Assembly: GCA_002269645.1 (NCBI GenBank)
Contig: NIVC01001603.1
Span: 134,217-198,216, forward strand
Length of the DNA: 64,000 nt
Direction of reading: 5' to 3'
Source of the DNA: Macrostomum lignano
Taxonomy: Eukaryota
The notes beneath the pieces were generated by a model. The model had not been told where the DNA came from. It was given only the letters and a program-made list of their open reading frames with translations, and did no database searches. Below are positions 1-64,000 of this stretch, in pieces. The stretch's first letter is position 1; the number at the start of each line of letters is the position of its first letter. The position numbers were made by a program, and so were the translations under genes.

Positions 1-122
1 CTAGCCCTAGGCCTACTTAATACTTAATACTCACATAGGTAAATGAGTTAAATCAGTGCATGTTTTATGATACAAGCTGGTAGTGGTAGGCCTACAGCTA
101 ATAGAAGTTAATCCAACTGACA

Positions 123-410
123 CATACATGCGCAACCTCCAAAATTTGGTCGGCCATGCAACTTAGTTTTAACAAAAATACAATGTAGTTTTTGGCCAAA
201 AATGCAAAAAAACCTAAAGCAAAATTAACTTTGGGTAAACGACAAGAGTAACTATGTCTTATTAAGCCAAAAGGCCTCGTCAGCTACTTAGTACTACTAC
301 TTGGGTGTTTTTTCGAGTGGGCATGTTTTATGATGTATGCAACTTCCTTGGTTGGCTGCCAAAATCGGTCAGCCATATTGGTTGACTCAGCCGACTATTG
401 CGCATGTATG
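123..410. mobile_element. hAT-like MITE
   Basis: Perfect 13-bp TIRs (CATACATGCGCAA 123-135 / TTGCGCATGTATG 398-410) flanked by an 8-bp TSD-like pair AACTGACA / AATTGACA (one C>T difference). Confidence 0.7.
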
Positions 411-922
411 AATTGACAGATTTTCAAAATTATATGGAATATATGGAATGGGCCAGCGTAATTTTAGGCATTGCCAATTTTGGCTTGAGTAAAGTACTTA
501 CTTGATCACAGCACAAGACTGACTATTCTGAGCTATAGGACTTCTTCTCTGCTTTACCAGGAGCAGAGCTGAGCTGTGCATCAAGAGTAGAAGCACACAG
601 TGCCGCCTCAAGGCGCTTCTTCTCTCAGAAATGGCACATTCGCTCCTTCGCCTGGTTGTGCTGCTTGCAAATTTGCTAGGTATCAGCAATCTCTTGGCAA
701 GCCTGGCTTCTTTACTTCTCAGCCTCTCGATAGGCGTCGCCTCTCCTCTGTTGAAAGGCCTGCTGCAGTTCACCAAGCGTCTTCTTCACCATCCTTATAG
801 TCATCTAGAGCCTATCAGGGACTTGGCTAGAGTAGCAGAAATGCTGAAATTAAGAAATCCATACACATTAAAGCAAAAAGGGGTGCAAATATGCCAAGAA
901 ATGTCTATGTTACGACTAGAAA

Positions 923-962
923 GGGCATGTTACGACCAGAAGCTTCTGGTCGTAACATGCCC
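923..962. repeat. Perfect 40-bp palindrome
   Basis: GGGCATGTTACGACCAGAAG|CTTCTGGTCGTAACATGCCC; a partial extra arm copy lies at ~907-920. Confidence 0.95.
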
Positions 963-1899
963 CATCTTATACACATGGTTTAAACAACTGGAAAAACCTT
1001 TTTGAATCATAATAACTAGCCTGGTTATGTTTATTTGGTAGGTTTCTAGCACTCTGTGAAGCTCCTAGAGTCCTAGTGTCTGCTACAAAATGAAGCACTT
1101 TAATCATTATGGTTGTAACATAGATTTTTCCAAACAAAATTAAGTACCTAGGCGCACTTGTACTAACATAGTTGTAAATATTTTCTTTGAAAAAAAAAAA
1201 CTTTTATAAGTAAACAATTTTGGGCCTAAAAAGTCACTTGGCAATACAAATTATCATGTTTCAAAAAAGACCATAAAAATGAAGTATATGGTTCTTTTTT
1301 TGAAATAAAAAACTTCAAAAACAAAAAAACTTATGCCCAACTAGTATAGGACATAAATGGAGTCTAGAAGTTCATTTCTATATATGTTTACTTGAAAAAA
1401 ATACTTGTACCAGTTGAAATACAAAAAAAATTTGTCAAATTTGTCCAAGTTATGTAGAATGAGCCATTTATAAGTATGTTTTATATTTTATAGCTTTATA
1501 GGTTAAAATAGAACTAGTACACAATTAGTATCTAGGTAGCATATAATTAGATTTTTCCCTAAAATATTTTTTAACATATTATTCTCCTTTTCTATCTCTT
1601 TGATTTTATTGTTCATTGTTTAATGTTTATTGAAATTTTATTGAAGTCTCTAGTTTTACTACAAGAACTAGTACCAAGAAAAGAAAATCTCCTTTAATAT
1701 ATAGGCTATTAAAACCTGTAGATTTTGAAATTATAGAATTATATAATCCCTAGTCCTAGAACTATTTTTGCATATATTATTAAATTTGAAGTCATGCTCA
1801 AATAAAAAACTTGTTAATAGTTAAGATTGTGGCAAACAAAAATTATAATAAATGTACAATTAATTACAATTTGATGCCTTTGAAACTTATCTTAGTTCC

Positions 1900-2334
1900 C
1901 TGTATTTTTCAGCTGTTTCTTCTTCTCTTCTTTTTCTTCTCTTATCTTTCCTCTTCCTGCTTTATTCTTTCTTTACATCTTCTCTCCTTACTATTTTCCC
2001 TACTATTCTTTCCTCTTAACCCTTTGCTCTTATCTTTCTTTTCTTCTCTCTTCTTTTTATTCTATTATATATCTCTCCTCTTTCCATTCCTCTCTCTGTT
2101 TTCCCTCTTCTTTCCCTTCTTCTTTTCTTCCTCTTTTTTTTCTCCTCTCTCCTCTTACCTCTCTTCTCTAGTCTATCTAGTCTAGTCTAATCTATTATTT
2201 CTCCTCTCTTCTCTCTTACAATTTTCACTTTTCTTTTATCTTTTTTCTTCCCCTCTTCTCTTAGCTTTTTTTCATTTTACTTCCCTCTTCTCTCCTTTTA
2301 TCATCTATGTTTTTTCTCTGATCCCTTTCCTCAC
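1900..2334. repeat. Decayed CT-rich low-complexity tract or degenerate minisatellite (intron 1 of the pseudogene)
   Basis: Almost purely pyrimidine on the + strand; begins right after the minus-strand donor at 2334. Confidence 0.7.
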
Positions 2335-3021
2335 CCTGTCTCTCTTTTCTGATTGTCTATTCCTTCTCCTTTCTACTCTCATCTAGCCTACAGCCATGAG
2401 CTAGATTCTTTGTCTGGCCCTTGAGTTATGTCTGCTGTCCCCTGTTTCAAAAGCCAGTTTGTGAGTCATAATATTCTCATGGTTGTTTTGTTCTATTATC
2501 CATTTGCTGACTGCTTTGATCACATTATCTTTCTAACCAATTTGCAGCCCTATAAGGAATTTCTATATCTCTAGCAACTTTTAACAATCAAGCAACTTAA
2601 TACATTTCTTTGGAGGCATTAAAATTCCAAAGTGCATTTAAGTTTAACTTTCATGGTATAACTAATTTAGTAGAAATATTTTACTAGGCTTTTTCATAAA
2701 TTTTCACTTTTACAAACAAAATATATTGCATTGCCTTGATTTGCCCTCTTCCTTATTTACAGTTGAACTGCAAAATTGCTTATATAGAGGACAATGATAA
2801 GAATTTCTCTCTTAAATTCCATGGCTAAAAGTAGTCTCTCTATATATAGGATGCAAAAAGGCAATAATTTTTTTCCAAAACATTTTACATTGATTGCTAT
2901 ATACACTAAGCCTTATCATTTGACCCCTTTCTCTGGGAGTTAAGTGAGTGAAAGTGGTCAAACATTAAAAAGTAGATAAACTTCAAATAATTACAATATC
3001 CATTACAATTAATGGCAAACA

Positions 3022-3320
3022 GGGTTGTAGCCTAGTAGTCAAGGCATTAGACTTACAACTTAAAGGTTGGGGTTCAATTCTTGACTCACTTAGATCAATT
3101 TGTGTCCTTTAACAAGACACTTAACTCTGCATTGCTTTAGTTCACCTAGCTGTAAAATGGGTACCAGCATTAGCTGATGTAATTAAAGGTGTGTGGCAAC
3201 CCCCCAGTCTTTTGGACTGAACAGCCATATGTAGCCTTCAGGTACACCACACAATAGCTTTGGCTAAGCTGTCATTTGGACATCTGCCTATTAGGACAGG
3301 TGTAATCAATTGTATTATTA
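3022..3320 (+). mobile_element. tRNA-derived CORE-like SINE, heavily C>T/G>A mutated copy
   Basis: Colinear with copies at 5429, 18310, 44086 and 51238. Has degraded A/B boxes and the core CAAGACACTTAACTC...CTGTAAAATGGG. Confidence 0.85.
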
Positions 3321-4362
3321 TATTCATACATGCCTAACACCCATCCAACCTATCCAAACCAGATAGGTGAAATGGCTGCTGGCCAAGGTAAGTTGCATAA
3401 TACTACAAGAAGAAAAAAAGGAAAAGAAAAGAGAGAAAGAAGAAAGAGGAGAGAGAAAGAGAAAAAGTCATATACAAAAGTGAAAATTAGGTCGCAATCA
3501 GGGAAATTAAGTTGCAATCAGAAGGAACTAAATCACAATTGGGAGGAACTATGTCACAAATCTGAACAAAGCTAATAAGTTGCACTAGACAGGTAAACTT
3601 TTGAGGTTGTGCATATATGATTATATTATAATTATTACAATTAAGTTATTTATTTGTAACTTTTAATTGAAATAGAATAAGTCAATAAAGAATTGTGTCT
3701 AATTTAAAGTCAATTGCTTTATGTAGGGCAAACTTATGGCAATCTCGTAGTCAACTTTGAAACCTATTTTGCCACATCATGCCAAATAAAAAAGAGAAAG
3801 GCAGAGGTTGGGGTGATTAATATGCTGACAATAAGCCAAATAACTTTGAAAGTATATTTTGCCATTTATAATTAATTTTGAGGTCAAAATTTTACACAAT
3901 TGTTTTAAATTAGTTGAAGTTGTTTGTGTCAAATTTGAAAACAATAAGTAAATGTTAAAGCAATGCTATGGAGGATTTAGTAACAAATTGCACTTTTTAG
4001 CAGTTTTTGTACTTTTAGGTAAAAAGACTTCAATTTAGAAAATTTTATAAAGTAGCGCTTTTGCCCTAGTGAATTTCAGGTGGGTACAAAATTTGGTGTC
4101 ATTAGTTAAGTGGTTGTGGAGTCCATAGCAAACAAAATTATACACACATGTACATAGAGTTTTCATTTTTTTATAAATTCCTGAGATTGCTAGAAAAGCC
4201 AGCATCTCCATCTTTATCAGAGTGCGGCGCTAGACCACTGGGCCCCCTTTAATAACTGAGCTAATCTGTCCCCAACTTGTAGTTACCTATTGTATTTGTG
4301 CATAGAATCTTTTAAAATTCCTTCATTTGTTATTGCCCTTGAACAATTTCAGTGACAACAAA

Positions 4363-7300
4363 ATGGCTCTATTAAAGAACATCAGAATATTTGAAAAAGC
4401 TAGCACAGATCCCACTCTGCATAGCCTCATAATGCAGCACAAAAGCCGATCTGAGTCTGTCCTGTTTCAAAACAATCTAATCGCCACGCTGAGCGAAGTC
4501 GAGACGCAGAATTTATTGAAAGACTACACCAGAGTGCTGGATGCGTACGCATGTTTAGGCGTTCTAGCTGTCAACACGCCGAAAAATGAAACTGTCAATT
4601 TTCTCATATTGGTCACGGCATGCGTTTCTGTTGGTAAACTGCCAGACTTTGAGGTGCACAAAATCACTCGAGTAAGCTGTGTTAGTTTGCGAAATTGTCC
4701 TACAGACGCCCAGCTGGTGTCTGAGATACAGAAACTGTTGATGTCGGAGATTTTCTACTTTGCCAGAACCTCGGATGATAAGCCGTATGATTTGACTGTA
4801 AGCCGGTGGTATTGCTCTTGGCTCTGATTTTTATTAGATTAGTGTTATTTTGTAGTATGCTGTTATTTCACCCATCATTGGATAGATCATTATCCTTCGT
4901 TATTTACTAGATTAGCAATCCATTCCATTCTAATTTAATCCATATATTATTTACTAGATTAGCAATCCATTCCATTCTAATTTAATCCAACATAATTGAC
5001 TAAATTAGCAATCCATTCCATTCTAATTTAATCCAACATAATTGACTAGATTAGCAATTCATTCCATTCTAATTTAATCCAACATAATTGACTAGATTAG
5101 CAATCCATTCCATTTTAATTAAATCATACCTAATTGACTAGATTAGCAATCCATTCCATTCTAATTTAATCCATACATTATTGACTATATAATCGATCCT
5201 AGTTATTCATATTTCCTATACGAGTACTAATATCTAACCACCCAGGTATCCGTGCAAAACGCTCATTCGGGCAAGTCACGTGACAATCGGTTCTTCTGGA
5301 ATCGCGGCTTGCACCGCCTATTCGGTCAGTTTGGTGTCCCAGCCAACGATTGGCTTGTGTACGCCATCTGCGGCGGGGTGGAAGTGAAGACCATCTACTG
5401 CGGTGAGAAACAGGTGAGGCTAGTTTCCAGTTGTAGCCTATTGATAAGAGCGTCGGACTCATGACTTGAAAGTCGGGGGTTCGATTCCCGATCGTCTCAC
5501 TAGAACAATTTATATCCTGGAGCAAGACACTTAACTCTTCATTGCTTCAGTTCTCCCAGCTGTAAAATGGGTGCCAGCATTAGCTGGGGTAATTGAGGGT
5601 CTGTGTGTGGCGACCCCCCAGTCCTTGGACTGAACAGCAATAGCTGCGGCTGAGCTGTCGGTTACACATCTGCCTGTAAGGGCAGGTGTAATAAACTACA
5701 ATATTATTAATATTATTATTATTAATTGAATAGTTCTTTCCATCGACGATATAAATTTCTGAGAATACGAAATGAATCACACTCTGTCTAGCATGTTATT
5801 TATAGCACCATTTTTAAAGGTATTAATAATGAGTTCTGTGCTCAAATATGCTTTTATCGTAATTATCTGTTGTAAAAATAAATCTAGTTGATATAAATAG
5901 TTTTCCAGCAAATTAGGTGACGATGTTATTTTGTACTTTTTGCTGAATAAAATTCCTCATTTATACATTCATGCTAATCAAGGCCATTCACGGTAAAAAT
6001 TATTGAATGTTTTTGGCTTGCACTGTTTGACTGCATAATTTCTATTACTTATGTCTTAACTTATCTTCATCAAGTGTCTTTAAATGTTTTATTTGTGTTT
6101 TCTCGATGGCTCTAAGAGTGAAGTTTATCTTAAGATCATCATCTTAAGATTATCCCAGATCCCCATGTTAAAATCATCCTAGATCCTCGTGTTAAGTTAA
6201 TGCCAGATCCTCATGTTAAGATAATCCCAGATTTTCATTTTAAGATTATCCCAGATCATTTTAGGATCCTCAGTTTCAAGCTTTAAAAAATAATTACAGG
6301 TCTTGAATGTTGAATAATTGTCAGCGGGGCTTAACGTCTGAAGTACTCCTAAGCCCTTGCATGTACATATGGTATTTAAACCCGTGCGTAAATTTTTTTA
6401 TTTATTGTTAATCAGTTGCGCAACATTTCTCAATTACATTATAAGAAAGTAGCTTCATATACTTATTTTTCTACTATTCAGTAGGCAGTTTTGTGTATGT
6501 AATTAATATTTGTTAGTGCAATGTTTAAATTTGATGCATTTCGAATCATTTCAATCTGATAATAAAAATTCCTAATAACTATCCCTAATCCCAGGCTAAA
6601 GCTTGCGTCATATCCCGCTTATCTGCCGAGCGAGCCGGCACTCGTTTCAACGTTCGTGGCGCCAACGACGATGGTAAAGTGGCGAATTTCTGCGAAACCG
6701 AACAGATCATCTATCTAGACGATGCCGTCACGTCTTTCCTGCAGACTCGCGGCTCAGTGCCGCTGTTCTGGGAGCAGCCGGGCCTGCAGATTGGCAGTCA
6801 TCGGATTAAAATGTCTCGCGGATTTGAGGCCAGCAGTCACGCGTTTGTGCGCCATTTGAAGATGATGAAATCTCTGTACGGCAGTGTGGCTATTGTTAAT
6901 CTACTGGGCTGCAAGGAGGGAGAGCAGGTGATTGGGCGGTTACTGATTACTGTGGACTATATATGCCCCCTTTTGTATAGTTTTTTATATATTTTCTATG
7001 ATAGGTGCGATTTCTGTGTAATCATCTCCATAAAGGGTGAGATTTTCTTTACCTCTTATCTCCATATCAGAAAGGGTGAGATTTCCTTCACCTCTTATCT
7101 CTATATCGTAAAGGGTGGGATTTCCTTCACCTCTTATCTCCATATCATAAAGGGTGAGATTTCCTTCACCTCTTATCTCCATATCATAAAGGGTGAGATT
7201 TCCTTCACCTCTTATCTCTATATCGTAAAGGGTGGGATTTCCTTCACCTCTTATCTCCATATCATAAAGGGTGAGATTTCCTTCACCTCTTATCTCCATA

Positions 7301-10300
7301 TCATAAAGGGTGAGATTTCCTTCACCTCTTATCTCCATATCATAAAGGGTGAGATTTCCTTCACCTCTTATCTCTATATCGTAAAGGGTGGGATTTCCTT
7401 CACCTCTTATCTCCATATCATAAAGGGTGAGATTTCCTTCACCTCTTATCTCTATATCGTAAAGGGTGAGATTTCCTTCACCTCTTATCTCCATATCATA
7501 AAGGGTGAGATTTCCTTCACCTCTTATCTCCATATCATAAAGGGTGAGATTTCCTTCACCTCTTATCTCCATATCATAAAGGGTGAGATTTCCTTCACCT
7601 CTTATCTCCATATCATAAAGGGTGAGATTTCCTTCACCTCTTATCTCCATATCATAAAGGGTGAGATTTCCTTCACCTCATCTCCATATCATTAAGGGTG
7701 AGATTTCCTTCACCTCTTATCTTCATAAAGGGTGAGATTGTCTCGGTCTCGAATCTCTGTAAGGGATGAGATTGCCATAATCTGTTATCTTCCCAAGGCG
7801 TGAGATTTTCATAATCTGTAGTCTTACCATGGGGTGAGATTTCCATAGGCTGTCATCTTCCCAAAAGGTGAGATTTCCTAAATATGTCATCTTCCAAAGG
7901 GGTCAGATTTCCATAATCTTGAATCTTCCAAAGGGGTGAGATTTCTATATCTGTCATCTTCAAAAGGGGTGAGATTTTCCTAATATACCAATTTGGCAAT
8001 GCCGCAGGTTCTATCAAAATCCTACCGAGATCACCACCGAGACAGAAGCCGCCTGTGCTCAGACGTGCCCTATGTAGAATTCGACTATCACACGGAGTGC
8101 CCGGGCGGTAACCCGGCTCGTCTGCCGGATTTGTTGCAAAAAATTCGCGACTACATCGGCAGGTGCGGCTATTTTGTCGCTTTTTCGTCGTCGAGAGCGA
8201 GCCCGGAAAATGATCAGCTGAGGCGTCAGCATTCCTCACAGACTGGCGTTGTTAGGACTAACTGCGTTGACTGTTTGGATAGGACTAACGCTGTGCAGAC
8301 TGTCTTCGGTATTGAGGTCAGGATTGTCTTGTAGTATCAGGGACTAGAGGGATTTCCTGGATTATTTTCAATCTTAACTGATTACTGAGTTTAGCAATTT
8401 CTTTTATTCGTGTAAATTATCCCCAGGTTATGGGATTAAGGATTTGTAGGATTAATACTATCACAGTTGATTTGTATGGGGATTTGTAGGATTAATATTA
8501 TCCCAATTGATTTGTATGGGGATTTGTAGGATTAATATTATCCCAATTGATTTGTATGGGGATTTGTAGGATTAATATTATCCCAATTGATTTGTATGGG
8601 GATTTAAAGGATTAATATTATCCCAATTGATTTTTATGGGGATTTTTAGAGTTAATAATATTCCAATTGATTTGTATGGGGATTTGTAGGATTAATATTA
8701 TCCCAATTGATTTTTATGGGGATTTATAGCATTAATATTATCCCAATTGATTTTTATAGGGATTTTTAGGGTTAATATTATCCCAATTGATTTGTATGGG
8801 GATTTGTAGGGTTAATATTATCCCAATTGATTTGTATGGGGATTTGTAGGATTAATATTATCCCAATTGATTTGTATGGGGATTTGTAGGGTTAATATTA
8901 TCCCAATTGATTTGTATGGGGATTTGTAGGATTAATACTATCCCAATTGATTTTTATGGGGATTTGTAGGATTATTATTATCCCAATTGATTTGTATGGG
9001 GATTTGTAGGATTATTATTATCCCAATTTATTTGTATGGGGATTTGTAGGATTATTATTATCCCAATTGATTTGTATGGGGATTTGTGGGATTATTATTA
9101 TCCCAATTGATTTGTATGGGGATTTGTAGGATTAATATTATGCCAATTGATTTGTATGGGGATTTATAGGATTAATATTATCCCAATTGATTTGTATGGG
9201 GATTTGTAGGATTAATATTATCCCAATTGATTTGTATGGGGATTTAAAGGATTAATATTATCCCAATTGATTTTTATGGGGATTTTTAGGGTTAATATTA
9301 TCCCAATTGATTTGTATGGGGATTTGTTGGATTATAATATTGTCCCAATTGATTTGTATGGGGATTTGTTGGATTATAATATTGTCCCAATTGATTTGTA
9401 TGGGGCTTTGTAGGATTATAATATTATCCCAATTGATTTGTATGGAGATTTGTAGGATTAATATTATCCCTATTGATTTGTATGGGGATTTCTGGGATTA
9501 ATATTATCCCAATTGATTTTATGGGGATTTGTGGGATTAATATTATCCCAATTTATTTGTATGAGGATTTTGTAGGATTAATATTATCCCAATTGATTTG
9601 TATGGGGATTTATAGGATTATTATCCGAATCGATTATGGTGTGTATTGTAAGGATTTTTATCCCCATTGATTATGTTGTGTATTTTAAGGATTAATTATC
9701 CCAGTTAATTATGGCGGGGATTTGTAAGATCCTCTCGCCTTTCTATTTATCTTCTATTATTCTCTCTATTCGCCTCTCTATTCCCACCCAACGCAGCTGA
9801 TGCTGCACAACCAGCTGGAGTCGCTAGGCCTGTCATCCGAGCAATTAGCCAAACGATTCAGCGACGCTTTCCGCGAGATGTGGCTGCAGAACGGCGACTC
9901 AGTCAGCAGGATTTACGCCGGCACCGGGGCCCTTGGCGGTGGCCGTTCAAAGATCAAAGACGCCGCCCGGACTGGTTCCAGAACCATACAGAATAATTTC
10001 CTAGACAGTTCCAAGCAGGAAGCTATGGATTTATTAATTCATAATTCTACTCTGCGAGGAGATCTAGCCTCCCGAGCGAGTGCTTTGCTGCCGAAATCGT
10101 TTCTACATTTACCGCCGCGTCAGCTAAGCTACCTGTTAGCCAGTCACGAAGAGTTCACGGATGTCACTCCGGCTAGGGTGTTTGTTGGCACCTGGAATGT
10201 CAATGGCGGTAAACATTTTCGAAGCCTGGCTCATAGGGACGCGTCGCTGCGCGATTGGCTGGTTAATCTGCCAGAGATTAGCAGGACCAGCGCCCCGAAC

Positions 10301-13300
10301 TGCATTCACTCTGAAGCGGACTTCTCGCAGCCAGTTGATTTCTACGCTATCGGGTTTGAAGAGATGGTGGACCTGAATGCCAGCAATATCGTCAATGCTA
10401 GCAGTACTAACAAGCGGCTGTGGGCTGAGGAACTGCAGAAGACTCTGGGAAATGATGGATCTCAGAGGTTGGTTGCTTTGTGTTGGTGTTGTGCCAACTC
10501 CCCAAGGCCCAGAGAGTGTTTAACATGCTTGATGATTAGAAAGTCAAGGGGCTGATGTACACCTTGTGTGAGCTTATATGTGCTCAGGACAGGATTGACT
10601 CAGCATTAATCCGAAAATCACCCTTGATATTATCAGAAAATTGCCTCTAAAAATATCAGAAAATCTACCCTCAGAATACCAGATAATCTCCCCTGAGAAT
10701 GTTAAGAAGTCGCCCCAGAGAATATCAGAAAATCTCCCCTGAGAATACCAGATAATCTCCCCTGAGAATATCAGGAAGTCGCCCCAGAGAATATCAGAAA
10801 ATCTCCCCTGAGAATAACAGAAAATCTCCACTGAGAATACCAGAAAATCTCCCCTGAGAATACTAGAAAATCTCCCTTAAGAATATCAGAAAATCTCCCC
10901 TGAGAATACCAGAAAATCTCCCCTGAGAATATCAGAAAATCTACCCTGAGAATACCAGAAAATCTTTTCTGAGAATATCAGAGAATCTATTCTTAGAATA
11001 CTAGAAAACCTCCCCTGAAAATACCAGATAATCTCCTCTGAGAATACGAGAAACTCTCCCTTGAGAATATCAGAAAATCTCCCCTGAGAATACCAGAGAA
11101 TCTCCTCTGAGAATACCAGAGAATCTCCTCTGAGAATACCAGAGAATCTCCCCTGAGAATACCAGAGAATCTCCTCTGAGAATACCAGAGAATCTCCTCT
11201 GAGAATACCAGAGAATCTCCTCTGAGAATACTAAAAAATTTCTCCTGAGACTACCAAATAATCCCCCCCTGAGAATACTGGAAAATCCCCCTTAAGAATA
11301 TCAGAAAAGCTCCTCTGTAAATATCAGCAAAGCGTCTCTGAAAATAATCACCCCTGAGTAAATAATGTAAAGCGTTATAGTTTCTGCTCCTGTATATACT
11401 ACTTGAATTCGCTATACCGGTAGTCATTGATATTTTTTTCTTTAAAATACCAACCCATTAATCCAGGTACATCCTGTTAACATCAGTCCAACTAGTCGGC
11501 GTCTGTCTATACGTATTTGTCCGCCACGGCATCTCCCAGTACATTCGCGAGGTTGGCACAGCCAGCGTGAAAACTGGCATGAAAGGCACAGCTGGCAACA
11601 AAGGAGGCGTAGCTATCAGATTTGTCTATCACAACACTTCGCTAGCATTTGTGTGCAGCCATTTCGCAGCTGGCCAGTCCAACTACAAGGAGCGCAACGC
11701 TGATTTTGCGCAAATCTATCAACGGCTAACCTTCCAGATGGGTAGAACCCTGGCCCAGCACGACTATGTGTTCTGGTGCGGCGATTTCAACTATCGGATC
11801 AATCTTGGCAGGGAGCGAGTGCTGCAGTGCATCGCCGAGAACAATTGGGACGAATTGAGAAAGCACGATCAGCTTAATGACCAGCGTAGGCAGGTAATTT
11901 GCATCTGGTTACAGGCTGGACCATAGACAAAATCAATAGTGTGGGCGTTTTGGCCACAGAACTCCTCAGAGATCAATTTGGATCAAAGCTATAAGTCTTC
12001 GCTGAAGTACAGAATAGGGCAGAGAGGACCATACGCTGAAATCAGTAGTCTATGGTGAATATGAACTCTGCTGGGCCTATTAGAAACGCACCAAATATTG
12101 GTCGCACTAAAAAAACAAACAATATGCACTCAAAGCATAGGTGAATGGTTTTGTACCATAGGCATTTTTTATTCCATTTCGGTTTTATGCTATCATTGAC
12201 CTAATTGGGAGGCTAGCAAAGTTAAGCAAAGTTGACGGCGGTTAGTACGCAACTAAATACTCGGCCGTATCTACTTTACGCTGTCGAGCTAGAGCTAACT
12301 CCACCCGTACCCACCCTTTTGCAGGGCTTAGTATTCGCCAACTTCCACGAAGGCCACACAACGTTTGCTCCAACTTATAAATACGATTTGTTTAGCGACG
12401 AGTTCGACAGTAGCGAGAAATGCCGCGTGCCAGCCTACACCGATCGGGTGCTGTGGGCCAGGAATTCGTCAGGGAAGCTGACTGGCCCTGGCAAACTGCT
12501 CATGTACAATAGGGCCGAGTTGAAGATCTCCGACCATAGGCCTGTGGCTTGCCTGTTGGAGATTGAGGTGAGGCAAGAATTCCTTCTTATCTGGTCTGAG
12601 AATTCTCTCTATCCTGTCTGAGAATTCCCTCTATCCTGTCTGAGAATTCCCTCTATCCCGTCAGAGAATTCCCTCTATCCCGTCAGAGAATTCCCTCTAT
12701 CCTGTCAGAGAATTCCCTCTATCCCGTCAGAGAATTCCCTCTATCCTGACTGGGAACTCCCACTATCCTGACTGAGAATTCCCTCTATCCTGACTGAGAA
12801 TTCCCTCTATCCTGTCTGAGAATTCCCTCTATTATGTCAGAGAATTCCCTCTATCCTGTCAGAGAATTCCCTCTATCCTGTCTAAGAAATTCTCTCTATC
12901 CTGTCAGAGAATTCCCTCTATCCTGACTGAGAATTCCCTCTATCCTGTCCGAGAATTCCCACTATCCTGACTGAGAATTCCCTCTCCCATGCCTGAGAAT
13001 TACATCTAGCCTGTCTGAGATATTCCCTCTATCCTGTCTGGGAATTCCCTTTATCCTGTTTGAGAAATTAGCTCTTCCCTATCAGCGAGGGCTATCGTTA
13101 CCAATTATCTCAAAAAAGTATGCAACATCTCAACTCCTACTTGCAGGTGTCCCGCGAGAATCGGGCCCGTCGAAATGCCCTCTACGAGGCGCATCTCAAT
13201 GCAATCGGGCCGCCCGACGGCACAGTGATTGCCCGCGTAACCAACACGGACTATTTCGATGACGCATCTTTGGACTTTCTTATCGAGCTGTTTGGCAATT

Positions 13301-15931
13301 GCGGCAGAATATTGCTGGTTAGATTGAAGGCAGATTCAGCTCTGTTCACTTACGCTGAAGGTGTCTCAGCTTTGCGAGCTGTTCAGGTGAGACCGCTAAT
13401 GGTTGTCTGTTGGTGGCTGTCTTGCTGATTGGCATGTGCCTGTTACTGGCTGTCTTGCTGATTGGCATGTGTCTGTCTTTCTAATATAATTGACATGTGT
13501 CTGTTAGTGGCTGTCTTGCTGATTGGCATGTGTCTGTTAGTGGCTGTCTTGCTGATTGGCATGTGTCTGTTAGTGGTTGCCTTGCTGATTGGCATGTGTC
13601 TGTTAGTGGCTGTCTTGCTGATTGGCATGTGTCTGTTAGTGGCTGTCTTGCTGATTGGCATGTGTCTGTTAGTGGCTGTCTTGCTGATTGGCATGTGTCT
13701 GTTAGTGGTTGCCTTGCTGATTGGCATGTGTCTGTTAGTGGCTGTCTTGCTGATTGGCATGTGTCTGTTAGTGGCTGTCTTGCTGATTGGCATGTGTCTG
13801 TTAGTGGCTGTCTTGCTGATTGGCATGTGTCTGTTAGTGGCTGTCTTGCTGATTGGCATGTGTCTTTAGTGGCTGTCTTGCTGATTGGCATGTGTCTGTT
13901 AGTGGCTGTCTTGCTGATTGGCATGTGCCTGTTACTGGCTGTCTTGCTGATTGACATGTGTCTGTTAGTGGCTGTCTTGCTGATTGGCATGTGTCTGTTA
14001 GTGGCTGTCTTGCTGATTGGCATGTGTCTGTTAGTGGCTGTCTTGCTGATTGGCATGTGTCTGTTAGTGGCTGTCTTGCTGATTGGCATGTGTCTGTTAG
14101 TGGCTGTCTTGCTGATTGGCATGTGTCTGTTAGTGGCTGTCTTGCTGATTGGCATGTGTCTGTTAGTGGCTGTCTTGCTGATTGGCATGTGTCTGTTAGT
14201 GGCTGTCTTGCTGATTGGCATGTGTCTGTTAGTGGCTGTCTTGCTAAAGTGCATCTTAGTAACCGGCTGAAACGTATTCGCAACCTCAATTTCCAGGAAA
14301 TCGCCGGCACCCAACTGGACGACGGTCGGCAGGTTCTGGTGGAGCTGCACCTGCCCGACTGGCGCAAACGGGCCATGGCCGACATCGTCGAAGATCCCGA
14401 CTGCCCCGACGCCGCAGCCGAGGCTGAAAGTGTCGACGACGATTCGCTAACCGGCAGCGCCGTCGCTCATTTCGACGTCGACGGAATTGTCGGCGACGAA
14501 GACGACGAGATTGCCGACGCTGACGATGTCGCCCTGGCCGGCGCGTCGATGTACCTGCCGGTGGCGCACGGGGCGCAGTCGATAAAACAGTCGCACAGCG
14601 CATCTGACCTGCTCAAGCTCCACCCGACATCCGGCGGTCTTGCCGGCCAGCGCCAGGGCTCCAATCTCAATTTGGCCGCTGATCGACGCTCGCCATCGCC
14701 TGCGCCGCCGTTGCCGCCACCGCCTGCTCGGCCGCCGCCGCCAAAATCTCCAGCTAAGTCGGCGCCGGCTCCGCCGCCGTTGCCGCCGCTGCCGAAACGG
14801 CCGCCGCCACCGTCGGTTTCGCCGCAGCCGCCGCAGCAACCGCCGCTGCCACCGCCGCCTGCTTCTCTTCAGCAGCAACAGCAGCCGCAGCCTCCGCCCC
14901 CGCAGGGGTTCCAACGACCACCTCCACCACCCGCTGGTTTTTCTGGCCCGATGCAGCGTCCCGGCGGTCCGCCCGATGGTCGATTCCCCAGGCCGGGGCC
15001 GCCGCAGCCGCACCCGTCAGATCCGCGCATGATGACAGCGCCAAGACCGCCGCCTCAGCATCCGAGACCTCATCCGCCTCCGCATCCGGGTCCTCATCCG
15101 CCTCAGCATCCGGGTCCTCGACCGCCTGGGCCTCAGCAACCAATGGGTCCTCATCCGCCTCAGCATCCGGGTCCTCATCCGCCTCAGCATCCGGGTCCTC
15201 GACCGCTTGGGCCTCAGCAACCAATGGGTCCTCATCCGCCTCAGCATCCGGGTCCTCATCCGCCTCAGCATCCGGGTCCTCATCCGCCTCAGCATCCGGG
15301 TCCTCATCCGCCTCAGCATCCGGGTCCTCGACCGCCTGGGCCTCAGCACCCCATGGGACCTCGTCCTCCGGGTCCTTATCCGCCGCCGTCGCATCCCATG
15401 GGAGGACCACGTCCCGGACCTCCTGGTCCTCATCTGCAGCATCCGATGGGTCCTAGACCGTCGCCCGGTCCGCATCAGCAGCAGACGCCGCCCCAGCCGC
15501 GCCATCCGCCGCCGCCGCCTCCGCCGCGGCCGCAAGGAGCCACCGGAGATCCTGTCGCTTTCGACCCTTGGAGCGGCCAGCAACACCAGCAGCAGCAACT
15601 ATCCACTCCATCTGCTCAGCATCGCCCCAGATCTCCATCGCCGAAACGCAAGCCTCTACCCGAACCCGCCGCCTGGTCTCCTGTCGTACCCGACGCTGAA
15701 CCTGCGCCGCCGGCGCCACCGCCGCGCCAGGCGCCACCGCAGGCGACATTCGGCGGCGAAGATTTCGCCGATTTCTCTTCGGCCTCCACCGCCGCCGCTG
15801 CTGCCGGGTCTCCCGACAAGAACGCCGCCGAACTGGAAGCCGCTTTCGGTCGGGTGTTCCGCGACGACGGCCTGGTCGTTGCGCCCAATCCACGGCCCGT
15901 GACGCCGTCGACCCCTGATGCGAATCCTTAG
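4363..15931 (+). CDS. SYNJ1: Synaptojanin (Sac1 phosphatase + inositol 5-phosphatase + RRM-like region + proline-rich tail), ~1486 aa
   Basis: Exons 4363-4797, 5246-5413, 6595-6927, 8008-8316, 9797-10467, 11467-11893, 12325-12567, 13147-13386, 14297-15931; all GT-AG with consistent phases. Motifs: [39 protein letters not shown] (Sac1 CX5R), [32 protein letters not shown]. Confidence 0.96.
4905..5190. repeat. 46-bp minisatellite, synaptojanin intron 1
   Basis: Unit GACTAGATTAGCAATCCATTCCATTCTAATTTAATCCAACATAATT, ~6 copies. Confidence 0.9.
5429..5730 (+). mobile_element. tRNA-derived CORE-like SINE in synaptojanin intron 2
   Basis: B box GGTTCGATTCCC, core similar to the MIR/CORE consensus, 3' tail CAGGTGTAAT followed by AT-rich repeats. 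Confidence 0.88.
7030..7740. repeat. 39-bp minisatellite, synaptojanin intron 3
   Basis: Unit AAAGGGTGAGATTTCCTTCACCTCTTATCTCCATATCAT, ~18 copies, with a degenerate tail to ~7980. Confidence 0.97.
8440..9640. repeat. 40-bp minisatellite, synaptojanin intron 4
   Basis: Unit GATTTGTATGGGGATTTGTAGGATTAATATTATCCCAATT, ~29 copies. Confidence 0.97.
10610..11340. repeat. 23-bp minisatellite, synaptojanin intron 5
   Basis: Unit CTCC(C/T)CTGAGAATACCAGA(G/A)AAT. Confidence 0.93.
12575..13070. repeat. 22-bp minisatellite, synaptojanin intron 7
   Basis: Unit TGAGAATTCCCTCTATCCTGTC. Confidence 0.95.
13390..14250. repeat. 33-bp minisatellite, synaptojanin intron 8
   Basis: Unit GTGTCTGTTAGTGGCTGTCTTGCTGATTGGCAT, ~25 copies. 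Confidence 0.97.
15050..15350 (+). repeat. Coding 24-bp repeat (GPHPPQHP)n in the synaptojanin tail
   Basis: CCTCAGCATCCGGGTCCTCATCCG units interleaved with [11 protein letters not shown] blocks. Confidence 0.9.
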
Positions 15932-16074
15932 GTTTCGCTATGGTGGTTTTTAGTATCTAGTCAGTCATTTACTCATTGTCGTGAATAGATAGCTTTATTG
16001 GTAGGAAAGAATACAATTGATGTATGATCTGATTGTGGTCATTGGTTAGAATTTTGTAAAAAAACAAGTCATTC

Positions 16075-16330
16075 ATTGATTATGATCGAGGTCATTAATG
16101 AATTATTATCGAGGTCATTGATAGATAATGATCCAGGTCATTGACTGATAATGATCCAGGTCATTGACGGATAATGATCTCGAGGTTATTGATGGATTAT
16201 GATTGAGGTCATTGATAGACAATGATCAGTTTCATAATTAGATAATAATCGGTCTCATTGATGGATGATCGAGGTCATTGATGAATAATGATCGAGGTCA
16301 TTGATGAATAATGATCGAGGTCATTGATAT
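16075..16330. repeat. 23-bp minisatellite, probable synaptojanin 3' UTR
   Basis: Unit ATGATCGAGGTCATTGATGAATA; an AATAAA lies at ~16795. Confidence 0.85.
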
Positions 16331-17009
16331 ATAATAATCAATTAAATATCAGTAATTAGTTCTCTTATTGTATTAATTATGTTAATTAATTATAACTTAT
16401 ATAATTATCGTCGGGAATCTGCCTATTCAATACTTACTAAATCTGTTTATAGCTTTTTAGTGTAATCAGCGTCTTCTTAGGATTAGGAATATCAATTATA
16501 AGTAGAAGTGATTTGTTTCTGCACTTATTTTGGTTAAGAATTAAACTGTTTATTACAATAATGTTTACTTATAGTAGATTCAGTTCACATTAATGTTTTA
16601 TCCTTGATTTTTTGTTAAACTAATATTTAAATTTTAAAAGAAAGTTTGTGATAGTAAGTCAGTAATTTTATTAATTATACTCCTGTTTCCATTCATAACT
16701 TTCTACTGACTAAAAGTAGTAGAATGCATATCTTCAGGTGATTCTTATTCGCTATATTTCAATGCACTTTTATTCTGCATAATTCTGTATTCAATAAAAG
16801 ATTAAAGCAATTTGTTTTAATGCAAAACGTTTTTAAAGCATAATATGTTCAATTTGCAGCGTTTATCTCTAATTGAAGCGCATAATTTAAAATGTGCACC
16901 TTTTTCTTTCAATTGATAAAATATATCATTTTCGTACCTTTTGTGTATTATTAGTAGTCTTTATGTGTACTCAGATTTATTCTTTATTAGCATCAAATCT
17001 CGTGTTAAA

Positions 17010-17490
17010 GGGGCCTAAATTAGTGTCAGAAAGGCGCCGCAATTAGTGTCAGTTAGACGCCAAATTTAGTGTCAGTAAAGCGCCATATTTAGTTTCAGTA
17101 AGCGCCGAAATTAGTGTCAGTAAGGCGCCGAAATTAGTGTCAGTAAGGCGCTAAAGTTAGTGTCAGTCAGGCGCCGAAATTAGTGTCAGACGCCAAGCGT
17201 ATTGTCAGTCAGGCGCCTAAATTAGTGTCAGTAAAGCGCTGAATTTAGTCAGTAGGGCGCCTAATTTATTGTCAGTCAGGCACCGAAATTTTTCTGTCAG
17301 TCGTCGAAATTAGTGTCAGCCAGGCGCCGAATTTAGTGTCAGATGGGCGCCGTATTTAATGTCAGTTAGGCGCCGAAATTAGTGTCAGTTAGGCGCCGAA
17401 ATTCTTGTCAGTCAGGCGTCTAATTTAGTGTCAGGCGCCGAAATCAGTGTTAGTAAGGCGCCTAATTTAGTGTCAGTAAGGCGCCGAAAG
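17010..17490. repeat. 23-bp intergenic minisatellite
   Basis: Unit GGCGCCGAAATTAGTGTCAGTAA, ~20 copies. Confidence 0.9.
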
Positions 17491-18309
17491 TCATTGTCTA
17501 AGTAAAAAAACCTCAGAAAGTGTAAAATTTACACTTAAACTAGCACAGTTCAGTAGTATATTTAGATCTTGCCCATCTTCTATTCTATGTTTCTATTATT
17601 GTTGTTTGTTATTCTAGATTGGTATTGTGCTTGTTTATTAGTGTTGTATTAATAAAATAATAGTTAATCAACTTTTTTGTTAAATTATTTCTTATATAAA
17701 AGACAGCTGAGATTATGTGTTAAATCATATTTGATATTAACAGTTCAAACAGTAACTAGCAACGCCTTGCGCATATCTAGCTTAGCATCTGATGGGATGT
17801 CTTTATTCTATTCTAGAATCAATGATTAGCGCCTGACAACTGCTACAAAAGAAACTCAATTATTATATACACTAAATATATTCTGTTATTATTGTGTTAT
17901 AAATCAAATAAATATCTGCATTACTGAATTGTAGATTGCATCATAGTGTTTTTGTAGAGAGCAATGAAGACTTTTGTGCATTGTTTCTTTATTGTTATTT
18001 GATATTTAATGTGAGACTGTTGAGTTTTAAAGTGGGCCTCAATTTTCTGTTCAGAATTCTAGCTTGTATCAGTCAAATAAAAACACCAACCAACATCTCT
18101 ACCCTACTCTTTTAAATTTTTAAGTATCCCAATAATTATAGAAACATTAATACTTCAATTAGAATATAAGTTACGGTAAATATGGCGCTTAAAAGTTCCA
18201 TATACCAACAATTATAGTCAATTAAAGTTGATCTTGTCATGACCTAGGAATCTGTATAGGTCTGGGAACCATTTTATATGTAAATACTTTAACCCATTAC
18301 ACAAAAAAT

Positions 18310-18570
18310 GGGGTCGTAGCCTATAGTGGTTAGAGCGTCGGACTCTCGCGGCGAGTCGCCTGAAAGGTCAGGGGTTCGATTCCCGATCCCTCTCGGAACA
18401 ATTTGTGTCCTTGAGCAAGACACTTAACTCTGCATTGCTGCAGTTCACCCAGCTGTAAAATGGGTGCCAGCATTAGCTGGGGTAATTGAGGCTGTGTGTG
18501 GCGACCCCCCCCCCCAGTCCTTGGACTGAACAGCCGTACGCAGGTGTAATCAATTATTATAATTACAGTA
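18310..18570 (+). mobile_element. tRNA-derived CORE-like SINE, CpG-intact copy
   Basis: A box TAGCCTATAGTGGTTAGAGCG, B box GGTTCGATTCCC, core CCTTGAGCAAGACACTTAAC...CAGCTGTAAAATGGG; ~300 bp upstream of the porcupine ATG. Confidence 0.9.
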
Positions 18571-18868
18571 GCAATTAGTTTCAGTTATCTTTCAACAGTT
18601 TCTCCCCCAGTGTACATTTACCCCATGTAGTAATTGCATCACGTGACTGCCTGCCCACTTTTATCTAATCTTGCTTGTTCTATTTTTGCTACTCATTTGT
18701 TAGTAGTCAGCAATCTGAAATTTACAATCCCCGTTCAAAATTAAATTCATGTGGATATTTTACTGCCGTGTGTTATTTTCCTTCAATGACACTAGTTAAC
18801 CGATGACAATACAATTGAGTATTAGTTATTAATAATTACCGGTTATTGTTGGTTATTGAAGTCAATAA

Positions 18869-21800
18869 ATGTCGGGCGCCGGTGGCGGCGGCGGCGGCAG
18901 CGGCGATCAACTCCTGGACGAACAGCTGGCCGCCTTATTGAACTCTGAAGATGAAGCTACTGCCGCGGCCGCTTTGATGTCGGCCGCCGCTGCCGGTTTT
19001 GGCGGATCGGCAGCCGCCGCCGCCGCCTATTCGACTTCCGGCGTTGTCGGCGGCGCCGGCTACTTGGTTAGGCGAGTCAGCCTGACCGATCTGTTTAATA
19101 ACTGCGTACGGACTGTGCTGCAGCAGGGCCTGGTGTTCACACTGCCAATATTCATTATGTGCATCCTGTTTAAAGTGCTTTGCCATACGGTTGGCGAAGG
19201 ATTCGAAGAGACTGGTATTAGCTTTCTGCCTAGGCAGATTATTCACGTCAGCTCCGGCTGTCTGGGACTTGTTATATTGCATCATCTGTTTCAGGAGTTC
19301 ACTATGCTGGTACTGCTGCAGGTGAGAGTTTTTATTGCTATTTCTCACCATTTCCAGTCAGTCATTTATGTGGTTTTCCCTATCAATTCCGGTCAGTCAT
19401 CATTATTTCTATATCCGGTTAGTCACCATCCACTTCTGGTCGATTGTTATCTCTATTTTCGGTCTATCATAATCTCTGTTTCCGGTCAGTCATTCTCTCT
19501 ATCTCCGGTCAGTCATAATCTCCATTTCCGGTCAGTCATAATCTCCATTTCCGGTCAGTCATAATCTCTATCTCCGGCCAGTCATAATCTCCATTTCCGG
19601 TCAGTCATAATCTCCATTTCCAATCAGTTATAATCTCCATTTCCGGTCAGTCATAATCTCAATTTTCAATCAGTCATTTCCATTTCAGGTCAGTCTTAAT
19701 CTCGATTTCCGGTCAGTCATAATCTCCATTTCCGGTCAGTCATAATCTCTATCTCCGGCCAGTCATAATCTCTATCTCCGGCCAGTCATAATCTACATTT
19801 CCGATCAGTCATAATCTCCATTTCCGGTCAGTCATAATCTCAATTTCCAATCAGTCATTTCTATTTCAGATCAGTCTTAATCTCGATTTCCGGTCAGTCA
19901 TAATCTCCATTTCCGGTCAGTCATAATCTCCATTTCCGGTCAGTCATAATCTCAATTTCCAATCAGTCATTTCTATTTCAGATCAGTCCTCATCTCGATT
20001 TCCGGTCAGTCATAAAACCATAATCTCCATTTCCGGTCAGTCATAATCTCCATTTCCGGTCAGTCATAATCTCGCGGTTTTGTCAATCATTAAGCGTCCT
20101 CTATTTTATCATCTGGTGCATCAGACCATAATTAGCATTTAATTAACCAACGAATATTTGCAGGGCTTATTAGCCTACTTCACCATACTATTGGCTCACA
20201 CGTTTCTATCGAGGCGTTGCGGCCTAGCAACTGCCTTATTGTCGCTAATATTTCATCTGATTTGGTGAGACAATCATCAATTTAACTTTGTCTATGTTAA
20301 ATACTAAATACTAGCAATTATAGTGTTAGATTTTTATTAATAATTACATTTCAGCCAAGTGTATCTGCCGGCTGACAGTTGGCAAAAAATCCGCGGGCCC
20401 CTGATGGTCCTGTCGCTGAAAGTAGTATCTATCGGATTTGATTTAGATCGGCAACTGCTGCTACTGGTGCCTGGGGTGTTCGAATTTTTCGGATATGCGT
20501 TTAACGTTGGCACAGTTGTGTTGTGTTCGGGCCCTGGGTCGCCTTCTTGGACTATATGACTATTATACAGATTAAGGATAGGCCCATGGTGAGCTCTTTT
20601 CTTACTTATCTCGCCGCATATCTCATCTCACCCCATGTATCTTATCTCACCCCATGTATCTTATCTCACCTGATGTCTCTTATCTCACCCCCACGTCTCT
20701 TATCTCGCCGCATGTCTCTTATCTCACCCCATGTCTCTTATCTCACCCTTATGTCTCTTATCTCACCCCCATGTCTCTTATCTCACCCTTATGTCTCTTA
20801 TCTCACCCCCACGTCTCTTATCTCGCCGCATGTCTCTTATCTTACCCCATGTCTCTTATCTCACCGTTATGTCTCTTATCTCACCCTCGTGTCTCCCTCT
20901 CTTATCTCACCCTCGTGTCTCCCTCTCTTATCTCACCCTCGTGTCTCCCTCTCTTATCTCACCCTCGTGTCTCCCTCTCTTATCTCACCCTCTTGTCTCC
21001 CTCTCTTATCTCACCCTCGTGTCTCCCTCTCTTATCTCACCCTCGTGTCTCCCTCTCTTATCTCACCCTCGTGTCTCCCTCTCTTATCTCACCCTCGTGT
21101 CTCCCTCTCTTATCTCACCCTCGTGTCTCCCTCTCTTATCTCACCCTCGTGTCTCCCTCTCTTATCTCACCCTCGTGTCTCCCTCTCTTATCTCACCCTC
21201 TTGTCTCCCTCTCTTATCTCACCCTCGTGTCTCCCTCTCTTATCTCACCCTCGTGTCTCCCTCTCTTATCTCACCCTCGTGTCTCCCTCTCTTATCTCAC
21301 CCTCGTGTCTCCCTCTCTTATCTCACCCTCGTGTCTCCCTCTCTTATCTCACCCTCGTGTCTCCCTCTCTTATCTCACCCTCGTGTCTCCCTCTCTTATC
21401 TCACCCTCTTGTCTCCCTCTCTTATCTCACCCTCGTGTCTCCCTCTCTTATCTCACCCTCGTGTCTCCCTCTCTTATCTCACCCTCGTGTCTCCCTCTCT
21501 TATCTCACCCTCGTGTCTCCCTCTCTTATCTCACCCTCGTGTCTCCCTCTCTTATCTCACCCTCGTGTCTCCCTCTCTTATCTCACCCTCGTGTCTCCCT
21601 CTCTTATCTCACCCTCGTGTCTCCCTCTCTTATCTCACCCTCTTGTCTCCCTCTCTTATCTCACCCTCGTGTCTCCCTCTCTTATCTCACCCTCGTGTCT
21701 CCCTCTCTTATCTCACCCTCGTGTCTCCCTCTCTTATCTCACCCTCGTGTCTCCCTCTCTTATCTCACCCTCGTGTCTCCCTCTCTTATCTCACCCTCGT

Positions 21801-22514
21801 GTCTCCCTCTCTTATCTCACCCTCGTGTCTCCCTCTCTTATCTCACCCTCGTGTCTCCCTCTCTTATCTCATTCTCATGACTCCATCCCTTATCTCACAC
21901 TCGTGTTTATTATCTCATCTATCATAGTACAGTTGATGCGTTTCTCACGGCAAACACATTCGCACTACATTGCAGAATTTCTCCTGGCTACTAACAGCGA
22001 TTCGTGCCTACGTGCTGTCAATTGGTAGCCTATTGTACTCCACCTGTTTCAGCAATTGGATCATCATTGATGGCTCTTATAAGTGAGTATTAGTTATATA
22101 GATTTCTACTAGATGCTAAATTTGGAACTGTTATTGCCTTTCATATCTTTATTTCAAATTTGTTTTATTAAAAAACATTTTTTAGATGGCTAATCGCGTT
22201 TAGAGATGCGCAATCGTTTCGCTTCAGTCACTATTTCACTTGCTACACGTCCGAGGCCACCGCCATAGCATCCGGTATTGGCGCTTCCAGGTATAGGGAG
22301 GCCGGCAACTCCGAGACTAAATGGTAGCGGTTTTGTGCTATTTTTTCCTCTTGCGTTTTATTCTATTGCGTAATCACACGTCATTTGTGTAGGTTTCATT
22401 CTTTCAGTCATCAGCATGCTAGTAGTAGCACTTTACCGATCATGTCAGCAATTTTTACTCCTTGATAAATAAGTAGATATACGGATAGATAGATAGTTAG
22501 AGATGGATAGTTCG

Positions 22515-22574
<60 letters not shown>

Positions 22575-22590
22575 GATGGATAGATAGATA

Positions 22591-22625
<35 letters not shown>

Positions 22626-22705
22626 AGATGATGGATAGATGATAGATAGATGATAAATATATAGTTAGATAGTTAGAGATAGATAGATTGATAGATGATA
22701 GATAA

Positions 22706-22795
<90 letters not shown>

Positions 22796-22846
22796 TGATA
22801 GATAGATAGATTGATGATAGATAAATAGATAGATAGATAGATAGAC

Positions 22847-22910
<64 letters not shown>

Positions 22911-22965
22911 TGATTGATTGATAGATAGATTGATGATAGATAAATAGATAGATAGATAGATAGAC

Positions 22966-23003
<38 letters not shown>

Positions 23004-23057
23004 CCCGTAGATAGATACATAAACTTAGATAAGCAGACACGGACAGACAGACAGACG

Positions 23058-23137
<80 letters not shown>

Positions 23138-24413
23138 CACACACACAGACAGACAGACAGGCAGACATGTGTTTCCCACAAACTTCTCCAAAAATAATCC
23201 AGGGACCTACGAGTGTGCAAGCCACTGAACGTGGAGCTGCCCAGATCCCTAGTTGACGTCGTGACCAATTGGAATTTGCCAATGCACCGCTGGCTGAAGC
23301 AGTACGTATTTAATCAGAGCCTGCACTATGGCAAATTTCCAGCCGTACTGCTCACCTATATCGCCAGCTCATTGCTGCATGTAAGTTAATATGTAATCGT
23401 ATTTTAGCTTATCATTAAATATTGTAAGAGATACAATCAGTCTTGTTTGTTTTGTACTCGTCTTTTTTTAGGGCATGAACTTTCAACTATCAGCGGTTCT
23501 CCTGTCAATAGGAGTTTACAGCTATATTGAATACGGTAAGCTGGGTGTGCGTTTTATTGCTTTGATTCTATAACAGGCTTTTTGCGCCAAACTCAAGTAC
23601 GTACGCTCTCTTTCAAGCGCGTACTCTCGTGCAGCAGAGTCGGCTAACTCCGCCCCGGGAAGCCTGTATCCGGCCCTCGGGTTCTTCAAAACTTCACAAT
23701 AGCAATCCGGCCCGCTCATCTGTGTCTCTTCTCAGCTCTCTCTCTCCCCCTCTCTACACTCTAATCTCTTCTGTCTCCTCCCCTATCCTCTCTTCTCTCC
23801 CCTCTCCTCTCTCGCCTCTTCTCTCCTCTAATCGCCTCTCATCTGGCGTGCAGTCATAAGCTGAATTTTTTTAAGTTTGCCCGACCACTGGTGTACAGTG
23901 TACATGCCTGAGCTCAATGATCAGCTGACACAGGCTGTCTGCAGTTGTCTATGGCCAAGTGCAGTGGAAATTCTCAACTTGATGGTCTAAAGTATCAAGG
24001 ATTAACCATAACTATGTACATGTATCACAGAATGTGACTGCTGTATTTTCCCACCTCATCCAGTGCTTCGGCAGCGTCTAGCCAGCATATTCAATCTGTG
24101 CATCGAGTCCCGGCCCTGCAGCTCTGCTGGAGGCGGCGGCGAAGGCGGCAGCGGCCATGCCTCTAACGGATCTGGCGCCCACCAGTGCATGGAGCACCCG
24201 GGCAGGCAGATCGCTGGCCGCAGATTATCGAACCTGCTGTTCACCTGTCTGGCAATATTTCACCTGTCCTATCTGGGCCTGCTGTTCGACACTAGTCCGA
24301 TATCTGAGCAGGGCTACTCTTATCAGCACACGCTGAGCAAATGGGCAGAATTGGACTATTTGAGTCATCTGGTTGCTGGCGCGTCTTTTGCATTCTATAT
24401 GCTAATTAGGTAG
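18869..24413 (+). CDS. PORCN: Porcupine Wnt O-palmitoleoyltransferase (MBOAT); frameshifted in this sequence by a 5-bp duplication
   Basis: Exons 18869-19321, 20164-20264, 20355-20588, 21976-22082, 22186-22323, 23203-23380, 23472-23535, 24064-24413. Motifs: [39 protein letters not shown], catalytic SSLLH|G, FHLSYLG. Exons total 1625 nt; removing the duplicated TTGTG gives 540 codons. Confidence 0.93.
19380..20075. repeat. 23-bp minisatellite, porcupine intron 1
   Basis: Unit TCATAATCTCCATTTCCGGTCAG. Confidence 0.95.
20600..21900. repeat. 26-bp minisatellite, porcupine intron 3
   Basis: Unit CTCTTATCTCACCCTCGTGTCTCCCT; homogeneous core ~20870-21870. Confidence 0.97.
22480..23165. repeat. Compound (GATA)n/(GATT)n/(GACA)n microsatellite, porcupine intron 5
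   Basis: Seen directly in the sequence. Confidence 0.98.
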
Positions 24414-25204
24414 TTTAGTAGGTACAGTAATTTGTATAGCTAGAGGTTCAGATGTTTCAATTTGAAATTTAATTTAAATTAGCGCCAAAATGACTTAATT
24501 GGCATTGTGTTCATACGATTGTTTATAACAAAGCCTATTTTGGCACGAATTCGAACTTAATAAAAAATGGTAAATAATGTTTGTTGTTAATTTTTTTGCA
24601 ATACCTTCAGTTCAAAATTAGACGTTAATTAAATTTGTTATAATTTACATGCTTTGAAATTTGTAGCCCCTTAAAAGAAGGGCATCGAACCCTGGACCAC
24701 GGCGCTTTATTACTTTTTCTGCTTCAAGGCATTATTAGTAGTATAACACGCGTGTGATATACAAAAATCTATTTTTCCGCAGTTATATTTTGATTTCTAT
24801 TAGAAATAATAACCAATTATTTTCAGCACCTCAGGTTTGTCAGCCAATTTGTTCATAAGATATTCATAGCTATATAGTAATAAATCTATTGTGTTTAAAT
24901 AGTGCAACCACCGACATTAATATTATGATTGAAAAAACAGCTGATATAATTATAAAAACTTTAACTAGCATGATTAATTTTTCCTTAAATTTGTGCGCTT
25001 CTTTTTGTTCAAGTATTTAACAAAAGCCTTATTTGTTTGCTTTTTAGTTTTTGTTTGTGTTGTATCAACTCTGCAATTGGTTTCTACAAATTGTTTCTTG
25101 TAACTATTGTGAGCCCAAGGCAATTATATTATTAACAAAATGTTTTCTTCATTGCCTTGACTGCCTGCCAAGACACGCGACACGATTTTAATCAACTGGT
25201 TAAC

Positions 25205-28200
25205 GACCCCTTCAACCCTAGATTCCTCTCCCTTCAACCCTAGATTCCTCTCCCTTCAACCCTAGATTCCTCTCCCTGCAACCTAGATTCCTCTCCCTGC
25301 AACCCTAGATTCCTCTCCATGCAACCCTAGATTCCTCTCCATGCAACCCTAGATTCCACTGCCTGCAACCCAAGATTCCTCTCCCTGCAACCCTAGATTC
25401 CTCTCCATGCAACCCTAGATTCCACTCCCTGCAACCCTAGATTCCACTCCCTTCTCATCCCTAGATTCCTCTCCCTACAATCCTAGATTCCACTCCCTGC
25501 AACCCTAGATTCCACTCCCTGCAACCCTAGATTCCTCTCCCTGCAACCCTAGATTCCTCTCCCTGCAATCCTAGATTCCACTCCCTGCAACCCTAGATTC
25601 CACTCCCTACAACCCTAGATTTCTCTCCCTGCAACCCTAGATTCCTCTCCCTGCAACCCTAGATTCCTCTCCCTGCAACCCTAGATTCCTCTCCCTTCAA
25701 CCCTAGATTCCACTCCCTGCAACCCTAGATTCCACTCCCTGCAACCCTAGATTCCTCTCCCTGCAACCCTAGATTCCACTCCCTGCAACCCTAGATTCCT
25801 CTCCCTGCAACCCTAGATTCCACTCCCTGCAACCCTAGATTCCACTCCCTGCAGCCCTAGATTCCACTCCCTGCAACCCTAGATTCCTCTCCCTGCAATC
25901 CTAGATTCCTCTCCCTGCAACCCTAGATTCCTCTCCCTTCAACCCTAGATTCCTCTCCCTTCAACCTAGATTCCTTTCCCTTCTCAACCCTAGATTCCTC
26001 TCCCTTCAACCCTAGATTCCTCTCCCTGCAATCCTAGATTCCTCTCCCTGCAATCCTAGATTCCTCTCCCTGCAACCCTAGATTCCTCTCCCTGCAATCC
26101 TAGATTCCTCTCCCTTCAACCCTAGATTCGTCTCCCTTCAACCCTAGATTCCTCTCCCTTCAACCCTAGATTCCTCTCCCTTCAACCCTAGATTCCACTC
26201 CCTGCAACCCTAGATTCCACTCCCTGCAACCCTAGATTCCACTCCCTGCAACCCTAGATTCCTCTCCCTGCAATCCTAGATTCCTCTCCCTGCAACCCTA
26301 GATTCCTCTCCCTGCAACCCTAGATTCCACTCCCTGCAACCCTAGATTCCACTCCCTGCAACCCTAGATTCCTCTCCCTGCAATCCTAGATTCCTCTCCC
26401 TGCAACCCTAGATTCCTCTCCCTTCAACCCTAGATTCCTCTCCCTTCAACCTAGATTCCTTTCCCTTCTCAACCCTAGATTCCTCTCCCTTCAACCCTAG
26501 ATTCCTCTCCCTGCAATCCTAGATTCCTCTCCCTGCAATCCTAGATTCCTCTCCCTGCAACCCTAGATTCCTCTCCCTGCAATCCTAGATTCCTCTCCCT
26601 TCAACCCTAGATTCGTCTCCCTTCAACCCTAGATTCCTCTCCCTTCAACCCTAGATTCCTCTCCCTTCAACCCTAGATTCCACTCCCTGCAACCCTAGAT
26701 TCCACTCCCTGCAACCCTAGATTCCCCTCCTTGCAACCCTAGATTCCACTCCCTGCAACCCTAGATTCCACTCCCTGCAACCCTAGATTCCTCTCCCTTC
26801 TCAACCCTAGATTCCTCTCCCTGCAACCCTAGATTCCTCTCCCTGCAATCCTAGATTCCTCTCCCTGCAATCCTAGATTCCTCTCCCTGCAACCCTAGAT
26901 TCCACTCCCTGCAACCCTAGATTCCCCTCCTTGCAACCCTAGATTCCACTCCCTGCAACCCTAGATTCCACTCCCTGCAACCCTAGATTCCTCTCCCTTC
27001 TCAACCCTAGATTCCTCTCCCTGCAACCCTAGATTCGTCTCCCTTCAACCCTAGATCCCTCTTCCTTCACCCCTAGATTCCTCTCCCTGCAACCCTAGAT
27101 TCGTCTCCCTTCAACCCTAGATCCCTCTTCCTTCACCCCTAGATTCCTCTCCCTGCAACCCTAGATTCCTCTCCCTTCAACCCTAGATCCCTCTTCCTTC
27201 ACCCCTAGATTCCTCTCCTGCAACCCTAGATTCGTCTCCCTTCAACCCTAGATCCCTCTTCCTTCACCCCTAGATTCCTCTCCCTGCAACCCTAGATTCC
27301 TCTCCCTTCAACCCTAGATCCCTCTTCCTTCACCCCTAGATTCCTCTCCCTGCAACCCTAGATTCCTCTCCCTTCAACCCTAGATCCCTCTTCCTTCACC
27401 CCTAGATTCCTCTCCCTGCAACCCTAGATTCGTCTCCCTTCAACCCTAGATCCCTCTTCCTTCACCCCTAGATTCCTCTCCCTGCAACCCTAGATTCCTC
27501 TCCCTTCAACCCTAGATCCCTCTTCCTTCACCCCTAGATTCCTCTCCCTGCAACCCTAGATTCCTCTCCCTTCAACCCTAGATCCCTCTTCCTTCACCCC
27601 TAGATTCCTCTCCCTGCAACCCTAGATTCGTCTCCCTGCAACCCTAGATCCCTCTTCCTTCACCCTAGATTCCTCTCCCTGCAACCCTAGATTCCTCTCC
27701 CTTCAACCCTAGATCCCTCTTCCTTCACCCCTAGATTCCTCTCCCTGCAACCCTAGATTCCTCTCCCTTCAACCCTAGATCCCTCTTCCTTCACCCCTAG
27801 ATTCCTCTCCCTGCAACCCTAGATTCGTCTCCCTGCAACCCTAGATCCCTCTTCCTTCACCCCTAGATTCCTCTCCCTGCAACCCTAGATTCCTTTCCCT
27901 TCACCCCTAGATTCCTCTTCCTTCACCCCTAGATTCCTCTCCCTGCAACCCTAGATTCCTCTCCCTTCAACCCTAGATCCCTCTTCCTTCACCCCTAGAT
28001 TCCTCTCCCTGCAACCCTAGATTCGTCTCCCTGCAACCCTAGATCCCTCTTCCTTCACCCCTAGATTCCTCTCCCTGCAACCCTAGATTCCTCTCCCTTC
28101 AACCCTAGATCCCTCTTCCTTCACCCCTAGATTCCTCTCCCTGCAACCCTAGATTCCTCTCCCTTCAACCCTAGATCCCTCTTCCTTCACCCCTAGATTC

Positions 28201-28280
28201 CTCTCCCTGCAACCCTAGATTCGTCTCCCTGCAACCCTAGATCCCTCTTCCTTCACCCCTAGATTCCTTTCCCTTCAGCC
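25205..28280. repeat. 22-bp minisatellite with higher-order structure
   Basis: Unit CAACCCTAGATTCC(T/A)CTCCCTG; a 66-bp trimer dominates from ~27040. Confidence 0.97.
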
Positions 28281-28874
28281 CTAACAAATCGTTCCTTTTA
28301 ACTTTAGCTAGCCACAACTTCTTTATTTGTGTGAAAAGTGTCACTTGCAAAGTACATACAGTTGAGTTTCAGAAGCTCATAGCTGAATTACTAAAAAGTT
28401 TCCAATTGTCTCCAATTGCTTACTACGCATGTCCTGTTATAATCAAAGCTATGTCTATTCTTTTCTGCGCTCAAATATCTTACTTATTAAATTTGACATG
28501 TCACTGCAATCCATCCTCTGCTATTTAATCTTCAAGTACAAAAATTATTTTAAACTGTTTCTATGGCGAATAATTGTATAATTTGCGTTATTCTGAACTA
28601 ATAAAAATCGATTGTTAATATTAGTTAGTTGGCGTAGATATTAATTTGCATGTGAACTATACACTTACTATAAATCTGCTTCCTTGTATGCTTATTTTAG
28701 TAACAAAAATCAAGCAAAACTGCTTCCTCAGTTCGAGTCTGTGTTTATTTTTTTTGCATCTAAGGACATTTTCAAAGGCGATTTTGTTTTCTTGATTTTC
28801 ACTGTGTTTTTTCTGATATTTTTATTAGTATGTATTGAGATGGCAACTATAGAGTATAGACTGTAGAGTGTCTC

Positions 28875-30745
28875 TACAGGTGGTGATTAGATTGTCTCCG
28901 GATGATAATTGGAGTGTTTCCGGATGGTAATTACAGTGTCTTCAGATGGTAATTAGAGTGTCTTCAGGTGGCAATTAGAGTATCTTCAGGTGGTAATTAG
29001 AGTGTCTTCAGGTGGTAATTAGAGTGTCTACAGGTGGTAATTAGAGTGTCTGCAGGTGGTAATTAGAGTGTCTACAGGTGGTAATTAGAGTGTCTGCAGG
29101 TGGTAATTAGAGTGTCTCCGGATGGTAATTAGATTGTCTCCGGATGGTAATTAGAGTGTCTTCATGTGGTAATTAGAGTGTCTGCAGGTGGTAATTAGAT
29201 TGTCTCCGGATGGTAATTAGAGTGTCTTCATGTGGTAATTAGAGTGACTCCAGGTGGTAATTAGAGTGTCTTCAGGTGGCAATTAGAGTGTCTTCAGATG
29301 GTAATTAGAGTGTCTTCAGGTGGCAATTAGAGTATCTTCAGGTGGTAATTAGAGTGTCTTCAGGTGGTAATTAGAGTGTCTACAGGTGGTAATTAGAGTG
29401 TCTGCAGGTGGTAATTAGAGTGTCTACAGGTGGTAATTAGAGTGTCTGCAGGTGGTAATTAGAGTGTCTCCGGATGGTAATTAGATTGTCTCCGGATGGT
29501 AATTAGAGTGTCTTCATGTGGTAATTAGAGTGTCTGCAGGTGGTAATTAGATTGTCTCCGGATGGTAATTAGAGTGTCTTCATGTGGTAATTAGAGTGAC
29601 TCCAGGTGGTAATTAGAGTGTCTTCAGGTGGCAATTAGAGTATCTTCAGGTGGTAATTAGAGTGTCTCCAGGTGGTAATTAGAGTGTCTTCAGGTGGTAA
29701 TTAGAGTGTCTTCAGGTGGTAATTAGAGTGTCTACAGGTGGTAATTAGAGTGTCTGCAGGTGGTAATTAGAGTGTCTACAGGTGGTAATTAGAGTGTCTG
29801 CAGGTGGTAATTAGAGTGTCTGCAGGTGGTAATTAGAGTGTCTACAGGTGGTAATTAGAGTGTCTGCAGGTGGTAATTAGAGTGTCTGCAGGTGGTAATT
29901 AGAGTGTCTCCGGATGGTAATTAGATTGTCTCCGGATGGTAATTAGAGTGTCTTCATGTGGTAATTAGAGTGTCTGCAGGTGGTAATTAGATTGTCTCCG
30001 GATGGTAATTAGAGTGTCTTCATGTGGTAATTAGAGTGACTCCAGGTGGTAATTAGAGTGTCTTCAGGTGGCAATTAGAGTATCTTCAGGTGGTAATTAG
30101 AGTGTCTCCAGGTGGTAATTAGAGTGTCTTCAGGTGGTAATTAGAGTGTCTTCAGGTGGTAATTAGAGTGTCTACAGGTGGTAATTAGAGTGTCTGCAGG
30201 TGGTAATTAGAGTGTCTACAGGTGGTATTTAGAGTGTCTGCAGGTGGTAATTAGAGTGTCTCCGGATGGTAATTAGATTGTCTCCGGATGGTAATTAGAG
30301 TGTCTTCATGTGGTAATTAGAGTGTCTGCAGGTGGTAATTAGATTGTCTCCGGATGGTAATTAGAGTGTCTTCATGTGGTAATTAGAGTGTCTGCAGGTG
30401 GTAATTAGATTGTCTCCGGATGGTAATTAGAGTGTCTTCATGTGGTAATTAGAGTGACTCCAGGTGGTAATTAGAGTGTCTTCAGGTGGCAATTAGAGTA
30501 TCTTCAGGTGGTAATTAGAGTGTCTCCAGGTGGTAATTAGAGTGTCTTCAGGTGGTAATTAGAGTGTCTTCAGGTGGTAATTAGAGTGACTCCAGGTGGT
30601 AATTAGAGTGTCTTCAGGTGGTAATTAGATTGTCTCCGGATGGTAATTAGAGTGTCTTCATGTGGTAATTAGAGTGTCTGCAGGTGGTAATTAGATTGTC
30701 TCCGGATGGTAATTAGAGTGTCTTCAGGTGGTAATTAGAGTGTCA
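28875..30745. repeat. 22-bp minisatellite upstream of CDC50
   Basis: Unit GGTGGTAATTAGAGTGTCTTCA, with recurring variant blocks. Confidence 0.97.
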
Positions 30746-30946
30746 CCTATTTTTACTTTCTCAAATGGCTAGGCTGTGTTGTGGAAAAATAACAAGTTTT
30801 CAAGTATTGTGGCTATGTATTTGTACATAAAGTACATCAATTTTATTGTTAGTTGGTTTTAAAAAGTGCAATTTACGTGAACTACTGCATGTAGCCACCA
30901 GAAAGCAATTATTGAATCGATACAAAAAAATTGATGAAAATCCAAC

Positions 30947-33900
30947 ATGCTGGAACCTGTTGAAGATTCTCAGGCCGTAGTGCGCCCAGAAGACGATGAT
31001 AACATCGATGACGAGGATCTGGAAGGTGCCAACAACTCAGCAGCCGCTGGTGCTGGCAATGCCTCAGGTGCCACCAGTAATCGTCCACCTTCGTCAGCTT
31101 TTCATCAACAGAAATTACCAGCATGGCAACCGTTGCTAACCGCTGGCACAGTGTTTCCCGTGTTCTTAATCATGTCGATTGCCTTTATCTGCCTTGGTGT
31201 GGCCTTGCTATTGGCTAATTCCAACATATCCGAGCTATCAATTGACTACACCGATTGTAAACGCATTGGGGATCGAACTCCGTGCGCTAATCTAGTGAAG
31301 AAACCCGAATTCTATTATAATTATAGCGTCTGCCAGTGCCGGCTGGAGTTCAAGCTTGACAAACCTATGACTGGGCAGGTGTACGCATACTATGCTCTGA
31401 CTAACTTTCACCAGAATCACAGAAAGTAAGCCTGTTTAAGTGGACATGTCTTTAATCCCCGAATCCCAAATACGTGTCTTTAATCCCCGAATCCCAAATC
31501 TGTGTCTTTAATCCCCAAATCCCAAATCTGTGTCTTTAATCCCCAAATCCCAAATTCGTGTCTTTAATCTCCAAATCCCAAATCCGTGTCTTTAATCCCC
31601 AAATCCCAAATTCGTGTCTTTAATCTCCAAATCCCAAATCCGTGTCTTTAATCCCCGAATCCCAAATCCATGTCTTCAATCCCCAAATCCCAAATCCGTG
31701 TCTTTAATCCCCAAATCCCAAATCCGTGTCTTTAATCCCCAAATCCCAAATCCGTGTCTTTAAACCCAAATCCCAAATCCGTGTCTTTAATCCGCGAATC
31801 TCAAATCCGTGTCTTTAATCCCCAAATCTCAAATCCGTGTCTTTAATCCCCAAATCCCAAATCCGTGTCTTTAATCCCCAAATCCCAAATCCGTGTCTTT
31901 AAACCCAAATCCCAAATCCGTGTCTTTAATCACCGAATCCCAAATCCGTGTCTTTAATCCCCAAATCCCAAATCCGTGTCTTTAATCCGCGAATCCCAAA
32001 TCCATGTCTTTAATCCCCAAATCCCAAATCAGTGTCTTTAATCTCCAAATCCCAAATCCGTGTCTTTAATCCCCAAATCCCAAATCTGTGTCTTTAATCC
32101 CCGAATCCCAAATCCGTGTCTTTAATCTCCAAATCCCAAATCCGTGTCTTAAATCTCCAAATCCCAAATCCGTGTCTTTAATCCCCAAATCCCAAATCCG
32201 TGTCTTTAATCCGCGAATCCCAAATCCATGTCTTTAATCCCCAAATCCCAAATCCGTGTCTTTAATCCCCAAATCCCAAATTCGTGTCTTTAATCCCCAA
32301 ATCCCAAATCTGTGTCTTTAATCCCCGAATCCCAAATTCGTGTCTTTAATCCCCGAATCCCAAATTCGTGTCTTTAATCCCCGAATCCCAAATCCGTGTC
32401 TTTAATCCTACAATTCGGATTCCGAACCCCATCACTCACATCCCAGAATTCCATTCAAAGTCATTTAATCCAAAACCAGGTGTTCCACATAATTTATCTC
32501 TAATAATCTGCTCCATTCCCCGTCGCCCAGGTACGTCAAATCGCATGACCGGATGCAGCTCTCGGGCCGTCGCTACTCCGACTTGGACGCCGAATGCGAG
32601 CCGTACCGGACATCCGCCGACGGCAAATGGATCGCCCCCTGCGGCGCTGTGGCTAACAGCTTGTTCAACGATACGTTTAAGCTCATGCGTCGCGTTGGCA
32701 GCCTTGAAACTGTGCCATGGACCGTTAAGGGTATCAGCTGGTCGGCAGATGTGGCTAGAAAATACGGCCGAGTAGACACCTGGAATGGAACAGCTAAGCC
32801 ACCAAACTGGGCTGTGCCAGAGTCCGCCCGAAGTCCGATAGGTTACACTGGGGACGAGGAACTGCAGGTAAGCGTCTTTTATAGGATCCCTAATCCCTAT
32901 CGCTAATCCATAATCCACTATCAGTAATATCTAATCCTCAATCCACTATCAGTAATATCTAATCCCTAATCCACTATCAGTAATATCTAATCCCTAATCC
33001 ACTATCAGTAATATCTAATCCGTAATCCACTATCAGTGACCTCTAATCCTTAATCCACTTTCAGTGATCTCTAATCCTCAATCCACTATCAGTAATATCT
33101 AATCCTCAATCCGCTTTCAGTAATATCTAATCCTCAATCCACTATCAGTAATATCTAATCCTCAATCCGCTTTCAGTAATATCTAATCCTTAATCCACTA
33201 TCAGTAATATCTAATCCTCAATCCGCTTTCAGTAATATCTAATCCTCAATCCACTATCACGAATTTCTAATCCCTAATCCACTAACAGTGATCTCTAATC
33301 CCTAATCCACTAACAGTGATCTCTAATCCCTAATCCACTATCAGTGACCTCTAATCCTTAATCCACTTTCAGTGATCTCTAATCCTCAATCCACTATCAG
33401 TAATATCTAATCCTCAATCCGCTTTCAGTAATATCTAATCCTCAATCCACTATCAGTAATATCTAATCCTCAATCCACTATCAGTAATATCTAATCCTCA
33501 ATCCACTATCAGTAATATCTAATCCTCAATCCACTATCAGTAATATCTAATCCTTAATCCACTATCAGTAATATCTAATCCTTAATCCACTATCAGTAAT
33601 ATCTAATCCTTAATCCACTATCAGTAATATCTAATCCCTAATCCACTATCAGTAATATCTAATCCTTAATCCACTATCAGTAATATCTAATCCTCAATCC
33701 ACTATCAGTAATATCTAATCCTTAATCCACTATCAGTAATATCTAATCCTTAATCCACTATCAGTAATATCTAATCCTTAATCCACTATCAGTAATATCT
33801 AATCCTCCATCCACTTGCAATGATCTCTAATACTTAATCCCTAATCTTAATGACAGTAGTATACTCGTAAATCAGCATAAGTCTAAAGCGTTTACAAATC

Positions 33901-34210
33901 AATTATATAAAAATAGGTCTGGATGACGGTGGCCGCTTTGCCTACATTTCGCAAACTGCATCGCCGTCTAATTCACTCGGATATAAGTGCATACGCGGAA
34001 GGACTTCCGGCCGGAAACTACAGTCTGTTGGTGAATTACAGCTACCCTGTTGCCGGATTTGGCGGCACCAAATCGTTCGTTCTGGCCACTGCCGGCCTGT
34101 TAGGCGGCCGAAATGCCGGCCTAGGCGGATTGGCCATCGCTGTCGGCTGTCTGCATCTGGCGCTGTGCTGCGCCCTCGCTGTGCTGCACACGCACGCGAA
34201 ACGAAAGTAA
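30947..34210 (+). CDS. TMEM30A: CDC50/TMEM30 P4-ATPase flippase beta subunit, ~369 aa
   Basis: Exons 30947-31425, 32531-32867, 33917-34210. Motifs: SAFHQQKLPAWQP, YYALTNFHQNHR|KYVKS, PCGAVANSLFNDTF, VWMTVAALPTFRKL, LGGRNAGLG. Paralog assignment uncertain. Confidence 0.94.
31445..32410. repeat. 28-bp minisatellite, CDC50 intron 1
   Basis: Unit CCCCAAATCCCAAATCCGTGTCTTTAAT. Confidence 0.97.
32900..33830. repeat. 28-bp minisatellite, CDC50 intron 2
   Basis: Unit AATCCACTATCAGTAATATCTAATCCTC. Confidence 0.97.
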
Positions 34211-34299
34211 GTTTTGTCCGATATGTATCGAAAATTACTTTATTTTTTTAGCATTTTTGCAAAATAAATCGAGTATTACCTCAAGCCCGTCCATCAAAG

Positions 34300-34455
34300 T
34301 AATATTTTAGCCGATATGTATCGGAATGCTTCTTTTAGCCGATATGTATCAAAGTGCTTCTGTTAGCCGATATGTATCGAACTGCTTCTTTAAGCCGATA
34401 TGTATCGAACTACTTTTTAGCTGATTTGTATCGAAAAAAATTATTCGATATGTAT
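34300..34455. repeat. 28-bp minisatellite just 3' of CDC50
   Basis: TAGCCGATATGTATCGAACTGCTTCTT-like unit, ~5 copies. Confidence 0.85.
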
Positions 34456-34463
34456 GGTTATAA

Positions 34464-35447
34464 CCCGTATAAAAGTGGGACTGTCACATTTTGACTATGT
34501 GACAGTTTTGTGACACTCAAATGACGGTATCACATGTGACCCTTCATTGTGACACTCAAATGTGACCGTCGATGTGACAGTCAAATAAGCTGTCACAAGT
34601 GTGACCGTCGATGTGACACTCAAATAAGCTGTCACAAGTGTGACCGTCGATGTGACACTCAAATAAACTGTCACCGCTGTGACCGTCAATGTGACACTCA
34701 AGTGTGACAGTCGATGTGTTGTCTCCTGCCTGACAGTTGTAGTACGTCGTATAACTGTCATACCCACCTTTAATGCTGTATCACTGCCTCTCGGAGCATT
34801 CCAATAATGTCCGACAACAAGCCTTCGGATATTTTATCTAAAAATAAGTGGCTGTTCAAGTCACCTTCTGGCCAGGAGAGGGTTCGGAAGTTAGTGAGTC
34901 AGCCTTACCAGCCCAGACCGCCTTGTGGTTTCCAGCTAGAGTATCAGGAGGCTGCTAAGAAGATGCAGCAGGAGATAGACAGTGAACCAGTGATTAGATA
35001 TTAGATATTAGATATTATTGATTTATTAGTTTTCTCCTGAAATATCATACATTGTACGTGCATGTGTATAACAACACACGTAGAAATACTTTATTTGACT
35101 TAATGATCATGCACGGAAATCGAAGTAAGTAGTTAACATATTTAATAATGGAAAAATTGATGCATCGGCAGTATTACTCTACCAAGTTGTTAGTTTTTAC
35201 CATTGCTTAAAACAACCAAACACACGTGTCACATGGACGGTCACAGCGGTGACAGTTTCTTTGAGTGTCACATTTGAGTGTCACATGGACGGTCACACTG
35301 GTGACAGTTTATTTGACTGTCACATTTGAGTGTCAGTGTCACATCGACGGTCACATCACTGTCACACTTGACGGTCACAAGCGTGACAAGCAGTGTCACA
35401 ATTTCGACTGTCACCAAAAAAATGTGACAGTCCCACTTTTATGCGGG
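34464..35447. mobile_element. Non-autonomous TIR DNA transposon (CMC/EnSpm- or Harbinger-like)
   Basis: TIRs CCCGTATAAAAGTGGGACTGTCACATTTT / AAAATGTGACAGTCCCACTTTTATGCGGG; TAA on both flanks; mirrored subterminal GTGAC/GTCAC repeats; short internal ORF 34807-35004. Confidence 0.8.
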
Positions 35448-38400
35448 TAAATATATTAGCCAATTGCTATCAAGTAGCTATTTAGTTATAGCTATTTAGT
35501 TATAAAATATATGAAAACTTAAAGTAACTTTCATTTAGTTATTCTTATATACCACTGAAATTATTTGCATTACTGAATGTGCGAGTGTGAGTTATTTTTT
35601 GCTTTAGAGAAAATGTGCATTATTTTTTATCTGCTTTAATGTGTCTAAGGAGCTTGTCTGCAATTTAATTCCAATCCTATTCACTTGTATTGAGCTACTG
35701 ATAGATCTATCTATATTTCTGTCTCAGTAAAAATCGTATTTCATTTTTTTATTATTATTTACATCCGGTGTTGTCATTATTTAATTCAAATTCTTACAAC
35801 TTATTCTGTTTTAATATGTTAATTACGTGAATTTAAATTTCGCAGTCGAGAGACCGACCCTTACTATGGCATGGACCCGCTGCACAGGGCATTGTGTACG
35901 TGTCAGGAGATTATTTTTTTAGGTTCTGTTATAAATATGTTTGGTTAAAGTATAAATGTAAGTTACAATTGGTCTTGTCCGTTCGCTGACACTACTAATA
36001 ATGTGTAAAAATATTTATTGCTACTAACAGTAGAAACTGGTGAGTTCTTTCTGATATTTCAGTTAGCAGGTGGTTCGCTTTAATAGCACGGTTGATTGGT
36101 TCTCGGCTTGCTTCAGTGTCTTTTTCATCGCTTTGTTAAACCAGTTGATTAGTTATTGCATTTACTAATTACTAAATTGACATCAATTGGTATTGCAATT
36201 GTCTCAGTGCATGCGCATTACTTACTAAAAGTAGGATAGTTGTCTATTTCCATATTTTGCCGCTAAATCTGCCAATTTTATGAATTTCAAAACTACAGTA
36301 AAACATGCATAGACATCCTAGTAACTTCAATGTGTAGCGAACCTCTAAAACTTAAACACAAAAAAATCAGACCACCTTTTGTCATTGACTGCAAGTAATG
36401 CTTTTAGGTTCTTTATAAAATCCTTGTCCATCTTGTGACTTTTTAGCGACTCAAAAAAAGTCTCGTGAGTTGAAGAATCGTAAAAAAGAGTCGCTCATTG
36501 ATAATATTAGAAATTGATTATATAAAAGTTTAGAACTTATATAACTTTTTTTAATGTCTATGATTATTGATTTGATTTTCTATTGAACCGCAGTGGAAAA
36601 TACTCCGACTGGGGCGAGCAGTGCCGACACTGCCAGCGAAGACGGTGACGTCAGTGTGGTTGCGCGAAGGCCGAGAACAACTTGAACTTTTGCTATATTA
36701 ATTATTCTAGAATTATTTATTTAGGCTCATTAGAGTATATAAATATGATGATACTTACACACGAATGTCCTACTATTTTTGTGTATTTCTGAACTATTTT
36801 GATCCGAGGCTTGGGCAGAATTTTTTTATTGATTTCTTGTAAATAATATACGAAAGTATATTACTTATGCATTAATATGGTAATGGTAAAACCGTAATCT
36901 CACTTTGTTTGTTTATTCAGTTTTCACATGCATAGCTATTAGAAATCTGGCAACGTATTAGTATATAACATACCGTTATAACAATATTTGTTATTTAAAT
37001 GTATACTCTACTATGTATCATTCAAGGAATCGCTGCTTAAGTAGATTGGGAAACCTCGTCTTTATAAAAACTTCTAAGATTGCATGGTCGGGTTTTACTC
37101 GGAAAAATACGTATATATAAACAGTTTCATTATTTTGACGATCTTTTTTATTAAAAATGCTTGTTTTGTGGTCGTTTAAAATATTTCTTACTCTATTGAT
37201 TTCTATAAAGCTTTATCTTCTAAAGTTTTAAGAAAAATCAACAGTTGTCTTCAATCTTTCAAGCTTATTTCATCAAAGAAGTGATACTTTTTTAAAATTA
37301 TAAGAATTATAACGCTTTCAAAAAATCCTTAAAAATGAATGATAATTTCTAAACAATTAAAACTACCCAAATCTGCAATAGATTATTTGTCACGCTCAAC
37401 CAGTAGATAGAATTTGTTTTTTAGAGCAAGGGTTCCCTTGTACTTAAGTCGTCCTCAACATAATTGTCAAAGTATAACAATGCTGCTTTTGAATTAATGA
37501 AGAATATGTTTTGCATTCAAAGCGAAGCTATTTTTTTCTAAATCTACATTCGCTATATTTAAGTATATATACCGGTATGTGTGTGTAAATAGAATCTGCT
37601 TATTACTTCAATAAACTTTTATTTTGCCTGATTAAATGTTTTATCTTGCAAAAGCAATAATGCAACACGAAAGTAATTTATTTCGTTTAATTATTTATTT
37701 TAGATTAACGCATACACAATGTACTTTTTTAGTCACGGAATCAGTTCAAATGATGCATGCACAATGTTCAGCAGCAAGGATTATCTGATGCGATGTTTGA
37801 ATATTGTAAATTAGTGCTGATCGTGTCATCACAAACTACAATTGCAAAACATAGGTTTGCAGAACTCAGTATAGTCACTCACAAATAAACTACAGTGTAG
37901 CACCAAAGCTTTAAACAAACTGAAACAAGTTAAAGTAGTTATTGAAAATAAAATTTAGCTTCAGCGCAAAAATAATAACAGTATAGCTTTGAACTATTCA
38001 GAGAGCGACAAATTCTAAGAATATATATGCTCGTTAAACGATAATCGAACAACAATTCGGAGCGAAAAATAACTGGCCGTAGACTGCATTACAACAAAAC
38101 TAGCTACTTTAACTAAATTAACAGACAAACGATCGTTATATTCTATTTCTTCGTAGCAGAAGAAATACAATAACTACTAAATCGACTTTATAAACTGATT
38201 TATAGTTTGTACTTTAAATCAAGACCGTTTGACTGTTAATTTTGAATTAAAAAGGCGATGGCGCTAGTTCCATGAATGAAAGCGGTGCATGTAGTTGCTG
38301 AATCGCTGAACATCTATTTTTTACGGTAAAAATCTACGAGCTATGATTTCAATAATCTTTAATATATTTTGTACATCGACTTTTCATGTACACAGTGGAT

Positions 38401-38964
38401 ATACGTGTTATGTAACCTTCGGTGGTTCTTGGTACACTTACTGTTTCGTACAATGAAGAAAATCTATAAATCCTTTTAAAAAGAATCCCCACAACTGACT
38501 TCTGCCCTACCGCAGCCAGCTAAGTGTTGAAGTACGGGATTATTGTTCCTTGGAAAACTTTGAAGGCTCCCACGTTGGAACAGCTGACATGTGCAGGCAC
38601 TTTATTTCACTAATTTCACCGGAAATTGGCTTTTACTGATTTAGGAAAGTTTTCAGCCTGTATAATAATAGCATTGAATCGACAATATTTATATCAATAT
38701 CCCCACCTGTACTTTAAATGTGTTTATTTGAGCGTTGACTAAACAGGCTTTACTTGACAAACTTTGAATTTATTCAACAGCAAAATCCATGCAGTTTGTT
38801 TGCTAAACGGATTTCCCTAAGATTTGTTAAAGCTTTCCAGGCAAGCATTCGTCGACAAAAATAGACAAGAAAAATGCTGCTAAAACATTCTCTGAACTTG
38901 CTTTATTTGCCGAGGTCTTGCATGCCATGCATCAAATTGCTATTCAACTGTATCTATTCGATAA

Positions 38965-39670
38965 TATACCTTTTTGCGATCTAGTTTGCCAAAACTGCAG
39001 TCAATTTTGCCCGCGGAAAAATATCACTTATAATTTTGCTGTCTATGCCAAGTCTGCTCAGTCATGACCAGAGTTTCAGCCACAGACAACTCTTTGAAAA
39101 CTGCAATCAATTTTGCCCAAACTGCGACCTAGTTTGCCCATAGCAAAGAAAACACCACAGACATACATAGCAAGATCAAAGAATGGCCCAGCGTGGACCT
39201 TATAACAGGATTTCAGCGAAGGACCGGCAGCGATTGATTCAAGCATATCAGGATGGAGAGGACTGGCAAGATTTCGGTAGGCTATTGGGCATCTCGCGAA
39301 GAACCGTGACTTACATAGTTGGACAATTCAACGCAACCGGTCGTATAGAGTCTCTGCCTCGCGGAGGTGCCAAGCGGAGGTCCCTTAACAATGCTATGAT
39401 TGAGAGCATTTATTGTTCTGTTTATTGTTCACTGTTACAGTTTATTTCGTCACACTTCCGAATTGATCCTCAATAAAATTCTTCTTGGCTTGCTATGGGC
39501 AAACTAGGTCGCAGTTTTGGCAAAATTGATTGCAGTTTTCAAAGAGTTGTCTGTGGCTGAAACTCTGGTCATGACTGAGCAGACTTGGCCTAGACAGCAA
39601 AAGTATAAGTGATATTTTCCGCGGGAAAAATTGATTGCAGTTTTGGCCAACTAGTTCGCAAAAAAGTATA
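38965..39670 (+). mobile_element. Internally deleted Tc1/mariner (IS630-like) element
   Basis: ~180-bp TIRs (~38965-39146 / ~39490-39670) ending in TATA (TA target site), enclosing an HTH-like ORF. Confidence 0.85.
39183..39476 (+). CDS. Truncated Tc1-like transposase, N-terminal helix-turn-helix only
   Basis: YNRISAKDRQRLIQAY...LLGISRRTVTYIV...GRIESLPRGG resembles the paired-like HTH plus the RGG linker; no DDE domain follows. Confidence 0.65.
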   Translation: MAQRGPYNRISAKDRQRLIQAYQDGEDWQDFGRLLGISRRTVTYIVGQFNATGRIESLPRGGAKRRSLNNAMIESIYCSVYCSLLQFISSHFRIDPQ

Positions 39671-39934
39671 CTAATAATGGTAATAAATACGCGTATAGCT
39701 AGGTTTTTTAGTCTTAAGCTCGTACCAGAACGATGAGAATAAAGGAGCGTCTGCCCTAAAGTAAATTATGTGAAGGCCCCCCAGTGCTCTGTTCCCCACC
39801 TTACGATCTGTGCTGGATATATATTCAAAAGTCCTTCTATTTACATTTAGAAGGGTGCAAAGCGGCCCTGACTTTCTAATCGTCAGACGTCAACGCAACC
39901 TCGAAAAGGTATTCGACATCGAGTCTATGCCTAG

Positions 39935-42900
39935 CTACTCAACAAACGACACATCCCAGAAGATGAACGCTTGCAGCAACGCGGAGGCGACTACGAATAG
40001 CCAGAAGAACAGGCGATCAGCGGCCAGGCTGACCAACTGCCAGTCCTTGCTGACGCCCTCCCGGTAGCCGCCTCTGGGCGCGTGCGGCTGTGCCAGGGGC
40101 GTCCTAATTAGGTCGTCTCGATCCGCTGGACTCCCTTCTCTACCGAGCGACTCCTCTCTTGCAGCGGTGATTTCGCCGTACTCCAGACTGCAGAAGCACA
40201 AAGTTCGATGCAGTGTGCGTTGCCTACATTTATTAACGCGTCCGCTTGCGTCCTGGCGTCTATTGACCGGATAACGCTCACGGATGGCCTCGTCGCGTTG
40301 GTATTGCTGCACTGGCGAGCCCGCACGGCTGCTGTGCCAGCAGTTGTCGGTGTCATCGGCTGCTTTAACATCGCCATGAGTGGCCATGTGCTTGAGGTTT
40401 CTGGCGCTAGCCGGTAGGGAGCGTTGTAGAGGAGACACCGCAATGTTGGTTGTTGGTCCTGGATGCGTTTTTAGGTTGGCAGGGCGTGTATAAAGCTACG
40501 TAAGTGACTGGAGTGATGAAGCGCGATATAAATAACCCTTTCTCCGTGTCTCTAGCTGAGTCCTGACACCCTTTCCTAACGTCTGTCTGGGTCCTGACAC
40601 CCTTTCCTAGCGTCTTTCTGAGCATCTCTGGGTCCTGACACCCTTTCTGAGCATCTCTTTGGGTCCTGACACCTTTCTGAGCATCTCTCTGGGTCCTGAC
40701 ACCTTTCTGAGCATCTCTTTGGGTCCTGACACCCTTTCTGAGCATCTCTTTGGATCCTGACACCCTTTCTGAGCATCTCTTTGGGTCCTGACACCTTTCT
40801 GAGCATCTCTCTGGGTCCTGACACCTTTCTGAGCATCTCTTTGGGTCCTGACACCTTTCTGAGCATCTCTCTGGGTCCTGACACCTTTCTGAGCATCTCT
40901 TTGGGTCCTGACACCCTTTCTGAGCATCTCTTTGGGTCCTGACACCCTTTCTGAGCATCTCTTTGGGTCCTGACACCTTTCTGAGCATCTCTCTGGGTCC
41001 TGACACCTTTCTGAGCATCTCTTTGGGTCCTGACACCTTTCTGAGCATCTCTTTGGGTCCTGACACCCTTTCTGAGCATCTCTTTGGGTCCTGACACCCT
41101 TTCTGAGCATCTCTTTGGGTCCTGACATTTTTAAATGTCTGTCTGGGTTCTGACACGTTTTTTCAGTGTGTGAGTCCTGATACCCTGAAACTCTGATTTC
41201 CTAACGGCAATATTTTTTATTCTAGTGTATTATTTCCTCGATTTAAAACCCTAGACCGACCGTTGATGAACTTTGTTAAAACTGCACAGCGCTAGTCAGC
41301 TGTCAGTGAAAGCTAACCTTTCTTGAGAATCAGCAGACAGCCGAGGCTAATGAAAATGTCTAAACCAAAGCTCGAATGACTGGGTATGTTAGATATCGAA
41401 TGCAGATTTTTGTCAAGAAATCCGCGGACACCCGCAACCTTACATGTATTTTCAACTTGAACCTGAGCCTCTAAGACCCATATCGACTCTATCTATCTAA
41501 AAGCCGTACCTATAGTTTCTAGATAACCTCAGCCTCAAACTCATTACTGATCTTTAGAATCTCATATCGACGTCTCTGGGAATTCAACATCGACTTTTAG
41601 AACCCATTTACTGACGTCTAAAGTCCAAATCGACATCTAGAACCCACAAAGCAGCCTCTAGAAGTCACAGCGATCTATAGGGACCTTTAAAACCCATTGG
41701 CTAAACGTCTAAAAAACCCTTTATCGATCTCTAGAACCCAATATCGACCTCTAGAACCCAATATCGACCTCTAGAAATGAATGTCGACCTATTGAACCAA
41801 TATTGACCTCTAGAACCCAATATCGACCTCTAGAACAAAATATTGACCTCTAAAACCCAGTATCGACCTCTAGAACACAATGTCGACCTCTGAAACCAGA
41901 TGTCGACCTCTGAAACCAGATGTCGACCTCTAGAACCAAATATCGACCTCTAGAACCAATATCGACCTCTAAAACCAATATGGACTTCTAGAACCAGTAT
42001 CGACCTCTAATAACTCCAGTACCTGTAGAACCAGTATTGACCTCTAGAACCCAATATCGACTCTGGATCAATATTGACCTCTAGACCCAAAAATATCGAC
42101 CTCTGGAACCAGATGTCGACATCTAGAACCCAATATCGACCTCTAGGACCCAATATTGACCTCTAGAACCCAATGTCAACCTCTACAATTCAATGTCGAC
42201 CTCTACAATTCAATGTCGACCTCTAGAACCCAATATCAACCTCTAGAACCCATATTGACCTCTACCCATATTGGCACCCATATTGGCACCCAATATCGAC
42301 CTCTAGAACCCAATATCGACCTCTAGAACCCAATATCGACCTCTAGAACCCAATATCAAACCTATCGAGACGCCAAACAAACTTTTAGAGCCTTAGCTTT
42401 GAGGCAATTCAATTCTCAGTCCCACAACTCACTGTATCCAGACAGCACCGGTGAGGCCTCCTCCTCATCAGCGGGCGGCGACGAAACATCGACTCCACCG
42501 TCGCCTCGGTCGCCGCCTCTGACGCAGTGCACAGACCAGGAGAATAATATTACTCGACAAGCTTTTAGTAGCCGCTTTGGCACGGGCCGATCAAGTCTGG
42601 CGGCGTTGCTATAGAGATTGGTTACTATGACGGCCATGATCAGAGCCACCGACACCATCAGCATTGATGTGCCGTACAGCAGACCTGACGGTTGTGATAG
42701 TATTTGAATCGGTGATATTGACTAGACTTTTTAGTTTTTCTTAGTTTCTTAAGATTAGTAGTTCCATGAATAAGTGAACCTAGCTATCAAAGACGAATTC
42801 CCTAGCTACGAAAAAGGAATTCCCTAGCTACCTAAATGGAATTCCCTAGCTATCAAAGAGGAATTCCCTTAGCCCATTGCCGTGTGAATAGCAGCTGAAG

Positions 42901-45900
42901 AGTTTCTTTTTGGTAGCTAAGGAATTCCTTTTTGGTAGCTAGGGAATTCCTCTTTGATAGCTAGGGAATTCCTCTTTGATAGCTAGGGAATTCCTCTTTG
43001 ATAGCTAGGGAATTCCTTTTTGGTAGCTAGGGAATTCCTCTTTGATAGCTAGGGAATTCCTCTTTGATAGCTAGGAAATTCCTCTTTGATAGCTAGGGAA
43101 TTCCTCTTTGATAGCTAGGGAATTCCTCTTTGATAGCTAGGGAATTCCTCTTTGATAGCTAGGGAATTCCTCTTTGATAGCTAGGGAATTCCTCTTTGAT
43201 AGCTAGGGAATTCCTCTTTGATAGCTAGGGAATTCCTCTTTGATAGCTAGGGAATTCCTCTTTGATAGCTAGGGAATTCCTCTTTGATAGCTAGGGAATT
43301 CCTCTTTGATAGCTATGGAATTCCTCTTTGATAGCTAGGGAATTCCTCTTTGATAGCTAGGGAATTCCTCTTTGATAGCTAGGGAATTCCTCTTTGATAG
43401 CTAGGGAATTCCTCTTTGATAGCTAGGGAATTCCTCTTTGATAGATAGGGAATTCCTCTTTGATAGCTAGGGAATTCCTCTTTGATAGCTAGGGAATTCC
43501 TCTTTGATAGCTAGGGAATTCCTCTTTGATAGCTAGTATGCCCTTGCTTACCAGTAGCTGGGGTATTCCACTTTTGTACTTTTAGTAGCCCTAATTGACC
43601 TAATTCAATAAACTCACCCAGTATTGGCACAACATCAGGCGTCGGCGGCAGCACCTCCCCGGCAATGATGAGGAACACCACCAGCGCCAACAGGATAGTG
43701 ATTTCAAGGTTCACTTTCTCACCAGACTCCACTGGCAGAAAGAATCCAAGAAATGAGCAACAGTAGATGAGCAGGCATGGGAATATCAAGTTCATAATGT
43801 AGAACAGGCTTCTTCTGCGCATATGGATCCGATAGTGCACATTGGGAAACTGGTCATCTTTGCAGCAGACAAATATCTTCACCTCTCTCAGGTGGGTGAT
43901 CTTCTCTACGAACCATTCTTGGCCCTCGGGATTGTAGAAGTTGTTGTTGGTCACGCTCTCGTCTATGTGGAGGTCAAGCTGAAGGGTTCAAAAAATCAGT
44001 TCATTTTTTGTCCCGTAAGGTCTATCATTCCACGCATAGACAACACTTAACCGATACTTGTAGCAATTTGAACATGGATGTAAGAGGGATTGTAGTGTAG
44101 TGGTTTGAGTGTCTGACTCACGACTGAAAGGTCGAAGGTTCGATTCTCGACCCAATCGGAACATTTTGTGTCCTTGAGCAAGACACTTAACTCTGCATTG
44201 CTTCAGTTCATCCAGCTGTAAAATGGGTGCCAGCATTAGCTGGGGTAATTGAGGGCGTGTGTCTGGCGACCCCCCCCCCAGTCCTTGGATTGAACAGCCG
44301 GAGTTTTCCGACCTCTGCCATAGACTATTCACTGAATGTCATTTTCACCCCTCACCATTCTGCTGCCGAAAGTCCAGGAGAAGAAGGACACATTGCAGAT
44401 CTGGCTGTCGAATGGGAACAGTTCAATGTCGAATTCGCAATAGGTTTTAGTAACCATGGGGTACATCCACAGCACTGTGCCATCGCTGCTCACGATGGCG
44501 TTGGTGTTGATGTGCTCGCTATAGTCGTCATCAGCGCTTGAACGGAAAAGTTAAGTTTTTAACAATTTTTAGGAAAGACGGGTTACGACGTTTCTTGGGA
44601 AATTTTAGGAGGCAGGTTTTACCGAAAGAAGACATTGCGGAGACAAGAACTTGTCATTTCTTTCAGCAGAAAAATTGTAATTGATTTTGATAGAAGTAGG
44701 ATTCTATGGTTATTCTATATATCCTTGCGTACAATATTACTTTAAAGACTCACTAGTTGCTGATAAGGATATCCGGTAGCCAGAGATTACTGGCCGAGAT
44801 CCAAATCTTGCTGGTGTTGCCGAACTCTTCAGGGTCCCATTGCAAGTAGCTGTCTGTCCAACGCTGAGAGATGAGATTATTGTTTTGTGATACCGAGTTA
44901 TTCACTTTACTGAATTATAATATGAAATATATCAATTAGGTACGCTAAAATTGATTCAACACCTACCAATCGAACTGAAATCAGCGACTTCATAGTCTGG
45001 TATTTTTCGTCCTGTTGAAATTGAAAGTTAGCGTTTTGCGTCTGTTATATTAATAAATGATATCTGGATATATGCACTTTGCTCGTAGGAGTGCCAACGA
45101 ACTCTATCCAATATAAGCAAAATGGAGTGAAACGCTGCGGAAAAAAAGTTTTGGTATTTGCTGTCCCCACCGCCTGTGCAGTGCCTTCAAGCCAAGTAGT
45201 CCCTCTTTCCTACTTCCTTCATGCAATGTTTAGGTCAAACGAAATTGCCCTCACTCCACGAGTTTCCTCTTCTAGAAGGAAGTGGAAGTTCCCTACACAA
45301 GCGATCGAGGTCTTCTATATAAATTTACTTCCTCTACTCCCGCTGGCGATGCTACATGCTGTCTCTCTCTCTTTTTTTGGCATCGCAATACGGACTAAAC
45401 ATCTTACGTATATATAGAAAGGATACGATCTGAGTCGTTTGATTCTCTCTCTTTAGCTACTCCGAAAAGGGAGCCTTAATTATACAGTACAGCATGCCGA
45501 TCTCCATCCAAGCTGATATACTATGAATCTTTGATGGAAAAGTTAACTAAGCGAGCTTGAATTCCAACTAGGAACTTGTTCTGCGTGCCGAGGCAGCTGA
45601 ATTCATTAATCTGATCGCGTGTACTTTTACAGATTATACACAAGTATTCACTATAGTGTGAGGTCTTTTGCAGCCAAATAATCCGTGCAAATGATTAATT
45701 ACGAGTGGAAAAACAGTGCCGGCCCTCTGCTGCCACCTTTCTTGATGGAAACGCAAAGTATGAGTGTAAAAACAAGCTTTTCCCTTTTCATACTTTTTCC
45801 TCTCTGTTCTGTTATTTATCAAAACAACAGGTGCCTAGCAGCTGGTAAAACAGGAATTCAAATGATCGCTATAAAATGGCGGTGTCTGAACATCTGCGAT

Positions 45901-46393
45901 GGGGTCTTTCGCGGATATGTACTTACAGTTCAATTTGATTGCAACAAGGGCGATGTTTAACCACATTTTATTGGCTGCCTAGATTGGTCACGTGCTCGGC
46001 TATATTTCATGGTTGCTATAAATAGCAGCCAATAAAAACATAGGAGCAATGCCGCGACGAGTGACGTCACTTCTGTGTGTAAATGGTTGCTTTACTCAGA
46101 ACTAGTTCATCATGTACTTTAACTCACCGTGTCCAAAATATGAAAGAGCGAGAATCCAACAAATACCACAACCGGCTCGCTATCGTTCAACACTGGCCGA
46201 GACACTTTCTGATAGCTGTCCATGATGGTAGCCTTGATCTGGTATTCGAAGCTGCGGTTCTCCATCTCGCTGGCGTTCAACGAGTGCCAAGGCCAGCTGC
46301 GGCTCAACGGCCCGCTGTCTCCGCCGCTTCCGTCGCTGCCGCGGCTGCCGCCCCGGTCCTTCCGGCGGAACATGCCTTTGCGCAGGCCCGAGG
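39935..46393 (-). CDS. Divergent alpha-type nicotinic acetylcholine receptor-like Cys-loop channel subunit (first/signal exon not located)
   Basis: Exons 46393-46128 (duplicate 47078-46813), 45011-44967, 44863-44754, 44536-44356, 43978-43618, 42684-42433, 40458-39935; phases consistent. Cys-loop CEFDIELFPFDSQIC, vicinal CC, RRRSLFYIMNLIFPC, GEKVNLEIT, TM4 DRLFFWLF; has the 45-nt and 110-nt exons typical of alpha7/alpha9-like genes. Confidence 0.93.
40555..41130. repeat. 30/31-bp minisatellite, last nAChR intron
   Basis: Unit TGAGCATCTCTTTGGGTCCTGACACC(C)TTTC. Confidence 0.95.
41700..42360. repeat. 20-bp minisatellite, last nAChR intron
   Basis: Unit CTCTAGAACCCAATATCGAC. Confidence 0.92.
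42781..43535. repeat. 22-bp minisatellite with an inverted terminal block
   Basis: Unit CTAGGGAATTCCTCTTTGATAG at ~42910-43535; ~4 reverse-complement units at 42781-42872. Confidence 0.96.
44086..44300 (+). mobile_element. tRNA-derived CORE-like SINE, 3'-truncated, in a nAChR intron
   Basis: Same core as the other copies; B box GGTTCGATTCTC. Confidence 0.88.
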
Positions 46394-47360
46394 CTGAAGA
46401 TTTGCATTGTTAATCTGCTTGTTTCTGGTGTTCTTATTTGGACACAAAAGTCACGCTTAGCTTTATACGAAGATACGGGTACAAGAACGAGGATTTTGGT
46501 ATGCGACAAATACCCTCTGAGTATTTCCTGGCGAGAAATAAATACCCTCTAGAGATCCAGGATGTTCGGTTATATAAATACCCTTCTTGAGATCCGGGAT
46601 GTTGAATAGATACCCTTCCAGGATGTTCGGTTGAACACCCTTCGCGGAGATTCCAAGATGTTCACATTATTGCTGCCTACGTTCCTATATTTCATGGTTG
46701 CTATAAATAGCAGCCAATAAAAACATAGGAGCAATGCCGCGACGAGTGACGTCACTTCTGTGTGTAAATGGTTGCTTTACTCAGAACTAGTTCATCATGT
46801 ACTTTAACTCACCGTGTCCAAAATATGAAAGAGCGAGAATCCAACAAATACCACAACCGGCTCGCTATCGTTCAACACTGGCCGAGACACTTTCTGATAG
46901 CTGTCCATGATGGTAGCCTTGATCTGGTATTCGAAGCTGCGGTTCTCCATCTCGCTGGCGTTCAACGAGTGCCAAGGCCAGCTGCGGCTCAACGGCCCGC
47001 TGTCTCCGCCGCTTCCGTCGCTGCCGCGGCTGCCGCCCCGGTCCTTCCGGCGGAACATGCCTTTGCGCAGGCCCGAGGCTGAAGATTTGCATTGTTAATC
47101 TGCTTGTTTCTGGGTGTTCTTATTTGGACACAAAAGTCACGCTTAGCTTTATACGAAGATACGGGTACAAGAACGAGGATTTTGGTATGCGACAAATACC
47201 CTCTGAGTATTTCCTGGCGAGAAATAAATACCCTCTAGAGATCCAGGATGTTCGGTTATATAAATACCCTTCTTGAGATCCGGGATGTTGAATAGATACC
47301 CTTCTTGAGATCCAGGATGTTCGGTTAGATAAACACCCTTCCGGAGATCCAAGATGTTCG
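46000..47360. repeat. 685-bp tandem segmental duplication containing nAChR exon 2
   Basis: Identical ORFs offset by 685 (46083/46768, 46119/46804); deletion-riddled junction at ~46620-46684. Confidence 0.95.
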
Positions 47361-48049
47361 ATTATATGCATGTAAATACCGTTCCAAAGATCCAGGATGT
47401 GGGATAAATACCCTCAGAAGATCAAATTCGAGAATTGCCCCTGAAATATTTGGTGTGATCCATTAGTACTTCTAATAACTAATTGCAAAACGTGGCTAAA
47501 TACCCAAATAATGAAGAATCGGAATATGAGAAAAACACCCCTTCAAGACCGATCAGAGAGTGTACATAGCGCACGATTAATACCCTCTGAAGATCCGAGG
47601 CAGGGTTTGAAGTATGGCACTATGTCAAGTGTGCATAGAACTTCCCAAATAAATAGAGTTACTATGTATTTTCTGTTGTGCAGAGAGGCCTTGACTGCAA
47701 TCATACGTAATCCCCAGTCTTAGCTTCCCAGTAATCCCTCGCAAAGCCAGTATATACTAGTATTATACTTCACACTAATCAAAACTGCTGGCTTAATCTT
47801 TTATACCCCTAGCAATCTGATTCAGTTAGCAAAATCTTCATTATGTCACTGGGAAGAATTATTTTGAAGTCAATTCAGTATAATCTCCTGACTGCTGCTC
47901 AAGTGCTCACTTGCATGCACCCTCATCCCGATCAAGATTGACTGCTGTCAAGTGCTTGACACAAATGACCGTTTTTTATGCGTGCAACTTATGTACAATA
48001 CTTGTCCTTAGCGTCTATTTTATACGACTGATTTTAACGACTCTTAATC

Positions 48050-49590
48050 AGGTAATGAATTCATTAATGAATTAATGAGTTCGTGAGTAAGTTCATAAGT
48101 TAAGTTCATGAGTGAGTTCATGAGTGATTTCATGAGTGATTTTATGAGTGATTTCATGAGTGAGTTCATGAGTGATTTCATGAGTGAGCTCATGAGTGAG
48201 TTCATGGGTGAGTTCATGAGTGAGTTCATGAGTGAGTTCATGAGTGAGTTTATGAGTGATTTCATGAGTGAGTTCATGAGTGAGTTCATGAGTGAGTTCA
48301 TGAGTGAGTTCATGAGTGAGTTCATGAGTGAGTTCATGAGTGAGTTCATGGGTGAGTTCATGAGTGAGATCATGAGTGAGTTCATGAGTGAGTTCATGAG
48401 TGAGATCATGAGTGATTTCATGAGTGAGATCATGAGTGAGTTCATGAGTGAGTTCATGAGTGAGTTCATGAGTGAGTTCATGAGTGAGTTCATGAGTGAG
48501 TTTATGAGTGATTTCATGAGTGAGTTCATGAGTGAGTTCATGAGTGAGTTCATGAGTGAGTTCATGAGTGAGTTCATGAGTGAGTTCATGAGTGAGATCA
48601 TGAGTGAGTTCATGAGTGAGATCATGAGTGAGTTCATGAGTGAGTTCATGAGTGATTTAATGAGTGAGTTCATGAGTGAGTTCATGAGTGAGATCATGAG
48701 TGAGTTCATGAGTGAGTTCATGAGTGAGATCATGAGTGATTTCATGAGTGAGTTCATGAGTGAGTTCATGAGTGAGTTCATGAGTGAGTTCATGAGTGAG
48801 ATCATGAGTGAGTTCATGAGTGAGTTCATGAGTGAGTTCATGAGTGAGTTCATGAGTGAGATCATGAGTGATTTCATGAGTGAGATCATGAGTGATTTCA
48901 TGAGTGAGTTCATGAGTGAGTTCATGAGTGAGTTCATGAGTGAGTTCATGAGTGAGTTCATGAGTGAGTTCATGAGTGAGTTTATGAGTGATTTCATGAG
49001 TGAGTTCATGAGTGAGTTCATGAGTGAGTTCATGAGTGAGTTCATGAGTGAGTTCATGAGTGAGTTCATGAGTGAGATCATGAGTGAGTTCATGAGTGAG
49101 ATCATGAGTGAGTTCATGAGTGAGTTCATGAGTGATTTAATGAGTGAGTTCATGAGTGAGTTCATGAGTGAGATCATGAGTGAGTTCATGAGTGAGTTCA
49201 TGAGTGAGATCATGAGTGATTTCATGAGTGAGTTCATGAGTGAGTTCATGAGTGAGTTCATGAGTGAGTTCATGAGTGAGATCATGAGTGAGTTCATGAG
49301 TGAGTTCATGAGTGAGTTCATGAGTGAGTTCATGAGTGAGATCATGAGTGATTTCATGAGTGAGATCATGAGTGATTTCATGAGTGAGTTCATGAGTGAG
49401 TTCATGAGTGAGTTCATGAGTGAGTTCATGAGTGAGTTCATGAGTGATTTCATGAGTGAGTTCATGAGTGATTTCATGAGTGAGTTCATGAGTGAGTTCA
49501 TGAGTGAGTTCATGAGTGATTTCATGAGTGAGATCATTAGTGAGATCATGAGTGAGTTCATGAGTGAGATCATCAGTGAGTTCATGATTA
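48050..49590. repeat. 12-bp minisatellite with a 480-bp higher-order period
   Basis: Unit CATGAGTGAGTT with GATC/GATTT variants; the rare ATTTAA variant recurs at ~48655 and ~49135. Confidence 0.97.
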
Positions 49591-50269
49591 AACTTCAGAC
49601 GGAATTGCACCCCTGCTTTAGCTCAGAAATCCATTTCATAATGAAAGATGCAAGAAAGAGCAGAGAAGTCAGCAAAGCAGAGAAAATGTGAATTAAGATT
49701 TTGAGTCGATCAGGCCCCGTAGGCTTTCTGGCTGGTTTATTTTCAGCCGTTGCACATGTCCCATGTCACACAGCTCAGTCTGTCCACCCAAAGCTCGGCT
49801 TTACAGTCAATCTGTTTTTCCTCTCTCCGCGCAAGCCTTCAAAACTGGCAGAGCGCTGGGCCCAGATTATCAAATCCCTTTCTCCCCCGATGCCGAACTC
49901 TCTAATGCATCGCAGCGGCTACCAGCTCCCATACCGGATGAAGTCTACCCATTCCTGCTGCGCCTCGTGTCTCCCACTCTTACCGCGCCTCCCTCTTCCC
50001 CTCCAGCACTTTCCACTCGCTGTTTTTATTCTGGCGCCCGAATAGTAGCCCACTAGTATGGCAATATTTCCCAGCTCAACTGAAGCATAACACCAATCAT
50101 ATGTTCGAGCTGTTTATCTCGACATATTTATACTCCAGTCGGTCGCATGTGCAATTACATGGATTATATGGTACAGCGACAGAGAGAGTTAAGAGAGACT
50201 ATCAGGTCATTGCGGCATTGGGACTGTGCAAGAGACTATTTCTACAGAATTGGGCCTAGAGATAACAGT

Positions 50270-50990
50270 TCGAAACTTCACAAACTCGAATCTTCACAAA
50301 TTCGAAAATTCACAAACTCAAATATTCAAAAACTCAAATATTCAAAAACCCGAATCTTCACGAACTCGAAGCTTCACAAACTCGAATCTTCACAAAACAG
50401 AATCTTCAAAAACTCGAATCTTCACAAATTCGAAAATTCACAAACTCAAAATATTCGAAAACTCAAATATTCAAAAACTCGAATTTTCACAAACCCGAAT
50501 CTTCACAAACCCGATTCTTCACAAACTCGAATCTTCACAAACTCGAATCTTCACCAACTCGAAGCTTCACAAACCCGAATCTTCACAAACTCGAATCTTC
50601 ACAAACTCGAAGCTTCACAAACTCGAATCTTCACAAACCCGAATCTTCACAAAACCGAATCTTCACAAGTTCGAAAATTCACAAACTTGAATCTTCACAA
50701 ACTCGAATCTTCACAAATTCGAATCTTCACAAATTCGAAGCTTCACAAACTCGAATCTTCACAAGCTCGAAAATTCACAAACTTGAATCTTCACAAACCC
50801 GAATCTTCACAAGCTCGAAAATTCACAAACTTGAATCTTCACAAACTCGAAAATTCACAAACTCGAATCTTGTAAACTCGAATCTTGTAAACTCGAATCT
50901 TCACGAACTCGAACCCTCACAAACTCGAATATTCACAAACCCGAATCTTCACAAACTCGAAGCTTCACAGGTTCGAATCTTCCTAAACTC
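50270..50990. repeat. 16-bp minisatellite
   Basis: Unit AAACTCGAATCTTCAC. Confidence 0.93.
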
Positions 50991-51237
50991 TAATCTTAAT
51001 AACCTGGAATCTAGATGCCCCGATACCTCATCACCTCGAAACTACATTGTCAAAAAGTATAGCTATTCGTCTGTCACTAAATTCGAAAATTCTATCTTTT
51101 AAATCCCCTCTTGACTTCTGAAAAGACGAAATCCGACTATTGCATAGCAAAAGCACTTTATAGCTCATAGTGGGGCAAATTAATCAAAGTTTATTTTCTT
51201 GTTTAGTATCTGTCTAACCTAAGTACGGAAAAGAAAT

Positions 51238-51393
51238 TGATTGAATGATTGAATACACCTGAGATGTGCAACCGACAGCTCAGCCGCAGCTATTGCGCGG
51301 CGCATCTGAAGGCTGCGTACGGCTGTTCAGTCCAAGGACTGGGGGGTCGCCACACACACCCTCAATTACCCCAGCTAATGCTGGCACCATTTT
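51238..51393 (-). mobile_element. 5'-truncated SINE copy (3' part, CpG intact)
   Basis: Reverse complement of AAAATGGTGCCAGCATTAGCTGGGG...CAGCCGTACGCAGCCTTCAGATGCGCCGCGCAATAGCTGCGG...CAGGTGTATTCAAT. Confidence 0.88.
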
Positions 51394-52449
51394 CTGGCAA
51401 ATGGAGGCAATGCAGAAATCTAACTGGCTCTAATGATAATGTAAGTTTTATTGCAGTCTAGAAATCAGTTCATATGAATTCAACTGACTCTATGCCATAA
51501 ATTTATAAAAGCTTATAAAAGATTGGCGCGTCCTCAATATTTTTATTCAAATTCCTGTGCCCTAATCTCAGCCTAGAGACGTCGGCACTTTATTGCATGC
51601 TCCCCTTCCTTCTACAGAATCTTAATGAACTTTGCACTTTATGGTCATCGAGAGCAATGATACAGCTGACACACAAAAGCAAAATACACTCACGTAAAAT
51701 CCTACATGATTACTTTCTGTAACTTGATTAAAGCAGCAGTAATCAGTGAATTATGTTCGTTTTATTTTAAGCTAATTGTTATCTAGATTGTATCAATAAA
51801 TCCTTCTGATATCAAACTTAGCGAACTTGTAAAAGATTTTCTCTTGAAAAACGATTCAAAAGCCTAGAAAAGTCGAAACCTTGTAAATTTAGCAAGAAAA
51901 ACTCTATAGTGTACGAGCACCTTAGTCCCTAATGTTACTCGTAATCCTTCAATTATTAAAGCAACAATTTACGTGCAAATAACTCACCTTGAAGAGGTAA
52001 TAGCATCAGAAGTCCAATGTTGATAAACATTAACAGAGGCATCAATCTTTTAGCTAAGCTGGAATTCGGTGACATGTTAAACTTCTACCTGCAGTATGTT
52101 ATAAGACTAATATTTATCGATTCTATGCAGAGCGACGCCACCAAAAAGCCTTTGTCAGTAAACTGGCGTCTCTTTGCAGTGCTTTTCCAGAGCGATCCTG
52201 TCTCTTTTTACATGTATCCTACTCCCAGTGGAGCAATTCATATACGCCCCACTATACATTTTATCCTACGCCCCTTCGATGCGCGTCTAGCGCCCTGGCG
52301 CACAATTTGTCCAGTCAGGGCAACTACGTTTACCCTGCGCCCTTTCGACAGTCGAATAAATAATAACGGGATATCCTATTTATTCTACTTATAGTAGGAA
52401 GTAAGTAAATACCGGTATATGTATTCACGGGCCATACTAATGGATCCCA

Positions 52450-52638
52450 GCCTGCACCCTGCTGCTCCCCCGCCCTGCTGCTCCCCGCCCTGCTGCTCCC
52501 CCGCCCTGCTGCTCCCCCGCCCTGCTGCTCCCCCGCCCTGCTGCTCCCCCGCCCTGCTGCTCCCCCGCCCTGCTGCTCCCCCGCCCTGCTGCTCCCCGCC
52601 CTGCTGCTCCCCCGCCCTGCTGCTCCCCGCCCTGCTGC
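52450..52638. repeat. 15/16-bp GC-rich minisatellite
   Basis: Unit CCGCCCTGCTGCTCCC. Confidence 0.92.
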
Positions 52639-53101
52639 TTCAAATGAATTTTTATTTTAATGTTAACTGCAGCCTACAATTTCCTAAGATTCAAAGATAG
52701 TCATTATTAGAAAATCAGGTATAATATCAGAAATATAAAATGGACAATCGCTTTATTTTCCATACTAGAAACACTGCCACGATTCATGGTTAAGTAATAC
52801 GTAAATTTGTATTCACCTAATTTGTAAACGGAATTGTAGTTTTGCGATTTAAATCTGATATCATTTTGATATCTTACAGTTACAGTTACATTTTCTAAAG
52901 TGACTGTTCATAATTAATAAAACTGAAAAGGGCTATGCTCCGTTAATAACATCAAGGAGCTAAGCTAAGAAGGTAGCGCATTTTAAAATGATTATTAAGA
53001 TTAGCATCAGATTTTAATGTTGAATAATGATATAAATAGAACACAGATGCCAAAAACGCATATTTAAATGTTACTATCTACCAATCCATATCAAAGCGAA
53101 G

Positions 53102-53658
53102 CAGGGGCGTAGCCAGGAATTTTGATTGGGGGGGGGCCGTGAGTTAGGGGGCGCCAGCTTCTTATAGGGGGGCGCCAGTTTCTTATAGGGGGGGGGCGCC
53201 AGTTTCTTTTAGGGGGGCGCCAGTTTCTTATAGGGGGGCGCCAGTTTCTTATAGGGGGGGCGCCAGTTTCTTTTAGGGGGGGCGCCAGTTTCTTTTAGGG
53301 GGGCGCCAGTTTCTTTTAGGGGGGCGCCAGTTTCTTATAGGGGGGGCGCCAGTTTCTTTTAGGGGGGGGGGCGCCAGTTTCTTTTAGAGGGGGGGCGCCA
53401 GTTTCTTTTAGAGGGGGAGCGCCAGTTTCTTTTAGAGGGGGGGCGCCAGTTTCTTTTAGGGGGGGGGGTGCCAGTTTCTTTTAGAGGGGGGGGCGCCAGT
53501 TTCTTTTAGGGGGGGGTGCCAGTTTCTTTTAGAGGGGGGGGCGCCAGTTTCTTTTAGGGGGGGGCGCCAGTTTCTTTTAGGGGGGGGGGGCGCCAAGGCC
53601 AGAGTTGGTGATTGGGGGGGGGCCACGGCCCCCTTGCCCCCCTCTGACTACGCCCCTG
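53102..53658. mobile_element. hAT-type MITE with an internal G-rich tandem array
   Basis: TIRs CAGGGGCGTAGCCA / TGACTACGCCCCTG; perfect 8-bp TSD AAGCGAAG (53094-53101, 53659-53666); internal (G)nCGCCAGTTTCTT(A/T)TA repeats. Confidence 0.93.
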
Positions 53659-53701
53659 AAGCGAAGTGAAATTAAGGACAAAACATTATCTAACCCTGCT
53701 T

Positions 53702-56652
53702 TCACAGTCGAAACAATTTCTGTCTATTTCCTCTTAATTCATCCATCAAATTTTCTGCATCACTGTCGCTAGAGCTAGTGCAATTCTGGTCATCGTCCGG
53801 GACATTGTCGGCCTGCTGGGAATAGGCGAAGCGTTCAATCGACTGACGCTGATTCTTCTGTGACCCATGCCCACCTGCACCACATGCTGAACGCTTTCTG
53901 CTGTCCACCGGTGCTGCAGTTGCGCTAGACGCCTGGTGAGCAGTGGCGTGGATCCGATGTCGAGTTGGGGTTGCTGGTGTAGTGGCGGTAGCAGATACGG
54001 GATGCGATGAAAATGCACCAGCAGCTGGTGTCATTACCGTTGAAGCTGGAGAGACATATGCCGCTGCAGCCGCTGTAGATGTGCCCGCTGGGTCTCTGGC
54101 CAGGCTTGCTCGGTGACGCCGCTTTTTTAAACGGTCCGTACCGCGGTGCAACAGGTCTTTGCATATATCATGCACCTTAGCCGGTGTTGGCTTGGCTTCG
54201 TCCAAAGCATATAAGCTCGTGATGGCATCTGCGTGTGTTATAGTTTTATAGATAGATTTAGGAAAAATTCCAACTCTTAAGGTATTAGATAATATTACAT
54301 TTCTACTAACAGTAGCTGATTTAGGAGTCAGTTCATGTTTAAGTTTATTTTTCAGATTTACGAAAATTTGCAGCATGAAAATTCTGCGAAGTTATTTAAG
54401 AATTATTTGAATGCCGCTTGAGTGGTCTCATAAAGCTCATGATATTGCATAATGAAATGATTCTCACCTTGAAAATAATTCAGGAGTATTACTTTAAAGC
54501 CCAGATGCTGATCAGTCAAAGCTGTGTTAGCTCCTGCCAGACGAGCTCGACTCTGCATATCTCTTCCGTTGAAGTTGACAGCTGCCTGTAGGTCGGGAGT
54601 CAAACAGGAGTCCATCATCGTCCGAACTGTCTCTGACACTGTCGACCGCTTAGCGAGAAGAAGCAGAGTTTTCTATAATGACAGAAACAACGGATATGGT
54701 TGACAAGTAATAGTTGAATCCGTGATTATCTGAGATTGTGTTGTCACTTGTCGTCAGGGAGAGTGCAAAGAGAATGAAACAGACGAGTCTAACATAGAGG
54801 GGTGCAGAAATTGAAAAAAACGAGACAAAAATACGATAATTTAGCTAAATTGAGGTTGAGATTAAAATGAGGTAATTAATACGCTCGTAGAGGGGTGATA
54901 TAAATATTGAGGACTAAACTTGAGTCTAAGATTAAAATCTGCTTGAAATATCTGGCTCAAAACTTACCATTTCTGAAAGCATCTCTGTTGGCTGCAACTC
55001 AACGAACTCCACATACGCTTGCCAGCTACTGATGGGCCAGAACTGTGGTGAACGTGGAGCCGGTGCTGTCGACTGACGGTGCAGGTGCAGCTCTGCGCGA
55101 ATTGACGCCAGTTCTTCTAGGCAGCGCTTTTGTTGGGCTTCCAATTTACTGTTTTTCACCATTTGTTCGCGGAGAAGTGACAGCTGCACGAAGAGGATTC
55201 CACGAATACTTTCTAAAGGAAAGTCGACCACCGACTGAATCTGCCGCTGAAGCACGTGTACCGGACTTGGCCCGAAGCCAAATACTGAAGGCTTTGGGAC
55301 AGCTGAGATGTCTGCGGCTGCTGCCTCTTCGACCCATGGAGCCATCACTGCAGCTTCAATTATTGTGATTGCTTCCTCATCCGCTTCCACTTCCGCTGCC
55401 GCTTTCGCTTCCGCTGCCGCTTTCGCTTCCGCTGCCGCTTTTGCTTCCGCTGCCGCTTTCGCTTCCGCTGCCGCTTTCGCTTCCGCTGCCGCTTTCGCTT
55501 CCGCTGCCGCTTTCGCTTCCGCTGCCGCTTTTGCTTCCGCTGCCGCTTTCGCTTCCGCTGCCGCTTTTGCTTCCGCTGCCGCTTTCGCTTCCGCTGCCGC
55601 TTTCGCTTCCGCTGCCGCTTTCGCTTCCGCTGCCGCTTTCGCTTCCGCTGCCGCTTTCGCTTCCGCTGCCGCTTTCGCTTCCGCTGCCGCTTTCGCTTCC
55701 GCTGCCGCTTTCGCTTCCGCTGCCGCTTTTGCTTCCGCTGCCGCTTTCGCTTCCGCTTGCACTGCAGCGCTTTCCAAAAGCTCCGTCTGATTTCCGCCTG
55801 ATATCAAGTGTGCAGGCAGCGGGCACAGCGTCGCTAATGTCTCAGGCAGTTGTTGATTTGGTAGCTGAAGTTGCGGGCGCCGCTTCTCAGTCGATCGGCC
55901 GTCCCAGAAGTGATCTGTGTCGGACGCAGAGCCACTGGACAGGTTCTGTGAAAATATTTAATTTGGATTCTGGTCTAAGTACATTCAAAGTGTATAATCT
56001 TCTAGTCTAATTTGAATAAGCATAGTATTTCTCCTTCTTCTTCTCGAATTCATTAATCACTATTCACTGAGACATTCAGAAACACGAAGCTCACCCTTCC
56101 TTGATACAACCGACGGGCCTGGCGCTGATCGCTCTTGCAAAAAACTCGTGGAAGCACGAGAGCTAGAATATCCTTGAGCGTCTTTTTTTTCTTGATTAAT
56201 TCTCGAGCAAATGCAAGGGCTGGTGAATCCAAAGAGTCGTCTAACACAACCTAAAATGAAATATAATTAGGTCTATAATGCGTGTATAAATGAGCTCAAT
56301 TACTGAACTTCAGCGACAGCTAGTAGTTAATGTCTGTACGCGCAGCAATTTGGTGAATTTTATTTTTTCAAATCGGCCCTAATCTCAATGTCAGTCGTAA
56401 TTAAATCAATAATTCGTTGATAACTTAAGCTTGTAACTATATAAAGTTATAAACAAAAAAGCTCACCTGGACAATAATTGCAGCAAAGTGCTGCCCTTCG
56501 TAGAGTGCCTTGCAGAACCATTTCTCAGTGCTATCTTTCAAAGCAAGCCACTCTGAGTCTGTCAAGTTTTCCAACTCTTCCGGGAGAATCAGATGCTCTT
56601 TGTTTGCCTCAACAACCTGTCTATCAGCTTTGAAAATTACAATAAACTTCAT
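53702..56652 (-). CDS. DUF4806-like transposon accessory protein with ~20 EAKAAA repeats, ~683 aa
   Basis: Exons 56652-56467, 56250-56095, 55945-54968, 54672-54468, 54228-53702; GT-AG, phases consistent, no stops. VRTMMDSCLTPDLQAAVNFNG and LLHRGTDR recall DUF4806; the domain call is from memory. Confidence 0.72.
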
Positions 56653-57002
56653 GATAACAAAAAAGTTTTTATATGCTATAGATGGATAGATATTTTATGA
56701 ATTCGATGAGAATTCTTACATCTAGCTAATATGATCTGATGCAAAGTGAAAAAAGCTCATTTGAGAAAATTTAAGCAAGGCTTCAGCTTCGAGAGGTTGG
56801 CACAGGGCGATCTCATTGGTTCCGAGCATTGATAAACTCAGGAACCAATTTCTATTGGGTCTTACCAAATATCATGTATCTTCAACACATAATCGCATTC
56901 GACTTACCATAACCTATCTTAACCTTTCCTACCCATCTTTTTACCTGATTTACCTACATACAATTAATAATCTACTACAGGTAAAAGCATCTTTCAAACA
57001 AA
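56653..57002. promoter_or_regulatory. Putative bidirectional promoter of the two-gene element
   Basis: 350 bp between divergent ATGs; inverted ATTGGTTCC...GGAACCAAT (~56815-56850) and a further ATTGG. Confidence 0.45.
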
Positions 57003-58964
57003 ATGTCTTCCAAGAAAAATTTGCAACGACTTGCAACAAAGCACTTGCTATCTTCATTTGTTGATAAAGAAAAGAGAGAGCAGGACAAGGTCACCACAGA
57101 GGCATCAAGCGGAGCGGAAGAACAACGGATGGACGTCGATGAAGGTGACCAGGAAGAGTTAAGTAATGTTGACTTTGATGAGATGGAGTGGAATCGTGAT
57201 GCAGACGACATCTCCGAAGATGACACCGAAGAAGAGGAGAGAGAGGAAGATAATCGGCCTTTAGAAGTAAAGCTAGAAGCATTGCTTCTTCTATTTCTCT
57301 CAACGTACAATATTTCTCGCAGCGCCATGGCTTTCCTTCTCGCCGGACTTCGAGAAATCGGCATTCCTGCTCCAAAATCTGTTTTCCGACTGGAACGGCT
57401 TCTGAAGAAAGAATTTCCTGTAGGGGAATTACTGGCCATGGGGGATGGACATTTTAAGTACATCTCAATACTCAATAATCTCCAACTATTAACTCGTCAT
57501 GGGTTACTGCAACTTGCGCCTGAAAATCTGCAGAAATCAAGTGGTTCAACAAAAGTGTACACATTTGAGGCCCACCTGAATAGTGACGGATGTCCTCTTT
57601 TCCGTGCGAGTCAATTTGGCTTGTGGCCATTATTAATGACAATTCCAAAAGCATTCGCTAAGCCATTTCCGGTGGCAATTTGGGCTGGTATAGGCAAGCC
57701 ACCATTAAAAGAATATTTGCAAGAATTCTGCGCGGAGGCGACGATGTTCTTATCTGAACCCGTTAAAATCTCCGATGAGATAAGCATCATGCTCTCCGCT
57801 ATTTACTTTATATGCGACACCCCTGCGCGCAACTTCCTAATGTGCACATCCGGTCACACATCTTACGTTGGTTGTCAATACTGTAGAGCCGTGGGTTCAC
57901 GTGACGACAACAGAGTTGTCTTTTCAACAACCATCGCCGAGAGTCGTTGTGGACAGATATATCGCGAAGGAGGTGAAAGCAATCAAGCTGAATCTAAAAT
58001 ATTGTCACCGCTGCTGCACTTGCCGAATATGGACTTCGCGAACTGGTTCCCACTCGATTTTCAGCATGCAATCTGTCTTGGAGCCGTGAGAAAAATTATG
58101 AACTTTTATTTTGGAAAAGGAGGCTGCAAACATTCTAGGAAAACAGTTAAACATCTGTCGGACTACATTGATGAAATTGCCTGCTGGACTCCAAGCAACT
58201 TTCAAAGAAGGCCACGGCGCATTGACAAGTGCTTGTCATTTCTGAAGGCAACTGAATTCAGACAGTATGTTTTGTATCTGGGTCCTGTACTTTTTAAGAG
58301 ATACATACCAGAAAAACTTTACAAAAACTTCTTACTTTTGCACTTTGCCGTGTTCTGCTACTCATCCGAGAAGTACTCTGAACTTTGGTCTCAAGCAAAA
58401 AGTTGTATCGAAGTCTTTGTAGAGCAATTGTCCAAAATGTTTGGCAAAAAAGCTATCAGCTACAACATTCACGCTCTGCTTCATTTCGACTACTTTGTAA
58501 GGAAATTTGGTAATCTGAACAACTTTTCGACTTTTCCCTTTGAGAACTATCTTGGTTCCATAAAGAGGAAAATTAAAGTCACCAGGCATCCAGCTGCACA
58601 TGCTGTTGTTCAAGCGCTCAAAGTTCGAAATTTGAATTTGAAGGATCATTGTCTCCCGCCCTTAAAGTACAGCACAAAGAAGGGTGACAACTGCTGCTTC
58701 GTTGGTTCGCAGTGTGTGCTAATTCAACACGTGACTATTAACGGCAAAGTGTCAGGTAGAATTCTGCGGCCTACTGAAAGCCTCTATACGTATCCATTCC
58801 CTTCGCTGCTTCTTGGAATTGGTGTATATCACCTGACATCCGAGATCACGACTGGACAACCAAGCCGCAAATGTTGGCTCCTACCCCATGCGACTTCGGC
58901 AGCAGCTGAGGGCGAGACAGTGGACTCATTCTATGTAATTCCACTAGCAGGGCACGATGAATAG
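57003..58964 (+). CDS. EnSpm/CACTA (CMC)-like DDE transposase, uninterrupted 653-aa ORF
   Basis: NSDG..LF....LWP, ICDTPAR, GHTSYVGCQYC, DFQH, PSNFQRRPR, KATEFRQYVLY, YNIHALLH, FSTFPFENY, matching the recalled C(2)C / H(3)H / DDE pattern of animal EnSpm-like transposases. Element termini not found. Confidence 0.85.
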   Translation: MSSKKNLQRLATKHLLSSFVDKEKREQDKVTTEASSGAEEQRMDVDEGDQEELSNVDFDEMEWNRDADDISEDDTEEEEREEDNRPLEVKLEALLLLFLSTYNISRSAMAFLLAGLREIGIPAPKSVFRLERLLKKEFPVGELLAMGDGHFKYISILNNLQLLTRHGLLQLAPENLQKSSGSTKVYTFEAHLNSDGCPLFRASQFGLWPLLMTIPKAFAKPFPVAIWAGIGKPPLKEYLQEFCAEATMFLSEPVKISDEISIMLSAIYFICDTPARNFLMCTSGHTSYVGCQYCRAVGSRDDNRVVFSTTIAESRCGQIYREGGESNQAESKILSPLLHLPNMDFANWFPLDFQHAICLGAVRKIMNFYFGKGGCKHSRKTVKHLSDYIDEIACWTPSNFQRRPRRIDKCLSFLKATEFRQYVLYLGPVLFKRYIPEKLYKNFLLLHFAVFCYSSEKYSELWSQAKSCIEVFVEQLSKMFGKKAISYNIHALLHFDYFVRKFGNLNNFSTFPFENYLGSIKRKIKVTRHPAAHAVVQALKVRNLNLKDHCLPPLKYSTKKGDNCCFVGSQCVLIQHVTINGKVSGRILRPTESLYTYPFPSLLLGIGVYHLTSEITTGQPSRKCWLLPHATSAAAEGETVDSFYVIPLAGHDE

Positions 58965-59419
58965 ATTTCTCAGGTAAATATAGTTCATTGGCCTTTCTAC
59001 TTACTTGTGTCTGTGTTTTATCAATCAATTTAAATAAACACCTGTCAGTAAATTAAAAAAGTTCTAAATTATTATTTAATTATTTAATTAGATTCAATTA
59101 TCGACTTTCATTTCTAAAATAATTATGTTAACAGGATCGATAGCGTCATCGACATCTTCCGATTCGTCCTGCGCTGTGTCCCAGAGAAGATGAAGTAAAG
59201 CTGTGATTCCATAAAGCAGCTAGAACAGCTGGAATTCCATAAAGACTGGAGAGGGCTGATAATAAGTAGAGCCATAAGTTTTCATGGAGTCTTGTGAAAG
59301 CCTTCACTTCCTATCCTATATACCAAAATGAGTCGTCTGTATGTACAGTATGTATGAATGTTATTTTTAAACCCCCATCTCGATCATTTGTAGAAGTCTG
59401 TGTCACTGTCAGTGTAACA

Positions 59420-59540
59420 CAAACACACACATATATATATATTATATATATATATATATATGTGTGTGTATATATATGTACATATATATATATAAAACAT
59501 ATATATATGTGTGTGTGTGTTTGTGTGTATATATATACTT
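59420..59540. repeat. (CA)/(TA)/(TG) microsatellite
   Basis: Seen directly in the sequence. Confidence 0.95.
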
Positions 59541-62500
59541 GTGTTGTTCCCTTGCTCCCCATTAATATTTTATTACCTTTGCGACTTACTGTGTATATTC
59601 TTGTTAACCTGTGCTTGTGTTGTGAGCCAGCCACAACACAAGTCGTGCTGGTTTCTACGATATCCCACTATGAAAAATCCATGGAACTAGCTCTTGTTGA
59701 GGCATCAAACTAGCTATCGAGACTTTATTTTTAAGCCTCGTATTCTAATTCTATGCTAGATTTCCAGGAATTCGAGGCTGGTTCGAGAATAGTTTGCGAA
59801 AACGCTACCCTAGAACACCTGGTGTTTCCGTGTCCTTAATATGGCTTGTGTAAAATCCGAGACCTCTCTGTCTCCTTTCTTTATTGCATTTCCTAAGGGA
59901 AGCTAACAAAGGGGAATCACAGTCACTGAACAAAGTAAGCACTAAGGGTTGCGTAAATACTCGTATGAATTGCGTTTTAGACCGCTTTATTAATCAAGCC
60001 ATATTGTTATGAACCCCTTTTCGCGATCGATTCTTCAACTATATAGTTGAGATTATTCTCACTGCTCCCAAAAAATTACTAAGCTAAGGCCCCAAAGCCT
60101 TCAAATTTGTGCAGACCTTGTGCAGTATGTTTACATCCGAATGCTAAATATTCAAATGAGTGCGTTACTAAGTGTCAAGCTAAATATTACTTTAGAGTTA
60201 ATCTTCAAGTTCAATGCTTGGCAGGCTTGTCATTTGAGTATTCGAATTCTCAGTAAAGAGTATTGCAGCTTTTATCTAAAGGCAAATTTCTCAATGACTC
60301 GTAAACTTGTGCACCCAGGTCAAGTAATTTTCCAAGAAATGCCTTTTCTATTCATCCTGTGTGAGCATTTTTGTAAGAATTAGCTGGTAAAATAAACTGA
60401 GTCTTGCTTTCAATTCCTTGCAATCAATATACATGTACCTATATTTGAAAATGAGGAACCTAATACTTGTGTTGCTTTATTATTGTCAGATTATAGTTTT
60501 TAGTATATACATGTTAGGACATAGATAACTTTAATGGAGACTCAGATATGAGATTCTAACCGATTATTAGAGCGTGCCAGTCGGTGTCACCCACAAAAAG
60601 AATGTCTCTATCTCAATCAGCTTTCGACTTCGAGATTTTTGAAGGGCGCTTATGCTTTCGCAGTTTTTGTACAGATGTTAAGAAACGGCGAATGCAACTG
60701 CTTGTTATTCTGAGTCTGTTTGAAATATCTGATACCATTTATTTTTCGTAACTTGTGATACGGTATACATGTATATAATTAAGCCAATATATACCAAAGC
60801 TCTATACGAAAGAACAAAGCAAACCAAACAAAGATTTCCTAGCTCTGCTTCTCCCCTTTCCCCTTAAGAGTGGTGTGCCACGATTTGCATGGATTTGGCC
60901 TTAAAAAATCGGGATACCGAACCGAAGCAACTGAAGCAGAAATTCGTTTCTGCGTTGTGCCTCTAACGGGCGACAGTGATTAGATTCAAACGGATTTGTT
61001 ATTAGCTCGACTCGTATATAGCTAAAGTTTATGTCAAGATTTCTAGATTGTATATTGGTATTAATTGAAACGTATATCGTTTCCACAGCTGTTTTGGAAT
61101 CATCAATCAGCTGCTTTGATTTCTCGACTCCGCCCCGAATGCATTTGCCGAAAAAACTACTAGCTTATGCGACTGTGAACTGGCATCATCGATACACAAA
61201 GAGACTGAAACCTCGAGAACGCTAGCTATAAGTCCGTTTTTTGTTCTGCCTTGCTTTCTTGGTTCTGCTTTGTTGAAGGCCTTCCTAATGTATCAAAACC
61301 AAGATTTATATCTGTTTAGCTGCATAGCTAACAAAAATCGTGGAAACCCATTCTATTCATGGTCTGAGAACCCTGATCATGCATGGACGACTATATATAA
61401 GCACCCGGACAGGAAACGGAAAATACATTATTTTTTTGTACAACATGGGCAAAGTTCCTTTCTGAGGAAGAGAGGAGTGGGGCCCTTCTCCGCAACACTC
61501 TTTCCCTCACGGCATCCCAAACAAGCAAACGCGTACATATCGCGTTCCAGCCTGAAGCCAAAGTGAGCAAGTGCATGAAAAGACAGTGACACAGACTGTG
61601 GGGTTGTACATTGACAAGTGGTTTGAATAAGGATAACTGTTGCCTTTTCTCCTCGATTGCACTATAATTTAGTGACTCTAAAACGTTATTTATCTGCATT
61701 TTTTCACCAACTGTTTGCTGATTATTTTAAATTGCCAATCCTGCATAAATAAACAGTGCCGAATTCTGAAATAGTAGTTATTGGCATTGGCATGTCATCA
61801 ATAAATGAGATTCTGTCTTGCGCTCAAAACTTATTTTCCATGATTGATTCTTTTGGTGGCTGAGGAACGGACTGGCTGGGGGAAGAAAGAATGCCCTCAT
61901 CTTGTACAGGGCAATTTCGCTTTCAGTCCAGTAGAATCTAGGAGTCCATGGATCGTGCCTGGATCAAACAAAGAGGCTGGAAAAAAAACTTTTTTCTTAT
62001 CGGGGAGTATCGGACGAGACAGTAGAACCTGGTGGCGTGGCAAAAAAGATGTCGGAAGGAGAAGCTCGAGAGGCTAATAAATTAGATTTTTGCTTCTAAA
62101 TGGAAGAAGCAAAAGAGATAAAGGGTTCCGAATGCCGTGGGTATCCTCATGCCCATTTCCAAACATATACAATATAGACAGGTAAAGTGAAGTAAAAAAG
62201 CCTCTAGGACCATAAAAATGGTTTATCTCACCGCTCGATCGATACAGAGCGGGTCTCTTTCTTGGACAGAGCATTGTCCAACAGATACGGCTCTGTTGGA
62301 CCAATGCTATACTTTTTGCGGCCTCAGTCATACATATCGGGGGGAACCTTCTGTGTTGATTTTTCGTCCCGGCAAGCCTCGAGATTTGGTCTGTGACTCG
62401 AAGAATAAGAACAAAGAGGTTCGGTTGTCTCCAGAGCGGCCAGATGTGGGTCTGCGATCTGTGAAGCATCTGCATTTGGCCCCCTGTCTTTAGCAAACTC

Positions 62501-62629
62501 AGCATTGCTTTTCCTGTGCCTGGTCCCCTGGGTCCAGGAAACTGCTTTCTCCTGGTCAAGGAAGCTGTATTAGTAGACTTAAACATGAAATTCTACAGAT
62601 CACTAGAGCGTATCAGTCGGTGTCATCTG

Positions 62630-64000
62630 TAGAATTTCATATTTGACTCTAGTAAACAGCTTGGCAATTGCTGATTGATTATCCTGGATTTCCCGTATTT
62701 TAATGCATAGAAAATTTTCCGGAATCGCCGCCTTGGAATATCTAGAAAGCAGATTAAGCTAGAGACATGATTCTTTCTAGGGAAGATAGGGACTGACACG
62801 CTCTAATGATCTGTAGAATCTCATATCTGAGTCTTCTAATACAGCTTGGCAATTTGTGATTGATTTTCCTGAATTTCACCATTTGAAATGCATTGCAATT
62901 TTCTGGAATCGCCTTTTTGAAATATCTGGAAAGCAGATTAAGCTAGAGACACGATTCTTTCTGGGGAAGACAGGGACTGACACGCTCTAATGATCTGTAG
63001 AATCTCATATCTGAGTCTTCTAATACAGCTTGGCAATTTGTGATTGATTTTCGCGAATTTCACCATTTGAATGCATTGCAATTTTCTGGAATCGCCGTTT
63101 TTGAGTGAATATCTGGAAAGCAGATTAAGCTAGAGACACGATTCTTTCTGGGAAAGACAGGGACTGACAGCATCACTAACTAATGATCTGTAGAATCTCA
63201 TATCTGAGTCTTCTAATACAGCTTGGCAATTTGTGATTGATTTTCCTGATTTCCCTTATTTAAATACAGAAATTTTCCGGAATCTCGCCTTCGAATATCT
63301 GGAAAGCAGATTAAGCTAGAGATATGATTCTTTCTAGGGAAGACAGGGACTGACACGCTCTAATGATCTGTAGAATCTCATATCTGAGTCTTCTAATACA
63401 GCTTGGCAATTGCTGATTGATTTTCGGCGAATTTCCCATTTGAATACATGAATTTTCTGGAATCGCCATTTTTGAAGAATATCTGGAAAGCAGATTAAGC
63501 TAGAGACACGATTCTTTCTAGGGAAGACAGGACTGGACTGACACTGATCTCTAATGATCTGTAGAATCTCATATCTGACTCTAATACAGCTTGGCAATTG
63601 CTGATTGATTTTCCTGATTTCCCTTATTAAATACAGAAATTTTCCGGAATCTCCGCTTCGAATATCTGGAAAGCAGATTAAGCTAGAGACACGATTCTTT
63701 CTGGGGAAGACAGGACTGACACGCTCTAATGATCTGTAGAATCTCATATCTAAGTCTTCTAATACAGCTTGGCAATTTGCTGATTGATTTTCCTGGATTT
63801 CCCTTATTTAAATACATAGAAATTTTCCGGAATCTCGCCTTTCGAATATCTGGAAAGCAGATTAAGCTAAGACACGATTCTTTCTAGGGAAGACAGGGAC
63901 TGACACGACTCCAATGATCTGTAGAATCTCATATTGAGTCTTCTAATACAGCTTGGCAATTGCTGATTGATTTTCGCGAATTTCACCATTTGAATGCATT
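62630..64000. repeat. ~175-193-bp satellite-like tandem array running off the window
   Basis: Anchor GATCTGTAGAATC recurs at ~62808, 62992, 63185, 63365, 63556, 63731, 63916. Confidence 0.96.

What the first reader, a model, noticed from the sequence alone, without database searches (positions are those of the whole stretch)
1..4300. RIP-like C>T/G>A hypermutation domain in an animal-like genome
Seen: from ~1000 to 4200 CpG is nearly absent and CTAG/TAG/TAA are conspicuously frequent, whereas comparably AT-rich DNA at 36-39 kb keeps many CpGs. Three independent features in the zone (a gene, a SINE and a MITE TSD) show transitions on both strands, including non-CpG (CpA/TpG) changes, and the gene has no indels. 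The signal fades near the first synaptojanin coding exon. Known: fungal RIP produces dense CpA>TpA changes in duplicated DNA, while ordinary animal 5mC decay is mostly CpG-limited. Inference: a localized methylation/deamination system acted on a silenced or duplicated segment.
Basis: partly seen in the sequence, partly recalled or inferred. Interest (0 to 1): 0.88.

Follow-up and report, generated by a model that had tools for sequence, protein, structure and literature searches.

The report
CpG-decayed, probably methylated, intergenic block
The DNA upstream of a synaptojanin gene has lost almost every CpG, which is the usual long-term mark of germline DNA methylation in an otherwise unmethylated invertebrate-type genome and not a fungal-style RIP hypermutation.

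Summary
The core observation is real. Window 952-4224 holds 4 CpGs where 55-63 are expected, and 1154-3492 holds none. This is the only long CpG-free stretch in the window that is not a tandem array. The rest of the window has a CpG o/e of about 0.9.

The loss is specific to CpG. GpC is normal. All 16 ancestral CpG sites of the SINE copy inside the block now read CA, TG or TA, while four copies elsewhere keep 34 of 41. A decayed transposon ORF at 526-831 shows Arg-to-Cys, His and stop changes.

RIP is not supported:
- TpA/ApT is 1.06 and (CpA+TpG)/(ApC+GpT) is 1.24, the same as CpG-rich AT-rich controls.
- TAA, TTAA, ATAG and TTAG are not raised.
- Unique DNA is affected, while SINE copies elsewhere are spared, so targeting goes by position and not by repeat.
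- No hidden duplicate exists in the window.

The CTAG excess and CAG/CTG deficit are real but confined to 952-1889. They probably reflect that sub-block's own sequence history.

A borderline excess of non-CpG C>T changes in the SINE (p about 0.05, biased to a 5' pyrimidine) remains unexplained.

Best reading: a stably germline-methylated, repeat-derived block that ends at the synaptojanin 5' end. This is ordinary biology. Methylation itself could not be tested.

The parts
952..4224 (.). CpG-extinct core block: GC 0.31, 4 CpGs, o/e about 0.05 (95% CI 0.015-0.14)
   Evidence: GpC o/e is normal at 1.15-1.33. Symmetrised rho: CG 0.06, TA 0.84, CA/TG 1.12.
1..951 (.). Partly CpG-depleted left flank (o/e 0.43-0.45, 17-20 CpGs). 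It is built of repeat elements that may be younger and is cut by the window edge, so the domain probably continues to the left.
   Evidence: MITE-like inverted ends: catacatgcgca at 123-134 and tgcgcatgtatg at 400-411 (read).
952..1889 (.). Sub-block A: very AT-rich (GC 0.26). It carries the CTAG excess (13 against 1.95 expected) and the CAG/CTG deficit (o/e 0.54). There is a weak 18-bp periodicity.
1890..2400 (+). Polypyrimidine (CT-rich) low-complexity tract with a (TCTAG)n microsatellite at 2167-2194. Few or no Gs, so it says little about CpG.
2401..3011 (.). Sub-block B: unique DNA with 0 CpGs (14.6 expected) and CA/TG raised to 1.21. No significant CTAG excess.
3012..3327 (+). tRNA-derived SINE copy (tRNA-like head at 3021-3092). 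All 16 ancestral CpG sites are lost. It has 19 private C>T/G>A changes, 1 T>C and 3 transversions.
3395..3480 (+). Polypurine low-complexity tract, loosely complementary to the CT tract.
3484..3521 (+). 20-bp minisatellite (TRF array 3484-3521, 1.9 copies). The first unit keeps gtCGcaat (the surviving CpG at 3493) and the second reads gtTGcaat. Downstream, to about 3565, atCAcaat and gtCAcaaat read like further decayed units (by eye).
3481..4224 (.). Sub-block C: 3 CpGs (11.9 expected), CA/TG 1.25, CAA/TTG 2.04.
898..1130 (-). Foldback, MITE-like head of a transposon-like unit. The GTTACGAC motif occurs at 903-916 and in the perfect 40-bp palindrome at 923-962. A decayed copy, ggtTgtaacatag, lies at 1110-1122 inside the zone. 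It straddles the left edge of the core.
526..831 (-). Decayed small basic ORF of the same unit. It has in-frame TAA, TAG and TGA stops inside the homologous stretch (a fourth stop lies just upstream of the ATG). It matches P0052 at 43% identity over 74 aa with no gaps. Arg codons of the homolog align with TGC, CAT and TGA here.
   Evidence: The same hairpin-plus-ORF arrangement occurs in contig L001.
4225..4362 (+). Right boundary: CpGs reappear (4225, 4228) just upstream of the start codon. A splice-acceptor-like tttcag ends at 4352.
4363..4797 (+). First coding exon of synaptojanin, CpG-rich. Downstream exons carry Syja_N and 5-phosphatase domains. The gene body has CpG o/e of about 0.85-1.0.
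5417..5714 (+). Comparison SINE copy in a synaptojanin intron; it keeps 8 of 11 aligned CpG sites. The other comparison copies are 18306-18639 (+), 44076-44400 (+) and 51231-51487 (-).

Best explanation
The first 4.2 kb of the window is repeat-derived, non-coding DNA upstream of synaptojanin, or possibly in its 5' UTR intron.

Inferred mechanism: it has long sat in a stably germline-methylated domain of a genome that is otherwise largely unmethylated, the 'mosaic' pattern typical of invertebrates. Methylated cytosines in CpG deaminate to thymine much faster than other bases change. CpG therefore turns into TpG or CpA until almost none is left.
- The oldest parts (952-4224) have lost essentially all CpGs.
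- Transposon insertions in 1-951 that may be younger have lost about half. Their relative age is not established.
- The domain ends at the 5' end of synaptojanin, whose exons and introns keep a normal CpG content.

Shown here: the CpG-specific loss, its TG/CA products, its dependence on position, and its boundaries.

Inferred, not shown: that the cause is 5-methylcytosine in the germline, and that the domain is a transcription unit or a silenced repeat cluster.

The CTAG excess and CAG/CTG deficit belong to one sub-block (952-1889). They are most simply that sub-block's own sequence history, for example relics of the CTAG-core minisatellites of about 20 bp that are common in this window.
For: 1. 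CpG is 4 against 55-63 expected, while GpC is normal and the rest of the window has o/e 0.89.
2. In the zone SINE, 0 of 16 CpG sites survive. Most now read CA or TG (single-step products) and two read TA. The other copies keep 34 of 41 (Fisher p = 4e-9).
3. The minisatellite at 3484-3521 and the foldback arm at 1110-1122 show CG>TG or CG>CA against their sister copies.
4. In the decayed ORF, Arg positions of the homolog are TGC, CAT and TGA.
5. Words made by CpG decay are raised: CAA/TTG 1.36x, CCA/TGG 1.54x, ACA/TGT 1.14x. CA/TG is 1.21-1.38 in sub-blocks B, SINE and C against 1.05-1.19 in controls.
6. The effect follows position and not repeat identity: unique DNA is hit, and four other SINE copies are spared.
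7. The zone SINE has about as many transversions as the other copies (3 against 3-5), so greater age alone does not explain the CpG loss.
8. No strand skew: A 829, T 850, C 356, G 365.
9. Mosaic methylation, CpG depletion as its footprint, and methylation of introns and transposons are established for invertebrates (PMC4378273, PMC11292947, PMC8857917, PMC8857923).
Against: - Methylation was not measured and the species is unknown.
- An o/e of about 0.05 is, from my own recollection, lower than the values usually reported for methylated invertebrate gene bodies (about 0.3-0.6). It is closer to, or below, vertebrate bulk DNA.
- Zone-wide CA/TG is only 1.12 against 1.08 in controls. That is less than expected if about 60 CpGs had recently become TG or CA. 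Sub-block A shows no CA/TG excess at all.
- Non-CpG C>T changes in the SINE are 2-4 times more frequent than in other copies (p about 0.05) and biased to a 5' pyrimidine (YC 11/46 against RC 2/52, p = 0.006). More than 99% of invertebrate 5mC is reported in CpG (PMC4378273), so CpG methylation does not explain this.
- Simple C>T forward models do not reproduce the CAG/CTG deficit or the CTAG excess.
Confidence: 0.68

Rival explanations
1. On top of, or instead of, 5mC decay, an enzymatic or damage-driven C>T hypermutation acted on this block in all cytosine contexts. Candidates are an AID/APOBEC-like deaminase, a RIP-like process, or poorly repaired dipyrimidine damage in closed chromatin.
For: - The zone SINE has 12 (+6 in the tail) non-CpG C>T changes against 4 (+4) other changes. 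The other copies have 9 (+1) against 14 (+2). Fisher p is about 0.05.
- These changes prefer a 5' T or C: 11/46 against 2/52, p = 0.006, with TCA 4/8. Other copies show 3 YC to 6 RC.
- Two direct CCAG>CTAG events are visible: SINE 3146 and foldback motif 916.
- The zone's GC is 0.31 and CAG/CTG is depleted.
Against: - RIP indices match the controls: 1.06 and 1.24 against 0.99 and 1.12. RIP-affected fungal repeats show 1.65-3.55 and 0.24-0.58 (PMC2621366).
- TpA, TAA, TTAA, ATAG and TTAG are not raised.
- TC/GA and CC/GG dinucleotides are not depleted across the zone; CC/GG is in fact enriched.
- C>T and G>A changes are interleaved and there is no strand skew, unlike single-strand editing.
- Repeat copies elsewhere are untouched and no duplicate partner exists in the window.
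- Numbers are small, the tests were chosen after seeing the data, and only five SINE copies define the consensus.
Confidence: 0.12
2. Much of the CpG lack is inherited and not mutational. The block, especially 952-1889, descends from expansions of CpG-free repeat units such as CTAG-core minisatellites of about 20 bp, which then degenerated.
For: - The other long CpG-free gaps checked lie within or largely within tandem arrays whose units lack CpG.
- Several arrays (4902-5187, 25208-28283, 42779-43536) have CpG-free units that contain CTAG.
- Five of 24 CTAG-to-CTAG intervals in the zone are 18-23 bp (p = 0.002, chosen after seeing the data). There is a (TCTAG)n microsatellite, and a weak lag-18 autocorrelation in 952-1889.
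- Sub-block A lacks the CA/TG excess expected from CpG decay.
Against: - The SINE, the minisatellite at 3484-3521, the foldback arm and the ORF all show real CG>TG/CA substitutions in place.
- TRF finds no array even at score 30. So many substitutions have accumulated since any array existed. In unmethylated DNA these would have created new CpGs toward the o/e of about 0.9 seen elsewhere.
- Sub-block A has GC 0.26 against 0.4-0.5 for the extant arrays.
Confidence: 0.12
3. Artefact: the block is a sequencing, polishing or assembly error, for example deaminated template or a mis-joined contig.
For: There is no positive evidence. It cannot be excluded without reads.
Against: - The changes are specific to CpG, which chemical damage is not.
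- Bisulfite-type conversion would keep methylated CpGs and remove other Cs, the opposite of what is seen.
- Many non-CpG Cs remain.
- The block contains the genome's own SINE and transposon families and grades into its flanks.
Confidence: 0.03

Closest known systems
Germline 5mC-driven CpG depletion in methylated domains of mosaically methylated invertebrate genomes (gene bodies, introns, some transposons)
   Same: CpG-specific loss with TpG/CpA products and normal GpC. A sharp domain sits next to unmethylated DNA with CpG o/e near 1, and the boundary lies at a gene's 5' end (PMC4378273, PMC11292947, PMC8857917, PMC8857923).
   Different: The depletion is unusually complete (o/e about 0.05). 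The depleted block has no recognisable exon. Methylation itself is untested. One sub-block has extra word-frequency oddities (CTAG, CAG/CTG).
Fungal repeat-induced point mutation (Neurospora type)
   Same: C>T/G>A transitions on both strands, lowered GC, and stop codons in a transposon ORF.
   Different: Here CpG is the overwhelming target and CpA is not. There is no TpA gain and no CpA/TpG loss. Targeting follows position and not homology: other repeat copies are spared and unique DNA is hit. No duplicate partner was found. RIP is described as confined to a few fungal clades (PMC12543289, PMC2621366).
TpCpG-targeted RIP-like hypermutation of repeats in Pucciniomycotina (PMC3318451)
   Same: C>T at CpG-containing sites in transposon-like DNA.
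   Different: That process is defined on repeat families genome-wide. Here all CpG contexts are lost (TCG, CCG, GCG, ACG), and repeat copies outside the block are not affected.
AID/APOBEC editing of retroelements or clustered deaminase mutation
   Same: The non-CpG C>T changes in the zone SINE prefer a 5' T or C.
   Different: Editing is strand-coordinated and usually confined to one element. Here both strands are affected, changes are interleaved, there is no base skew, and the effect spans several unrelated elements and unique DNA.
Vertebrate-type bulk DNA (CpG o/e about 0.2) abutting an unmethylated promoter or CpG island
   Same: CpG-poor DNA ends where a gene's 5' end begins.
   Different: In this window the gene body and all other sequence are CpG-normal. 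The CpG-poor state is the exception and not the rule.

Membership tests
Fungal-type RIP | C>T transitions concentrated at CpA (CpA>TpA dominance) | tested here: not met
   SINE: CpG 16/16 sites lost. With the stricter consensus, CpG is 13/22 against CpA 7/35, CpT 3/31 and CpC 3/32. CpA changes are 8 of about 28 C>T events.
Fungal-type RIP | RIP indices: TpA/ApT high (0.89 or more, and well above controls) and (CpA+TpG)/(ApC+GpT) low (1.03 or less) | tested here: not met
   Zone: 1.06 and 1.24. CpG-rich AT-rich control: 0.99 and 1.12. Only 952-1889 is borderline (1.15, 1.03), like the control at 16340-17007 (1.03, 1.08). Thresholds and RIP-affected values are from PMC2621366.
Fungal-type RIP | Homology-dependent: acts on duplicated sequence, and all copies are affected | tested here: not met
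   Four other SINE copies keep 34 of 41 CpG sites and carry few C>T changes. Unique parts of the zone are equally CpG-free. No duplicate was found, even with a transition-blind search. Caveat: only 64 kb could be searched.
Fungal-type RIP | RID/Dim-2-type cytosine methyltransferase in the genome | not testable with these tools
   Only this window is available. Homologs of the synaptojanin exons tried were absent or only 62-71% identical fragments, so the source genome does not appear to be in the searchable collections.
Germline-methylated domain with CpG decay | CpG strongly under-represented while GpC and other dinucleotides are not | tested here: met
   rho CG 0.06, GC 1.25, TA 0.84. Poisson P is 3e-19 or less.
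Germline-methylated domain with CpG decay | Ancestral CpG sites replaced by TpG or CpA | tested here: met
   At the 16 SINE sites most now read CA or TG and two read TA. Also seen in the minisatellite and the foldback arm and in Arg>Cys/His/stop changes in the ORF.
Germline-methylated domain with CpG decay | Compensating excess of TpG/CpA | tested here: inconclusive
   CA/TG is 1.21-1.38 in sub-blocks B, SINE and C against 1.05-1.19 in controls. It is 1.09 in sub-block A and 1.12 zone-wide.
Germline-methylated domain with CpG decay | Domain-wise (mosaic) pattern with unmethylated neighbours at CpG o/e near 1 | tested here: met
   Unmasked DNA in the rest of the window has o/e 0.89. No other non-repeat 500-bp window falls below 0.29.
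Germline-methylated domain with CpG decay | 5-methylcytosine actually present at the locus in germ cells, and DNMT1/DNMT3 in the genome | not testable with these tools
   No methylation data and no genome are available.
AID/APOBEC-type editing | Strand-coordinated clusters of C>T or G>A | tested here: not met
   C>T and G>A alternate along the SINE. Zone base counts are symmetric.
AID/APOBEC-type editing | Preference for a particular 5' neighbour (TC/CC or WRC) | tested here: inconclusive
   In the SINE, YC is 11/46 against RC 2/52 (p = 0.006). But TC/GA and CC/GG are not depleted across the zone.

The most novel reading that the evidence does not exclude
Besides CpG decay, a position-restricted germline C>T hypermutation with a 5'-pyrimidine preference has acted on a silenced repeat block in an animal genome. 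It could be deaminase-like, or it could reflect unrepaired dipyrimidine damage in closed chromatin. It would leave extra non-CpG transitions, CCAG>CTAG conversions and a CAG/CTG deficit. That would be a chromatin-domain-targeted mutagenic silencing footprint, something not described in metazoans.
Probability: 0.08. Interest if true: 0.7.

Novelty: already known. Interest (0 to 1): 0.2.

Why it matters
As it stands this is a clear local example of a well-known phenomenon. In mosaically methylated invertebrate genomes, stably methylated DNA loses its CpGs. The sequence alone can therefore mark where a methylated domain ends, here at the 5' end of a neuronal gene.

Its practical value is as an annotation cue. 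It probably marks a methylated or silenced repeat block, or the tail of an upstream transcription unit. It is also a caution that RIP-like impressions in AT-rich animal DNA should be tested with context-resolved counts.

Only if the small non-CpG, 5'-pyrimidine-biased excess proved general would it point to something new.

Tried and rejected
- Orthologous, allelic or paralogous sequence for a polarised spectrum was not obtainable. Synaptojanin exon 1 found no homolog. The 5-phosphatase exon found only fragments at 62-71% identity. The 653-aa ORF is not on record. Two SINE-core patterns had no match in the metagenome contigs.
- Six-frame Pfam scans of 1-4350, with X at stops, found nothing. No recognisable gene lies in the CpG-free core.
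- blastn, tblastx and tblastn of the zone against the window found only the SINE.
- A purine/pyrimidine-collapsed search for a transition-masked duplicate gave non-SINE hits no better than a reversed-sequence null. The best candidate (3267-3434 against 18002-18168) did not align.
- I ran forward simulations of CpG-only decay, uniform C>T and CpA-specific C>T on control DNA. None reproduced the non-CpG word pattern. The CpA model pushed CAA/TTG the wrong way and left CAG/CTG far too high.
- A Dcm-like CCWGG origin of CTAG is rejected: only 10 of 25 CTAGs are CCTAG or CTAGG, against about 7 expected.
- A general CAG>TAG process is rejected: ATAG and TTAG are not raised.
- Greater age of the zone SINE as the sole explanation is rejected: its transversions and T>C changes are no more frequent than in other copies.
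- A bisulfite-read artefact is rejected on logic: it would keep methylated CpGs and remove other Cs.
- Periodicity in 952-1889 is only a weak lag-18 signal (z = 3.6, within the range of control maxima).


Full report
**What is in the sequence**

The window is invertebrate-like. About 36% of it is minisatellite arrays. It carries a synaptojanin gene from 4363 to about 15.9 kb, with Syja_N and 5-phosphatase domains. It also carries a CDC50 exon and a Cys-loop receptor exon. Outside tandem arrays its CpG o/e is 0.89, and 0.78 in AT-rich parts. Most of it is therefore not CpG-depleted.

Positions 952-4224 stand out against this background. Only four CpGs occur there (1153, 3493, 3746, 4056), against a local-composition expectation of 71.1. 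After scaling by the window's own o/e that is 55-63, and Poisson P is 3e-19 or less. There are none at all in 1154-3492, where about 38 are expected. This 2340-bp gap is the longest in the window. The other long gaps I checked against the TRF table lie within or largely within tandem arrays whose units lack CpG. GpC is normal at 1.15-1.33. AT-rich DNA at 35.4-39 kb has a CpG o/e of 1.01. CpGs return at 4225/4228 and are dense in the first synaptojanin exon. The left flank, 1-951, is half depleted (o/e 0.43-0.45) and runs off the window.

**Is the loss mutational, and what kind?**

The window holds five copies of a tRNA-derived SINE. At 16 aligned sites where other copies have CpG, the copy in the zone (3012-3327) never does. 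Most of these sites now read CA or TG and two read TA. The four other copies keep 34 of 41 (Fisher p = 4e-9).

Three other internal comparisons agree:
- The 20-bp minisatellite at 3484-3521 has a first unit with gtCGcaat and a second with gtTGcaat. Further decayed units (atCAcaat, gtCAcaaat) appear to follow, read by eye.
- The foldback motif GTTACGAC (903-916, and both arms of the perfect palindrome 923-962) reads GTTACAAC in element orientation at 1110-1122, inside the zone.
- A decayed small ORF at 526-831 (minus strand) aligns without gaps over 74 residues to an 89-aa protein, P0052 (E = 2e-7). Arg positions of the homolog are TGC, CAT and TGA in the window copy.

These are the classic products of 5-methylcytosine deamination at CpG. 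Words produced by CpG decay are raised: CAA/TTG, CCA/TGG and ACA/TGT. CA/TG is 1.21-1.38 in sub-blocks B, SINE and C, against 1.05-1.19 in controls.

**Test of the RIP reading**

According to the literature, RIP makes C>T changes in a CpA context, in repeats, in a homology-dependent way. It is known only from some fungal clades (PMC12543289, PMC2621366, PMC3318451). The evidence here goes against it:
- TpA/ApT is 1.06 and (CpA+TpG)/(ApC+GpT) is 1.24 in the zone. The CpG-rich AT-rich control gives 0.99 and 1.12. RIP-affected fungal repeats show 1.65-3.55 and 0.24-0.58 (PMC2621366).
- TpA is not raised (rho 0.84 against 0.85-0.89).
- TAA, TTAA, ATAT, ATAG and TTAG are not raised.
- In the SINE the order of C>T is CpG (all sites) far above CpA, CpT and CpC (7/35, 3/31, 3/32).
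- Other copies of the same repeat in the window are spared and unique DNA in the zone is affected, so targeting goes by position.
- blastn, tblastx and a transition-blind purine/pyrimidine search found no duplicate of the zone in the window.

**What remains odd**

1. CTAG is about 3-fold over-represented (25 observed, about 8.6 expected). It exceeds all 14 contiguous control chunks. CAG/CTG is low (0.96 against 1.22-1.87).
   - Both features are confined to sub-block A, 952-1889 (GC 0.26). There CTAG is 13 against 1.95 expected and CAG/CTG is 0.54. The rest of the CpG-free domain does not show a significant excess.
   - The CTAGs account for the whole TAG/CTA excess.
   - Five of 24 CTAG intervals are 18-23 bp (p = 0.002, chosen after seeing the data). 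There is a (TCTAG)n microsatellite and a weak lag-18 periodicity.
   - Several extant minisatellites in this window have CpG-free units of about 20 bp that contain CTAG.
   - I therefore read sub-block A as carrying its own sequence history. Two direct CCAG>CTAG changes are nevertheless visible.
2. The zone SINE has more non-CpG C>T changes than the other copies, although its transversion count is similar. It has 12 non-CpG C>T against 4 other changes; the others have 9 against 14 (p about 0.05).
   - These changes prefer a 5' pyrimidine: YC 11/46 against RC 2/52 (p = 0.006). Other copies show 3 YC to 6 RC.
   - TC and CC dinucleotides are not depleted across the zone. Only five SINE copies define the consensus, and several contexts were tried after seeing the data. 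I treat this as a lead and not a finding.
3. Simple forward models of C>T mutation do not reproduce the non-CpG word pattern.

**Explanation**

The best-supported account is a stably germline-methylated, repeat-derived block in a mosaically methylated genome. It ends at the 5' end of an unmethylated neuronal gene.
- Mosaic methylation, with methylated regions interspersed among unmethylated DNA, is the invertebrate norm. More than 99% of 5mC there is in CpG (PMC4378273).
- The targets are gene bodies, introns and, in some species, transposons (PMC11292947, PMC8857917).
- CpG depletion is the accepted evolutionary footprint of such methylation (PMC8857923).

The gradient from o/e 0.45 in 1-951 to 0.05 in the core may reflect element age. 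The left part consists of transposon-like insertions: a MITE-like element at 123-411 and the hairpin-plus-ORF unit at 526-1130. The latter includes a still-perfect 40-bp palindrome. The relative ages were not measured.

Shown: the CpG-specific decay in place, its products, its dependence on position, and its borders. Inferred: methylation as the cause, and the nature of the domain (the tail of an upstream transcription unit, a 5' UTR intron, or a silenced repeat cluster).

Points against are the very low o/e, the weak zone-wide CA/TG excess and the non-CpG oddities above. The rivals are listed with their own tests in the Rival explanations section: added hypermutation, inherited CpG-free repeats, and artefact.

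**Verdict**

The RIP-like interpretation is not supported. The more general idea of a localised methylation and deamination footprint is supported. This is an ordinary, already known kind of feature, so interest is low. The residual 5'-pyrimidine-biased non-CpG excess is the only thread that could lead somewhere new, and it needs the whole genome to test.

Noticed in passing
window 526-1130 (minus orientation); locus L001 1-945: A transposon-like unit of unknown family. It has repeats of the motif GTTACGACC, including a perfect 40-bp palindrome at 923-962, about 100 bp upstream of a small basic coiled-coil ORF. The same hairpin-plus-ORF arrangement, with an intact 89-aa ORF (P0052), occurs on an unrelated 945-bp Logan contig from SRR27422824. 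There was no Pfam hit, and only one cluster was found among 1.84 billion representatives.
   Followed up: partly
window 4902-5187, 25208-28283, 41722-42357, 42779-43536: Several minisatellite arrays of about 20-46 bp units share a CTAG core, and most are CpG-free. Overall about 36% of the window is tandem arrays, mostly in introns.
   Followed up: partly
window 123-411: MITE-like element with inverted ends, catacatgcgca and tgcgcatgtatg, and internal repeated 'ccaaaatYggtcRgccat' motifs. It keeps its CpGs although it lies in the half-depleted flank.
   Followed up: no
window 57003-58964 (+): Intact 653-aa ORF with no Pfam domain and no exact match on record. It looks like a transposase-type or domesticated gene. 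It lies opposite a 166-aa antisense ORF.
   Followed up: partly
window 14300-15930 (+): The last large synaptojanin exon is 63-66% GC and encodes a proline-rich repeat region (PPQHPGPH repeats). Its CpG o/e of about 1.07 contrasts sharply with the AT-rich introns.
   Followed up: no
window 17501-18300 and 59201-59700: Two short non-repeat stretches with moderately low CpG (o/e about 0.3). They are the only others below 0.35 in 500-bp scans.
   Followed up: no
window 3012-3327, 5417-5714 vs 18306-18639, 44076-44400: The SINE copies seem to fall into two subfamilies. One reads TAGA and the other CGGA after the tRNA-like head, and some copies have a tail while others are truncated. Only the CpG-decayed zone copy scores as a tRNA in Rfam (34.9 bits).
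   Followed up: partly
window 30947-31429 (+) and 43511-43954 (-): Neighbouring genes: a CDC50/TMEM30-family first exon and a transmembrane exon of a neurotransmitter-gated ion channel.
   Followed up: partly

What the first reader, a model, noticed from the sequence alone, without database searches (positions are those of the whole stretch)
35..2619. Hidden 4-exon gene with 13 stops, no frameshifts and intact splice sites
Not visible in the ORF track. The minus-strand exons join into 263 codons. Every stop can derive from CAA/CAG/CGA/CGG (or TGG) by transition, and Cys/His codons sit where Arg would be expected (e.g. ERMCHF*EKK from ERMRHFREKK). Neutral decay producing 13 nonsense codons would usually also bring indels, so a burst of transitions is inferred. 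The reconstructed protein looks coiled-coil, but I do not recognise it.
Basis: partly seen in the sequence, partly recalled or inferred. Interest (0 to 1): 0.72.

Follow-up and report, generated by a model that had tools for sequence, protein, structure and literature searches.

The report
Decayed ORF relic, not four-exon gene
The proposed hidden four-exon gene is not supported: only one block of about 230-290 bases is a real, dead remnant of a small helical-protein reading frame with a conserved palindromic motif array in front of it, and the rest is ordinary non-coding and low-complexity DNA upstream of a synaptojanin gene.

Summary
The window is animal genomic DNA, and the finding lies in the 5' flank of a synaptojanin-like gene. 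The four-exon, 263-codon, 13-stop model is not distinguishable from chance. About 3 million canonical GT-AG four-exon models of that size join the ATG at 2619 to the stop at 33-31, and 23.5% of them have 13 or fewer internal stops. The model's stop density (4.9%) is close to background (5.8-8.0%). The "coiled-coil" look comes largely from a tract that is 86% purine on the minus strand (1901-2400). That every stop lies one transition from a sense codon is true of all stop codons. One kernel is real. The minus-strand block 562-792 is homologous (43% identity over 74 codons, no gaps, E=2.3e-7 against 1.84 billion proteins) to a single intact 89-aa ORF on a 945-bp public contig. Both loci carry the same array of a ~15-nt motif upstream, which in the window includes a perfect 40-bp palindrome. 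The window copy has 3 in-frame stops in the aligned block and no indels. Its differences from the relative show CpG-specific decay on both strands, but no transition excess (42 transitions, 63 transversions) and no GC-to-AT bias. My reading is ordinary decay of a relic from an uncharacterised family, not a mutational burst.

The parts
562..792 (-). Decayed remnant of a small ORF, given as one broken gene. Its start codon aligns with the start of the intact 89-aa relative P0001. In the 74 aligned codons (783-562) there are 3 in-frame stops, 0 frameshifts and 0 indels. The same frame continues without homology to a GTAAGT donor-like site near 511, which brings the count to 4 stops in 94 codons.
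   Evidence: phmmer found one hit in 1.84 billion proteins, E=2.3e-7. BLASTP gave 43% identity over 74 residues with no gaps. tblastx of L001 against the whole window found only this block, 1.5e-13. In the shuffle test the observed score was 145 against a mean of 33, sd 5.6 and maximum 64.
908..1120 (-). Array of four copies of a ~11-15-nt motif (TGTTACGACCA, followed by nAAG) upstream of the relic ORF. On the coding strand the order is forward, forward, reverse, reverse. The two forward copies start 163 nt apart.
   Evidence: All four matches in the 64-kb window fall here, against 0.66 expected by chance. L001 has the same order and orientation, with a forward-forward spacing of 168 nt, while the sequence between the motifs is not conserved.
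923..962 (.). Perfect 40-bp palindrome formed by the second and third motif copies.
   Evidence: The self-match is 100% over 40 nt. It is also inverted repeat I4. The DNA hairpin has a free energy of -23.9 kcal/mol, z = -9.
1901..2400 (.). CT-rich low-complexity tract, 86% purine on the minus strand. It translates as Glu/Lys/Arg-rich peptide in all three minus frames and is the source of much of the 'coiled-coil' impression.
   Evidence: Composition and stop counts per frame are 11, 10 and 15 stops in 166 codons. The degenerate short-period repeats are seen. Alignment scores against P0001 are only 51-58, which is within the range of shuffled sequences.
35..509 (.). AT-rich non-coding DNA with small repeats. 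These are a 13-nt perfect inverted repeat at 123-135 / 398-410, an 18-nt motif at 140-157 and 359-376, and a 14-nt direct repeat at 58-71 / 321-334. There is no coding evidence.
   Evidence: Repeats are shown. Stop density is 8-10 per 158 codons in every minus frame. There is no Pfam, PDB or L001 match.
2401..2619 (-). The presumed first exon of the finding's model, starting at the ATG at 2619. There is no coding evidence.
   Evidence: There are 4-6 stops in 72-73 codons in each minus frame. There is no Pfam, PDB or L001 match.

Best explanation
The span 35-2619 is intergenic DNA upstream of a synaptojanin-like gene. It holds no four-exon gene.

It does hold one dead relic of the 5' part of an uncharacterised genetic unit. 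That part consists of an array of four copies of a ~15-nt motif, two of which form a perfect palindrome. About 115 nt downstream on the minus strand lies the start of a small ORF whose intact relative is predicted to be one long basic alpha-helix. The unit is either a mobile element or a member of a small gene family; which of the two is not settled.

The window copy is no longer under coding constraint. Its stop density equals that of shuffled sequence. Where its differences from the relative depart from plain divergence, they do so in the way spontaneous deamination of methylated CpG on both strands predicts, which is the normal slow decay of silent DNA in an animal genome.

Shown: the homology, the shared motif architecture, the break counts, the substitution classes and the chance level of the four-exon model. 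Inferred: that the motif array is a protein-binding site set, because it is conserved while the sequence between the motifs is not; that the unit is repeated or mobile; and that CpG methylation is the cause of the decay.
For: Context: Pfam finds Syja_N and Exo_endo_phos2 exons on the + strand from about 6.7 kb on, with a likely first coding exon at 4327-4827 that itself has no Pfam match.

Chance level of the model.

Homology of the block.

Shared motif array at matching spacing.

Loss of constraint: 3 stops in 74 codons, against a mean of 3.5 in shuffles.

CpG-specific decay: 8 of 11 CpG sites of the relative face TG/CA in the window, 5 TG and 3 CA. CpG positions changed at 8/22, other C/G positions at 10/85, p=0.011. 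CpG observed/expected is 0.53 in the block, 0.0-0.5 in the flanks and 0.8-0.97 in the window's exons.

No transition or GC-to-AT excess.

The relative P0001 is predicted as a single helix over residues 5-72, with mean pLDDT 89.
Against: Only one relative is known: an 89-aa ORF on a 945-bp contig from an unidentified sample. The ancestral state of the window copy is therefore unknown, and substitution directions are inferred from a partner that is only 53% identical at the DNA level.

The reciprocal CpG comparison (window CpG against the relative) also shows some TG/CA, at 4 of 8 sites. Part of the signal is therefore ordinary two-way CpG turnover.

Three of the four motif copies keep their CpG, and the palindrome is perfect. 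That fits neutral decay of the whole unit less comfortably, although 1/4 against 8/11 is not a significant difference.

No copy number is known, so 'mobile element' is unproven.

The other putative exons were tested only against Pfam, PDB sequences and L001.
Confidence: 0.75

Rival explanations
1. The finding as written: a real four-exon gene of 263 codons on the minus strand, inactivated recently by 13 nonsense changes and otherwise intact.
For: The ATG at 2619 and a stop at 33-31 share one frame. One block of the span is truly coding-derived. A strong donor-like site (GTAAGT) near 511 and an acceptor-like site (tttcag) near 851 flank that block.
Against: Three million equivalent models exist, and a quarter of them have as few stops or fewer. 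Stop density outside the block is at background. Homology to the relative stops at the block. There is no Pfam match in any frame and no PDB match in the minus frame that holds the ATG and the block. A large part of the span is low-complexity polypurine.
Confidence: 0.03
2. The block was hit by a burst of enzymatic C-to-T / G-to-A hypermutation (RIP-like or deaminase-like editing of a repeat copy), which made stops without indels.
For: There are 3 stops and no indel in 74 codons. 6 of 8 CGN arginine codons of the relative face Cys/His/Gln/Trp/stop-class codons in the window.
Against: Transversions outnumber transitions, 63 to 42. GC-to-AT transitions (18) do not exceed AT-to-GC transitions (24). 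The excess is confined to CpG and occurs on both strands, with 5 TG and 3 CA outcomes. No second copy exists in the window that could have triggered a repeat-directed process.
Confidence: 0.05
3. Everything, including the block, is chance: the match to P0001 is a compositional artefact of two Lys/Arg/Glu/Gln-rich helical-looking sequences.
For: The query is short, charged and of low complexity. Only one hit was found, and that hit has no relatives of its own. Polypurine translations also score above the shuffle mean against P0001.
Against: Composition-preserving shuffles reach at most 64 against an observed score of 145, z about 20. The start codons align. Independently of the protein, both loci carry the same motif array in the same order, orientation and spacing upstream.
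Confidence: 0.04
4. The block is a live exon. It may be non-coding (5' UTR or lncRNA of a gene transcribed divergently from synaptojanin), it may be read in the +1 frame, which is open for 92 codons, or its stops may be recoded at the RNA level.
For: Donor-like and acceptor-like sites flank it. Its GC content is 50% against 28-38% around it. The +1 frame is open in both the window (498-776) and L001 (306-614).
Against: The +1 frames show no detectable similarity: tblastx reports only the frame of P0001. An open +1 frame is expected when codon position 2 is poor in T, as in a polar helix. The 92-aa product has no Pfam match. No expression data are available here.
Confidence: 0.08

Closest known systems
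Ordinary pseudogene or mobile-element relic decaying by methyl-CpG deamination in an animal genome
   Same: The reading frame has lost constraint, with stop density at the random level. CpG sites are replaced by TG and CA on both strands. CpG is depleted relative to neighbouring exons. The relic lies in an intergenic region.
   Different: The parent family is not in Pfam, the PDB sequences or the 5.8-billion-protein collection, apart from one anonymous ORF. No intact parent copy has been seen in this genome.
Repeat-induced point mutation (fungi) and deaminase hypermutation of retroelements, the kind of 'burst of transitions' the finding implies
   Same: Nonsense codons are present without indels. 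Arginine codons are replaced by Cys/His-type codons.
   Different: There is no transition excess, no GC-to-AT bias, no single-strand asymmetry and no non-CpG context. This is an animal genome and no duplicate copy lies nearby.
Transposon ends that carry repeated internal binding sites for their own protein (for example the inverted-repeat/direct-repeat type ends of some Tc1-like elements; from my own knowledge, not tested)
   Same: Two direct copies of a ~15-nt motif lie about 165 nt apart at one end of the unit. They are conserved while the sequence between them is not.
   Different: No transposase domain was found. No second end, terminal inverted repeat or target-site duplication was identified. 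Here two copies also form a perfect palindrome. Only 945 bp of the relative is available.
Basic single-helix DNA-binding proteins (bZIP-like), paired with palindromic sites
   Same: The relative is predicted as one long helix rich in Arg and Lys. A palindromic motif sits just upstream.
   Different: There is no bZIP or other Pfam match (best E=0.056, far below the cut-off). No leucine heptad was seen. Binding is pure inference.

Membership tests
Protein-coding gene or recent pseudogene with four exons (the finding's model) | Stop density in the joined exons clearly below that of surrounding non-coding frames | tested here: not met
   The model has 4.9% stops against 5.8-8.0% in background frames. 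23.5% of about 3 million GT-AG models have 13 or fewer stops.
Protein-coding gene or recent pseudogene with four exons (the finding's model) | Homology or domain support for each exon | tested here: not met
   Only the block 562-792 has a relative. The other parts have no match in Pfam (six frames), in PDB sequences (one minus frame) or in L001.
Protein-coding gene or recent pseudogene with four exons (the finding's model) | Spliced transcripts joining the exons | not testable with these tools
   No expression data for the source organism are available.
Hypermutated copy (burst of transitions) | Large excess of transitions over transversions relative to an intact relative | tested here: not met
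   There are 42 transitions and 63 transversions in 222 aligned bases. The caveat is that the relative is distant (53% DNA identity).
Hypermutated copy (burst of transitions) | Directional GC-to-AT bias, on one strand or in a non-CpG context | tested here: not met
   There are 18 GC-to-AT and 24 AT-to-GC transitions. The excess is only at CpG, with both TG and CA outcomes.
Relic decaying by methyl-CpG deamination | CpG positions changed by transition more often than other C/G positions, on both strands | tested here: met
   8/22 against 10/85, p=0.011, with 5 TG and 3 CA outcomes. The reverse comparison is not significant (5/16 against 19/101).
Relic decaying by methyl-CpG deamination | Cytosine methylation present at this locus in the germ line | not testable with these tools
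   Only indirect evidence: CpG observed/expected is 0.0-0.54 in 35-2619, against 0.8-0.97 in exons of the window.
Mobile element (any class) | Multiple dispersed copies, defined termini, target-site duplication, and an enzyme for mobility | tested here: inconclusive
   One copy lies in this 64-kb window and one related locus lies elsewhere. No termini and no enzyme domain were found. There are no relatives in the viral or metagenome contigs, and the 7 pattern matches in prokaryotic genome contigs are chance-level and encode no relative. The source genome itself could not be searched.

The most novel reading that the evidence does not exclude
The motif array plus the small single-helix basic ORF is the conserved 5' module of a so far undescribed family, either a mobile element or an autoregulated gene cassette, in invertebrate genomes. 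In this reading the helix protein binds its own upstream palindromic sites. The window holds a dead copy, and the intact copy on contig L001 is a living member.
Probability: 0.15. Interest if true: 0.4.

Novelty: new member of a known kind. Interest (0 to 1): 0.15.

Why it matters
The main value is as a calibration case. A multi-exon 'hidden gene' with a dozen stops can be assembled from almost any AT-rich intergenic stretch, and polypurine tracts mimic coiled-coil proteins. Such findings need a stop-density and model-count null before they are believed. The small real kernel shows that an unaided reader can spot CpG-decayed arginine codons. It also flags an unannotated ORF-plus-palindrome module that may be worth a copy-number survey once the source genome is available. 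It does not bear on any open question about mutation bursts or recoding.

Tried and rejected
- Word-indexed protein search with the as-is translation of the block (stops marked X): no hit.
- The same search with the first synaptojanin exon, to identify the organism and fetch its annotated locus: no hit at 1e-5.
- The same search with P0001: it found only itself.
- Exact-protein look-ups of two window ORFs, to obtain longer contigs: not on record.
- Pfam on the block, on P0001 and on all six frames of 1-3201: nothing significant.
- PDB sequence search with P0001 and with the whole minus frame: nothing.
- Palindrome pattern in metagenome and viral contigs: none. In prokaryotic genomes there were 7 matches at the expected chance rate, none encoding a relative.
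- The search for related loci with P0001 and with the two-sequence alignment: none.
- Literature search for the run accession and for the motif: nothing relevant.
- A first brute-force enumeration of exon models timed out and was replaced by dynamic programming.
- Fold search of the P0001 model was not run, because a single helix matches everything.
- The bacterial promoter/terminator scan is irrelevant to a eukaryotic locus and was ignored.
- The idea that the +1 frame, open in both loci, is a second gene was rejected. The two products show no similarity, and an open +1 frame is expected from the codon composition.

Full report
CONTEXT. The window is animal genomic DNA with introns, SINE-like repeats and many minisatellites. 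On the + strand, ORFs at 6679-6960, 9800-10555, 11567-11926 and 12232-12621 match the SacI-homology and inositol 5-phosphatase domains of synaptojanin. The likely first coding exon of that gene is at 4327-4827, although this exon itself has no Pfam match. A CDC50 exon and a Cys-loop receptor exon lie further on. The finding (35-2619) therefore sits in the 5' flank of a synaptojanin-like gene. I could not identify the organism, because the protein search meant for this found nothing.

CHECK OF THE OBSERVATION. The minus strand has an ATG at 2619-2617 and a stop at 33-31 in the same unspliced frame. The peptide that the finding quotes is a real translation inside 600-660. The finding gives no exon bounds. 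Instead of guessing them, I counted all canonical GT-AG four-exon models of 263 codons plus stop between these two points, with introns of at least 40 nt and codons that span junctions ignored.
- There are about 3.0 million such models.
- 23.5% have 13 or fewer internal stops, the median is 15-16, and the lowest count is 3.
- The three minus frames of the whole span carry 5.8-8.0% stop codons, and base composition alone predicts 8.2% (about 22 stops in 263 codons). The model's density is 4.9%.

A 13-stop model is therefore an unremarkable pick from non-coding DNA. The absence of frameshifts follows from being free to place six splice sites. The statement that every stop could arise by one transition from CAA, CAG, CGA or TGG is true of TAA, TAG and TGA in general, so it cannot discriminate.

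ANATOMY OF THE SPAN.
- 35-509 is AT-rich (38% GC). It contains small direct and inverted repeats and 8-10 stops per 158 codons in each minus frame.
- 510-850 stands out at 50% GC.
- 851-1900 is 28% GC. It contains a perfect 40-bp palindrome at 923-962.
- 1901-2400 is a degenerate CT-rich tract, 86% purine on the minus strand with no CpG. It reads as Glu/Lys/Arg in all three minus frames and has 10-15 stops per 166 codons. This tract accounts for much of the 'coiled-coil' appearance. Its translations score only 51-58 against the one real relative found below, which is within the range of shuffled sequences.
- 2401-2619 has 4-6 stops per 72-73 codons.
- No Pfam family matches any of the six frames of 1-3201, and no PDB sequence matches the minus frame that holds the ATG and the block.

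THE REAL KERNEL. I searched with the translation of the GC-rich block as it stands, with stops marked X and nothing replaced.
- The word-indexed search found nothing.
- The exhaustive HMMER scan of 1.84 billion representative proteins returned exactly one protein below E=0.001. This is P0001, 89 aa, E=2.3e-7.
- BLASTP gives 43% identity over 74 residues with no gap.
- tblastx of its contig against the entire window finds only this block (1.5e-13).
- Only one of the six frames of the block matches. Its score is 145, against 33 +/- 5.6 (maximum 64) for 2000 composition-preserving shuffles.
- The start codon of P0001 aligns with a Met codon at 792-790.

P0001 comes from a single 945-bp contig of a public run (L001). 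It has no name, no Pfam domain, no PDB relative and no other relative in the 5.8-billion-protein collection. AlphaFold2 predicts one continuous helix over residues 5-72, with mean pLDDT 89.

A SECOND, INDEPENDENT LINE OF HOMOLOGY. Upstream of the ORF, both loci carry the same array of a short motif (TGTTACGACCA, usually followed by nAAG).
- In the window, all four matches in 64 kb fall in 908-1120, against 0.66 expected by chance.
- On the coding strand the order is forward, forward, reverse, reverse. The second and third copies form the 40-bp perfect palindrome, whose DNA hairpin has a free energy of -23.9 kcal/mol, z = -9.
- L001 has the same order and orientation: three copies within two mismatches, and a degenerate fourth that I read by eye.
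- The forward-forward spacing is 168 nt in L001 and 163 nt in the window. The palindrome lies about 100 nt before the start codon in both.
- The sequence between the motifs is not conserved.

Motifs that are conserved in place while the surrounding DNA and the ORF have diverged to 53% DNA identity argue that array and ORF form one unit, and that the motifs are functional sites in living members. That they bind a protein, perhaps the helix protein itself, is inference.

STATE OF THE WINDOW COPY. In the 74 aligned codons the window copy has 3 in-frame stops, no frameshift and no indel. From the aligned start codon to the donor-like GTAAGT near 511 there are 4 stops in 94 codons. Shuffles of the block give 3.5 stops per 74 codons on average. 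The frame is therefore at the random level and is not a lightly damaged gene.

TEST OF THE 'BURST OF TRANSITIONS'. In the 222 aligned bases there are 117 identities, 42 transitions and 63 transversions. Transitions where the relative has G or C and the window has A or T number 18. The reverse number 24 (binomial p=0.44). There is thus neither a transition excess nor a GC-to-AT drive.

The one clear bias is at CpG.
- Of the 11 CpG dinucleotides in the relative's block, 8 face TG (5) or CA (3) in the window, and only one is still CG.
- CpG positions carry such changes at 8/22, against 10/85 for other C/G positions (p=0.011).
- The reverse comparison is not significant.
- Of the 8 CGN arginine codons of P0001 in the block, 6 face codons of the Cys/His/Gln/Trp/stop class.

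It also explains it by the commonest process, deamination of methylated CpG on both strands. CpG observed/expected is 0.53 in the block and 0.0-0.54 across the span, against 0.8-0.97 in the window's exons. This fits a methylated, unconstrained flank. The caveat is that the partner is distant, so directions of change are not polarised by an outgroup.

WHAT IT MOST LIKELY IS. It is a solitary dead remnant of the 5' module (site array plus first small ORF) of an uncharacterised unit, lying in the intergenic DNA upstream of synaptojanin. Whether the unit is a mobile element or a small gene family cannot be decided here.
- Only two loci are known, and the intact one is on a 945-bp contig.
- No termini, target-site duplication or enzyme domain were seen.
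- Searches of viral and metagenome contigs found nothing, and the 7 pattern matches in prokaryotic genome contigs are chance-level and encode no relative.
- The block is flanked by an acceptor-like tttcag near 851 and a strong donor-like GTAAGT near 511. I therefore cannot exclude that it is today an exon of a non-coding transcript. That needs expression data.

VERDICT. The thing is a new but ordinary member of a known kind, a CpG-decayed relic. The conserved motif array with its perfect palindrome is the only mildly unusual feature. Interest is low.

Noticed in passing
window 57003-58964 (+): Intact 653-aa ORF with an acidic N-terminal region. It has no Pfam family at E<=0.01, no PDB sequence match and no exact record in the contig index. 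It is possibly the protein of an unclassified mobile element. None of the TGTTACGACCA motifs lies near it.
   Followed up: partly
window 3021-3321 and about 5501-5707 (+): Two copies (79-94% identical in pieces) of a tRNA-derived SINE-like repeat. The first starts with an Rfam tRNA match (34.9 bits at 3021-3092) that ARAGORN does not call as a tRNA gene.
   Followed up: partly
window 58-71/321-334, 123-135/398-410, 140-157/359-376: A small repeat structure inside what would be the finding's last exon. It has a 14-nt perfect direct repeat, a 13-nt perfect inverted repeat 262 nt apart, and an 18-nt motif present twice (0.12 expected by chance).
   Followed up: partly
window 498-776 (-) and L001 306-614 (+): The +1 frame relative to the relic ORF is open in both loci (92 and 102 codons), but the products show no similarity. 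This is probably a by-product of a polar helical ORF having little T at codon position 2.
   Followed up: partly
window 6985-7650, 13443-14385, 20523-22028, 22411-23268, 40407-41156, 48044-49691, 50147-50875, 55308-55826: Long minisatellite arrays that appear as ORFs of 150-500 codons in several frames on both strands. They are likely to produce false 'genes' in any ORF-based reading of this window.
   Followed up: no
window 4902-5187 (+): Tandem array with a 46-nt period, 6.2 copies and 91% matches, just after the first synaptojanin coding exon.
   Followed up: no
window 13958-15931 (+): Very GC-rich (64%) open frame of 657 codons. Its second half is a proline-rich tail that continues the synaptojanin gene. 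Its first part is a minisatellite read-through, so the true exon boundary is unclear.
   Followed up: no
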